From positions 388,926,001 to 388,990,000 of the forward strand of contig NW_027362762.1 in the NCBI RefSeq assembly GCF_046119375.1: a stretch of 64,000 nucleotides of DNA, given 5' to 3'. Shown piece after piece: positions 1 to 64,000 of the stretch. Under the pieces are notes generated by a model that was not told where the DNA came from, searched no databases, and saw nothing but the letters and a program-made list of their open reading frames with translations. The DNA comes from Phyllobates terribilis. Its lineage: Eukaryota. Position 1 is the first letter of the stretch. Each line of letters starts with the position of its first letter. Made by a program: the position numbers and the translations under genes.

Positions 1-1062
1 TGCTCTGAATAATTCACGAGTGAAGGAGATGCGTTTCCCAAATGGGTTATGACAATACATTTCCTGTGCTGACATGCAGCATAACTGGAGGTAAGTATGA
101 TATGTGTACTTAACATATAGCGGCATTTTGTCCACCAACATGTCTAATAGATTGGGTGAGATTATGATTTTGACAGTGGTGTTATGGTTACTGCTTTGGC
201 ACTGGCTATTACTTTTCCCATTTTTCTGACAGATTCAAGATAAAATACAGCAGCAGATGATACTGTTCTTTCCAGACACAAGCAAAAGAGAACTGACCGA
301 AAAGAACTATGCCATGCAAAAGCATCAACAAAGTCTTTATAATATGCTACCCAAAGCTTTTTTAACCCTTTTCCGTCTGGACGTCTTTTTTCTTGTTCAC
401 ATTTTTGTTTTTTCCTCCCCCTCTTAAAAGAACCATCACTTTTTTTATTTTTCTACCAAGCTATAGCTCTAAGAGGGCTTGTTTTTGCTGGACGAGTTGT
501 AGGTTTGAAGGACACTATTCATTTTACCAAATAATGTATGTATAGAAAACCAGGGAAAAAATGCAAATGGAGTAATATGGTGAAAAAAGCAATTCCATCA
601 ACGTTTTTGGGGTTTTCTTTTTCCAACATTCTTTATGCAATAAAACTGACCTGGCAACATGATTCTCCAAGGCAGTATGATTACAGCAACACCAGATTTA
701 TAATGTTTTTTATGTTTCATTGGCTAAAAAAGATTTTCTACGTAAAAAAAAAATTGCTTTGTGACGCCATTTTCTAGGATCTGTAGCTTTTGTATTTTTA
801 TGCCAATGGACCTGTGTAAGGCAATTGTGGGTTGCATATGACGTTTTGATTCTTATTGGATTGGATTGTATTCTTATTGTATTTTGGGGGGAAGTGCACA
901 GTACTTGGAGTTTTTTTTTTTGCTTTACATTGGAGTTAAATAATTTAATATATTCATAGAACAGACTTTTATGGACACAACTAGGAAAAGTTGGGTGATT
1001 TAAACATTTTTTCTTAAACTTAAATGAAATCTGTCAGTAGGATCAACCCTCCTAAGCTGTCT

Positions 1063-1668
1063 AAATGGGCATGTAGGTTATAGGAAGCTGAATGAAGTGT
1101 TGCCTTGATATCTGCGATCCGATGTCTTATTCCAGAAAAATCCACATTTTTCTTATATGTATATAAGCTGTTCAGGGCTCTAGGCAGAACACAGATCTGC
1201 ATGAGAATCTGCCTCTAGAGAATATTTTAAATAAAAGGGAAGTTACCAGTGAGAGACCTATAACTAACACAGGACAGTAGAACTGAACTTTGTCTCATAA
1301 CAAACACATTAGCATCTGCAGCTCTCCCAGCTTTGCTGTATTGCAATAATATTACAACCCTGTCTGCCTGATAGATGGAAGCTGAAACTGAGAGGAGCCT
1401 GCAGATGTGTCAGGTATAATCACACACAGCTCTGCAGTGAGATCAGGAGAGCAGAGAGCGGCCATTATACATCACACTAGTAACTCTCCTTTAATTGATA
1501 ATAAGTTCTGTAGGCAGTTTCTCAGGGAGATCAGTGTACGGCCCATAGCCTTGAACAGCTCATTTACAAATAAGAAAAACGTGGATTTCTCTTGAATAAG
1601 TCATCGGATCGCAAATATCAAGGTATAATTTAATTCAGCTTCCTATGACGTACTGTACATGCTCATAT
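1063..1668. mobile_element. Palindromic MITE-like non-autonomous DNA element
   Basis: Imperfect inverted arms of about 100 bp: ataggaagctgaat...ccttgatatctgcgatccgatgtcttattccagaaaaatccac (about 1080-1145) versus gtggatttctcttgaataagtcatcggatcgcaaatatcaagg...attcagcttcctat (about 1580-1645). Ends are approximate and no TSD was resolved. Confidence 0.55.
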
Positions 1669-2159
1669 AGATGGTTTCCATATATGCAGTATTGGGCCCC
1701 ACAGTGCCCCTTTATGCAGTATATGGGCTCCACAGCCCCATATACACAGTATGATGTCTCCCACAGACCCAGCATATATGGGGCCTCCACAGCTTCTTAT
1801 ATAAGGTATGAGGTTTCCACAAGTAATGACTAGTGTTGAGCGATACCTTCCGATATCAGGAAATATCGGATCGGATCGGACCGATACCCAAAAAATATCG
1901 GATATCGCCGATTCCGATACCGGAAACCAATGCAGGTCAATGGGACACAAATATCGGAATGAAAATAAACCCTTTCTTTCCTTGTAGGTTAATTCTACAT
2001 GAAGGAAAACAACTAAGAATAATGTAGAATGTATTGGGGGAGGTGGGGGAGACAATAAAGGCATAGAGGTTTAGCCCAATCAAATGGAATAGCAGGAATT
2101 AATATTTTTTTAAGACGTTTGGAGTTACAAAGATATTGACTATGTTAAGCTTTTTTATA

Positions 2160-3050
2160 TTTGGTCAGATATTTATGTTTCACTACTTCCATGCTCTTCA
2201 CCTTCTTTTTTACTTCTCCCACACTTTCTCCTTTATCATCCTCAGCAGCAGCATCTTTTTCATCAACTTCTTCTTCACCTTATTCTTCTTCACCTTCTTC
2301 CTATTATTCTTTTTTTTTACATTCTTCATATTCTTCTTATTCAACTATTATTCTTCTTCATATTCTACTTCTTCATCTTCTTGATATTCTTCTTCTTCTT
2401 CATCATATTCTTATTTGTGACAGGCATTCCTGTAGCTGTTATCTATAAAAGTTTGAAGATTACACCTTCCGTTCTGCCCGTCACGAAAGATTTACAACAG
2501 GATTTGTCCGCGTTCAGTTTGGCCTGCAGCAGCAGGTATTTTCCAGGGGCACCACGAGGAGGAACGGACTCACCTCCATACACTGCTAAGTCTTCTTCTG
2601 CTTACAATTTAGATAATATCTATTGCTCTGATTTTTAGTCTTATGCTTAATGTTCTTCTGCTTTTTGTTCTGCAGCTTCTTGTTCTTCTGCTTCTTGGTC
2701 ATCTTCTTCAGGGTCATCTTCTTGGTGGTTGTCTTCTTGTTCTTTGTCCTCTTAGTCATCTTCTTCGTCATCTTTGGGGTGGTCTTCAGGGTCGTCGTCT
2801 TCATGGTCGTAGTCTTCTTCGGGGTGGTCTTCAGGGTCATCGTCTTCAGGGTCGTCGTCTTCGGGGTCGTCGTCTACTTCGGGGTGGTCTTCAAGGTCGT
2901 CGTCTTCAGGGTCGTTGTCTTCGGGGTTCTCGTCTTTGGGGTCCTCGTCTTCTTCGGGGTGGTCTTCAGGGTCGTCGTCTTCGGGGTCGTCGTCTTCTTC
3001 GGGGTGGTCTTCAGGGTCGTCGTCTTCAGGGTCATCGTCAGGGAGATCCA
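2160..3050. repeat. Low-complexity (TTC)-rich and GTCGTCTTC-based simple repeats inside the hAT element
   Basis: Degenerate tcttct repeats at about 2160-2450 and repeated cagggtcgtcgtcttcggggtggtctt units at about 2690-3040. Confidence 0.85.
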
Positions 3051-3120
3051 GAGTGATTACCAAAAACCATTTCAAAAAGCTTGAACTTGGAAATGTAGCA
3101 GAAGGTACAAGAAGGCTGAG

Positions 3121-4825
3121 GAACTGCCGAGAACCAGCTGACGGTACTGGAACCCGGATGGGTAGCAGAAGATACAAGAGCCAATGGAACTACCGAGGAC
3201 CAGCTGATGGTACTGGAACCCGGTTACTAAGCAGGAAGTACCTGTGCCAGAAAACACTACCAAGGACCAGCAGACATTGGTGGAACTCGGATACCGAAAA
3301 GGAGGCACCTAAGCCAAAGTCACTGCCGAGAACCAGCTGACGGTACTGGAACCCGGATGGGTAGCAGAAGGTACAAGAGCCAATGGAACTACCGAGGACC
3401 AGCTGATGGTACTGGAACACGGTTACTAAGCAGGAGGTACCTGTGCCAGAAAGCACTACCAAGGACCAGCAGACGTTGGTGTAACTCGGATACCGAGAAG
3501 GAGGCACCTAAGCCAAAGGCACTGCCGAGAACCAGCTGACGGTACTGGAACCTGGATGGGTAGCAGAAGGTACACATGAAAAAAAAAGTTGCAAGGCCGC
3601 GAGCCGCCTGGAGTTACCAAAACCCACAGTCCTACAGGGGGTGCTTGTCCTATTGGCACTATGGAACCAGCCTTCATTGCCAGATCCCGCAGCCCACATA
3701 GGAGTCACCTAAACTGCAGGCACCATAGAGTCGGCTAATCCGACCGCAACATGACAGGACAACGTATTGGAGGCAAAGTGATGTTGACACTACTCGGAAA
3801 CAGCTGGCGTGCTGGAACCAGGCTGGGCAGGAGGGGGTACCCATGCCAAAGACACTGCCGAGAACCAGCTGACGGTACTGGAACCCGGATGGGTAGCAGA
3901 AGGTACAAGAGCCAATGGAACTACCGAGGACCAGCTGATAGTACTGGAACCCGGTTACTAAGCAGGAGGTACCTGTGCCAGAAAGCACTACCAAGGACCA
4001 GCAGACGTTGGTGGAACTCGGATACCGAGGAGGCACCTAAGAAAAAGGCACTGCCGAGAACCAGCTGACGGTACTGGAACCCAGATGGGTAGCAGAAGGT
4101 ACACATGAAAAAAAAAGTTGCAAGGCCGCGAGACGGCCGGAGTTACCGAAACCCACAGTCCTACAGGGGGTGCTTGTCCTAATGGCACTATGGAACCAGC
4201 CTTCATTGCCAGATCCCGCAGCCCACATAGGAGTCACCTAAACTGCAGGCACCATAGAGTCGGCTAACCCGACCGCAACATGACAGGACAAAGTATTGGA
4301 GGCAAAGTGACGTTGACACTACCCGGAAACAGCTGGCGTGCTGGAACCAGGCTGGGCAGGAGGGAGTACCAGTGCCAAAGACACTGCTGGGAAACAGCTG
4401 GCGGTGCTGTAACCCGGATGGGTAGCAGAAGGTACAAGAGCCAATGGAACTACCGAGGACCAGCTGATAGTACTGGAACCCGGTTACTAAGCAGGAGGTA
4501 CCTGTGCCAGAAAGCACTACCAAGGACCAGCAGACGTTGGTGGAACTCGGATACCGAGAAGGAGGCACCTAAGCCAAAGGCACTGCCGAGAACCAGCTGA
4601 CGGTACTGGAACCCGGATGGGTAGCAGAAGGTACACATGAAAAAAAAAACTTGCAAGGCCGCGAGCCGGCCGGAGTTACCGAAACCCACAGTCCTACAGG
4701 GGGTGCTTGTCCTATTGGCACTATGGAACCAGCCTTCATTGCCAGATCCCGCAGCCCACATAGGAGTCACCTAAACTGCAGGCACCATAGAGTCGGCTAA
4801 CCCGACCGCAACACGACAGGACAAA
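3121..4825. repeat. Hierarchical tandem array (about 66-bp subunits, about 200-bp units, about 530-bp higher-order unit) inside the hAT element
   Basis: actgccgagaaccagctgacggtactggaacc recurs at about 3123, 3322, 3521, 3854, 4051 and 4582. An A-tract-led module of about 175 bp recurs at about 3578, 4104 and 4636. Near-identical ORFs are offset by 529-532 bp (3674/4203, 3751/4280). Confidence 0.9.
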
Positions 4826-5415
4826 GGCCTAATTGGAGCAAGTTTAAAATCAGTAGTAGTGTGAATGTGGAAAGAGCAGGAGAAATTGCCGGGCACACAG
4901 CAGGGGAACAGCTGACGTTACTGAACCCCAATAACACTGGAGCAAGTGTTGACTGTGCAGACAGCACTTCTGAGCAGCAACTGGTGGTGTTGGAGCCCAG
5001 GGTAAATACTAAAAACAGAGTGGAGCCAGAGGCCTAATTGGAGCAAGTTTAAAATCAGTAGTAGTGTGAATGTGGACAGAGCAGGAGAAATTGCGGGACA
5101 CACAGCAGGGGAACAGCTGATGTTACTGAACCCCAATAACACTGGAGCAAGTGTTGACTGTTCAGACAGCACTTCTGAGCAGCAACTGGCGGTGTTGGAG
5201 CCCAGGGTAAATACTGAAAACAGAGTGGAGCCAGAGACCTAATTGGAGCAAGTTTAAAATCAGTAGTAGTAGTGTGAATGTGGACAGAGCAGGAGAAATT
5301 GCCGGACACACAGCAGGGGAACAGCTGACGTTACTGAACCCCAATAACACTGGAGCAAGTGTTGACTGTGCAGACGGCACTTCTGAGCAGCAACTGGCAG
5401 TATTGGAGCCCAGGG
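4826..5415. repeat. About 212-bp tandem repeat, about 2.7 copies, inside the hAT element
   Basis: cctaattggagcaagtttaaaatcagtagtagtgtgaatgtgg recurs at about 4828, 5033 and 5238. Confidence 0.9.
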
Positions 5416-8400
5416 ATTACAGGTCAGGTGGTAGAAACATGAACACAACAGGAGACCTGGATGCTGTTGCCAACCAATTATTAAATCTGGAAGAGGACTG
5501 GCAAATTCACGCGAGATCCAGGCCTTGTTCATTTTCAGAAAAGTAAGCCGGTCAACGTTATCGGAGGATAGTCGGATGCGACGGTCTGTTAGTCTGTTAG
5601 TACACCACCTGCGGCACTAAAGACGCGTTCCGATAATACACTAGCAGCAGGGCAAGCCAGCATCTCCAATGCATACTGGCTAAGCTCTGGCCATGCATCC
5701 AGCTTAGAGACCCAAAACTTGAAGGGGGAAGAGCCGTCTGGGAGTACACTGACAGGGCAAGACATATAGTCTGTCACCATCTGACGGAAACGTTGCCTCC
5801 TGCTGACTGGAGCCGTCTGTGATGGTGTAGACATTTGTGGCGGGGACACAAAACTTTGCCACATTTCGGCCATACTGGTCTTGCCTTGTGCTGAGGCGCT
5901 GCTTCTGCTCCCTCTTTGTGCAGAGCTTCCTCCACTGCCTCGACGCACTGAGCTGCTTTGTAAAGCACTAGCAGCACTGCTCTCGGTTGGAATGGAGAAC
6001 ATGATGGAATGCACCAGTGCGTCTTGGTACTCCCGCATTTTACGCTCCCGGTTCAACGGTGTCATGAGGCTTTGTAAGTTGTCCTGGTAGCGAGGATCTA
6101 GGAGGGTGGACACCCAATAATCAGCCGTGTTGAGAATGTGGGCGATGTGGCGGTCGTTTCTCAGGCACTGCAGCATGAAATCAACCATGTGCTGCAGACT
6201 GCCAACTGGCCAAGAAACGTTGTCCCCTGCTTGAGGCGTGATCTCTGCCTGCTCTGCATCACCCCACCCTCGCTCTAGATACTGACTACTAGAGCATTGT
6301 GTACCTCCCTCCTCTGGACAGATGTCTTCCTCCTCCATTGACTCCTCCTCATCCTCCTCACAAAGTGTCCCCTGCCTAGGCCTTTGTGAGGAACCACGCT
6401 GCGCAGACTGTACAGAAGCAGATGGCATTTGTGACTCCTCATCCTCCACCTCTTCCAAAACCTCCTCCCTTAGTGCTTGCAGTGTTTTTTCAAGCAGGCA
6501 GATAAGGAGGATAGTCATGCTGACTAGTGCATCATCTGCACTCGCCATCTGCGTGGAATAATCGAAGGCACGCAAAACGTGGCAGATGTCCTTCATAGAG
6601 GCCCACTCAGTGGTGGTGAAGTGTGAACGGCGCGCAGTGCGATTTGTTTGCGCCTGCTGCAGCTGGTACTCCATTACTGCTGCCTGCTGCTCACACAACC
6701 TCTCCAACATATGTAACGTTGAATTCCACCTGGTGGGTAGGTCACATATGATGCGATGTTCCGGAAGGCGTAATCGGCACTGCAGAGCTGCAATGCGCGA
6801 TCTTGCGTTGCTGGAACGCCGCAAGTGAGCGCACTCTATGCGGACCTTGTGCAGCAGTGCATCAAGATCCGGATAGTCCCTCAAAAAACTCTGCACGACC
6901 AAGTTGAGCACATGTGCCAGACATGGGATGTGAGTGAGGTTGCCTAGGCGCAGAGCTGCCACCAGATTTCTGCCATTGTCACACACTACCATGCCTGGCT
7001 GGAGATTCGCTGGCACAAACCACACGTCGCTCTGCTGCTTCGATTCCCCAAATAAATTAATTTCAATACGGCCTGTTGACGTTTGGCCACGGCTGTGCTC
7101 ATATCGGACGTAACAGGTAACCGTTCACGGGTCGATGTGGAGGTAGACCGTGACGGCTCCTGCAGCGCTGATTCAGAGGAACTGGAGTCAATGTGTACAG
7201 ACTGGATTCCTGCAATCCTTGGAGTTGGCAGAACACGTACAGCGCCCTTCTCAAGATCTGTACCCGGCTCCACAACAATTACCCAATGGGCAGTGAGGCA
7301 AAGGTATCGTCCCTGTCCATGCTTACTGGTCCACGCATCGGTGGTCAGGTGGACCTTGCTACTGACGGCGTTTTGTAGAGCATGTTTAATTTTTCCCTCC
7401 ACATGCTGTTGCAGGGCAGGGACGGCTTGCCTGCTGAAATAAAAGCGGCTGGGCACGTTGTATTGTGGGACTGCCAATGCCATCAAGTTACGGAAGGTGT
7501 CAGTCTCCACCAGCCTGAATGATAGCATTTCAAGGGCGAGTAGTTTTGCAATGCCAGCATTCAGAGCCTGTGCTCGGGGGTGGTTTGCCGAGTATGGGCG
7601 CCTTTTCTCCCATGCCTGTGCTAACGATGGCTGTAGACTGGCCTGTGAGTGTGAGGATGACAGGGAACGTGGTGCTGTGGGTAGAATGACACTGTGTCTC
7701 TGTACAACAGTGCCAGAGGTTCTTCCATGGCGATCCTGTGAGGAAGCCGAACGAGCTGTGTGTGAGCTGGAGGAAGAGGCTACAACACGAGCTGAAGAGG
7801 TGGTAGGTGGCGCTGTAGGTTGGCCTAGGTCTTCAGTGTGTCTTTGTAACTCCACCAAGTGCTTGGTCCGCACATGTTTCCACATATTTGTGGTATTGAG
7901 GTTGCTGACACTTTTCCCTCTTTTCACTTTCTGATTACACAGGTTGCATTTGACAAAGCAAATGTCATCTGCAACTGTGTCAAAAAAGGACCAGGCACTG
8001 CAAGTCTTGGGAGCGCCTGTTTTGGGTTTTGGAAGAGGTATGCTCCTAATGGGTGCCGAAGTGGAGGCTACAGGCAACCAAGTCAGCCCCCTCCCTCTCC
8101 CTCCTTTTTGGGCCGTTCGGGGAATCTCTTCCTCAGAGCTGCTCCCACCACCTTCCTGTACCTCACGCCATGATGGGTCAAGGACCTCATCATCTACCCC
8201 ACCCTCTTCAAACAACTGCTCCTCCTTGGTAGTCTCGAGAGCACAGTACGCACCAGAAAGTGGCACCTGAGTCTCATCATCAGATGCGTACTGAGGTGTG
8301 CTGACCATAGGCACTGGCCCACCCGCCTCTTCAGATTCAGAGAGACAAAGCGGTTGCGCATCACTGCATACTACCTCTTCTTCAAATTCTAGAATTCTGC

Positions 8401-8685
8401 TTGGCTGGCCCCCTCTTTCCAAGCCAAGAGATTCAGAGAATAGAAGTAGAGATGGCTCCTTTCCAGGGCTCTCTGACTGCCTGGGCAATTTGGCAGGTAA
8501 TGAAGAGACAGATGGGTGCTCTTCAGTGCTCAGGACCTGAGAGGATCTGGAACTAATTGAAGTCGATGCGTTAGCTGCCATCCATCCGACAACGGCTTCA
8601 ATTTGGTCCTCTCGCAACAGTGGGGTATGGCGAGCTCCTACAAAGCTGTGCATAAAGGACTGTTCCCTGGTAAAATTGGGGGATG
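5260..8685 (-). pseudogene. hAT (Ac/ZBED-like) transposase, main body, disrupted
   Basis: BED zinc finger (AWSFF...CNLC...TTNMWKHVRTKH), first catalytic Asp in LTTDAWTS, CDNG, CLAH, TRWNS and the C-terminal dimerisation motif ACPAASVLSERVFS. Broken by the Gypsy insertion at 8690, a deletion/frameshift near 7030-7045, and an 8-bp duplication at 5584-5599 creating a stop. The recognisable C-terminus (RRIRLSSDNVDRLTFLKMNKAWIS) reaches about 5490 and the frame stays open to 5260. Confidence 0.92.
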
Positions 8686-8689
8686 CTGA

Positions 8690-9690
8690 TGTGGCACCCC
8701 AGGGGTCTGGTTTCCACAGTAACAGCAATGTTATGTCTGAGAGCAGGTGGGAGGTCTCTTGGTCAGGAATCCTATGCATGCCACACCTCCTGCCCAGTCC
8801 TGGGAGGGGAAGGACTTCCCCTATATAAACCTGGGGCTGAGGCAGGGTTAGTGAGTAGAGAAGAAGTAGAGACAGAGAAAAGAAGCAAATATAGGAACAG
8901 AACATCAGGAGCTCTGTGGGAGCAGTGTTACAAGGAGTCAGGGGCTGGCAGCTGCAGAGCTCGCCCTGACTGAGAAGATTTCTTACCGGACCCGGAGTCC
9001 GAGGCTGTGGGGACTAACTCCTACCCAGCAGCAGAATCCGTCAGGCAGGGGATTCCAGGTCCTCTGGCCAAGAAACCCGAAGGCACGGTCACACGCATGG
9101 GACCAGCACCGCCGTCGTGGAGCGGAAGCTACTAGAAGGCCCCGAGTCACCGGCCATACGGGTGAGCACCACACGGTACACTCAGGGATGTGGGCTACTT
9201 ATACCCGCTTCTAGCAAGGTAGCCAGAAGAGTATCGTTAGTTTGGGAGGCCTACAACTCCGCCTGGCCAGGGGAGATCCCATCTGCTCAAGGACTGACCA
9301 GGCCCCAATCGCTAGCCAGTACTCCGGGAGGGTCTATTGTTGTCACCAGTAAAGACCCTGAACTACACCGTACCGTCTCTGAGTGGTTCCTGCTACCCCC
9401 ATCATCCACGTCGGCTGCCCTGAGGCCATACCCCTCCCGTTGGGGGTTATACTATCACGCTGCACAATCCTACCACCGGCCTCAGCGGTCTGCCCTGCAG
9501 CAGCAGCTCCTTAGCTGTACTCAACGGGTGGCGTAGTCGTCCAACATCTACCGCTAATACAGCGCCACTTAGTCTGACTCCCTGGGCACGGACCGGGTCA
9601 CCGCCACGAGACTACAACCCTCAACAGATCCGGCTCCGGGTAAGCTCCCGCATGCGCAACGCAGCGCGACACAGGCCCAGGGGCGCGTCA
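8690..9690 (+). repeat. 5' LTR of Gypsy element 1
   Basis: Starts TGTGGCACCCC and ends GCGCGTCA. Matches 15539-16539 at a constant 6849-bp offset with only three substitutions spotted by eye. Confidence 0.97.
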
Positions 9691-9695
9691 ACTTT

Positions 9696-9714
9696 TGACG
9701 TAGTCGGCAGGATT
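9696..9714 (+). promoter_or_regulatory. Primer-binding site complementary to tRNA-Ser 3' end
   Basis: TGACGTAGTCGGCAGGATT versus expected TGGCGTAGTCGGCAGGATT (complement of vertebrate tRNA-Ser ...AATCCTGCCGACTACGCCA), one mismatch, 5 nt after the 5' LTR. Confidence 0.85.
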
Positions 9715-10131
9715 TCGTGCCCGCAACCACCGGGTACTGCGTGCCTGAAAAAGACTGTTCAAACTTACCAGTGGTGAAGATTCCCGCCATCCGGCGCCAT
9801 CTTCTACATTCTTCCCGCCATCCGCGAAGTTTTCCCGCCATCCGGCGCCATCTTCGGCCTTCTTCCCGCCATCCGTGGAGGTTTCCCGCCATTGGACGCC
9901 ATCTTGAGGACGCCGCGCGGGAAGAAGAGGGGCGTGGACTCCGAAAGCGCGCGAGAACTGAAGTCCCGCCTCACGTCCGGACGTTGCGTAAGGTCCTGGA
10001 AGGAGCCCAGCAGACGCTGACGTCACAGGAGCGCGACGGAAGGTCCTCAACCCGGACGATCCACTGCGGAGCCGCGGCCTACGGAAGAGGATCATCGCAA
10101 GGTAGGCCACGGTCCACTAGGGGGGAGAAGG

Positions 10132-11112
10132 ATGTCGGATACGGAGGAGAGATTCACCGCTTCAACCCCCGCCAGCGCCACCGCTGTTGTGGTCATGCCT
10201 TTCACCATGCCCTATATCCCGGGGGCAGCCTGGCTACCCCAGTACTCAGGGGAATCGCATACCCTGCATGACTTTAGAGAAAAGCTGGATAGCCTCTTCC
10301 AGGTGTACCCCCTTACAGAAGAGCAAAAAGTGAGCATCCTGGTGGCCCAATTAACCGGGGCAGCCCAAAGGGAGGTGAAGTCCTGGCCACCTGGGGGGAG
10401 GACTGTCGCAGGGATACTGGCCCGGCTGAGGGACACCTTTGATACCCGCACCTCAGCCGAGATCAAGCTCAGATTCTACGGGTGCAAACAGCGGGCACAT
10501 GAGAGTATAAGGGACTATGCATTAAACCTACAAGAAGCCCTGAGAGCCATTAAGCAGACCGACCCTGACGGCGTGGGAGACGAGGACAGGCTGTTGACTG
10601 AACAATTTATAGAGGGTTTATATTGCAATGCCCACCGAACCCAGTTGCGGGCAATGGCCTTACAGGACCCTCATCTGGGATTTGCACAGTTCAAGGACAG
10701 AGCCATCCGGGTGCTCCGAGAACCGGCACCAGGTGGCGTTGTGACCCACAGACGCCCCACTACCACTTACCACCAGGAGGCGGCGCCCTTGTCGGCAGGG
10801 CCTGTGGGAGCTGATGCGCAGGCTTTGAGCAATGACCCGGCTCCAGACCTGCACCATCAGGTCCAAGAGCTAGCTAAAAGCGTTGCTGCGCTAACCCGAA
10901 CTGTGCAGTCTTTACAGGTTTCTACTCCAGGGAAGATCCAGCTGGCATCCGGACCGGAGGACATCCCGTGGCGTCGACCAAGGAGGACCCCACCGGCCAG
11001 AGGAAGACCCAGCGACCGATACAACGAGGACGGACGACCCATCTGCCGCCGCTGTAATCAACCCGGACATATGGCAAGGTACTGTCCTTTAAACTGGCAC
11101 AACCTAGGGTAG
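10132..11112 (+). CDS. Gypsy gag (326 aa)
   Basis: Open ORF after the PBS with C-terminal CCHC knuckle CRRCNQPGHMARYC. Confidence 0.92.
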   Translation: MSDTEERFTASTPASATAVVVMPFTMPYIPGAAWLPQYSGESHTLHDFREKLDSLFQVYPLTEEQKVSILVAQLTGAAQREVKSWPPGGRTVAGILARLRDTFDTRTSAEIKLRFYGCKQRAHESIRDYALNLQEALRAIKQTDPDGVGDEDRLLTEQFIEGLYCNAHRTQLRAMALQDPHLGFAQFKDRAIRVLREPAPGGVVTHRRPTTTYHQEAAPLSAGPVGADAQALSNDPAPDLHHQVQELAKSVAALTRTVQSLQVSTPGKIQLASGPEDIPWRRPRRTPPARGRPSDRYNEDGRPICRRCNQPGHMARYCPLNWHNLG

Positions 11113-11130
11113 AGGGCCAACCCCTAGGAA
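11088..11130 (+). promoter_or_regulatory. Predicted -1 programmed ribosomal frameshift signal (gag-pol)
   Basis: T TTA AAC heptamer at 11088-11094 in correct gag phase, followed by hairpin CCTAGGGT...ACCCCTAGG. The -1 frame is open into the protease ORF (11169-11088 = 81 nt). Confidence 0.8.
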
Positions 11131-11168
11131 AAAGATCATCAGGCCCATCGAACTGGCGCGACAAATAT

Positions 11169-11471
11169 GTGGGAGGACGTCCAGTCTTGCCTGTGGTACT
11201 GGATGGCATTCCTATGAGTGCCCTACTGGACACCGGGTCACAGGTCACCACCATCCCGTACGTGCTCTTCAAGCAGTACTGGAATGACTCGGATATTACC
11301 CGCTACCCTGACGACGACTTGAGTATCATCGCCAGCAATGGTCAGCCCGTGCCACAGGTCGGATTTAAAGAGGTGACCATTAAAATTGGTAGAGTTGAAC
11401 TGGCAGCACAGGGACTGATCGTTGTAGACATTGACAAACACGAGTCACCCAAAGATAACTCTAGGAACTAA
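11169..11471 (+). CDS. Gypsy aspartic protease segment of pol
   Basis: LLDTGSQVT active-site motif. Out of frame with the rest of pol by +1 near 11450. Confidence 0.88.
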   Translation: MGGRPVLPVVLDGIPMSALLDTGSQVTTIPYVLFKQYWNDSDITRYPDDDLSIIASNGQPVPQVGFKEVTIKIGRVELAAQGLIVVDIDKHESPKDNSRN

Positions 11472-14400
11472 TGTAATTGAAAATTGTCTTGCAGAGGTGA
11501 TTTTCCTTTTACAGCAGGTTGCCAAGAACGCCAGCTCCGGCGAGCAGCGAGTGCTCCAAAAAGAGATCCGGGCACTGATGCGACGGCAACAGGTGGAACT
11601 CTCCGGCGGTGAGATTGGTAGCGTGAGAATGTGTGACCCTTTCCCTATTGCCATGCCCCCAAAAAGTGAAATGATGATTTGGTGCCGGGCAGCTATTGGT
11701 CTGAGAGGTAGAGATTACCAGGCAATGGTAGAACCAGTTTACTCAGACAGTAGGCCCACCATCTTGACAGCACGGGGGGTGGTTAATGTACGCCATGGGA
11801 GGGTGCCCGTTCGCATAATCAATATCGGGAAGAGGGAAGTGTACCTGCCCCGGTATGCCACGCTAGCCAAATTATATACCATTAACCAAAATGCTATACA
11901 ATCTGTGGAACCCTTGCCTCCATCTCACCCGGAGGAAGGTAACGGCTCTAAGAAAACAATGGAGGACTGGTGTCAGCAACTACATTTGGGTACTGACTCC
12001 ACTCCCTCACACCAGAAACAGGGAGTCTATCAGGTGGTTCAAGAGTACGAGAGAGTGTTTAGTAAACACCCGTTAGACTTCGGGCGAGTAAAGGGGGTAG
12101 AACACCACATCCCCACGGGAGACCATCCTCCCATAAAAGAGAGGTATCGACCCGTACCCCCTGCACACTACCAACACGCCAAGGGGATGCTTAGAGACAT
12201 GAAGGAGGCTGGGGTGATCAGGGATAGCTGTAGCATGAGGATGTGTGTAGATTACCGGAAAATCAACCGTATCACACACAAGGATGCGTACCCCTTACCA
12301 AGGATAGAGGAGTCTTTGGCTGCTTTAAGATCTGCTAACTTCTTCTCTACCTTGGATCTCACTAGTGGGTACTGGCAGGTTCCTGTAGCAGAGGCGGACC
12401 GGGAGAAGACCGCATTCACCACCCCGATGGGACTTAGCGAGTTTACCTGCATGCCGTTCGGACTCTGCAACGCACCAGGAACCTTCCAACGATTAAAGAA
12501 GTGCTGTCTGGGCCACAGAAACTTCGAGACGGTCCTGTTGTACCTGGATGATGTCATCGTATATTCTAAGACTTATGAGGACCACCTGAAACACCTGGCG
12601 GAAGTGTTCGAAGCTCTGGCAAGCTACGGCCTAAAGGTGAAACCCTCCAAGTGTCACCTCCTGAAACCAAAGGTGCAGTACCTGGGACACGTGGTGAGCG
12701 CTGACGGAGTGGCTCCCGACCCTGATAAGATCACCGCAATTAAGGAATGGCCAAGTCCCTCCAGTGTAAAGGAAGTGCGGCAGTTCCTCGGGTTGGTAGG
12801 CTACTACCGCAGGTTCATCCCCGGTTTCACCAAAAAGGCAGCTCCTATGCAGGACCTCCTGATAGGCCAGTCCCGGAAGGCCAAGAACCAGAAGCCGCCC
12901 TTCAGATGGGAGAAGTTGGAAGAAGAGTCCTTCCGCCAGCTGAAGATGGCCCTCACGGGGGATGAAATCCTGGCGTACCCGGATTACAGCCAGCCCTTTA
13001 TCCTCTACACCGACGCAAGTAACATCGGGCTAGGAGCCGTGCTGTCCCAGATCCAGCAGGGGAAAGAGCGAGTAATCGCTTACGCCAGCCGAAAACTGCG
13101 ACCCACCGAAAGAAACCCTGAGAATTACAGCTCATTTAAGCTAGAGTTCCTGGCAGTGGTGTGGGCAGTCACCGAACGCTTTAAGCACTACCTCGCTTCT
13201 TCCCGGTTCGTCGTGTACACGGATAACAACCCGTTGACACACCTGGACACGGCAAGACTCGGTGCCCTAGAGCAGAGATGGATGGCCCGCCTGTCCAACT
13301 ACGAGTTCACCATCAAATACCGGGCAGGACGCTCCAATACCAACGCGGACGCCCTGTCCAGGATGCCAAACCTACCGGACGTAGGAGAAGATCCAGAGGG
13401 ACTGGAAGAAGTCGAACTCCCCGCGTTTCACCGTCATGGGACTATCCAGTATTCCCATCGGGTAAGGAGTAAGCAAGGCGCTACGCTTAACCCCTTACCT
13501 CACTACAACTGGGCGGAAATGCAAGACAGTGACCCTGCCGTCCGGCTGGTGAAGGAGATGCTGACTCAGCCAGAGGCTCGCCTTGACCCAGACGCTCCGG
13601 AGGAAGCCAAGCAACTGTGGGCAGAAAAGAGTAGACTGTTCCTTTACAAGGGGAAGTTGTGCCGCAGGATGGTTAACTCCCGGACGCATGAACTAATCTG
13701 GCAAGTAGTGGTGCCACGACGAGACACAGCCATGGTGATGGAGGCATACCACGATGGAGCTGGGCATTTCGGATGGAAGAAGCTGGAGTTCCTGCTGCGC
13801 GGGCGGTTCCATTGGGTAGGCATGAGGGGAACCATCGAGAGGTGGTGCAGAGACTGTGGCCCGTGCAACCTGAGGAGGAAGGACCGTGCCAGCCAGAAGA
13901 CTCCCCTGCAGTCCATCGTCACCCGGCAGCCGTTGGAACTGGTAGCCTTGGATCATGTAAAACTGACCCCAAGCAGAAGTGGCTACGTCTACGCGTTAAC
14001 CATCGTGGATCATTACTCCCGGTTCTTGGTTGTCGTCCCCGTCAAGGACTTAACGGCTCAAACAGCAGCTAGAGCCTTCCAGCAGCACTTCTGCCGTCCA
14101 CACGGATACCCGGACCAAGTGCTGACGGACCAGGGACCTGCCTTTGAAGCGGAGGTCTTCCAGGAATTCTGCAATCTGTATGGCTGCCGGAAGATAAGGA
14201 CGACACCCTATCATCCGCAAACTAATGGACTTTGTGAGAAAATGAACCAGGTGGTAATGGATCTTCTGAAAACGTTGCCCCTGGAAGAACGCAGTCTGTG
14301 GCCTGAGAAGCTGCCCGATCTGGTGGACCTATACAACCACATCCCGGTAAGTTCCACCAACTGTACCCCGGCTTACCTAATGAGGACGAGACCTGGTAAG

Positions 14401-15177
14401 TTACCTGTTGACCTGGAAATGGGAGTCCTGACACCCGAGGACACTTCACCAGAAGCAGACTGGGACACAGAGAGGCAGCAGCAGTACCGGAAAGTACAGG
14501 AGAGCGTGGAGCGAAGTCTCTGTCAGGCTAGGGAGAGACAAGAGAAAACTTACAACCAGTATGCTCCCGCTGTTCCCCTGGTGCCCGGAGAGCAGGTCTT
14601 GAAGAGGAAAAGACGGCTCCACAAGTTGGACGACCAGTGGGAGAAGGACCCGTACACCGTACTGCCCTCAAGCCACGAGAACCCGAAGGTCTGTACCATC
14701 AGTAAAAACGGAGGGGAGACCACAGCCATTGTATCCCGGGATCACCTGAAGAAGTGTCCTGAACAGCTACGGAACCCTGAAGAGGAACAAGAAGACCATC
14801 GACCCGTAGAGGAAAGGGAAGATATGGTTAGTACTGTGCTCGGAGACTTCCCTCGGTCTTGGACTCAAGTCAATGGTGCAGTTGTGGTACCCATACTCAC
14901 CTTCCTCCAACCAGCATCCCAAGCACCTACGGAGCAACAGGTAGAGCTGGAAGAACAGCCGGTCCAGGAGGCAGAAGACCCCACACCAGCAGACCAGGAG
15001 GATCAACCCTCTGCTTGCAGTGAGCCTGCCATATCCCTAGTGAGCCAAAGGGCCCGTAGACCGCTGCCCAGTTTACCCTTAACAGCTCCTACACCCTGTA
15101 GTTCAGGGCCAGACAGTCAGCTCCGTAGGTCCACTAGGGCCACTAGAGGCCAGTTACCCGCACGTTGGAGGATTTGA
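11431..15177 (+). CDS. Gypsy pol: reverse transcriptase, RNase H, integrase (lesioned)
   Basis: YPLPRI, LDLTSGYWQ, MPFGLCNAP, YLDD; RNase H YTDAS...YTDNNP; integrase H-H-C-C, LDH, TDQG, NGLCE; C-terminal LRRSTR. About 15 residues are missing at the RT N-terminus (12234/12235). Confidence 0.93.
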   Translation: MTNTSHPKITLGTNVIENCLAEVIFLLQQVAKNASSGEQRVLQKEIRALMRRQQVELSGGEIGSVRMCDPFPIAMPPKSEMMIWCRAAIGLRGRDYQAMVEPVYSDSRPTILTARGVVNVRHGRVPVRIINIGKREVYLPRYATLAKLYTINQNAIQSVEPLPPSHPEEGNGSKKTMEDWCQQLHLGTDSTPSHQKQGVYQVVQEYERVFSKHPLDFGRVKGVEHHIPTGDHPPIKERYRPVPPAHYQHAKGMLRDMKEAGVIRDSCSMRMCVDYRKINRITHKDAYPLPRIEESLAALRSANFFSTLDLTSGYWQVPVAEADREKTAFTTPMGLSEFTCMPFGLCNAPGTFQRLKKCCLGHRNFETVLLYLDDVIVYSKTYEDHLKHLAEVFEALASYGLKVKPSKCHLLKPKVQYLGHVVSADGVAPDPDKITAIKEWPSPSSVKEVRQFLGLVGYYRRFIPGFTKKAAPMQDLLIGQSRKAKNQKPPFRWEKLEEESFRQLKMALTGDEILAYPDYSQPFILYTDASNIGLGAVLSQIQQGKERVIAYASRKLRPTERNPENYSSFKLEFLAVVWAVTERFKHYLASSRFVVYTDNNPLTHLDTARLGALEQRWMARLSNYEFTIKYRAGRSNTNADALSRMPNLPDVGEDPEGLEEVELPAFHRHGTIQYSHRVRSKQGATLNPLPHYNWAEMQDSDPAVRLVKEMLTQPEARLDPDAPEEAKQLWAEKSRLFLYKGKLCRRMVNSRTHELIWQVVVPRRDTAMVMEAYHDGAGHFGWKKLEFLLRGRFHWVGMRGTIERWCRDCGPCNLRRKDRASQKTPLQSIVTRQPLELVALDHVKLTPSRSGYVYALTIVDHYSRFLVVVPVKDLTAQTAARAFQQHFCRPHGYPDQVLTDQGPAFEAEVFQEFCNLYGCRKIRTTPYHPQTNGLCEKMNQVVMDLLKTLPLEERSLWPEKLPDLVDLYNHIPVSSTNCTPAYLMRTRPGKLPVDLEMGVLTPEDTSPEADWDTERQQQYRKVQESVERSLCQARERQEKTYNQYAPAVPLVPGEQVLKRKRRLHKLDDQWEKDPYTVLPSSHENPKVCTISKNGGETTAIVSRDHLKKCPEQLRNPEEEQEDHRPVEEREDMVSTVLGDFPRSWTQVNGAVVVPILTFLQPASQAPTEQQVELEEQPVQEAEDPTPADQEDQPSACSEPAISLVSQRARRPLPSLPLTAPTPCSSGPDSQLRRSTRATRGQLPARWRI

Positions 15178-15529
15178 AGTGTATAAATTGTTTTATTTGT
15201 GGTTACCTGTTTTTCTTGTTGCTTGTGTATAATTATGTGTTTCTAGTTGTTTATAGGAGTCTTTGGTGGATTTACCGGGAATCCTGTGTACATAGTTGGA
15301 GCGTAACCCAGGACGGACTAAAGACTGTTAAGGACTCAGGGCAGGACAGACCCCTACCTGGTTACGTCTCCCTGTTTTGGTGAAATGGACACCTTGCTTT
15401 CTTCAAAGACTGCACCCGGTTACGGACATGCCGTGACCACCTTTATGTGTTTCTTTATTGTATTGTTATTGTTATATCTTGTTATGTTTTTTCTAAAATA
15501 TGTTTAGTCCCGGAGTACTAAATTTCACT

Positions 15530-15538
15530 AGGGGGGAA
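15530..15538 (+). promoter_or_regulatory. Polypurine tract
   Basis: AGGGGGGAA immediately before the 3' LTR. Confidence 0.85.
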
Positions 15539-16539
15539 TGTGGCACCCCAGGGGTCTGGTTTCCACAGTAACAGCAATGTTATGTCTGAGAGCAGGTGGG
15601 AGGTCTCTTGGTCAGGAATCCTATGCATGCCACACCTCCTGCCCAGTCCTGGGAGGGGAAGGACTTCCCCTATATAAACCTGGGGCTGAGGCAGGGTTAG
15701 TGAGTAGAGAAGAAGTAGAGACAGAGAAAAGAAGCAAATATAGGAACAGAACATCAGGAGCTCTGTGGGAGCAGTGTTACAAGGAGTCAGGGACTGGCAG
15801 CTGCAGAGCTCGCCCTGACTGAGAAGATTTCTTACCGGACCCGGAGTCCGAGGCTGTGGGGACTAACTCCTACCCAGCAGCAGAATCCGTCAGGCAGGGG
15901 ATTCCAGGTCCTCTGGCCAAGAAACCCGAAGGCACGGTCACACGCATGGGACCAGCACCGCCGTCGTGGAGCGGAAGCTACTAGAAGGCCCCGAGTCACC
16001 GGCCATACGGGTGAGCACCACACGGTACACTCAGGGACGTGGGCTACTTATACCCGCTTCTAGCAAGGTAGCCAGAAGAGTATCGTTAGTTTGGGAGGCC
16101 TACAACTCCGCCTGGCCAGGGGAGATCCCATCTGCTCAAGGACTGACCAGGCCCCAATCGCTAGCCAGTACTCCGGGAGGGTCTATCGTTGTCACCAGTA
16201 AAGACCCTGAACTACACCGTACCGTCTCTGAGTGGTTCCTGCTACCCCCATCATCCACGTCGGCTGCCCTGAGGCCATACCCCTCCCGTTGGGGGTTATA
16301 CTATCACGCTGCACAATCCTACCACCGGCCTCAGCGGTCTGCCCTGCAGCAGCAGCTCCTTAGCTGTACTCAACGGGTGGCGTAGTCGTCCAACATCTAC
16401 CGCTAATACAGCGCCACTTAGTCTGACTCCCTGGGCACGGACCGGGTCACCGCCACGAGACTACAACCCTCAACAGATCCGGCTCCGGGTAAGCTCCCGC
16501 ATGCGCAACGCAGCGCGACACAGGCCCAGGGGCGCGTCA
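15539..16539 (+). repeat. 3' LTR of Gypsy element 1
   Basis: Near-identical copy of 8690-9690, followed by TSD CTGA. Confidence 0.97.
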
Positions 16540-16675
16540 CTGAGTCACTGGTGCCCGCAGCAGGCACAGAATCCCCACGTCCTCTCCCTGCAGGCACAGA
16601 ATCCCCACGTCCTCTCCCTGCAGAAACTCCACGCCCGCGCCCACGACCACATGCCTTACTCCCTGCCTTCTTCAT
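16540..16675 (-). pseudogene. N-terminal segment of the hAT transposase, separated by the Gypsy insertion
   Basis: MKKAGSKACGRGRGRGVSAGRGRGDSVPAGRGRGDSVPAAGTSDS joins in frame to ASPNFTREQ (8685 downward) when the Gypsy and one TSD copy are removed. Confidence 0.88.
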
Positions 16676-17019
16676 CTTGGTAAACTGATAAAGATAGGCA
16701 GAAAAGTACTAAGGGCTTAGTGTGCTTATTCCGGAACAGCTGCTAACAGGTATAAGAAACACTAATTTTATGGACTAGACTTTAATATGAGCTAATGTGG
16801 CCTACACAACTGTAAAGTGGAGTGTTTGGTGAACTTTATTTACGTTTTTTTTTTCAACAAAAAGACACTGGATGTGCCCAAAGATGTAAAACCGATAGTA
16901 TCATAAACTTTTTGTAGCTATTACAATGTAGGAAGGTAACCTACAATGCAATAGATGAGGCTACAAAAAATAGGCTAATACTAATCTGGCTGGGGCTGCA
17001 GGGCACAAGGCTGCAGAAA

Positions 17020-17556
17020 GGCTCCTCTATCTACTCCAATATAGTGTGTTTGGAAGCAATCTAGCTGGATACGGATGGAACCACACTAATAGGAGAAATC
17101 AGGAAAAATGAGCAGCACTAATGCAAAAAAGGACAATGTATGAGGCAGTGACGCAGGCTGAGCGGACTACAACCAGACATGGCTGCAGAACACACTACAG
17201 GGTGAGCTGCACTCACACACAGAGACCTCGCAGACAGCCGTGAACAGTGCAGAGAACTGTGCACTAGCGCTGCAAGGCAAAAGAAAGCTTCTCTATCTAC
17301 TCCTATATAGTGTTTTTGGAAGCAATCTAGCTGGATACGGATGGAACCACACAAATAGGAGAAATCAGGAAAAATGAGCAGCACTAATGCAAAAAAGCAC
17401 AATGTATGAGGCAGTGACGCATGCTGAGCGAACTACAACCGCACGTGGCTGCAGCACACACTACAGCATGAGCTGCACTCACACACAGAGACCTCGCAGA
17501 TAGCCGTGAACAGTGCAGAGAACTGTGCACTAGCGCTGCAAGGCAAAAGAAAGCTT
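17020..17556. repeat. 266-bp tandem duplication in the hAT 5' region
   Basis: ctctatctact...gcaaggcaaaagaaagctt occurs twice. Paired ORFs 17118 and 17384 are offset by 266. Confidence 0.88.
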
Positions 17557-17661
17557 TATAAAGTAGCCTGGGTAAGGCACAATAAAGCAAATCGGTAGCT
17601 AAAACTGTCCCTCAGAACAGCAGCGTCCTATCCCTAACTGAATTCACAGCAGAGTGAACCC

Positions 17662-17715
17662 AAAATGGCGGCGGCGACTTTTATAGTGCATCATGACATC
17701 ATTTCAGCAGCCAAT
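17662..17715 (-). promoter_or_regulatory. Putative Pol II promoter of the hAT transposase (CCAAT, TATA, YY1-like)
   Basis: On the minus strand: ATTGG (17711-17715), TATAAAA (17679-17685), then GCCGCCATTTT (about 17662-17672), about 1 kb upstream of the transposase ATG and in the right order. Motif match only. Confidence 0.5.
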
Positions 17716-19994
17716 CACAGCCATGCCATTAGTTAACATGCCTAACATGCCTAACAGGATGTGCCCACACTTCTTAGGATCCTCATTGGCTGAATAAAAT
17801 CAAACTGGCTCATTGCATTATGGGAACTTCCGATTCCGGTATGCGATATTCTAAAAGTATCGGAACTCCGATACCGCCAATATCGGTCGATACCCGATAT
17901 TTCAGTATCGGAATGCTCAACACTAGTAATGACTGTTAAAATAATAAAAAAAATACCTTACCATGTTCCGCTAGCTCTGCCCTCTGTAGCATGTGCTCTG
18001 TGGCTCAGCATGGCAGGCGCAATCTAGTTATGTTATCGAGCCTGCCAACTCCAGTTTTAGTCGCACTGGCACATTGGCTCTCTCCTACGCCATTGTATTC
18101 AACAGTATCCACATTCTCAGGATGCAGACACCATTGAAATCTAGACCACAGTGTCACCACTGCTGGCTAGCCATTAGTCACTGGGTTCTCCTGAGCTCAG
18201 AGGCCCCATAGCAGCTGTGAGGTCTGCCGCTATGGGTGCCCTTGAGAGAGATCCCAGGGACCACCAGAGGATTCTCTGGTTCTCTGGTGGTCCAGCTCGA
18301 CACTGTATATATTATTCTTTTAAAATAGCTTCCCCATATAACAAGCCTATATACAGTGTATAGACAGTCAGCATATCCAGGCAGTATGGGAATAACTAAA
18401 AAGCTATATCCAACCTACTCCGAGTTTGTAAGCTTAGGTCTAGGTCTAGAGTTGTTATCACATCTGAAATGGAGTCTCCATTCAGAGACCTGTCAAATAA
18501 CTAGCAAAAATACTGAAAATTAATAACACAGATATCAAAAGAGCCTAAGATAGTAGTAAGTCAGTTAAAGGGGTTGCTTCTTATTCTTAAATGGGAAACA
18601 TTGCACAGTTCAAAAAATTAAGTGGTCAGTACTACTCAATTGTTCATCCTGGCACAGTTGTACAAACCTCCAATAGGGCAATGGTGGACACATTTGCTGC
18701 TCAGTTTTCCAAAGGTAATGCAATAATCAATTCCAGTAGTAGAAAATAATCCACAGCACTCACCTTCCTGTTTTTAATTTAAAAAAACAACTTTATTTCA
18801 CGCACCTACAGCCATGGGATAACAAACAGTAAAAACAATTGTCTGTGCTGTTTGTTATCCCAATCTCTATCTGCATGAAATAAAGTGATATTTTATGGAT
18901 TTAAAGCAGTCAGGGAATATCTATTACTACTGAACTCAAAAATTGCACAGTGCTTTTAAAACATGCAATATTGCAAATTACCCCCTTATTAAAAATCCTC
19001 TCCATTCTCATGAACTGTTCATCGTCGGTTACCGGCCATGGCTATAGTCTATCAGCGGTGGCCCTACTCCTAGGCAAGGAGCACAGTGCTTGCAAGCTCT
19101 TTGCTATAGAGCTTACAGTGGTTTCTTTATAGCTGGCCGGCTGCGGACAGCTTCAGTTTCCATGCACTCCTCTGGTGCTGTCGAGGCACAGTAGCATCAG
19201 AGAGTGCCCACTCTGGGCCAACAATACGACTGGTCTGAACTGTCATTTAGGAGCGGCCTTCTAACAAGCATTCCATATACACAAAGATTGTGTGTGTTAT
19301 GCTGGCAGAAGGCAGATGTACCTTTTTTATGCTTATATTCCTTTGAATTTTGTCATACACAAAGCTATCCCCAATGGAAACAAAAACTAAAGTGTCACAC
19401 AAACAATGCTATTAACAGGGATGGCTATATCTGTTTATGAAGGGTGCTTCTTGCCACTCAATGAAAGATACATCTCTCATTAGGCTGTGATAGGCACTGC
19501 CAAGTGGATGTAGCTGTAACGTGAAGGCTTACTTTTGACACAACTGCCAGGATTATTGATCTTTTCATCTATGATGATTATAATATAAACGTAAAGTGCA
19601 TGTCTGGTTTCATAAACAAAACTGAGCAAGGTATACTATTGCTTTAAAATGACAAAAAACATTACCTATTGCTCCAAAAACCCTTGTCTACTGCTCCCAG
19701 CAGGTCTTCGTTGACAGGGCTACAACAATGATGACCTGTGACCACTGCAGCCACTTATTGGCATCAGAAGTGATGCCGAGGTAGAAACACAAGACCACTG
19801 AACTCAGTGTTTGGCAATAGTAGTCATATGTTGAGGACAGGACATCATCACTCCACCGCTGTAAAGAACAACCAGTCGGAGCAGCAAACAGGCAGAATTG
19901 GAGCAGACAAGATTTCAGAAAGTACAGTAAAAGCTGCTTATTTTCTTAAATCACAAGTAGTGTCAGTCGTATTATTTAGTGAAACCCCCTTTAA

Positions 19995-20377
19995 AGCACC
20001 ACTCCAGTGTTTTGTTTTTTCTTATGCAGAGTTGAAGCGGTGCTACTAATCTTATTTCCTTACTTACCAGCCGCCGTCTTCGTCTGTTCTCGGCGCTGCT
20101 CCGGACGATCTCCAGCAGTTTGTAACCTACCGCATCGCTGCGTGATCCGGAAGTCATAACTCAATGGGGCTGTCATAGACTTACATTGAGAGCGTGTGAC
20201 CGTTACCTCTGACTTCCGATCAGTCAGAAGCTGCAGTCACAAGATGGCGGCGCAGGACCTGAGCAGCACCGGGAAGAGATGAAGATGGCAGCTGGCAAGT
20301 ATAATGCTGGGGTCAAGGAATTTAGATTTGTGACACCACTCCAGCACTGAAATTTTAAAAAACGCTGGAGTAGTGCT
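19995..20377. mobile_element. TTAA-flanked MITE (T2/Kolobok- or piggyBac-type)
   Basis: TTAA|AGCACCACTCCAGTGTTTT ... AAAACGCTGGAGTAGTGCT|TTAA. Confidence 0.8.
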
Positions 20378-20778
20378 TTAACTCCGTGTAAATAGCATGT
20401 AACAAAATAACAGCCCCCCCCCAAAAAAAAAACAACTTTTTTTATTTGAAATTGTTTTTTATTTAAAATTAGGCAGGATTCACATCACATTTACCCCTAC
20501 GTTCAATGGCTCCATCTAAGTTTATGTCCAAACTCCTGCCAAACACAATTCGGGCGTAAGTGCTGACGGGCCATTGACTATAATGATGCAGATGGAGTTG
20601 CAATGTGCTCTGTTGTACATCACCGTTTTGCGGTGGTTCGGATGTAAACATCGACAGAGCCACTGAACATGCAACCATGATGAAAGCCTTAGCAAACCAT
20701 AAAAACATAACTGTTTAATAGTTGTCCACTATTGTGAGGACTGGCACAATAACTTGTTAATACTGCATGGTGCTTTAA

Positions 20779-21128
20779 AGCGAACCTGTCACCACAAATA
20801 ACGGCACTAACCTGCAGATATGTGGTAAATCTGGAGGTTAACAGCATTATTATGCTGCCCGGCACCTGCAAGCACCCAAATGGAGCGGAGAGAAAATTAA
20901 CTTTACTAGGGGGAGCGGTTACTGCCGCCACTCTGTATTCTCAGAGAGGTGACTGTACTGGCGCCCCCGCCTCCATGACTGAATCCAAATGCTGGCAGGG
21001 AGAATAAAGTTCATTTTCTCGCTGCTGCATTCGGCTGCGTGCAGGCGCCGGGCAGCATAACGCTGTTAACCTGCAGATTAACCACATATCTGCAGGTTAA
21101 TAGCGTTATTTCTGGTGACAGGCTACCT
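20779..21128. mobile_element. TTAA-flanked palindromic MITE
   Basis: TTAA|AGCGAACCTGTCACCA ... TGGTGACAGGCTACCT|TTAA, with long imperfect inverted arms (aacctgcagatatgtggt / accacatatctgcaggtt). Confidence 0.82.
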
Positions 21129-21929
21129 TTAAGAAGAAAGAGAAAGAAGACTGGTGGATTTGTTACAACGTCAGAAATAAAAAAAAAAAAACAGTTATGA
21201 CTTTCGGAATCCCACAAGCGTAATCTGATTTTTCTCCCATGAAACATGCTTTCATTGTGCAAAAGTACCAAAGTGTATATATGTGTATGTGCGTACATAC
21301 ATATATTACACATTCACGTATATACACTATATATATATATCTATACATAATATATATTATACACTGCAATTCTACTGACCTGTAGAATAAGATTGAGAGG
21401 CTACTTTTTTCCATGATACATGACATGTGGTCAAAAACTACAAAATTGCAGAATGCTTACACTATATCATGTCAGACCTAGGTTTTTTTTCTAAGCCCCC
21501 CATCCCCACTCCCTGATTATGAACAGAAATGAACAAATTACTGTATATTTACTGTACTGTATATACCAAAATGGAACCAATAACAACTACTAATTTGTCA
21601 TGCAAAGTATCAATTCATTATACATTTACAACATGACCCATATTTTCTCCTTCTTTGAAAATGACAGACATCTCCTTTAAGGGTTAAAGGGTTTTTCTAC
21701 TAACTCCATAACACAAATGTCATATATTAGCTGAATTCCACCATGGGGCAGTAGTATTATACTGGACTATTATATGGTGCTATTAATCCAGCAGGGCAAT
21801 GCACAGTAGTCCATACCCTAGTGTGTGCAGTCTGGCACACATTAATGCCCTTATTGCAATGGTTGGCTGCTATGCCAGGTACACAGAGCCCTGAGCCCCC
21901 AACTACTCCCCGAGTGCCCCCATCCTCAC

Positions 21930-22174
21930 CTGACCAAGGGTCCAAGCTGCAAGAGGTGCAGCAGCAGCACCAGCGGTCGGTCCCTACTCAGGTCCCGGTG
22001 GATGAAGATGAGGCTGAGCTGCACCAGCACACATGGCAGGAGGCTGAAGAGGAGGGTGAGGGAGTGCCAGGTGCTGTCTCCGGCCGAGCTGTACGTGCTG
22101 CTTATATACACGGCGGTCACGGTCTCCGCCACAAATAGGACGACTGACAGAAGCACCGAGCCCGGGAATTTCAT
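21930..22174 (-). CDS. XK: XK (X-linked Kx blood group membrane protein) coding exon 1
   Basis: [82 protein letters not shown] closely matches the human XK N-terminus (MKFPASVLASVFLFVAET...[24 protein letters not shown]). 245 nt from ATG to an AG|GTGAG donor, the same length as human exon 1 CDS. Downstream of LANCL3 as in mammals. Confidence 0.95.
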
Positions 22175-23239
22175 GCTGAGCGAGCACCGAGGCTGACACA
22201 CCCGGCCGTGCCCTCCCCCACCGCCCTGTGTGTGCGCCCTCAGCACACTGCAGTGCTGCTGCTGGTACACGGAGGTGAGAGCAGCCTCTGCACCAGTGAT
22301 GGAGCCTCCACAGAAGGGTGCATGGATTTCTTGCTCGTCCTCACCTACTACACTATGGAATTGCTTCTCCAGTTATGTCCTAGTGCACTTTCCTTACCAA
22401 TAATGGTTCGCAAAGGGGGCCATCTGGCGACCCCATATCTGCGCTGCCCTAGCCCCACCTGCTGCACCACAGGACCTCCCCATTGTATAGTGGTCTGCTG
22501 TCACATAAAGGGGGTTTCTAGCCTCAGAAGAAAATGGATAATGGGAGGATGTGATAAGAATAACAAATGAAGCTACACTTACCTGCCTAATGGTGCGTTC
22601 AACCTGTGCCCATGTCTCTGTCCGGGGCGTTCTTCAGAATCCATTCAGATGTGGCCCGATGGAGCTATTGAGCTGGTGGACAAGGCAAACTGAGTTCGAA
22701 GTATGAAACTTTGGGCTCCATTTTTGTGCATATTTCTGGTAGCATTTCATCTTTTCAGGCCAACACAAGGACATAGAGTCCGATTCATCAAGAATGGCGT
22801 TGTTCACACTGGTCTTGATGATGAGATGTGCTGGAGTCAGACGCTCCTGATTCATGAAGAGACATACGCCTCTTCATGAATCAGGAGCGTCAGATGAGTG
22901 GCGTACACCTTAGTATGCGCCTCGCCACAAATCATACTCCAGTCCCTGTCGCAGTAAGATTTGTGGCGTAGCAAATTCCATCCCTCATCGTGAATTTGAC
23001 AAGTGGCGATCACTACACCCTCGTCCTGTCTCAGCTCTGCCCAATTTGTCGGAGTTTGGCGAAAATGGCGTGAGAACACAAAAAGTCACAAAATATTAGC
23101 GTGAGTTGCACCAAAATTATGCGACTTCAAATCTTTTTGAGTGTAAATCGGACCCATAGTCAACTGTACGAATACCATATAAACTATAGGGACAAAAGTT
23201 GTACTTATTGGGGCATATGTGCATAAATATGGAGCTTCC

Positions 23240-23530
23240 ACACTTCTGGGAAGGCTTTCTACAAAATTTGGAGTTTGTCTGTGGGAATATTTGCTCATCT
23301 TCTAGAGAAGCATTTGTGGGGTCAGACACTGACGTTGGATGAGAGGACCAAGCTCACAGTCTCAGCTCTAGTTCACTCCAAAGGTGTTTGATGGGATTGA
23401 GATCAGGATTCTGTGTGGCCAGTCAAGTTCTTCTACATTAAACTCACCCAACCATACCATGAACAGAAAAGGGCCAAAACTGTCCCTGCAAAGTTGGAGG
23501 CCTATACTTGTCCAAATGCCTTGATATGCT
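23240..23530 (-). pseudogene. Decayed Tc1 transposase fragment
   Basis: Minus strand reads LDW..PDLNPIKHLW, a remnant of the Tc1 catalytic Glu motif region, with frameshifts. Confidence 0.7.
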
Positions 23531-24419
23531 GAAGCTTCAACCTCTTGCCGTCAATTTCTGGTTTCTAGTTTCATCTTCCTGACTGAGCCCTATTTTTCAA
23601 ATCTGACATTTGTCACTTTAGGTGGTAATAACTCTGGAATGCTCGTTGAAATCCCAGTGATTCTGAGATTGTTTTTTCGTGACACATTGTACTTCATGTT
23701 AGGGTTCGCTCACATCTGCGTAAATAAAATTGCTCCGATGTTGCTCCTGAAAAGCCAGACGAGTGTCATGCGTATACCACTGCATATGTCAAGCGAGTGC
23801 AATGCGAATGTGCTATTTTTTCCTCATCTAGCATCTGTATGACATCCATAGGCAGATTATAATGAGGGCAATCCGGGCTACCGCCCAGGGCCCCGAACCT
23901 CCAGGGGGCCCAGGGCTCTGGGGTGTCTATGGCCCGATTGCCCTCATTATATGTGCGGCGCCGCGGCACATACCGGCAGACAGTGGGGGGGGGTGCCCCG
24001 GACCGCTCCCCCAGCAGCGGCGCATGGTCGCTGCTTCTTCTTCGGCAGGGCCAGCACTGCAGCAGTTAACTTCCCTGTGCTGGCCCGGCCGCGTCACTGC
24101 TAGGAGACACGGCCCTGTGCGCGGCCGTGTCTCCTAGCTGTGACGTCACGCAGTGCGCACCCGGCCTGCACTGCTACTTACCACCGGAGAGGAGCAAGAG
24201 GACAGGAGCCGAGCCGGGGGATGGTGAGTGTGTGTGTGTGTGTGTGTGTGAGTGAGTGAGTGTGTGTGTGTATGTGTGTGTGTGCAGGCAGATATCATTG
24301 TGTGATGTCTGTTTATATGTATTTTTGTGTTTCAAATGTGTTTATGCGTGTATGTATAAGTCTGTATATGTTTGTGTGTGTGCGTGACTGCGTGCGTGAC
24401 TGTGTGCGGCCTCCTGCTG

Positions 24420-24900
24420 AGTATAGATGGCGCCGTTCGGCCTCCTGCTGTCTCTGGGGGGGGGCGCCGTGCAGCCTCCCGCTGTGTATAGATGGTGCCG
24501 TGCGGCCTTCCGCTGTGTATAGATGGCGCCGTGCATCCTCCCGCTGTGTATAGATGGCGCCGTGCGGCCTCCCGCTGTGCATAGATGGCGCCGTACGGCC
24601 TCCCGCTGTGTATAGATGGCATCGTGCGGCCCCCTGCTGTGTATAGATGGCATCATGCGGCCTCCCGCTGTGTATAGATGGTGCCGTGCGGCCCCCTGCT
24701 GTGTATAGATGGCGCCGTGCGGCCTCCCGCTGTGTATAGATGGCTTCGTGCGGCCTCCTGCTGTGTATTGATGGCTACATGCGTCCTTCTGATGTGTATA
24801 GATGGCTACGTGCGGCCTCCCGCTGTGTATAGATGGCTACATGCGGCCTCCTGCTGTATATAGATGGCTACGTGCGGCCTCCTGCTGTGTATAGATGGCT
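24420..24900. repeat. About 30-bp minisatellite (gctgtgtatagatggcgccgtgcggcctccc)n
   Basis: About 16 consecutive degenerate units, preceded by a (TG)n tract at about 24227-24285. Confidence 0.9.
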
Positions 24901-24936
24901 ATGTATGCTCAATATTGAGTCATACAATTAATGTAA

Positions 24937-25772
24937 GGCTATGTGCCCACGATGCAGAAATGCTCCAGATTTTTTTTGAGCGTTTCTGCATCTCCCTGGC
25001 AGAAAAAACGCATGCGGATTGTACATGCGGATTGTACATGCGTTTTTCCTGCCAGGGACATGCGGAAGTGAAGCGTTCTTCACATGCATTTCCGCATGCG
25101 GGTTGACAAGCGCTTTTCAAGCGATTTTAGCATCACTTGGAAAGTGCTTGACAACTTGGTCACACTATATAAATCCATGCAACCGGCATGGATTTATATA
25201 GTGTGACCGTAAAAGAATGGTAAAAAATAAATATATAACTACCTTCTGATGGCCTGCCGACGTCAGCGGTCGCGTGACCCGTCACATGACTAAATGACGT
25301 CACGGCAGGTCCTTTTCAGACCATCGCGAGCTGCCGGTAAGCCAGGACGCATCGGATAAAGACACCGGGGGCCATCAGAAGGTTAGTATAATATTTATTT
25401 TTTATTTTATTCTTTTTTTACAGGTTCTATGGTACCCGAGTCCGGAGGAGAGTCTCCTCTTCTCCAAACCCGGGTACCAGCCGCACATTGAAACGCATGG
25501 ATTCTGCATGTACAGATGCAGTGATGCAGATTCCATGTGTTCCAATGCAAGTCAATGGCGGCGAAAGCGCCGCGCTTCCGCAAAATAATTGGTAGTGCTG
25601 CGGATTTTTCCGCAATGATAATCCGCAGCGGAAATTTCCACAGCATGTGCACAGCACATGCGGATTATTATTGGGGAACATGGCAGACCTTCTACCAAGC
25701 GTTTTTTAAGCGGTTCTGCAGCGGAATTGCCTCTGCGGAAACGCTTAAAAAACGCATAGTGGGCACACAGCC
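24937..25772 (+). mobile_element. PIF/Harbinger MITE (GGCTATGTGCCCAC family), copy 1
   Basis: TAA|GGCTATGTGCCCACGATGC ... GCATAGTGGGCACACAGCC|TAA; 3-bp TAA TSD. Confidence 0.88.
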
Positions 25773-26191
25773 TAAAAAAAATTATTATAATTAATATTGT
25801 TCCAAATTAGTTTCACGTGAACTATCACATGATCTATCACAGGGGATCATGTGACATGTCACGTGATACATCAGGTGTGTGTGTGGGGGGGGCCCACGCC
25901 TTCTAAACTGCCCGGGGCCCTTGCTACTCTTAATCCACCCCTGATGACATCGCATGGCATGCATATGCAATCTGTATGCAATGCGTTTTTAACATCATCT
26001 TTTACATATTACAGTATAATTCTCTATGTAACTTAAAGCTAGTTTACAAAACTAATAAAGCAATCTTACATAAAGAGATAGAATAGATAGATATCCTGTA
26101 GATCTATAATTTCACAAACCCCCTACATATTATAAACGTGCACCCTTTAGTGTCTTTCATGTGGCACTAAAGGGTGTTTCGCTTTGTTTAA

Positions 26192-26500
26192 AGAGGTTGT
26201 CCAGTTCTATTAACATTGCCCCCATGGATTTAAATTGTGGCAACAAGTCTTTTTGTAAATACCTTGCGTGTTCTTTATTTCCTGTGAGCGGCGCTATCGC
26301 TGGCTGCTCACCAGGCATTACGTGACCCGCGGCTGTAGCCGGCTGCGACATCCACTGATGTCACGTCAAGTTCCGGATGCATCCAGGTGTGACCCAGTGA
26401 CGCGCTCCCTGCTGATTGATGGGCTGTAGACGGGGCTTCACCACGCGCCACAGCACAGCATCCACCGCGCGTTTTCCCAACTATTCTGACAGTTCGGGCT
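26192..26500. mobile_element. Truncated TTAA-type MITE (same family as 30654-32449 and 48213-48769)
   Basis: TTAA|AGAGGTTGTCCAG start and shared internal tgtaaatacctt...cctgtgagcggcgctatc...gcagccggctg sequence. Right end missing. Confidence 0.7.
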
Positions 26501-28100
26501 GTGAACTTACTGTACTAGACTGATGAAATGTCGGCATTCCTTTGAGATGTGTGGGTAAAAGATTTTTTTTTCGCACCCATTGACTTGTATTGACAAGTGC
26601 GGTCCGATTCTCGTATCCACTTGCAGCATGCTGTGTTTTTTTTTCGTCAGATTAGAGCTGAGGAAAAACTCGCAGATGAGCACTGCCTGATTTAATAACA
26701 TTGGTCAGAGTGCAATGCGATGTTTTCTCGCATTGCACTCGTCCGATTTATACGCTAATGTCAGCGAACCCTTATTCATGAATTAAGGTCTATAAAATTA
26801 CCATTTATGAACATTCCGCAAATCTGACAAAAATTTTGTAAAATTTGCAATTTTCAACCTTTTGATTTTTATGTCCTTATATACCGCACAAAATCATTAA
26901 GAAATTTTACATTTCCATTATGTCTACTTGACATCAGCATCATTTTTTGAAACACTCTTTTATTTTGTTAGGGTGTTAGAAGGATTTAGCAGCAATTTTC
27001 ATTTTTCCAATTCAATTTCCAAACTTTTTACCTGACCTGTTAAGATTTGAAGTGGCTTTGAGGGGCCTATATGTCAGAAAAAAAAACAAAAGTGATACCA
27101 TTTTAAAAACGGCACCCCTCGCAATTTTCAAAACCGCATTCAAACAGTTTGTTAACCCTTCAGGTGCTTCAGAGAAATTAATACAAAGTGGAATGAAAAA
27201 ATGAAAAATTAAATTCTTTCTACTAAAATGTTACTTTTTTTTATTCTCACAACCAGTAATTAGAGAGAATGCAGTGAAATATGTTAAGCAATTTCTACTA
27301 AACGCGCCGATGCCTCTTATGTGGTCAAAATGTACTGTTTCGGCACACTCATGGCCCAGATGGAAAGGAGCACTATTTGACTTTTGAAACACAATTTTTG
27401 CTGCAATTGATTATGGACAATATATCACATTTGCAGAGCCCCAGTTCAGATTTATCTGGAATATTTTTTGGGTGCAACTTGCACAGCCCAAAACAGCAGA
27501 ACACACTCACCCTCTCTTCCCCTCCACAAAAAAAATTAACACATTTCAGAAGCTACACTCCTCAAGAAATTACTCTAAGGGTATGTGAGCATTTTGATGC
27601 CACATGTGTTTTTTTCCACTAAAATTTTGTTATAGCCCAAAATGTTTTATTTTCACAAGGAATAATAGAAGGCTATCGACCTCAAAATTTATAAAGTAAT
27701 TTCTACCCAAATGCGACCGTCCTCAATATGTGTTCAGAAACCACTGTTTGTGAACATGGTGGGGCTCGAAAGGGAAGAATCGCTTTTTGGCTTTTGAAGA
27801 ACAAATTTGGCAGTAACAGATTGTGGGTACCAGTTGTGGAGCCCCCGAGGTGCCAGAACATCCAAAAAACCCCAAAGTGACCACATTTAGGAAATTACAC
27901 CCCCTCAAGGAATTCATCTATAGGTGTACTAAGCATTTTTATCTCACAGCTGCTTCACTAATTTCTTTACCATTGGGCTCTAAGAAAATTAAAAATTCCA
28001 TTTTTACAATAATAAGTAAATTTAGATAAAAATGTTTCATGTTTACCAGGGCTTATGAGAAAAAAATTATATTATCATTTATTTTTGCTATTTCTCCCAA

Positions 28101-28828
28101 TGAACGCAGCACTACCAATTATTTTGCGGAAGCGCTGCGTTTTCGCCGCAATTGACTTGCATTGAAACGCATGGATTCCGCATCACTGTATATGTAGATG
28201 CGGAATCCATGCGTTCCAATGTGCGGATGGTACCCGGGTGTGGAGGACAGGAGACTCTCCTCCGGAACCGGGTACCATAGAACATGTAAAAAAAAGAATA
28301 AAATAAAAAATAAATGTTATATTTACCTTCTGATGGCCCCCGCTGCGCTTGTTCTCCCATGCCGGCAGATTGTGGTGGACTGAAGGACCTGCACTGACGT
28401 CATAGTCATGTGACGGGTCACGCGATGCTGATGTCGGCAGGTCCTTCAGTGATCAGCCAGCAGCCAGGACGGAGTGAAGCAAGAAGCCAGGGGCCATCAG
28501 AAGGTAAGTATAGATTTATTTTTTTGTTTTTAAACATTCCTTACGGTCACACTATATAAATCCATGCCGGTTGCATGGATTTATATAGTGTGACCAAGTT
28601 GTCAAGCACTTTCCAAGTGATGCTAAAATCGCTTGGAAAGCGCTTGTCAACCCGCATGCGGAAATGCATGTGAAGAACGCTTCACTTCCGCATGTCCCTG
28701 GCAGGAAAATGCATGTACAATCCGCATGTACAATCCGCATGTACAATCCGCATGCGTTTTTTCTGCCAGGGAGATGCAGAAACGCTCAGGAAAAATCCGG
28801 AGCATTTCTGCATCATGGACACATAGCC
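28101..28828 (-). mobile_element. PIF/Harbinger MITE (GGCTATGTGCCCAC family), copy 2, one end truncated
   Basis: Reverse-complement copy of 24937-25772 ending CATGGACACATAGCC|TAA. Identical short ORFs at 25019 and 28552. Confidence 0.82.
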
Positions 28829-29419
28829 TAATAGCTTGTTTTTATTCAGTGACACCTTTTTTTTTATGCATGATTTTTTTGATCACCATTTATTTTGTTT
28901 TGTCTGTCAATATAACTATAAGCTATATATTTGCCGTATTTTTTTTTTTAATGGTGTTCACCTTACAGGTTATAATGTGATTATTTTATAGATGGGATCA
29001 TTCCAGACATAATGATACCAATTATGTTTACTTTTTTTGTTTATTTTTGTTTCTACAGAAAATTAGCATTTTGTGCTTGCGAAACATTTTTCGTTTTTAT
29101 CGTGCTTTTTCTTATTTTTTTTATATTTTTACAAATATTCATCTTTTTTTACTTAGCCAAGTATGAGACATAAGATTTCAGTGGTCTGATTGCTGGTCTA
29201 ATACCCTGCAATTATTCGGCTTCATGGTGACCATCCGCATCGCATGATCGCAATTTCAGGGTGTCGATGGGGACAAAAAGAGGAAGCCCCTTCCCTCAAA
29301 TAAGCAGATAGATGTCACTGTAGCTATTGACAGCAGCATCTGAGGGATAAACCGCTATAATTGGCGCTCCTATTGGCTTAACTCCCTTTTTGAACTTCCC
29401 TCTTTTTGAACTTCCCTCC

Positions 29420-30347
29420 CTGTGGATGACGCCACCCCCTGACAAAGGCAGACGCCTAAATGCGCGCTGGTGTGGGCGCTTTCTCGTGGCTTATTCTCGC
29501 TGATCTTCTCACAGGTATATTTCAAATGACACATATTGACATGATTTACTACTAATATCCTTTTATAGAAAAAAAACACAAAAATACAGCCTTATCAACT
29601 CCAGGTCAGATTACCAATACACTAGCAGGTTGCAGCAGACCCCCATGGTAGAGGCGGGGGGCAGCACAGGTGCAAAATGCTGATGGAACAAACACACACA
29701 GACCTACCAGTTCATGGAGGGGGTGGTTTCCTAGTATTAAAAATGAACACAGATGAGGCTTTCATAGGGGGCCAGTCACACAGACACGTGTGATGCATAG
29801 TGTCTGGCTTACAGCTGTGGTAAAGCGACTTGCTCGGCTCTCCAGAGGCAGACACAGGCCCCCCTTTTTGGGTTAACTTCCTGCTGGTTTATTCTGTGGC
29901 ATAAACTTCAGTAGTGTCCCATAAAAATAAACAGACCCTCTCAGGGTTAATGGGAAAAACAAAAGGATAAGGTATGACAGAGTCCAATACTAGGCGAGGC
30001 TCTGCCCGCTGCTGGTAGTACAGTGAAGTCTTCAGCAACACCAGTCCTCAGGTGTTGCTCTCTGGTTTCACCCAAACACAGTCTGGAGACTTCAATCTCC
30101 AGACCACATACTCCAGAGGAACAAAGCTGACTGAGCATTTAACCCTGCTCAGCCACACCCTGAGGGGAGGTAGGGGAATGGCCTCCCACCCTCTTTGCCA
30201 TTCCCATAAAACCACACCCTTTTTAAGAAAGTTAACTTTCCAGCATATAACATGCTGGCAGAAATTCAATAGGTTTCAGTTGACACAAGAGAGCATCCTG
30301 AGTGACACATACCTCCCCTTGTATATCAGACCAGTGACTCTGTCACA
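29420..30347 (-). repeat. LTR-like remnant
   Basis: Ends in TGTCACA (a TG start on the minus strand), and an internal segment of about 120 bp recurs at about 32456-32570. No TSD or second LTR found. Confidence 0.35.
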
Positions 30348-30775
30348 CAGCCTATAGATGACACCCATACTATTAGAAAAGGCGGGCTATCCAGCACTAT
30401 ATAAGTGCACCCCACATGACAGACATCCAAAATCACCCAAACAACAGTAAAGGGTCTGGCTGTACCCTGTACAAAGGTGGAGAAATGAGATTAAAAAATT
30501 ATAAATAAAATCCATGAGGTCGATATTTTGGACAAAATACGCAAGCTCGCAACCCACGTCAAGGATCCTCATGCTTGCGAGTCCTAACACTAAATTCAAA
30601 AACTGCTCACAAAGGACATGAATTCAAGGAAAACCACAAAAATACAGCGTTAAAGAAGATGTCCATTACTTTTTATTATCCCCCTAATTTATTCCCCCGG
30701 GGCCCATAAAGCTTTTGCAATTACCTTGCATTGCAGTTACTGCCTGTGAGCGGCACTATCACTGGCCGCTCACAG

Positions 30776-32077
30776 CAGGGCCGGCTCCAGGTTTTTGTGG
30801 GCCCTGGGCAAAAGAGTCCTTTAACACATACCACGATTCATGATGCACAGATACCGCAGAGAAATATACATATATAGTACAAGGCCAAAGAATTCACTTC
30901 TCACATTACATGAGCGATATCTATTGAAAATTCTACAATAGCTCAGAAACCGGCGAATCACTCCACACAGTATACTGGCCCCCATAAAATGCTCCATACA
31001 GAATACTGGCCCCCATATAACGCTCCATGCCGGCTGTGCCCCCACATAATGCTCCATGCAGGCTGTTCCCCCCACATAATGCCTCATGCAGGCTGTCCCC
31101 CCCCACATAATGCCCCACGCAGGCTGTTCCCCCCACATAATGCCCCACGCAGGCTGTTCCCCCCACATAATGCCCCATGCAGGCTGTTCCCCCCATATAA
31201 TGCCCCATGCAGGCTGTTCCCCCCATATAATGCCCAATGTAGGATGTCCCCCCTTATAATGCCGCATGCAGGATGTCACACACACCCCCTCCCTTATAAT
31301 GCCCCATGCAGGATGTCACACCCCCCCTCCCTTATAATGCCCCTAATGCCCCATGCAGGATGTCACCTCCCACTTATAATGCCCCATGCAGGATGTCACC
31401 CCCCCCTTATAATGCCCCATGCAGGATGTCACACACCCCCTCCCTTATAATGCCCCATGCAGGATGTCACCCCCCCTCATTTATAATGCCCCATGCAGGA
31501 TGTCACATCCCCCTCCCTTAAAATGCCCCATGCAGGATGTCACCCCCCCTCCCTTATAATGCCCTATGCAGGATGTCACACACCCCCCTCGCTTATAAAG
31601 CCCCATGCAGGATGTCACATACCCCCCTCGCTTATAATGCCCCATGCAGGATGTCACACCCCCCCAGTCCCCATATAATGCCCCATGCCCCCATACAATA
31701 AAAAAAAAATTCAAATACTCACCTCACTTCTCACCTGCTGCTGCTGCTCCGGACTCCAGCGTCGCCGGCGTCTTCCCGCTCTGCGCTGTGATGGCTGAGG
31801 AGAGAGCGCGGTGGAAAGACGTCACCGTGCCCTCTGACCTGAGAAGTTACAGTCAGAGGACACGGAAGAGACCGGAGCTGCTGCAGAGGCACGGGGAGAG
31901 GTAAGTATTGCGCCGGATGCCGGGGCCCTAAGCAAGCGGGAGGGAGCGGGTGCTGGCACCACTCTCCTCTGCTCACGGGTCCCATAGCGCGGCGGGGTGC
32001 CCGACGGTGAGTGGGCCCCCCGCTTGCTCAGGGCCCTGGCACTTGCCCGGGTGCGCCAGATGCTGACGCCAGCCCTG
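30776..32077. mobile_element. Non-autonomous hAT element with internal minisatellite
   Basis: CAGGGCCGGC...GCCAGCCCTG TIRs. Perfect 8-bp TSD GCTCACAG at 30768-30775 and 32078-32085. Confidence 0.9.
30975..31690. repeat. About 30-36-bp minisatellite (ataatgccccatgcaggatgtcacccccc)n
   Basis: More than 20 degenerate tandem units. The early units read ggctgtt and the later ones ggatgtc. Confidence 0.92.
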
Positions 32078-33675
32078 GCTCACAGGCACCATGTGACCCT
32101 AGACTGATGTCATGTCAAGTGAGGCATGAGCCCAGTGGATGCTGGGCTGTGGGCGGGGTTTCCACCTCACATCACACCCTGCATCCACCGCGTGCTTTTC
32201 CCAATGAATGAGAAGAGGGAAAGTGAGCCGTGGAACGCAGAAGTAAGTCACCCCCAGCTGCAGCCGGAACTTGTTATGACATCAGCGGATGTCAGAGCCG
32301 GCTGCAGCCGGAGGTCACGTGATGCCTGTGAGCGGCAAGTGATAGCGCCGTTCACAGGCAGTAACTGCAATGCAAGGTACTTACAAAAACCCTTATGGGC
32401 CCCAGGGGAATACATTAGGGGGATAATAAAAAAGTAGTGGACAACCCCTTTAACAACTCCAGGTCAGATTACCAATACACTAGCAGGAAGCAGCAGATCC
32501 CCGTGATAGAGACAGGGGCAGCACAGGTGCAAAAAACTGATGGAGTAACCACTCACACACCTACCAATATCCTTTCATACTCTGCCAACTTTATATGTTT
32601 ACATGCATCTATGCACTATTGCACTTTACTTTCATAACAAGATGCTTGTGTGACATTCAGAAGTAGTGCTGTTGCATCAAAAGCATCCAGCAACTATTAC
32701 AAATAACACAAGCACAAAAGACAGGAAGTGTTGTGCTTAAGAAGCATACAGCAACTAGAGGAGTTAACAAAGTCACAGGAGACAGGGAGTGTTTTAACAG
32801 AGCCCCAGGGGGATTGTGGGGAACTTGTTATTGTAGTCTGGCTGAAGCTGAAGAGAAAGGTGGTGTGTTATCTGGATCTTACAGAAACTGAACAGGATTC
32901 AGATCAGGAGAAAAACTAAACACAGGTCAGATAAACTCCCTGAACTAAAGGCCCTGTCACACATAACGAGATCGCTAGCGAGATCGTTGATACGTCACGG
33001 GTTTTGTGACGCAATAGCGACATCGCTAGCGATCTCGTTACGTTTGACAGGTAGCAACGATCAGGCCCCTGCTGTGAGATCGTTGATCGTTACAAAGCTT
33101 CCTGGACCATTCCTGGGTCATTGCACTCCCGCTGGGCAGTGTGCATCGCTGTATTTGACACCTAGCCAACGACCTCGTCAGCGATTCAGAGCAGAGACAT
33201 GTAGGCGTGCATAAATTGGACTTTTCCGCGCCCCTCGTCCCCGATTGGTGGTCGCTACAGCGTTCTCATTTCCGGCCGCGCATAAAGAAGGCAACAGAAT
33301 AGCGATTCCGTCCTTTGTTTCTGACCTCGTGCTTGATTGCAGATCCTAGCAGAGTTCTCCGGGCTGTTAATATCCGTTCATTGGACTAGTGCTGATTTTT
33401 GCGGATCATTGTAGCGTTCTCCAGCTGTGACTCCGCTTTGAACAAATCAGGCATCTTTAGTGAGGTAGGTATTGTTTGAGGTCTCAAATGCGTTTCCATT
33501 TTTAATCCATTTTTTACCAATTATCTGCTATCTTTGCTCTTCAGGGAGGGAGGGCTTGGCTTCTATCTGTATATATATGCTTTTGCATGGACAGATATTT
33601 TAGGGGTCTCATGCACACGCACCCACACAGCACGTTTTCTGTCATGCTCACTAACAGAATGGAACATGGTTTTCC

Positions 33676-35025
33676 ATGATATTTTTTATGTACAGTTTCA
33701 ATACTTGTGTTAATTGTTTTGTTGAAAGTGTTCTCATCTTTTCATGTTATGTTTGCAGTTTGCACATCATGGACGACGGGCAGTGTGCTATTGTGGTTGC
33801 TGCATTGCTGGTTGAGGAAGCTCGGCATCAAGATGAAGCACGAGAGCTACAGAGGCGTTCCAAACGAAAGCGTCGCATGTGGACCAGAGAGTGGCTGCAG
33901 AAGAGGTCTGAATTGTCCCACATGCAACTTGTAAGAGAGCTTCAGGAGAAGAATCCTCATGATTTCCGCAACTATCTGAGGATGTCAGAGGAATCTTTTA
34001 AAGAGTTACTGGAACGAGTTACGCCACGTATTCAACGGAAGGATACAGCGATGCGTGCTGCCATACCGGCAGATGAAAGATTGGCAGTCACACTGAGATT
34101 CCTGGCCACCGGACGCTCACTCCAAGACTTGCATTTTTCTGCAGCCATTTCAAGGCCCATGCTCAGTGTTCTAATCCCGGAGACATGTAATGCAATTTAC
34201 CACAGTCTACGTAGTTACATACAGTTTCCCAACACGGCGGAGGAATGGAAAAAGATTGCCTCTGATTTTGAGCTGCTGTGGCAGTTCCCTAACTGTGGTG
34301 GGGCTTTGGACGGGAAACATGTCCGAATCACTCAGCCACCAAATAGTGGATCCTATTTTTATAATTATAAGGGCTATTTCAGCATCATCATGATGGCCCT
34401 TGTTAACGCCAATTACGAATTTATAAATGTAGATGTTGGCATGAACGGCAGGGTTTCTGATGGTGGTGTTTTAGAGCACACACTTTTTGGAGAGCGATTG
34501 GACAACTGTGACCTACACTTGCCTCCCAACTCAGAGACTACAGGTAACCTTAATTTTGTTTTTGTCGGCGATGAAGCCTTCCCACTTCATCCCAATCTTA
34601 TTAAACCATTCCCCCAAAAAAGTCTTACCCAGGAAAGAAGAATTTTCAATTATCGTTTGTCAAGGGCACGTCGTGTTGTCGAAAATGCCTTCGGTATCAT
34701 GGCCAACCGCTTCAGAGTTTTTCACACGCCAATTAACATGAAGCTTACATCAATAGACTCTGTTGTTTTGGCCTGTTGCACGCTTCACAACTTTCTTCGT
34801 CGACGTGATGCAATTACGTACTGTCCGCCTGGCTTCGTGGACTCTGTGGACCTAGCCAATGGGGAAGTGGAGCTCAGAGAATGGCGTTCAAACGATCCTG
34901 CAATTGTAGGCCTTCAACCAGTAGGATATGGCAGAAACACCCAGGATGCGAAGACCTGCCGCGACAACTACTGCCAGTATTTTAATGGTCCCGGTGCTGT
35001 TACTTGGCAGCATAAGAACTTATAG
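33676..35025 (+). CDS. Harbinger (HARBI1/IS5-like DDE) transposase, intact ORF; likely start at 33769 (MDDGQ)
   Basis: FRNYLRMS, LAVTLRFLATG, ALDGKH, YFSIIMMALVNANYEF, SDGG, VGDEAFPL, FNYRLSRARRVVENAFG, CTLHNF. Confidence 0.93.
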   Translation: MIFFMYSFNTCVNCFVESVLIFSCYVCSLHIMDDGQCAIVVAALLVEEARHQDEARELQRRSKRKRRMWTREWLQKRSELSHMQLVRELQEKNPHDFRNYLRMSEESFKELLERVTPRIQRKDTAMRAAIPADERLAVTLRFLATGRSLQDLHFSAAISRPMLSVLIPETCNAIYHSLRSYIQFPNTAEEWKKIASDFELLWQFPNCGGALDGKHVRITQPPNSGSYFYNYKGYFSIIMMALVNANYEFINVDVGMNGRVSDGGVLEHTLFGERLDNCDLHLPPNSETTGNLNFVFVGDEAFPLHPNLIKPFPQKSLTQERRIFNYRLSRARRVVENAFGIMANRFRVFHTPINMKLTSIDSVVLACCTLHNFLRRRDAITYCPPGFVDSVDLANGEVELREWRSNDPAIVGLQPVGYGRNTQDAKTCRDNYCQYFNGPGAVTWQHKNL

Positions 35026-35160
35026 TGGGCAACTACTGACAATTATACACTACTTTCAGCTTTGTACTGATTTGTCTAATAAACTGTGTTTTACTTTGCA
35101 AAAGCTTTGTTTCTCATTGTTTCAGTAGTAAGGGCCCGTATATACATACGTGTACTACTC

Positions 35161-36083
35161 CAGGGGCGTACATAGGAATCATGGGACCCCATAGCAGAAG
35201 TTATAATTGGGGACCCCCCACAAAAAAAAAAAAAAAGTAAATAATTGTTGGGGACACAGAAGAGCAGATCTCACAACCTTCCAGCCTTTGCATAGCAACT
35301 TTCTTCCTTTCTGAACTCCTAGATTCCTCTTTCATAGCCCCATAAAATGTGATGCCAACAAAAGTGTCCCCCTTAACACAGTATGATACCCCGATGGTGA
35401 ATTCCTCCTTTTTAGCCTCCACATGCACAGTGTAATGACCCTAATGTATCACATGAGCCATGTATGAGGGAGTTGGTGTCGTGGAGTCGGAGTCATGGAA
35501 ATTGAAGAGTCGGTTTGGCTTGCCGACTCCACAGCCCTGTATACCAGGATGGGAGAGCATATACATATGCATACATATACATAATGCACTCGCTGTGGTC
35601 CTCCACACAGTATAATGCAGCCCCCCATAGGGTAAAAGGCAGCCCCAGTCCTCCAGTATTATCAGTACTGACTGATTTACAAAAATATATAAATACATAC
35701 TTACCACTCCTCATTCCCCGCTGCTTCAGTCTCTGCAGCCTGTCTCTCTCATCACGACAGCAGCTGGCAGCTCCACTGTCTGACACAGCGTGGTGCATCG
35801 TAGCAGCGTTGCCACTGTTTGATTAACCGCCACCCACTGGCACTGTACTCAGTAATGGCTGCGTGTAGTGTGCTGTGCGGCTGTGTCTTGTAGTAATGAC
35901 GCAGCAAGGCCGACACAAGCACAATTAAAGGCACGGCCATGTCTGAACACAGTGGCAGTGGGCGGCGGCGGCAATCAAACAGCGGAGCGTGGGGTACAGA
36001 ATGGGGGAGACTGCTATGGGGTCCGCTGGCTCACGGGCCCCATAGCAGTTATGTGGCCTGCCGCCAATGGCGGTACGCCACTG
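35161..36083. mobile_element. Non-autonomous hAT element between the two Harbinger genes
   Basis: CAGGGGCGTAC ... GTACGCCACTG termini. Flanks TACTACTC and TTGTACTC match at 6 of 8 positions. Confidence 0.65.
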
Positions 36084-36502
36084 TTGTACTCATATGTATA
36101 CAGATACATCCATATACACATACATATTCAGATACATAAAAATCTACACCCATATCCACACTTATATACAGATAACTAAATATACACACACATACTCACA
36201 GACACAAAAGTATGCATACCTATCTAAAAATATAGATACATATGTCTACTTAAAACCACCTAGACACCAGTGTTCCTGTGTGACCGTCAGACTGGAGACA
36301 CTGCTGCGTTCTACAGATGACGCATTATCGATACAGCGTCTCCAGTCTGACAGAGATGCTAATAATTCAGGTCGCAGTAGCGTCCTCTAATAAACGCGCG
36401 TGCTTATGGGTGACATTACTGCGTCGTGGGCGTGGTTACCGACGTTGATGCGTCGTGGGCGAGTCGAACGACGTAGTTGCGGCCTAGCTCATTACTAGCA
36501 AT

Positions 36503-37642
36503 ATGGCATCCAGGGTGAGAGCACCTCCTTGGGGCGATGCTGAGGTGCGCTACCTTGTGGAGCAGCTGGATGCACTGGATTATGAGTGCCACGTGCACTC
36601 TGAATGTCCAGTGCTCCATAAACGGGCGGTGCTGCAGAGGATCGGTCGGGGCTTGATACGGAGATTTGGGGTGCTGCGCTCTGCTACCCAAATCAGAAAG
36701 AAGCTGGCGGACCTGAAGTATAGGTCTGCCGACCGTATCGCCAGCATCCGGTCACAGACTTTGCCCCATCGTGGTGAGTGGTTTTAAAATATGTTAGCAC
36801 AATATATGGCAGCACATTAGTTACAACTGCAATTACCTTAGGTATCTAATGTTATTTGTTTTCCAGCACCTGCAGCCCCAGAGCCCCCGCGGGAGTCACC
36901 TGCAGCCCCGGAGCCCCAGCAGCAGTCATCCACAGGTTCGCCAGCATCACTCCGTGATATAGGTGCAGCTTCGTCTTACGGTAATGCTTTCACATAAAAT
37001 ACGGTCCATACAACTTGGAAAGTATAGGGCTGTCATGTACTATGAAGTATTGTGTCTTTCCCTAGCCGGTGATGCCAGGGGATCCGGGTGGTCACTCAGC
37101 ACGCCATCATCTGAGCAAACCGAAAACCGTAAGTGTTAAATAACAAACGTGTACCTGATAGGCTGTGTGCCCACGATGCGTTTTTTAAGGCGTTTCTGCA
37201 GCGTTTTTGCATGGTAGAAGGGCAGCAATGTTACCCAATGATAATCCGCATGTGCTGTGCACATGCTGCGGAAATTTCCGCTGCAGATTATCATTGCGGA
37301 AAAAAACGAAGCACTACCAATTATTTTGCAGAAGGGGTTTTTTTTTGCGCCGCCATTGACTTGCATTATAATGCGCCAATTCTGCAATACTGCATCTGTA
37401 CTTGCGTAATTAGCACGTTCTAATGTGCGGATGGTACCCGGGTGTGGTGCATTGTGGGCACATAGCCTTAATTTGATGAATGTACAGAATTATTGGACTT
37501 AAGTTTAACAATTACCTCCGTAGAAATCCCTACATTACACGATCTCCTGGCGTCACAGCGGAGGCTTAGTGAAGAGATCCACCAGCTCGGAGTGATGCTG
37601 GCAAGATTTGTGGCAGCCCATGAGCGTCGCGGCAGCCAATAA
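36503..37642 (+). CDS. Harbinger Myb/SANT-like DNA-binding protein, 4 exons (36503-36773, 36867-36980, 37066-37128, 37524-37642), about 188 aa
   Basis: Exon 1 encodes a Myb/SANT-like domain (W..AEVRYL...L.RRFGVLRS..QIRKKLADLK). All three introns are GT..AG and phase 1. The joined frame is open to TAA at 37640-37642. Confidence 0.8.
37161..37467 (-). mobile_element. PIF/Harbinger MITE (GGCTATGTGCCCAC family), internally deleted copy 3, in intron 3 of the Myb/SANT gene
   Basis: GGCTGTGTGCCCACGATGC ... GCATTGTGGGCACATAGCC termini with ATA/TTA flanks. Confidence 0.8.
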
Positions 37643-37803
37643 AATTTTTTTTTTATGTTGTTGATATTTTTTAGTTTGTTGTTATATTTTTTCTATTTTT
37701 ATAAAAAAAAGTTAAAGTTTATATCCACTGTTGTCTACACTTTGTTACAAACAAACAAGATGTTTCATCACTCACACCCATTATATGTATGCATCTGTAT
37801 AGA

Positions 37804-37900
37804 TCAGAGGTCTGAAACACGCGGCCCGTGGGCCGCATGCTGACCCTCCAGCTGCTTCATGCGGCCCGCAGGCACAGACCCCGTAAGTATCGCGGCTCTT
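37804..37900 (+). mobile_element. Left-end fragment of a hAT MITE
   Basis: CAGAGGTCTGAAACACGCGGCCCGTGGGCCGCATG resembles the common CAGGGGTCTCAAAC..GCGGCCCGCGGGCCGCAT hAT terminus. Joined abruptly to LTR sequence at 37901. Confidence 0.6.
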
Positions 37901-38425
37901 TGCAGAGTGTTATCAGGTAGGAAGATAAGGAATGGAAGGAATCGTGTCACATTGATCATCTCCCTCATCAAACCCTCCCCCCTCCATCTCCATGCAAGAT
38001 AAAGAATGCTGTGTACTATTGTGTCCTTGTGAAGGAAAATCCTGTGGTTGTGTATGCATAGAAGTGTGCTGCTAAGAGATCTAATCTATGCTGAATTATG
38101 CTACTGAAGAGACTGTAATACTGTGCCTTGTGAAGAGACTACTGTATTGTTACTGGAGCCAGTTACTAAAGAAACTCAGACTGTACTGTAAAGAAGATTG
38201 TTGCTGTAATATCCCTGAATTGCACTGGCCGTGCTTCAGATTAAATTCCACTGTTAAACTGTTGAAAAAGACTCTTGTCAGATGTGTCTGGTCAACAATT
38301 GAATCTATCGTGTGCCTGAGAGAATCTGCAGCCTATGATCGCCCTGAGTAACGGTTCCCCCAGGATTCCAAAGAATTCATGAAACCTGTCTCCCCTATCT
38401 GATCCAAGCGGCGTGCGTGTAACAT

Positions 38426-38443
38426 TAGTGGCCCGTACGGGGA
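38426..38443 (+). promoter_or_regulatory. Primer-binding site complementary to tRNA-Ile(AAU)
   Basis: TAGTGGCCCGTACGGGGA versus expected TGGTGGCCCGTACGGGGA, one mismatch, 1 nt after the 5' LTR. Confidence 0.82.
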
Positions 38444-38992
38444 GTCCTGAGCGTGTAGAGGGAGAAGAGGAAAAGTGTCTGGTAAAACACAGCAGCACAG
38501 CAACTCAACTCAACTGTGCTACACCAGTTAAATGGGACCAGCCCTAAAGAAAACTCACTAGCAGCAATGGATGTGGAAATACAAATGGACAGAATTAGTG
38601 AGCTGTTTCTTCAGTTAACCTGTGAAGAGTTGAGAACAGTAGCAGAACATATAAAAATGTCAGAAGAACAGATTTCAAAAGCACACAACCGCAAGCAACT
38701 GTTAGCTGCTATTAATGCAAAAATGGATGAGCTGGGGGAGAAAGAAGCTGAAGACATCATGGGGACGTTCCTCCAGGAGCTAACACAGTTTCTAACCAGG
38801 TTGAAGTTGGAGTATGGAGGGGCGGCACCAATTACCAAAAGCGGGAATCTGAACTACAGGAATTGAAATAACAATTCAAAGCCCTAACAACAGCCATGCA
38901 GGAATCGACCAAAACCGCTGAATGGGTGACAGACTCAGACAGAACCTTTAACCTGCTCCAGTTAGATAAACCAGGAAGACAGTCCTCTCTAA

Positions 38993-39739
38993 GGCTATGT
39001 GCCCACGATGCAGAAATTCTCCAGATTTTTCCTAAGCGTTTCTGCATCTCCCTGGCAGAAAAAACGCATTTGGATTTTACATGCGTTTTTCTGCCAGGGA
39101 CAAACATATGTCCCGCATTTTTCACATGCGATTTCGCATGCGGGTTGTCAAGTGCTTTTCCAAGCGATTTTAGCATCACTTGGAAAAGTGCTTGACAACT
39201 TGGTCACACTATATAAATCCATGCAACCGACATGGATTTATATAGTGCGACCAAGTTAATAGTTAAAAAGAATGGTAAAAAATAAACATTATACTCACCT
39301 TCTGATAGCCCCCGGTCTCCTTAGCGATGCGTCCTGGCTCCCCAGGTGAGTATAATGTTTATTTTTTATTTTAAAATCTTTTTTTTACAGGTACTATGGT
39401 ACCCGGGTCTGGATGAGAGTGTCCTCTTCTCCAGACCCGGGTACCATCTGCACATTGAATCGCTTAATATCTGCATGTGCACATGTAGTCATGTGGATAT
39501 TAAGCGATTCAATGCAAGTCAATGGCGGCAAAAACGCCGCGCTTACGCAAAATAACTGGTAGTGCTGCGGAAGTTTCCGCAATGATAATCCGCAGCGTAA
39601 ATTTCCGCAGCATGTGCACAGTACATGCGGATTATCATTGGGGAACATTGCAGACCTTCTACCAAGCGCTTTTTAAGCGTTTCTGTGGCGGAATTGCTGC
39701 AGTGGAAACGCTTAAAAAACGCTTAGTGGGCACACAGCC
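38993..39739 (+). mobile_element. PIF/Harbinger MITE (GGCTATGTGCCCAC family), copy 4
   Basis: TAA|GGCTATGTGCCCACGATGC ... TTAGTGGGCACACAGCC|TAA. Confidence 0.88.
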
Positions 39740-39812
39740 TAACACCACAAATCACCATAAGGAAAGAATTCAAGATCCTAGGACAGATTGGAGACTGAAC
39801 AGAAAGAGAAAC

Positions 39813-40652
39813 TGTTACACACATGCCGCCTAAGTTCAGATAGGGGCGAGACCGGTTACATGAATTCGTTGGAATCCTGGGGGAACCGTTACTCAGGGCG
39901 ACCATAGTCTGCAGCTTCTCTCAGGCACACAATAGATTCAGTTGCTGACCAGACACATCTGACAAGGGTCTTCATAAAAGGTAGAACAGTAACATTTAAT
40001 GAGGCACGGCCAGTGCAATGTAAATGTCTCTTTGAGCAACAGGCTCCAGTAATAACAGTACAGTCTCCTTTGCCGCACAGCAGTACACAATCTATTATCC
40101 GGTAGCACAGTACAGCACAGTTTTAATGCATACACAACCACAGGCTTTTCCTTCACAAGGACTCAATAGTACACAGCATTCTTTATCCTGCATGGAGATG
40201 GAGGGGGGAAGGGTGTGATGAGCGAGACGATCTCTATGACAGGCGTCCTTCCAGTCCTTATCTTCCTGGCTGATAATACTCAACACTGTTAGCTCAAGGA
40301 GTCTAACTGACCTTTGTTTAGCTTCCCTTTTGACCTGAATTCTGTTCCCTTGCCTTCTGTGAGATGCAGATCATAAGCCACCTTTTTCTTCGGTTCCAGC
40401 CAGAGAGTAAACAACTTCCCCACAATCCCCCTGGGGCTCTGCTAAAACACTCCCCTTCTCCTGTGACTGTATTAATCCCTCTAGTTGCTGGATGCTTCTG
40501 GAGCACAACACTTCCTGTCTCCTGTGCTTGTGTTACTTCTAATAGTTGCTGAATGCTTTTAAAGCAACAGCATTACTTCTGAATGTCACACTCTGCAACA
40601 GCACTACTTCTGCATGTCACACTCTGCAACAGCACTACTTCTGCATGTCACA
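39813..40652 (-). repeat. Inverted solo LTR of the Gypsy 2 family inserted in Gypsy 2 gag
   Basis: Reverse complement of the Gypsy 2 LTR (TGTTACAC...TGTCACA), with 4-bp TSD AAAC at 39809-39812 and 40653-40656. Two extra 31-bp copies of the LTR start lie at 40591-40652. Confidence 0.88.
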
Positions 40653-41732
40653 AAACGGTCTTATATGAGCTTGTTGCACCAGATCAATGCAGGCTTAAAG
40701 AAAGGCTACCAGCAAGATGAGATCGTTGAGAGGGTGGTGAAAGCGATCAGCCCAGGACTGAACCTCCGTAGTATGCTAGAAATGAAGAGTCAATTGACCT
40801 TGCAACAGCTCAAGATGATTTTAAAAGGCACTATGAAGAAGAGAGTACTTCAGAATTGTTCCACCGTCTCATTAACCTCTCACAGAAAAATAATGAACCT
40901 CCCCAAAGTTTCTTGTTCAGAGCAATTGAACTGATAGACTGTTGTTTGCATCCAGAAGCGGAGGAGAGGTTTGATGCTGGACTAGTCCAGAAGAAGTTCT
41001 TGAGATCATTGGGAATGGGGTTAATCAGCAAAGACATCAAGTTGCAGCTGAAACAGTACCTAGAAGATCCTGGCATTCTGGACGAAGTCCTAATTGAAAA
41101 AATGAATGAGGAAGCTAGTTTGGAGTCAGAGAGCGAACAAAAGTTAAAGAAATGCTCTGCTCCTAAAATCACCAAAATGAGTCAGCTGAAGTTTGAGACC
41201 CCCGGTGGCCAGTCCAAAGATTATCATGGAGACCCTTCAGTGCCACCTCCGAGAGGTAACCTTAAATCACCAACAAAAGAGAGGACTGCCAGCGCTGACT
41301 GGGAGGAAGTAATAGGAGAACTGCAAGCCGAATTGATTGAGGTGAAAAAGTTGATTCGTTCCAGGCCAGAACCTGTATCCCTCAGACCCAGTAGTGGGTT
41401 CCTAAACAGAAGATACCTGGCTTGTGAATCGTGCCGTTCTTCAAATCAGAGTACAGTGTGTGTCCACTGTCTAAGATGTGGTGAGGAAGGACATTATGCC
41501 AAGGAATGCCAATGGTCATGGTCGTTTGGGTTAAAAGACAGGAGATTGCCAGTGCGTGACTGGTAAGCACGACATGAAGGAGGCCCCAGACCAAATCCAA
41601 ATCTCACCAAACCCCAGAACGGCGCATGAGGTAAAATGACTGCATCAGTACTATCCCCAAGAGTGTTCCCATCTACAACAGCTGCAAGAGAGACAGGGGC
41701 ATCAGTTACTTAATGCCCAGTGCGGAGGTCAA

Positions 41733-44700
41733 ATGATGTACTCCTGGGAGGAGGATTCCTCAGTCAGTAAAGATAGCCTCATCAGCCTAATCGGTGAAAG
41801 GTGCTTTATACAGTGCCAGCTAGATGGACTCCTGGTAAAAGCACTGATGGACACAGGAACCCAAGCGAGCCTTTTAAATGAAGAGTGGAGAAGGCGCTAC
41901 CTGAAACATACCTGCTTTCGGTCGCTAAAAGAACTCTTAGGACTTGTGGAACTCCATGGCAAAGCTGTCAACCAGACCGAAATCCCTTTCATAGGCTGGG
42001 TGGAAGTGACTTTCCATCTGAGGGCCACGAAGAACAGCAACACCATTGAGCTTTTGATACCTTTTCTTGTGACGAGTGATCAGAACGTGGCAGAGGATAA
42101 TATCCTGGGTTATAATGTGATCAGTGAGATCATCACGAAACACAAGTCAGGGACGCTGGTGGTGGACGCAATTGCCACATCACTTGCCATACCCAACGCC
42201 GTGTCAGAAAATGTGATTCATAAAGAAAGAACAGAATACAATGGGCCTAAAAGAAGTCAAGGTAGGCTGGCGCCCAACCACAATCCCTGCAAACCAAATG
42301 GTGGGGGTGAGATGTGGAGTCCGGGTAGAACCAGGAAGAAAAGTCCAGAAAAGACTGTTCGTGCCAAAAGACTCCTCAGAACTTCCAGAAGGCCTAGTCC
42401 AAGGTGAGACTGTGCTTATGATTCCTACTGATGGGTTTGCTCGAGTGACATTACCGGTGATGAATACTATGAAACACGAAATTAGACTGGATCCAAAGAC
42501 TGTGTTAGCTCACCTTGAAACCATTAAAACGGTATATCCAGCCAGTGTGGGACCCACCCAGGGGTCTACCGTGAATTCATTCTCCCCACCAAGGAACAGG
42601 ATTTGCCCAGGGGAGGAAACTGCAGGACCCACCTCAGGGTCCTGGGATTCCCCAGTATCCCTGGAACACTGGTGTGCTGAAGATATAGCGATAGCAAAAC
42701 AGATGCTGAGAGAATAGTGTCATGCATTCTCTAAAGATGACTCTGATATAGGCTGTTTCCCGTCGTTGCAATTGAAAATTAATTTGAAAGACATGACCCC
42801 AGTAACCAGAAGTTACATGTCTGTAACAAAACCATTACACTTTGAAGTGAAAGAGTATTTACAAGATCTAATCAACAGAGGTTGGGTCCAAAAGTCAAAG
42901 TCGTCTTATTCCTCTCCTATTGTTTGTGTTAGGAAGAAGGACAGTATGTTGAGACTCTGCTGTGATTACGGGGAACTAAACTGAAAGTCAGTACCTGATT
43001 GGCACCCGATACCAAAAATCCAAGATATGCTGGCTAGCCTATCAGGAAGTACCTGGTTCTCTGTCCTCGATCAGGGTAAAGCATACCATCAAGGGTTTGT
43101 TGAAGAGTCCAATAGACCCTTGACAGCATTCATCACACCGTGGGGGTTATATACGTGATCCGCATACCGTTTGGGCTCAGTTCAGCTCCAGCAGAATTTC
43201 AGAGGATTAAGTGACGATATCTGCCAGCCGTATTTGGATGACAATGTGGTAGACAGCAAAACCTTCCGGGAGCATGTTGAACACGTGAGGACCGTAATAC
43301 TGCAGTATCAACAACACGGAGTTAAGTTGACCCCAAAGAAGTGTGAACTGTTCAAAAGGAAAGTCCAATTTCTAGGGAAAATTGTGTCCAGAGAAGGATA
43401 TACCATGGACCCAGCAGAAATCGCTCCGTTACTGGCCTTAAAAGACAAGCGGCCCTCTGCTGTCGGGGAGTTGAGGCATATCTTAGGATTCCTTTCCTAC
43501 TATCGTGCTTACATTCGGAAATTCTCCAGGATTGCCGCCCCACTATACCTCCTCTTGGGGGGGGACAACAGAGTCAACAACACCCACGGAGATAAAGAAG
43601 AACGCGGGTAGGACCGGGCTTAAAAGAAACAATGCCGTTTCGTCCCAACAGCCCATTCTCTGGACAGCAGACCACCAGGAGGTATTGGAAGAACTAGTAG
43701 ACTACTTGGTAAAACCACCCTTCTTGGATATCCTGATTTCAACTTACCATTTGTTCATCATTGTAACGCTTCTTAAGTTGGACTGGGAGCTGCCCTATAT
43801 CAGCATCAAGATGGAAAATTGAGAGTCATCGGTTATGGTTCTAGAATGTTGACAGGCGCTGAGAAGTATTACCATCTACATTCCGGAAAACTGGAGTTCC
43901 TGGCATTGAAATGGGCTATCTGTGAAAGATTCAGAGATTATCTCTACTACAGCAAAGAGTTTGAGGTATACACTGACAACAACCCTTTGACCTATGCCCT
44001 CACTACAGCCAAACTGAATGCAACGGGTCAGAGATGGGTTGCTGAACTAGCTGACTTCAATTTCAGCATGAAGTACAGGCCAGGAAAATCCAATGCGGAT
44101 GCTGACGAATTGTCGAGAATGCTACTAGAGCCTGAGGAGTTCATGCAGGAAGTCAATCTGGAAGCAATTGAGAGCACTACCCAAGTAGTGCAAGCTTATC
44201 AAGAGGGAGACACACAATTGTGGTGTCTGTTGACGGTGGAAACCACCATAAAAGTGAGAGAACAAGATCACCTCCTGTCCATTCAATAACTAGCAAAAGG
44301 AAAAATCCGTAGAGCACAACGGGAAGATCAGATAATTGGTAGAATACTACTTTATGTGGGCCAAAATCGGTTTCCAAGTAAATGGGAGAGAGATAATGAG
44401 TCATCAGCAGTGAAGACGGTATCCTGTATTATAAAGGACAAAACCGCAAGTTGGTACTACCCAGAGTATTCCATAGGTTGGTCTTCAAAGAACTCCATGA
44501 AAACATGGGACAGCTGGGAGTGGAAAGGACAATCAACTTGATCCGTGAACGTTTATTCTGGCCGTACATGCAGAGAGATATTGAGAGGTACGTGACCAGG
44601 GAGTGTGGGTGTCTGAAAGATAAACGTCCCAACACTTCAACCCGGGCACCTATGGGCAACATCCAAACTACGTATCTGTTTGAGATGGTCTCAATAGACT

Positions 44701-45955
44701 TTCTACATCTCAAGACATGCAAGGGTGGTTACGAATACATATTGGTAGTGATGGACCATTTTACTCGATTTGTTCAAGCATATGCCACCACCAATAAAGC
44801 TGGTCGAACAGCGGCAGAGAAGATCTTCAATGATTTTTGCTTTAAGGTTTGGGTTCCCTATGAGGTTACACCACGACCAAGGAAGAGAATTTGAGAACCA
44901 GCTCTTCGCCGAGCTGGGAATTTACTGTGGAATTCAGAGATGCCACACAATGCTCTATCACCCAGAGAGTAATAGACAAGTGGAACGTTTTAACCGGATA
45001 TTATTGTCGATGTTGCGTACTTTAACAGCTGACGAGAAGAAAGACTGGAAGAGTTCTGTCAAAAGTGGTACATGCCTATAACTGTACAAAGAGCAATGCA
45101 ACGGGTTACTCACCCTTCTTCCTATTGTATGGACGATCGCCAAGACTGACAATTGACATCATGTTCGATACTCCGGTGTCAGAGACTTACAGAACGTATC
45201 CGGAGTACGTTCAGAAATGGAAGGAACGGATGGCAGAGGCATATAACATAGTGTCCAAAATGGTTAAGCAAGGACAGAGCAAGAGTAAGGAGTACTATGA
45301 TCGAAAATGTTATGGAGCTGAATTGGCACTGGGAAGCCGAGTGCTAGTCAAGAATGTACGTGAGAAAGGTGGTCCAGGAAAACTTCATTTGTACTGGGAA
45401 GACAAGGTGCATGTGGTCGTAAAGAGGAAAGCTGATGACAGTCCAGTGTATGAAATCCAATTGGAAAGAGGGGACAAGAAAACCAGAATAGTCCATTGGA
45501 AGTTATTACTACCTTGTGATTATCTCCCACCACAACAAGACTTCCCAGAAGCAGACCGACATCGACTGAGATCGACTAAGAGACCACCACAGATTGAAGC
45601 TCCGGTGGTGGATAGTGACCTTGAAAGTTCCGATGAAGAAGAGCACACTGTTGTATTTCTCGGACCAGCAAGGAGAGGGATGTACCATCCTCAGGAGAGT
45701 GAACTAAGTCCCGAGGCTCCAGAGTTTGTACCCAGGAGTACAGATGAAGTCCAATTCAGATCTGATGATGGAACACCGGTCACTGGAGAGACCGATCGAC
45801 ACTCAAGAGAAGCGGAATTACCAGACCGTGGAGAACCAGGCGATTCAGGAGAAGTACAGGAACTTACAGAGGCAGCTCCAAGAGCATCTGAGGAAGCACG
45901 GGAAATGAGTGCGGAGGAAGAAACTCCTGTGACCGAAAGAACTCGTGGTATCTGA
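41733..45955 (+). pseudogene. Gypsy 2 pol (PR, RT, RNase H, IN) with many stops and frameshifts
   Basis: LMDTGTQAS, SPIVCVRKKD.MLRLCCDY, YLDD, YTDNNP..., [36 protein letters not shown]. Confidence 0.9.
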
Positions 45956-46441
45956 GGAACAACCCACCAGGAGGAGGTCGACTCGAGAAGTGAGGAGGCC
46001 CGTGATGCTAACATATGAGACACTTGGTGAACCAAGTCAAGTGCCAAGGACTGTCGACTGGAAACAGGAATCTCTGCCTACGGACCAGGTAAGCCCACTG
46101 GAGTGGCATTCACCACCAAGAGGCAGTATGGAAGATATTGCTTGGTGGAAAGACTTGTTTTCATGCTTTGATTTTCCTTAAAAGACTTTGTAGAAACAAA
46201 GAACTGTTAAGGCCTAGTGAGGGAGAGAGCTGGTTGAAGATGTATGAAAAGCTTCAGCTGAATAGACGCTGATTGTGTAGTTTATTTCTTGCAGGTTTCC
46301 TACAAGAAAGAGGTCGTAAGAATAGGTTGTTATCAATGTTTATAAATGTTATGCAATTTGTATTTAAAGTTACTCAACTTTCACCACGGTTTCAGAATTG
46401 GTGAGATTGACCAATTAAGACGAATGTTGAGGACGACATTC

Positions 46442-46457
46442 AAAAAGGAGGGAAGAG
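46442..46457 (+). promoter_or_regulatory. Polypurine tract of Gypsy 2
   Basis: AAAAAGGAGGGAAGAG directly before the TGTCACA start of the 3' LTR. Confidence 0.82.
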
Positions 46458-47741
46458 TGTCACATGCAGAAGTAGCGCTGTTGCTTCAAAAGCATCCAGC
46501 AACTGTTACAAATAACACAAGCACAGGAGACAGGAAGTGTTGTTCTTCAGAAGCATCCAGCAACTAGAGGGGTTAACACAGTCACAGGAGATCGGGAGTG
46601 TTTTAGCAGAGCCCCAGGGGGATTATAGGGAACTTGTTATTGTAGTATGGCTGAAGCCAAAGGGAAAGGTGGTGTGTTATCTGGATCTGACAGAAGGCAA
46701 CTGAACAGGATTCAGATGAGGAGATAAACAAAACACAGGTCAGATAAACTCCCTGAACTAAAGCCCCCATCTCACATAGCGAGATCGCTAGCGAGATCGC
46801 TGCTGTCACGGTTTTGGTGATGCAACAGCGACCTCACCAGCGATGTCGCTATGTGTGACACTTTGCAACGATCAGGCCCCTGCTGTGAGGTCGCTGATCG
46901 CTGCAAAGTGTCCTGGACCATTTTTTGGTCGTTGCTCTCCCCCTGGTCAGCACACATCGCTGTGTGTGACCAGCGGGAGCAGCGATCAGGCTGGTAACTA
47001 TGGTAAACATCGGGTTACTAGGGGCACACGCACACCTAGTAACCCGCTGTTTATCATGGTTACGAGCCTGCTAAAGTGAGCGGTAACCTCCCGCTCACTG
47101 TAGCAGAGTGGTAACCATGATAAACAACGGGTTACTAGGAGCGCGTGTGCCCCTAGTAACCCGATGTTTACCATAGTTACCAGCCTGCTCCTGCTTCAGC
47201 AGGCTCGTAACCAGGAGCAGGACATCGTGGAAAGATTCTCTCCACGATGTCGCTGCTCCCCTGATCGCTGGTGAGCCTGCCTGTTTGACAGCTCACCAGC
47301 GACCACATAGCGACGCAGCAACGATCCCTGACAGGTCATATCGTTGTCGGGATCGTTGCAGCGTCACTAAGTGTGACGGGGCCATAACAGTGCAGAGTAT
47401 TATCGGGTAGGAAGATAAGGCCTGGAAGGAATCGTGTCACAGGTATTATCTCCCTCCTCAAACCCCCCCTCTCCATCTCCAGGCAAGAAACTCAGACTGT
47501 ACTGTAATGAAGATTGTTGCTGTAATATCCCTGAACTGCACTGGCAGTGCTTCAGATAAAATTCCACTGTTAAATTGTTCAAAAAGACTCTTGTCAGATG
47601 TGTCTGGTCAGCAATTGAATCCATTGTGTGCCTGAGAGAAGCTGCAGCCTATGGTCGCCTTGAGTAACGGTTCCCCCAGGATTCCAAAGAATTCATGAAA
47701 CCCTTCTCGCCCTATCTGAACCTAACGGCATGCATGTAACA
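46458..47741 (+). repeat. 3' LTR of Gypsy 2, interrupted by a Harbinger MITE and with an internal deletion of about 150 bp
   Basis: Matches the 5' LTR pieces. gcaaga|aactcagac junction near 47488 lacks a segment present at about 37998-38170. Confidence 0.88.
46762..47384. mobile_element. PIF/Harbinger MITE (623 bp) related to the left end of the Harbinger at 32949
   Basis: TAA TSD at 46759-46761 and 47385-47387. Imperfect TIRs AGCCCCCATCTCACATAGCG and GTGTGACGGGGCCA. Central palindrome at about 46984-47190. Confidence 0.88.
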
Positions 47742-48212
47742 CTTGCACATAACTCTTTATACCTGTATACTGCTATATATATTTGAAACTAGGTCAATTA
47801 CAGCCACTCTTGGCTACTCTTATCCTATATATTTATGTACTATTTTGTACACTCTGGTGTATATTTTTTGACCTTTATGATAAATTGTACATGCCTTTGT
47901 ATGTGTTGCAGATATTCAATGATCCCCCTCCCCCTTTTTTACTTATTTTAATAGATCTAGCTAAACATATTGATTTGTCAGTCGGAATAGTGCCCACTTT
48001 TCATCTGGTTGTTTTCCCACCTTGTAATACCAAATCCTTGATCAATAAAGTTTGTATATATATTTATTCACCATCACTATTGAATTGACTGTCGGTTTTT
48101 CTTGTCTTGCTTGATTTTTTATGATTTCTCCGATGGGTCACCATTTAGTCCTTAGTATACGTGCACTTATAGCAGGAAACTTCTCCCGATATTTAGCTTG
48201 ATACTTAGTTAA

Positions 48213-48769
48213 AGAAGTTGTCCAGTATTTTATATTATCCCCCCAATGTATCCACCCGAGGCCCCTAAGGATTTTTGTAAATACCTTACATTGCTGTTTC
48301 TGCCTGTGAGCGGCGCTATCCTTGGCCGCTCACAGGCATCACGTGACCCCGCGCTGACGTCACGACAAGTGAGATGTGACTCAGCGCTGGGGTCCCCGCG
48401 GTGGCTGCTGGGTTGTGGGCAGGGGTTACCCTCCGCGTCACACCCAGCATCCACTGCGCGCTTTCCAAATGAATGAGGAGAGGTAGAGCGCGCGATGGAT
48501 GCCGGGTGTGACGCGGGGGGGCTAACCCCGCCCACAGCCTGGCATCCACCGTGGAACGCAGAAGACAGAGACCCCCGGCTGCTGCCAGCACTTGTCGTGA
48601 TGTCAGCGGATGTCAGAGCCGGCTGCAGCTGGGGGTCACGTGATGCCTGTGAGCAGCCAGTGATAGCGCCGCTCACAGGCAGTATCAGCAAAGTAAGGTA
48701 ATTACAAAAATTCTTAGGGGCCCCGGGGGGATACATTGGGGGGGTAATACAAAGTAGTGCCCAACCCCT
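48213..48769. mobile_element. TTAA-type MITE
   Basis: TTAA|AGAAGTTGTCCAGTATTT ... AAAGTAGTGCCCAACCCCT|TTAA, with long inverted arms. Confidence 0.82.
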
Positions 48770-49071
48770 TTAACTTATATAATATTAATTGCATGTGTAT
48801 TATCATTAGTATTTACTTTTGAGCTTGATTCTGATTAAATACTCTACAGAAACACACAGACTCCCTGGATGGGCAGCACCACAAGACCCAGGCACACCAA
48901 TACGCTTGGCTGTACTGCCAGCAGGATAAAAGTTGCAAAGCCTGATGTAAGAGGCAGAGGTTGTAGGATCCCACAAGGTTGAAAGATAAAGCTTGCATGC
49001 AGCACCTAAACTATTGAAAGCCATGCCAGAAACTCCTGGAACAGAATGCTTGTTCCTTGCTCAGATGTCAT

Positions 49072-49498
49072 AGGGAATCTGTCACCATGTTTTTGACACC
49101 TAACCTGAGAGCAGCATAATGTAGGGACATAGAGATACTGATTCCAGAGATGTATCACTTACTAGGCTGCCTACTGTAGTTTCTATAACATCACAGTTTT
49201 ATCAGCAGGACATTATCACTAAAGGACTAGTAAACCAGCTGCTAGTTAGTCCTCCATATTCATGAGCTCTGTATAACCCCGCCCCCACCACTGAATGTCA
49301 GCTTTCAATCAGTGGTGTGGATGGGTTACTCAGAGCTCAGCATTTAGATAACTGTTAGATCTGCAGTAGATAAAACAGTGATTTTATCAATACTACAGCA
49401 TGCAGCCCAGTCAGTGACATATCGCTGGAATCAAGGTCTCTGCCCCTACATTATGCTGCTCTGAGATAACATAGCTAAACCCTGGTGACAGATTCGCT
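49072..49498. mobile_element. TTAA-type palindromic MITE
   Basis: AGGGAATCTGTCACCA ... TGGTGACAGATTCGCT|TTAA. Left TSD degenerate. Confidence 0.75.
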
Positions 49499-50755
49499 TT
49501 AAGAGATGTCGTGATCTGACCTGATACAATGGTTGCATCCTATTATAGTACCACACTAAAATTAATTGAGGTCTTTAGAATGACCCAATCTTTCACAAAT
49601 GATTTTCAAGGCAGACTGCATGAATTTTATACATTAGTAGGACTGAATGTGAATGTGCAATGCCAGCACTTCTGATGTGTTGTATATGCCACTTTTCTTT
49701 ACTTACAATATCAAAAATACTTACTGAATGCACCTTATCTTTTCATATACTGTAGTATCATGGAACGGATGAATATGGTGTTATGGACATGATGCTAAGA
49801 GGCATGCATCTGCCTTCTCGCTGATCACATTAGTCAAGTGTCTTGTGAGACAAGGCTTAGGATCAATATCAATTTCATGTATCAGGTAACGCAGTTAGGT
49901 TATTTCTCGGACAGGGCATCCAGCACTCAATATTTTATACAGATGGAGGAAATGATACTTTCATACATGGTAAATATTAATATATAGCAATAATTGTGAC
50001 ATGTGGGGCTTGTGAGACCGATGTCGAAGGATTCTTTCATATTAAATTGAGTGTTATTTCTGACATTTTTCCAAATATTATTGCAATACACACTTACCAT
50101 AATTTTGCCATTTGCTCCATTTAGTTCAACTTACAAACCAATGAATTATAATAGTAACACAAAAATGCAGATCTTGTTAGGAAGAGCTATGGACCTCAAT
50201 GGGCTGTATAATGTATGCAAGTCATACTTGACATGTCAGCAAAGGTTGAATTCCCCTTCATTTATGGCCACAGCCTGTAGTCCGTGATGTGACAGGTGGT
50301 CGGTCATCTGAACTTTGCATCCTGTAGTGGCCTGCTGCCACTCTGGGGGTCTGATTTCAGCAGAGTGCTTAGTTATGCAGAGCGTCCTATAGATAGTACC
50401 AAATGATGGAAGGGCTTGTTTACATACACTATGTCAAATGGGAAATCAGTTCCTTCTACCTTACAAAAATGTGAATTACACAGGTACAGAGGACCCATAA
50501 GTGATGCACTAAAACTCTCACATTGTCCTTTTTTTCTTATTCACACACACACAGGCTGTCACAGACAATTGCTCAGCAAGTTTTAAAGAAACTAGACTCC
50601 TCGGGCTTTGCATTCTTTATGGGACACAGTCCTCTCTTATTTTATTCATTGATAACCATTCCTGTCCCACGTGACTTGATGTTTCAGGTTCCTCCACTGC
50701 AGTGTTTCCCAAACCCCATCCCCCCACAGGTCATGTTTTCAGGATCTCCTTAGTA

Positions 50756-52325
50756 CAGTCATGGCCAAAAGTATTGAGAAAGAGACAAATAGTATTTTTT
50801 CCAAAGTTTACTGCTTAATTTTTTGTAACGGCAATTTGCATATACTCCTGAATGTCAAAGAGTGATCAGCTTAACAGCAATTATTGTACTTGCAAAGTCA
50901 ATATTTGCCCAGAAAATGAACTTTAACCCCCAAAACACATTTCAACATCATTACAGTCCTGCCTTAAAAAGAGCAGCTAACATCGTTTTAGTGATTGATC
51001 CATTAACACAGGTGTGGGTGTTGATGAGGACAGGGCTGGCGATCAATCAGTTATGATTAAGTAAGAATGACATCACTGGACACTTTAAAAGGAGGCTGGT
51101 TCTTGGTATCATTGTTTCTCTTCAGTTAACCATGGTTATCTCTAAAGAAACACGTGCAGCCATCATTGCACTGCACAAAAATGGCCTAACAGGGAAGAGT
51201 ATCGCAGCTACAAAGATTGCACCTCAGTCAACAATCTATCGCATCATCAAGAACTTCAAGGAGAGAGCTTCCATTGTTGTCAAAAAGGCTCCAGGGCGCC
51301 CAAGAAAGACCAGCAAGCGCCAGGACCGTATGTTAAAACTGTTTCAGCTGCGGGATCGGACTACCAGCAGTGCTGAGCTTGCTCAGGAATGGCAGCAGGC
51401 TGGTGTGAGTGCTTCTGCACGCACTGTGAGGCGGAGACTCTTTGAGCAAGGGCTGGTTTCAAGGAGGGCAGCAAAGAAGCCACTTCTCTCCAGAAAAAAC
51501 ATCAGGGACCGACTGATATTCTGCAAAAGGTACAGGGAGTGGACTGCTGAGGACTGGGGCAAAGTCATTTTCTCTGATGAATCCCCTTTTCGATTGTTTG
51601 GGACCTCTGGAAAACAGCTTATTCGGAGAAGAAGAGGTGAGCGCTACCACCAGTCTTGTCTCATGCCAACTGTAAAGCATCCTGAAACTATTCATGTGTG
51701 GGGTTGCTTCTCAGCCAAGGGAATCGGCTCACTCACAGTCTTGCCTAAAAACACAGCCATGAATAAAGATTGGTACCAGAATGTCCTTCAAGAGCAACTT
51801 CTCCCAACCGTCCAAGAGCAGTTTGGCGCCCAACAATGCCTTTTCCAGCATGATGGAGCACCTTGCCATAAAGCAAAGGTGATAACTAAATGGCTCATGG
51901 AACAAAACATAGAGATTTTGGGTCCATGGCCTGGAAACTCCCCAGATCTTAATCCCATTGAGAACTTGTGGTCAATCATCAAGAGACGGGTGGACAAACA
52001 AAAACCAACAAATTCTGGCAAAATGCAAGCATTGATTATGCAAGAATGGACTGCTATCAGTCAGGATTTGGTCCAAAAGTTGATTGAGAGCATGCCAGGG
52101 AGAATTACAGAGGTCTTGAAGAAGAAGGGGCAACACTGCAAATATTGACTTGCTGCATTAACTCATTCTAACTGTCAATATAACCTATTGGTACTCATAA
52201 TATGATTGCAATTATATTTCTGTATGTGATATAAACAACAGACAAACACTAATAAAAACCAGAGGCCAGCAGATCATGTGAAAATATAATTTTGGTGTCA
52301 TTCTCAAAACTTTTGGCCATGACTG
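50756..52325 (+). mobile_element. Full-length Tc1/mariner transposon (1570 bp), DD35E type
   Basis: TA TSD at 50754-50755 and 52326-52327. 25-bp TIR CAGTCATGGCCAAAAGT(A/T)TTGAGAA with one mismatch. Intact transposase. Confidence 0.95.
51132..52148 (+). CDS. Tc1-type transposase, 338 aa, DD35E catalytic triad
   Basis: Paired-like HTH N-terminus, GRPRK, FSDES, VWGCF, QHDGAPCH, WPGNSPDLNPIENLW. 35 residues counted between the second D and E. Confidence 0.95.
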   Translation: MVISKETRAAIIALHKNGLTGKSIAATKIAPQSTIYRIIKNFKERASIVVKKAPGRPRKTSKRQDRMLKLFQLRDRTTSSAELAQEWQQAGVSASARTVRRRLFEQGLVSRRAAKKPLLSRKNIRDRLIFCKRYREWTAEDWGKVIFSDESPFRLFGTSGKQLIRRRRGERYHQSCLMPTVKHPETIHVWGCFSAKGIGSLTVLPKNTAMNKDWYQNVLQEQLLPTVQEQFGAQQCLFQHDGAPCHKAKVITKWLMEQNIEILGPWPGNSPDLNPIENLWSIIKRRVDKQKPTNSGKMQALIMQEWTAISQDLVQKLIESMPGRITEVLKKKGQHCKY

Positions 52326-52725
52326 TATTACACAGGTGATTGAAGTATCATCAAGGCATCAGGAATTCTCTCACCTGTGCAATACTAAGAAGATCCTGAA
52401 AACATGACCTGTGGGGGGCCGTGAGGATGGGGTTTGGGAAACACTGCTCTAGTGTATGACAGCTTGGGGTCTGGTGTTGACCTCTACATATGGTATTCCT
52501 AAGTAATTTAGAACTACTTTTTGGATTCTGTTTTTTTATTATTATACTCTCTATTCCGTCTATATAAATTTTGCCAAAAACAGGCCCTCAAAGATCCGCT
52601 TTGGAAATTATTTTTTTTCCAGTCTGAAACTATCTCCCAGGTGTTCCTGTGCCTTTTTTTTAGAACGAAAGGCCAATCTTAAAGGGCTGTCTCGTGATGA
52701 CAATCACTATGCATTTGCCCTATAA

Positions 52726-52919
52726 GGCCACGTTCACACATTCAGTATTTGGTCAGTATTTTACCTCAGTATGTGTAAGCCAAAATCAGGAGTGGGTGAT
52801 AAATACAGAAGTGGTGACGTGTTTCTATTATACTTTTCCTCTGATTGTTCCACTCCTGGTTTTGGCTCACAAATACTGAGGTAAAATCCTGAACAAATAC
52901 TGAAGCTGTAAACATGGCC
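52726..52919. mobile_element. Short Harbinger-type MITE
   Basis: TAA|GGCCACGTTCACA ... TGTAAACATGGCC|TTA, with palindromic arms. Confidence 0.72.
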
Positions 52920-54305
52920 TTACACAGATGGTCATTTATGTGAATGTCAGTCATGCAATACAACATTTCTCTCCTTGCAGTTACTTCTGCAGAGGAAATA
53001 CAGTATGTCTTGGCTTCTCCATGCAAAAGGCTGCTGTTTGACAGGCGTGCTTATGAGAAAACGCTTTCAAAGGGCAACTAAAATCTGTAATTCTAATATG
53101 ATATTCAGTCTACATGGTAAGAAACAAAAAGATAAATCACTCCAACCACATATCAATGACTCCATTACCTTTTTTAATTCAATTTTACAATTCAATTTTT
53201 GCCCTAAAATGCAAGGTAAAAAAAATACATAAAAAGCTCAGTCATTGCACAAAATATTTATTTGTACAAATTAAATAGTTTCATAGTGTAAGTCTCATTG
53301 TATTTTCCACAAACTTGAACAGATGATGTGTTACACAAATAAGCAATAGAAAATCCTCGAAAGGACTAAAATCCATCAAGTATACAAAAATAAAATAATG
53401 CATAGGAAATTAAGGTACAAAACTCTTATTAGCAATTGATTACTTCCAATAGAATTAAACATATTAGTTAACAAATATACATTATAAGGCTACATCAGTC
53501 TAAGGATACATTATAACAACAAGCACTACATTTTCTAGTATACCTTCACATATTACAAATCCAAATGTAGAAACAAATTAACATCACATTTGTAACGTTA
53601 CAGAATTTGTATTCAAATGATTGTACAACAAAAACCTGAATCCTCCATATGTGAAGAAGTAAGGAGATGTCACAGCGGCAGCGCTCACCCCCATATAGGA
53701 GTGGCTGGGTGGTACAATAAGGAATGAACCTCACATGTAAGGTACAGCACAGAAGAACACTTTTATTTGGTGCTAACATATAAATTCACAGTAGTTTTTT
53801 AAACACAGAAGTTTGGGGAATCGTAATTCTGACGTGAAAATAAACTTGACAGGAATATAATATGAGGCCACCTAATAAACTGGATTTGATGTTACCAATA
53901 TACAGCATGATACTAATTAGCACTGCTAATTCCACATATGGTAAGCTGCCCATATCATTAAATGCCAAATTGCAATTTACTGAAATTCACATCTTTAAAA
54001 ATATATATACCGTATATAATATATATATAGTAGTTGGTTTATAAATCAAGTGTAACTTGACCTGGTATAGTGACAGCATATTTAGATCTTCACTATGTAA
54101 CTAAGGCATGGGTTATACTTATAGGGCATGTGCACACAGCCTCCTTTTAAGGTGGATGCTGCCTGGAATCCACCTGATAGTTAAAAATAATGAACATATG
54201 CACAATAATGTAACAATGTCAAAAAGACTTGCTATGTATATGTTCCGTCTTTTCTAAAAGAAGTGACCTAACCATTTTGCATACTAGCCGCCACTATTTT
54301 ATATA

Positions 54306-55803
54306 CCGTATTTTTCGGACTATAAGACGCACCAAACCATAAGACGCACCTAGGTTTTAGAGGAGGAAAATAGGGAAAAAAAATGTAGGCAAAAAATGTG
54401 GTCATGATTCCCTGTTATGGGGGAGGGTGTCTGCTGCTGACACTGGTATTGGGGTAATGTCCCCCAATTCTGTTAATATCCTCCATCCTGGTATGCATGG
54501 CCCCTCCTTCCTGGTATACGTGGCCCCCATCCCATCCTGGTATACGTGGCCCTCATCCCCATCCAGGAATGCATGGTACCCCTTGATCCCCCATCTTGGT
54601 ATGCATGGCACCCCTTGATCCCCCATCTTGGTATGCATGGCATCCCTTGATCCCCCTTCCTAGTATGCATGGCACCCCCTGATCCCTATCCAAGTATTTA
54701 TGGCAACCCTTGATCCCCCATCCTGGTATGCATGGCACCCCCTGATCCCCATCCTAGTATTCATGGCACCCCTTGATCCCCCATCCTGGAATGCATGGCA
54801 CCCCTTTATCCCCCATCCTGGTATTCATGGCACCCCTTGATCCCCCATCCTGGTATGCATGGCACCACTTTATCCCCTATCCTGGTAGACATAGCACCCC
54901 CTGATCCCCATCCTAGTATTCCTGACACCCCTTAATCCCCCATCCTGGTATGCATGGCACCCCTTGATCCCCCATCCTGGTATTCATGGCACCTCTTGAT
55001 CCCCCATCCTGGTATTTATGGCACCCATTGATCCCCCATCCTGGTGTGCATGGCACCCCTTTATCCCCCATCCTGGTATTCATGGCACCCCTGATCCCAA
55101 TCCTGGTAATGCATGGCACCCCTTGAGCCCCCATCATGCTGCCCACAAAAAAAAATAAACAATCATACTCACCTCCTCTCTCCTCCAGCGCTGTCCCACT
55201 CTGCTGCCGAGACTCTCACTGTGTGAGCCGCGCATGGCAAAGCGCGCATGGCGTCCCTGCCATGCGTCCTCACACAGTGTAAGATGCTGTGCCGAAATAG
55301 TCACTGCTCCCCACGCAGGGACTCTGTGCATGGGGAGCAGTGACCATTCAGTCTCTTCAATAGCCGGCACACTGTACCTGCAGCGTGGCTCCTGCTGCCG
55401 CTCTGCGGTCTGTGTGCCTGCTATTACAGACCATGAATATTCACTACAATCCATGGGAGTGGGTTGTAGGGAATATTCATGAGCTTTAATAGCGGGCACA
55501 CAGACCGCAGAGCGGCATCAGGAGCCGTGCTGTGGCTACAGTGTGTCGGCTATTAAGGAAAATGAATATTCATGGGTCTCCATGCCCCTGGGCGTGAGGA
55601 GCAGGAAATATTAATTTTCTTTAGTAGTGGGCACAGGGTAGGCTGCAGCAGGCCGCTGCTGCCTCCTATGCCCCGCTGATCCCCCGATGCCGCTCCCCCA
55701 GACCCACCACCATGCAAGGCCATACAGTAATATAGTATTCGGAGTAGAAGATGCACCCCCCACTTTCCTCCAAAATTTTGGAGGAAAAAAGTGCGTCTTA
55801 TAG
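54306..55803. mobile_element. Non-autonomous Tc1/mariner-superfamily (Tc2-like terminus) element with internal minisatellite
   Basis: TA|CCGTATTTTTCGGACTATAAGACGCAC left end. The right end retains GTGCGTCTTATAG but lacks the outer TIR. Confidence 0.7.
54490..55135. repeat. 32-33-bp minisatellite (catcctggtatgcatggcaccccttgatcccc)n
   Basis: About 20 degenerate tandem units. Confidence 0.92.
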
Positions 55804-57649
55804 GTAATTTGTTTATGTAACAAATTATTCAAGGGTTGTCCCGGAATTACAACATAGCACCTATACTGTGTCTAATCATTAGGGTTCCACCTATGGAATC
55901 CACATGAGACCAGGGTTGTGTCCACAGTTTGAGAGCGATGTATTTGGTTACCTCTGTCAGTCTCATAGACAATGAATGAAACAACAGCGTGCATGCAATC
56001 ATAGCCGTATGACATTGTGAATAGGTGATAAGTTGTAACTGAGGGACAAACCCTTCCATTGCAGTTAGATATTGTAAAGCCCATATTTATCACCTTAATC
56101 TACTAAATAAATTATCTTTAATAAAAATGCACACAGAACGTGTATACTCATTTTATGGTTCTTTTTGGTCATTGTAAATTATATTGTACTGACTAGTCCT
56201 ATTGCCACTAACTATGATTTTCCTGTGATTTTACATCCCATGTAAAAAGTATACTGTAAATGACAGAGTACAGGAGGTAGTATGTTTGAGTAATATCTTT
56301 TAAACTCATTCAAGACCAAGACCTTCAGATGCGTAAATGTCCATAGCAACATTTCACCTTTAGGATTGGTACATTTGGGTATTTTTTATTTTATATTAAT
56401 ATTTTCTCTTAATTTTCAGCACAGATGGGGCTTTTATGTAGTGCCAAAACACAACAGATATCTTTTAATTTTCAATTTTCTATAAGAAAAAAAAACATTT
56501 CCTTTACTTTACCATGTAATTTAATGTAATTAGCCTAGTGGGCTCATTAGCCTAACAGCATACAGATTTTTTTTTAATTCTAGGCAAAAAGTGGATTGAA
56601 ACAGAGACAAAACAAAGTGACCAAGTATGTGGATTTGATGTAACATAAATTTGGTGATATGGACACAATATTTTATGGGTCCATGAGAACCGTATTAGAG
56701 GCACATTTTTTTTTATTTCACTGAATTTTCTTTTTACTACTTATTTTAATTAATAGTATTATGCTTTGTTTTTTTTTATTTTACATTATTTTTTTGTTTT
56801 TAATTTTTTCATATGGGCCTAGAGAGTACTGGAAAGTACTGGGATAACCTGACCTGTGTTATTCCAAAATCCCTCTGTATGGTGATCACATATAACTATG
56901 ATCTATCAGCATGATTGCCATTAAATCATTCTTACTAGTGAATTGCATATCAAGTAATGCTGGGAGGAGACAGATCATGTTCTCCCAACATCCTGCTTTC
57001 CTCCATCTTACAGTTGGATGCTCATGACATAATAGTGTCTCATGATTTCACAGGAACAGTATAGACGCCCTCAGCTCTCTACCTAATAATGGGCTAAATC
57101 ACTGATGAAATGCACTGCCTGAATATAGAAAGAACTGTGCAGTAACGGCAGCACAATTATAGCTGCACAGTCCCTTTCTATCAGCTCCCTTCACTCATCT
57201 TTATCATTAGTGCAGAGGGAAAATAGGAAGCTGAACAATCTGTGTGGTTGGAGGAGCAGTTCATGAGAGCATCGGACATTCTAAGCAGTTTGTGTGAGAT
57301 AGTGTATATGAGAAGAAGTTTATGAGGTGGAATCATAAGGGAGAAGTCTGTGTGAGAGGGGATGTCATGGGGAGCAGTGTGAAAGAAAGACTATAGGAAA
57401 CATTCTGAGAGGAGGTTATAGGAGCCGTCTTTGTAACTAGAAGGGCATAGGGTACAGTCTGCACAACATAAGGAGGCGTGAGAAGCAATTTGTGAGAGGT
57501 GAAAGGATGTAAAAGTAATGGAGCATAGGGGGCAGTGGCATACTGCTTATCACACCCACCATCACACTTTCAACTGTATCTCCATCCCAGATGCAGATAT
57601 TGTTGAAAGCAATAATGGGACATGGAGCCGTCAGCGACCTACTCCATCA

Positions 57650-59220
57650 TTCTCCCGGAGGGCTATGTGGGAGCCATTATACTGTGTGGAGAGCTATGTG
57701 GAGACCATTATACTGTTTGGGGGGCTTTGTGGGGAACATTATACTGTTAGAAGGGTTACACTTTTTAGAAGGCTATGTGGGGGGGGGGACATTAAATTGT
57801 TTGAAGGGCTATGTGAGGGAGGGCATTAAACAGTATGGAGGGATATGTGGGGGGCCATGAAACAGTTAAAAACAGTTTGGAGGGCTGTGTGGTGGCCTTT
57901 ATACTGTGTAGACTGCTATGTAGGGGTCATTATACTGTTTGAAGTGCTATGTGATGTGCCATTATACTGAGTGCAGACCATTATACAGTGTGGAGGGTTG
58001 TGTGGGGTCTGCCTTACTGTGTGGAGGGTTGTATGAGATCCATCAGGCCTGTGTGTGGACCATCATATTGTGTGCAGGGCTATGGGGGGGCCTCATATTG
58101 TGTGGGAGGACTGTGTCAGGGCCATCTTACTATGTGGGTGACTGTGTCGGGGTCATCTTACTGTGTGTGGGGAACTGTGGGAGCTATCATACTGTGTTGG
58201 GGTCACTATGGGGGCATTATACTGTGTTGGGGACACTGGGGTATCATACTTTGCGAGGAGTACTGTAGGGTCATAATATTAACAACAAAGTTCCGCACTT
58301 GGAATCCTGAAAATTGTTACTGGTTATTAAACTCAATTCACATTAACACACCTACTCTTCTCAAATGGGACACAAGTCCCTCGAGAAAAGAAAACGAGTA
58401 TTTAAACCTTAAAAAATCAATATTTTATTAAGACAGCATTAAAACATGGTAAAACAAATCACAGTGCTTCACATATAAGAACGGGCATATATATATATAC
58501 ACAACCACTGTTGCTATGGATATGGAGTTGCAAATTTGCAGTATACTACTCACAAATGCGACCGTATTGCTTGTTCAAAGACATAAATGAAATTAAACAT
58601 AGTAGTGCCAATAAAATTATCTATCTTTGTAAAGCCATGGTCGCTAGTGGAAGGAATGTTATAAAATATTGTGCAAAAAGATGCAGGAAAAAGCCCATAA
58701 GCATCAAAACATAAACAACAGTGGAAAAACCTAATTAGGTCACGCCAACAGGGAAATACTAAATGTAATTACCTGAATCTGTATATTGACGCTAGAGCTA
58801 GGGGGCGACAGACGGGCTACTATGTTTAATTTCATTTATATCTTTGAACAAGCAATACGGTCGCATTTGTGAGTAGTATACTGCAAATTTGCAACTCCAT
58901 ATCCATAGCAACAGTGGTTGTGTATATATATATATGCCCGTTCTTATATGTGAAGCACTGTGATTTGTTTTACCATGTTTTAATGCTGTCTTAATAAAAT
59001 ATTGATTTTTTAAGGTTTAAATACTCGTTTTCTTTTCTCGAGGGACTTGTGTCCCATTTGAGAAGAGTAGGTGTGTTAGGGTCATAATATTGTGCGTGTG
59101 GGGGATACTGTGGGGCAATTCACTGTGGGGGTATCATACTTTGTTTGCGGGACACGTTTGTTAGCATCTTACTATATGGGGGCCATGAAAGGGGTATCTT
59201 AGTGCGTGGGAACACTAAGG
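57650..59220. repeat. Old degenerate minisatellite (ggggcattatactgtgtggag-like), interrupted by the 58281-59076 insertion
   Basis: Recurrent attatactgt/atcatactgt cores with G-rich spacers on both sides of the insertion. Confidence 0.65.
58281..59076. mobile_element. 796-bp insertion with 262-bp inverted arms and a 15-bp TSD (Penelope-like retroelement inferred)
   Basis: Direct repeat TAGGGTCATAATATT at 58266-58280 and 59077-59091. Arms 58344-58605 and 58817-59078 are reverse complements with one mismatch seen. Family assignment is inference from architecture. Confidence 0.7.
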
Positions 59221-60664
59221 GGCCTCAATAGAAGCAAAACTACTTTGTAACACTTCTGATAGGGGGCAGTTTGTGTGAGGGATCATTTATTAAATCATTT
59301 CTCATTCGCCTCTTTAGGGTATATTCCCACACTGGATTTGTTGCAGAAATTTACGTGACTGTTCCACTTCTATGAATTGGTCTTACAGAACTGCATGTGC
59401 TGGACCCCAAAACAACCCCATTTATATGGATGTAGCCAATGTGCAGTGGCAGAAATTTCTGCGTAAAAACATGCTTTGTGTGAATGTACCCATATACTGT
59501 ACATCCCAGTGATCTGAAATCAGCAATGTCTGCATAACAAACACTTAAAATAAAATATCCTACTGCTCATTAGGGATTGTGCTGGTGTTATACAGTATGC
59601 TGACCTGAATTACAAAAAAATATAAATTCAATATATTTATTTAACACAGTTATAGATCGAATTATACATGAGGGTCTATGACTATACTGCATTGTTGTAC
59701 CACTGAAGACTTAGCACATTTATTCCATGTGACTTTAGCTTACTACTGGTCTTTGGTTTGTGTGTGCATATGGCAATTCAGAGACTGTAAATAACACTTA
59801 AAGTAAATGTAGTTTTAATTTTTATTTCATAAATAAATAGAACACATGAAAATAAGCAACTTTGTAATATATCTTAAAAGGTAAATATGCTTCTTTCATT
59901 TGTGCATATCTTGTCAGGAAAAGCACAACAAAAATGCACATTTTTGCTGTGTTTTTTACTTACATTTCAGTTTCCATACTGAAGAGAGGGGTGCAGCTTT
60001 TTCCCCACTCATTAGTATGGGTGAAATCTGCAGCAAAAATGCTAAAAGAATTGACATTCCGCAGATTTATATCTGCACCAAATCTACAAGTCACAAATAA
60101 GCAACATGTGCCTGAGACTTCAGGATTCTCATTCACTTTGCTGGCATTAGGAAATCCTTCAGGTTTTCTGACAAATCTGCACTGAAAAAATGTAGCAAAA
60201 ACGCAACCTGTGCACACAGCCTAAGAGTTAAGTTTTATTTACAGTGTCTAAAATTAGGTCTTTTTTGGCAATATGTTTATGTGAATTGTTTATCCCTACA
60301 CAGACTGTAAAATGGTGTTTTGCTAGTATGCATATTACATTTAACCCCTCATATGCCTAGTATTATTGGGGTACTTATTGCTCTCTTATACTTTGTGTTT
60401 GCCTTGAACACTAGACTGCAATTACGAAAGTTAATAAAATATAGGTCAGTTTTGTTGACTGAGATAGTCTTTTTTATTTAGCCATACTGTTCCATTATTT
60501 TATGGAAAGAAAAAGGGCCATCATGTTGTATGTTAGGGCAATAGCTTTTACAGAGTATATTCACAAAAGTGGATGACCTTCTTTGATTTTAAGCACATAG
60601 ACACCCTCGGAAATATAAATGTTGAAGTAATTTAGGAGAACTTGAATAACACTTCTGCAAGGAC

Positions 60665-60874
<210 letters not shown>

Positions 60875-61364
60875 CTAATACTAGCATAGAGTTTAGTATT
60901 TGAGCTGACAATGTTAGTGTAGCATGCACTGTAATCCTGACCATGTAATACAGGAACAGCTAGAGAATAAGGGCCTTTTATACATTAGATAGCTGTCTGC
61001 CAAACAGTTGTTCATCCGACTGCTTTCTCTATCAATTCCCCCTTACATAAGAACCTTCAGCTCGGCCAAACATTCATTTGTTTTCAAAGTTTGGAGTGAA
61101 GAAAACCACCACCAAACAGCTTTGGCAACAGCTTAATTCATGAACAACAAAAGGGTCGGGCATTAAAATTCAAACTGCTGGACGCCTATCTCCCCCGACT
61201 TTATTTTGCAGGAGAGTGTCAGGGGGCTGATTAGATTGAAGGTTGACTTTTTTTTGCCTAATGTGTATAGGAGCCTTAACATAGCATGTGAATTTCAAGG
61301 TTAAATAAAAACTGCAAATTTAGCCTAATTTGTTGGCCTAAGACAAGGCCTTCTTATATACCTA

Positions 61365-61862
<498 letters not shown>

Positions 61863-62984
61863 CTAACATGACAAGGAATTTTAGGTCCAATCTCAAGAAT
61901 AAGCCACATAACATTAGTTTAAGTTCCCAGGATGGGTTTTTGGTGAGTTTTTGATACTGCATATTTTGGGTACACCAAAAACGCAGCGTCTTACAGTTAC
62001 AGAAATGTGGATGGTATTTATAGAAATCTCCTGCCCACTGTAGAAGTATCAAAAACAAAGCTTTATTTAGAACATGATATATCAACAAGAAACAATAAAT
62101 GCGGCGTCAAAAACTCAATAAAAATGAAAATAACACAATTTACCCGACAGGTGCAGAAACGCTGCAGAACGTCAACATAATCAACAAAAACTCAATGTGG
62201 CAACAAAGCCTCCAAACTAGTTAAGAATATTGCATATAATAGCTGTTTTTTGCAGCCTAGGAAAGTTCCCTGAGGAATATACAGATACTTTCTGGAGGGC
62301 TGTGACTTGATGTTGACAGCATTTTGGTGCTGGATCTATTGGTAGAAAGTGTTATTTTTGAGACTTTTCTTATATACATAGATCATAAGATTCATTTATC
62401 AATGTGTTGCATTTGTAGAAGTGGCCTATGACTTTTAGTGTGGCAATACAGAATGGTATGGACTCTGCAAGCTGCTATATCATGCCTTTAAAAGGCATCA
62501 TATTCTCCCTGGAAGAAATGCTGATCAATATACACTGAAATAAGCTACAATTATTTCACAAGGCCTCCATATTAATTAGAAAAAAGGGACATTTTTCATC
62601 CATTTGCTGGGTACACTTTTTCCTATATTTTTTCTCTGTGTGTCCATTTTTAATGTCTGTGTGGCTTCCATTTTTCTCACATGTCAAAAAAATTCCAAGC
62701 TTCTCCTACCCATTAAACAGTAAAAAATATCCAATACTTGGATGACATATTAGCATCATTATATGGTCCAATTTTTTTTCTTCACGAACCCATTGATTTT
62801 AACCGTAGAGTTTGATCCATTACCTGGATTAAAAATCAAACATGTTTCTATTGCCTTCAGACTACAGTGGGTACATGTTCTATCCATGTAAAACGGACGT
62901 CAAAATGAGGTCAGATTTATTTGAATAACTCCTTATGGATCTATACACAGGTTTGCGTTACTGCTTTGTAAATGAGCCTTAGGG

Positions 62985-63145
62985 GAGAGTGACACGGCCG
63001 TATAACTCTGACGAGGATCGCAACACAATACTTGGACTGGCCGTCGGATGCATAGAAATGCATGCTGTCATGCTCCTGTTGGAAGAGCCAACGGCCTGTC
63101 CGAGCATTGCATTGCGATCCTCGTCAAAGTTATAAGGACTCTTCC
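62985..63145. mobile_element. Short palindromic MITE-like element
   Basis: tataactctgacgaggatcgcaa ... ttgcgatcctcgtcaaagttata inverted arms. Confidence 0.6.
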
Positions 63146-64000
63146 ATTAATAAGGGAGTGAAAGCTGTCTAAAATGATACATTGCATCGTCATTGATGGC
63201 TGCATTCACTAGGATTTTTGATAAATGCTTTCCTGTATCCCCTGATGTGATCTAATTCCACAAATCTAACTCCCCAGCTTCCTATTCTTAACTGTTATAA
63301 ATTATTACTTAAATCCTCAAATAACTTCTGTCTTTAATGTATGTGCAAAAAAAAAACGTGTCTAGAAATATACAACTTTGCTAACTTTCATTAATTCATT
63401 TATCTCTTGATTTTACATAGACTGAAGGTTCACGATTTTACATACGCTGAAGGTACAGAATCACATATCGGAGATATTGAAACTCCACATATAGGACGTC
63501 TAGTCATTTCCCTAATACTATTACAAAAGTATTTCGATTTTTCTTTCAGTGGTATACAAGAGGGGCATCTGTCATGAAAGAAATGACCCCAATACCAGTA
63601 GAAGCCTTTTTCTATTAGCACCCCAGTATATTCAGCGTGCAATATAAAATAGGATGCAGTCAGAAGTACAGGGCGTGCGCTTGATTTGAGGCTCTTGCTC
63701 CCTGCCATGTGTACGAGGCTTTACAATTATGTTCATTTACAGAATATTATCCTGTCTTACTGGCAAGAAACAGGTTCATTGGGAAACAGATCGCAGCGAC
63801 AGATCTAGTTGTTTTACTGTTGAGCCTTAATAGGGCTTAATTGGCACAATATGCGGGTTGTAAATGTAATGAGATGAACTCATTCATTGGTAGTAATCAT
63901 ATCTGTAATTTCATTTAGTACAAAGCAGAAGCTTTTAAGCCAAAACAGATTATTTTATGAGAACGGTAACCAGTGAAATAGAGGTTATTTTACTTCCATA

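Follow-up and report, generated by a model that had tools for sequence, protein, structure and literature searches.

Different Harbinger elements in the two LTRs of a Gypsy retrotransposon of Phyllobates terribilis share one target TAA: probable separate insertions at a nested-insertion hotspot

Single positions within a target transposable element (TE) can be hit repeatedly by elements of one family (Levy, Schwartz and Ast 2010, PMC2836564). At identical positions of MIR3, hAT (MER1) elements occur in either orientation, and nested-insertion hotspots need not fit a known target motif (PMC2836564). The locus described here resembles these cases in that one TE position is hit repeatedly, in both orientations; it differs in that the hotspot results reported there are from human, do not involve Harbingers and include no element with both of its LTRs hit (PMC2836564). 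Repeated hits on a favored site in the course of a burst account for a seemingly improbable double insertion (McGurk and Barbash 2018, PMC5932611), in that case as tandem copies at one site, whereas here two homologous sites 14 kb apart are occupied. The PIF/Harbinger elements and the Tourist-like MITEs, as characterized in the surveys cited here, duplicate a TWA target, encode a DDE transposase and a Myb/SANT-type protein, have terminal inverted repeats (TIRs) starting with A or G, and show a weak preference that extends about 3 bp to either side of the target (PMC4482050, PMC2836001). The elements analyzed here share these features, although the family is larger, about 9 kb compared with the PIF/Harbinger group mean of about 4.1 kb (Han et al. 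2015, PMC4482050; Hancock et al. 2010, PMC2836001). Unlike typical members of the group, it carries nested MITEs, tandem arrays and two ORFs of the Myb/SANT type, and the related MITE also departs from the group, in that 9 of 35 copies pair TAA at one flank with TTA at the opposite flank. The TWA duplication, the Harbinger-type DDE transposase, a MADF gene and the TIRs starting with A or G place these elements within PIF/Harbinger. Repeated hits at one nested-insertion hotspot are a known kind of event. Our literature search, which was too limited to claim absence, found no paper that, judging by its title, describes a MITE at the same position in both LTRs.

All coordinates are positions in the window, the stretch of 64,000 nt of P. 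terribilis DNA that was analyzed (GCF_046119375.1, NW_027362762.1), and features are on the plus strand unless stated otherwise, the two cargo insertions within the 5' insert being given without a strand. The host is a Gypsy element (32649-47741) with a true LTR pair, flanked by the target duplication CTTG (32645-32648 and the identical 47742-47745). The 5' LTR is split into a left part (32649-32948), which begins with TG and ends in the target TAA (32946-32948), and a right part (37901-38424), which ends with CA and lacks TAACAG at a deletion junction. Directly after it lies a PBS-like motif (38429-38443), which we take to match tRNA-Ile. A broken gag-pol, with zinc knuckle, RT, RNase H and integrase in several frames, and a polypurine tract occupy 40700-46457. 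The left part of the 3' LTR (46458-46761) ends in the target TAA (46759-46761), and the second TAA with the right part (47385-47741) retains the CA end but has an internal deletion of about 170 bp. The TG..CA LTRs, the short target duplication and the order RT-RNase H-integrase are those of Ty3/Gypsy. Within the gag region, there are an independent insertion of MITE2, a third family of Harbinger elements (38991-39741, with a TAA duplication), and an antisense solo LTR of a related subfamily (39813-40652, minus strand, AAAC duplication), which differs by 15-16% from both host LTRs.

As stated in the original prediction, both LTRs are broken at the same TAA, after CCCTGAAC-TAA, and the empty site is seen in the antisense solo LTR (40289-40291). 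The 3' insert is indeed a complete Harbinger MITE of 623 bp (46762-47384), with TAA at each side; it belongs to a family of at least 3824 copies. Hand counts of differences in the first 60 bases held as well, with 5 between the LTRs and, for the inserts (about 10 by hand), 9 substitutions and one gap of 2 bp once aligned. The homology between the inserts, estimated at about 250 bp, proved shorter, 209-211 bp at 80-81% identity.

The 5' insert (32949-37900) had been described as a Harbinger of 4.9 kb with two genes. It is a Harbinger with a transposase; it is, however, the remnant of a larger element, and the second gene is weak. The insert is about 95% identical to two family copies, L121 and L124, over its whole length (95.4% over 5007 columns for L121), and because all of it aligns to one end of elements of about 8-9.5 kb, it is the first 4.95 kb or so of a truncated element of about 9.1 kb. 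The open transposase ORF (33769-35025; 418 aa from the likely ATG) has no internal stop and matches DDE_Tnp_4 (E 3.5e-32), its assignment to the Harbinger type being made from this Pfam domain. The second ORF (36503-36772), the size of a first exon, is Myb/SANT-like, but its match to Myb_DNA-bind_4 (E 0.0038) is below the Pfam curated cut-off. Two cargo insertions are present in the 9-kb family: a presumably hAT-like one (35159-36085, ends set by eye) common to L120-L125, which is skipped by a public-run contig (joint 35150-36085; one run), and a short MITE2 (37159-37469). Missing from the window copy are the far 4 kb or so, the far-end TIR, the second TAA and the MADF gene, which is present in full-length L121 (E 2e-7), as are tandem arrays of 41 bp and 72 bp, likewise within the lost part. 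Members of the family (L120-L124) have TIRs of about 61 bp at both ends, starting with A or G; the window copy keeps one.

At the junction 37900/37901, where the LTR is missing TAACAG (its second TAA and the next 3 bases), the element and the LTR have a 13-bp match. Deletions of P and Ds elements, which result from abortive gap repair or occur at microhomologies, leave one end intact and the other lost, with the junction at a short match. The 5' insert is like these in the lost end and the short match. The 13-mer lies about 27 bp beyond the junction in three of the four full-length copies compared. The window junction, however, is about 29 bp short of the product expected from this match alone, so that, unlike in the P and Ds deletions, one has to invoke a further small deletion. 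Repair at a junction microhomology of 5 bp was rejected because the full-length copies differ at one of the 5 bases. It is highly improbable that the junction is an assembly collapse beside tandem arrays and that the real allele is a whole element: the lost part does carry the two arrays in L121, but these begin about 360 bp beyond the junction, the junction coincides with the element-LTR match, and complete copies of 8-10 kb are assembled on the same chromosomes. Contigs from four public runs (two samples) do not bridge the junction; this carries no weight in either direction, because these are filtered short contigs, with less than 0.4 of the words covered even in the best runs, and at the locus they consist mostly of multi-copy pieces and one low-depth contig of 147 bp in the left flank. 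Even if a collapse had occurred, the double occupancy would be unchanged.

One proposed origin of the double occupancy was that reverse transcription copied an LTR already bearing a MITE to both ends, with gap repair later putting a longer relative in place of the 5' MITE. The same site and orientation in both LTRs, the 209 bp in common at 81% and the repair-type junction at the end of the 5' insert are all compatible with this, but the ages, the LTR tree, the partner LTRs and the first bases of the insert contradict it. The LTR pair differs by 7.6% (48 of 631 non-CpG sites), and the inserts differ by 1.1-1.5% from their nearest relatives. Specifically, at non-CpG sites, the MITE is 1.1% from the nearest of 24 family copies and the 5' insert 1.5-2.6% from all six family copies compared. 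The MITE is therefore too young to predate the integration; a MITE as old as the LTRs is expected to be at least about 3.8% from any other copy (p about 1e-4, assuming 560 sites). Furthermore, in a tree of 66 LTRs, no clade of filled LTRs was found, and the distance among filled LTRs (0.085) equals that between filled and empty ones (0.085). Nor was any Gypsy copy with the MITE in both LTRs detected among the 13 other filled LTRs, two of which have informative partners: only the partners of L037 and L193 still have the site, and it is empty in both; it is missing from the partners of L038, L200 and L203, and the partner of L035 was not found within 40 kb. From its first base onward, the 5' insert is of the 9-kb type, with no MITE-type bases at its start. 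In the model for mPing, moreover, the cuts are made in the duplicated target, which leaves no element ends to prime a replacement (from the account in PMC4561436). We consider the probability of this origin close to negligible. Propagation borne by the LTR, judged by the same insert in both LTRs, an insert age like that of the LTR pair and a clade of copies, was rejected on all three, and no hitch-hiking of Harbingers on the LTR was found.

The divergence of the window LTR pair exceeds that of all five other nearby pairs (2.6-5.2%; one of the five is not a 5'/3' pair), and this is a point against the reading that young elements inserted separately. Recent gene conversion between the LTRs is another route to a shared junction, with the MITE junction carried to the 5' LTR and repair synthesis switching, by way of the end that the two elements share, to a 9-kb element and aborting after 5 kb. 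One such event would cover the same site, the orientation and the missing far end, and the LTRs are identical over the 32 bp before the site. Those 32 bases, however, carry the common allele, and 11 of 98 sites differ just past the site. Over its first 75 nt, the 5' insert matches a 9-kb copy without a difference, whereas at least 6 differences in 43 nt separate it from each of the 24 MITE copies, and the other 14 insertions at the site include no complete 9-kb element to act as a template. Gene conversion thus appears very unlikely.

Scoring occupancy in the genomic LTR copies, as the original prediction had suggested, showed that the site is filled repeatedly and independently. Ten insertions were identified among 13 non-empty matches, against 1751 empty LTR copies, and a search from the other side added 5, for a total of 15. 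These represent three Harbinger families, occur in both orientations and are between 618 bp and several kb long. A loose pattern meant to capture the TIRs of all Harbinger families yielded 40 matches compared with 20-39 in shuffled DNA and was replaced by a BLAST count of three families. Capture-recapture gives an estimate of about 20 hits at the site. With the two insertions of the window excluded, 8 of 1759 LTR copies are occupied, compared with 0 of 2002, 1 of 1587 and 2 verified of 4385 at three control TAAs, out of about 21 in the same LTR (3 of 7974 in total). This is a 10.6-12.1-fold excess (Fisher p 1e-4 to 4e-4), and with comparable search patterns the counts are 7 of 1758 against 3 of 7974 (p 4e-4). 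The control at LTR position 756 (the one with 4385 copies) is poorly designed, because one substitution in the empty site mimics the start of an insert: among the 12 of 44 matches that were opened, 10 were substitutions and 2 were real, with a MITE2 start. The site is a nested-insertion hotspot, about 10-12 times as hot as the control TAAs.

The proposal that Harbingers have a strong, sequence-specific target in this LTR survives in part: the site is struck repeatedly and independently, but the flanks are diverse and more than 99% of the LTR copies are empty. The target duplication is TWA, with one TAA in the 1751 empty LTRs and two at filled sites, and TWA at the first base in 78 of 80 half-sites. 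The target-site logo that had been proposed revealed a weak preference around TWA and no strong motif. Across 115 half-sites, with position -9 ignored because it is biased by the search pattern, clear departures from background occur only at -1 (C 0.63, G 0.25), -2 (A/T 0.71) and -3 (G 0.43), and the flanks are diverse in 200 ends among the matches listed. The NuwaII target, C, TNA, G, was rejected, with C...G in 15 of 39 full sites and the middle base almost always A or T. Given the ten-fold hotspot and reports of Harbingers with extended target preferences of 9-15 bp (in PMC2836001), a long specific target in this LTR could be envisaged, but about 20 hits at the site compare with 3824 and 1737 exact end matches of two families, and we regard such a target as exceedingly improbable. 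By the same comparison with thousands of copies, the label of a strictly target-specific DNA transposon was rejected. A flank matrix leaves the hotspot unexplained: it gives the hot site, LTR site 302, a score of 3.4 but the empty control at LTR position 480 a score of 5.2. Most likely, its cause is an extended target preference or a local property of the DNA or chromatin that a simple flank matrix misses.

The reading that we favor, and consider probable, is that two Harbingers inserted separately, long after the integration of the Gypsy element, at a site about ten times hotter than other TAAs. The Gypsy element, flanked by its CTTG duplication, would have integrated with empty LTRs, as the ages suggest. 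During a recent Harbinger burst, consistent with the hotspot and the relative ages, the MITE would have entered the 3' LTR and an element of about 9 kb the 5' LTR, perhaps in that order and with a shared transposase. The 9-kb copy then lost its far 4 kb or so, the TIR, the second TAA and a further 3 bases of the LTR, probably through a break at the element end repaired via the 13-bp match.

Under independence, 0.006-0.08 double hits are expected for this family, that is, roughly a 1-8% event, given assumed numbers of pairs and regional variation; so low an expectation makes it necessary to invoke a look-elsewhere effect across many families. This improbability speaks for coupled hits, whereby one LTR, once hit or opened, would make the same site in the sister LTR a favored target through open promoter chromatin, local hopping or LTR-LTR contact. 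Both inserts are similarly young, and at the 2079 TWA sites of the window MITE2 has inserted independently another 3 times, compared with about 6 times at 11,633 background sites, although the intervals overlap. We nevertheless consider coupling rather unlikely: both of the other informative partner LTRs are empty, this is a single case chosen for being double, and the inserts belong to different families, so that neither hopped from the other. Unlikely, too, is the broader conjecture that the three Harbinger families home to the TAA by a cue other than the flanks (open chromatin or a bound factor, for example), with the sister LTR of a hit or active element re-hit above chance. The hot TAA lies 14 bp after a TATA-like GATAAA, in what may be the core promoter of the Gypsy LTR.

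The locus provides a clean, countable case of a nested-insertion hotspot. It also calls for caution, since finding one site occupied in both LTRs is not proof of copying by reverse transcription, and relative ages decide. With roughly 3,500 copies, the LTR offers a natural panel of targets in which the empty sites are known, and because TAAs scored alike by the flank matrix differ about ten-fold, Harbinger target choice can be tested on this panel. The importance would be greater if double occupancy exceeded chance genome-wide, and if the homing conjecture were true, DNA transposons would act as site-directed disablers of retrotransposon promoters.

The Gypsy element at window positions 32649-47741, with TG..CA LTRs and a CTTG duplication on each side, carries Harbinger sequence in both LTRs, and this double arrangement at a single TAA is real. 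As the original prediction had it, both LTRs are interrupted after the identical TAA (LTR position 302, here called the hot site; window 32946-32948 and 46759-46761), the insert in the 3' LTR is a 623-bp MITE (46762-47384) with TAA at each side, and the two inserts are homologous, with 209 bp in common at 81%. The empty site reported in an antisense solo LTR (39813-40652) was likewise found; this LTR belongs to a related subfamily, lies in the gag region of the Gypsy with an AAAC duplication, and begins with three copies of a 31-bp unit. The host element is old for its family and has accumulated four later insertions. Its gag-pol is broken, with the domain order RT, RNase H, integrase, and a PBS-like motif at 38429-38443 is, we assume, complementary to tRNA-Ile.

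A young Gypsy (8689-16539) has LTRs 99.7% identical over 1002 bp and long, open gag and pol ORFs, and adjoins the edge of a minus-strand hAT transposase gene (5589-9013) that includes a BED finger. An open Tc1-type transposase ORF of 363 aa occupies 51057-52148, and a near-perfect (99.6%) 262-bp inverted repeat spans 58344-59078 (arms 58344-58605 and 58817-59078).

The 5' insert (32949-37900) had been described as a Harbinger of about 4.9 kb with two genes. The insertion stands, but the sequence is that of a truncated 9-kb element: neither the far-end TIR nor the second TAA is present, and the insert aligns to longer family copies. Seven candidate loci of this family were retrieved from facing TIR pairs 8-10 kb apart; six align to most or all of the insert (L121, 95.4% over 5007 columns), and the seventh shares parts only. 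The transposase ORF is retained (open, 418 aa), along with a second, Myb/SANT-like ORF with a weak match; the missing ~4 kb corresponds to tandem arrays and a MADF gene in the family copies. Judged by sequence comparison, the nested pieces inside the insert, including one at 35159-36085 that we take to be hAT, are cargo of the 9-kb family rather than local insertions. The family itself (L120-L125) is a composite Harbinger, amplified together with nested MITEs and 41-bp and 72-bp tandem arrays; it has the MADF gene and the second Myb/SANT-like ORF, and open transposase ORFs persist. At the truncation junction TAACAG is missing from the LTR, and an LTR 13-mer from just after the hot site also occurs ~27 bp beyond the junction in three of four printed full-length copies (chance ~6e-6). 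A break at the element end was probably repaired by microhomology, which, with a small second deletion, would yield the truncated insert. Gap repair in P and Ds elements provides a comparison for truncated DNA transposons.

It had been proposed that a MITE-bearing LTR was copied into both ends by reverse transcription, the 5' copy later being replaced through gap repair. This is refuted because the inserts are less diverged from their nearest relatives than the two LTRs are from each other. At non-CpG sites the LTRs differ by 7.6% (48/631), compared with 1.5-2.6% between the 5' insert and six family copies and 1.1% between the MITE and the nearest of 24 relatives (mean 4.4% across several subfamilies), a comparison that presumes LTR and insert to mutate at similar rates. 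An insert already present at Gypsy integration would be expected to differ by at least ~3.8% from any other copy; binomial tests against inserts as old as the LTR pair gave p ~1e-4 (MITE, site count assumed) and ~1e-9. The first 75 bases of the 5' insert all match a 9-kb copy and MITE-like sequence is absent there, so that no replacement scar is seen. In a star-like, poorly resolved tree, the 15 filled LTRs are interspersed among 51 empty ones; the mean distance is 0.085 between filled LTRs, 0.085 between filled and empty LTRs, and 0.086 between empty LTRs. Six other filled LTRs have internal sequence attached; the partner is empty in two, lacks the site in three and was not found for one. In those three elements (L038, L200 and L203) the partner has lost the site-bearing part, probably through ordinary decay.

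The alternative proposal, a family with a strong sequence-specific target, survives only as a modest hotspot, the strict target being contradicted by diverse flanks among the 200 matches listed. The hot site is empty in all 29 other top-matching LTRs, and an exact 21-mer count across 10.57 Gb gave 1751 empty sites. The same anchor with a non-empty start matched 13 times (3 substitutions and 10 insertions, two of them in the window), and the reverse-side search 11 times (1 substitution and 10 insertions, 5 of which the first search had missed). The 15 insertions, in both orientations, come from three families, namely the MITE, derivatives of the 9-kb element and MITE2, a further short Harbinger MITE; capture-recapture suggests ~20. 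A common 1.3-1.4-kb non-autonomous derivative (L039/L198, L193, L192) consists of the same element end twice, with an internal TIR. With the window's two insertions left out, occupancy is 8/1759, or 0.45% (95% interval 0.2-0.9%).

Three of the ~21 other TWA sites in the LTR served as controls, the anchors of which may pick up additional LTR subfamilies. Position 480 was occupied in 0/2002 copies; position 273 (1587 copies) gave two matches, one real; position 756 (4385 copies) gave 44, of which 12 were inspected and two are real, the other 32 differing from the empty site by a single substitution. Pooled control occupancy is 3/7974 (0.04%), and the hot site exceeds it 10.6-12.1-fold (p 1e-4 to 4e-4). 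Full reading of 89 LTR copies recognised one Harbinger insertion away from the hot site, and background DNA holds ~6 elements per 11,633 TWA sites (0.05%).

Features of the PIF/Harbinger group are outlined in portions of PMC4482050 and PMC9179366, and the TWA target in a portion of PMC12595863. Across 115 half-sites, position -1 favours C or G, position -2 A or T, and position -3 G, and any biases beyond these are faint; this is closer to the 9-bp preference that plant PIF and mPing show than to the 15 bp cited for vertebrates in PMC2836001. In a flank matrix built from 80 half-sites, the hot site ranks at the 94th percentile with 3.4 times the mean; the empty control at position 480 scores higher (5.2), so that the hotspot is real yet unexplained by these positions. 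The hot site lies 14 bp downstream of a GATAAA box, and its flanks (32930-32948 and 47385-47400) are partly palindromic at 8-11 bp on each side. Of 35 MITE copies flanked by TWA at each end (L044-L073, L232-L249), nine combine TAA at one end with TTA at the other (seven TAA/TTA, two TTA/TAA); L035/L195 has TAA/TTA at the hot site, where empty LTRs carry TAA. By analogy with the mPing model, which places cleavage inside the duplicated target (PMC4561436), such mixed flanks may be donor-flank bases that stayed with the element when it was cut there.

PMC2836564 describes nested-insertion hotspots in the human genome that are position-specific, used in both orientations and do not always match the known motif, and PMC5932611 describes double insertions in flies arising from site preference. 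In the family of the window Gypsy, 0.006-0.08 doubles are expected (0.4-0.57% occupancy with some regional variation, and 400-800 pairs, a number assumed from the 42/89 copies attached to internal sequence), so double occupancy is rare for this LTR family. Harbinger density in the window is perhaps 3x background, with overlapping intervals. Coupling between the sister LTRs would account for the double, an explanation that we consider improbable. The double would be ordinary only if set against all the LTR families and target sites that a 10-Gb genome and a large scan offer.
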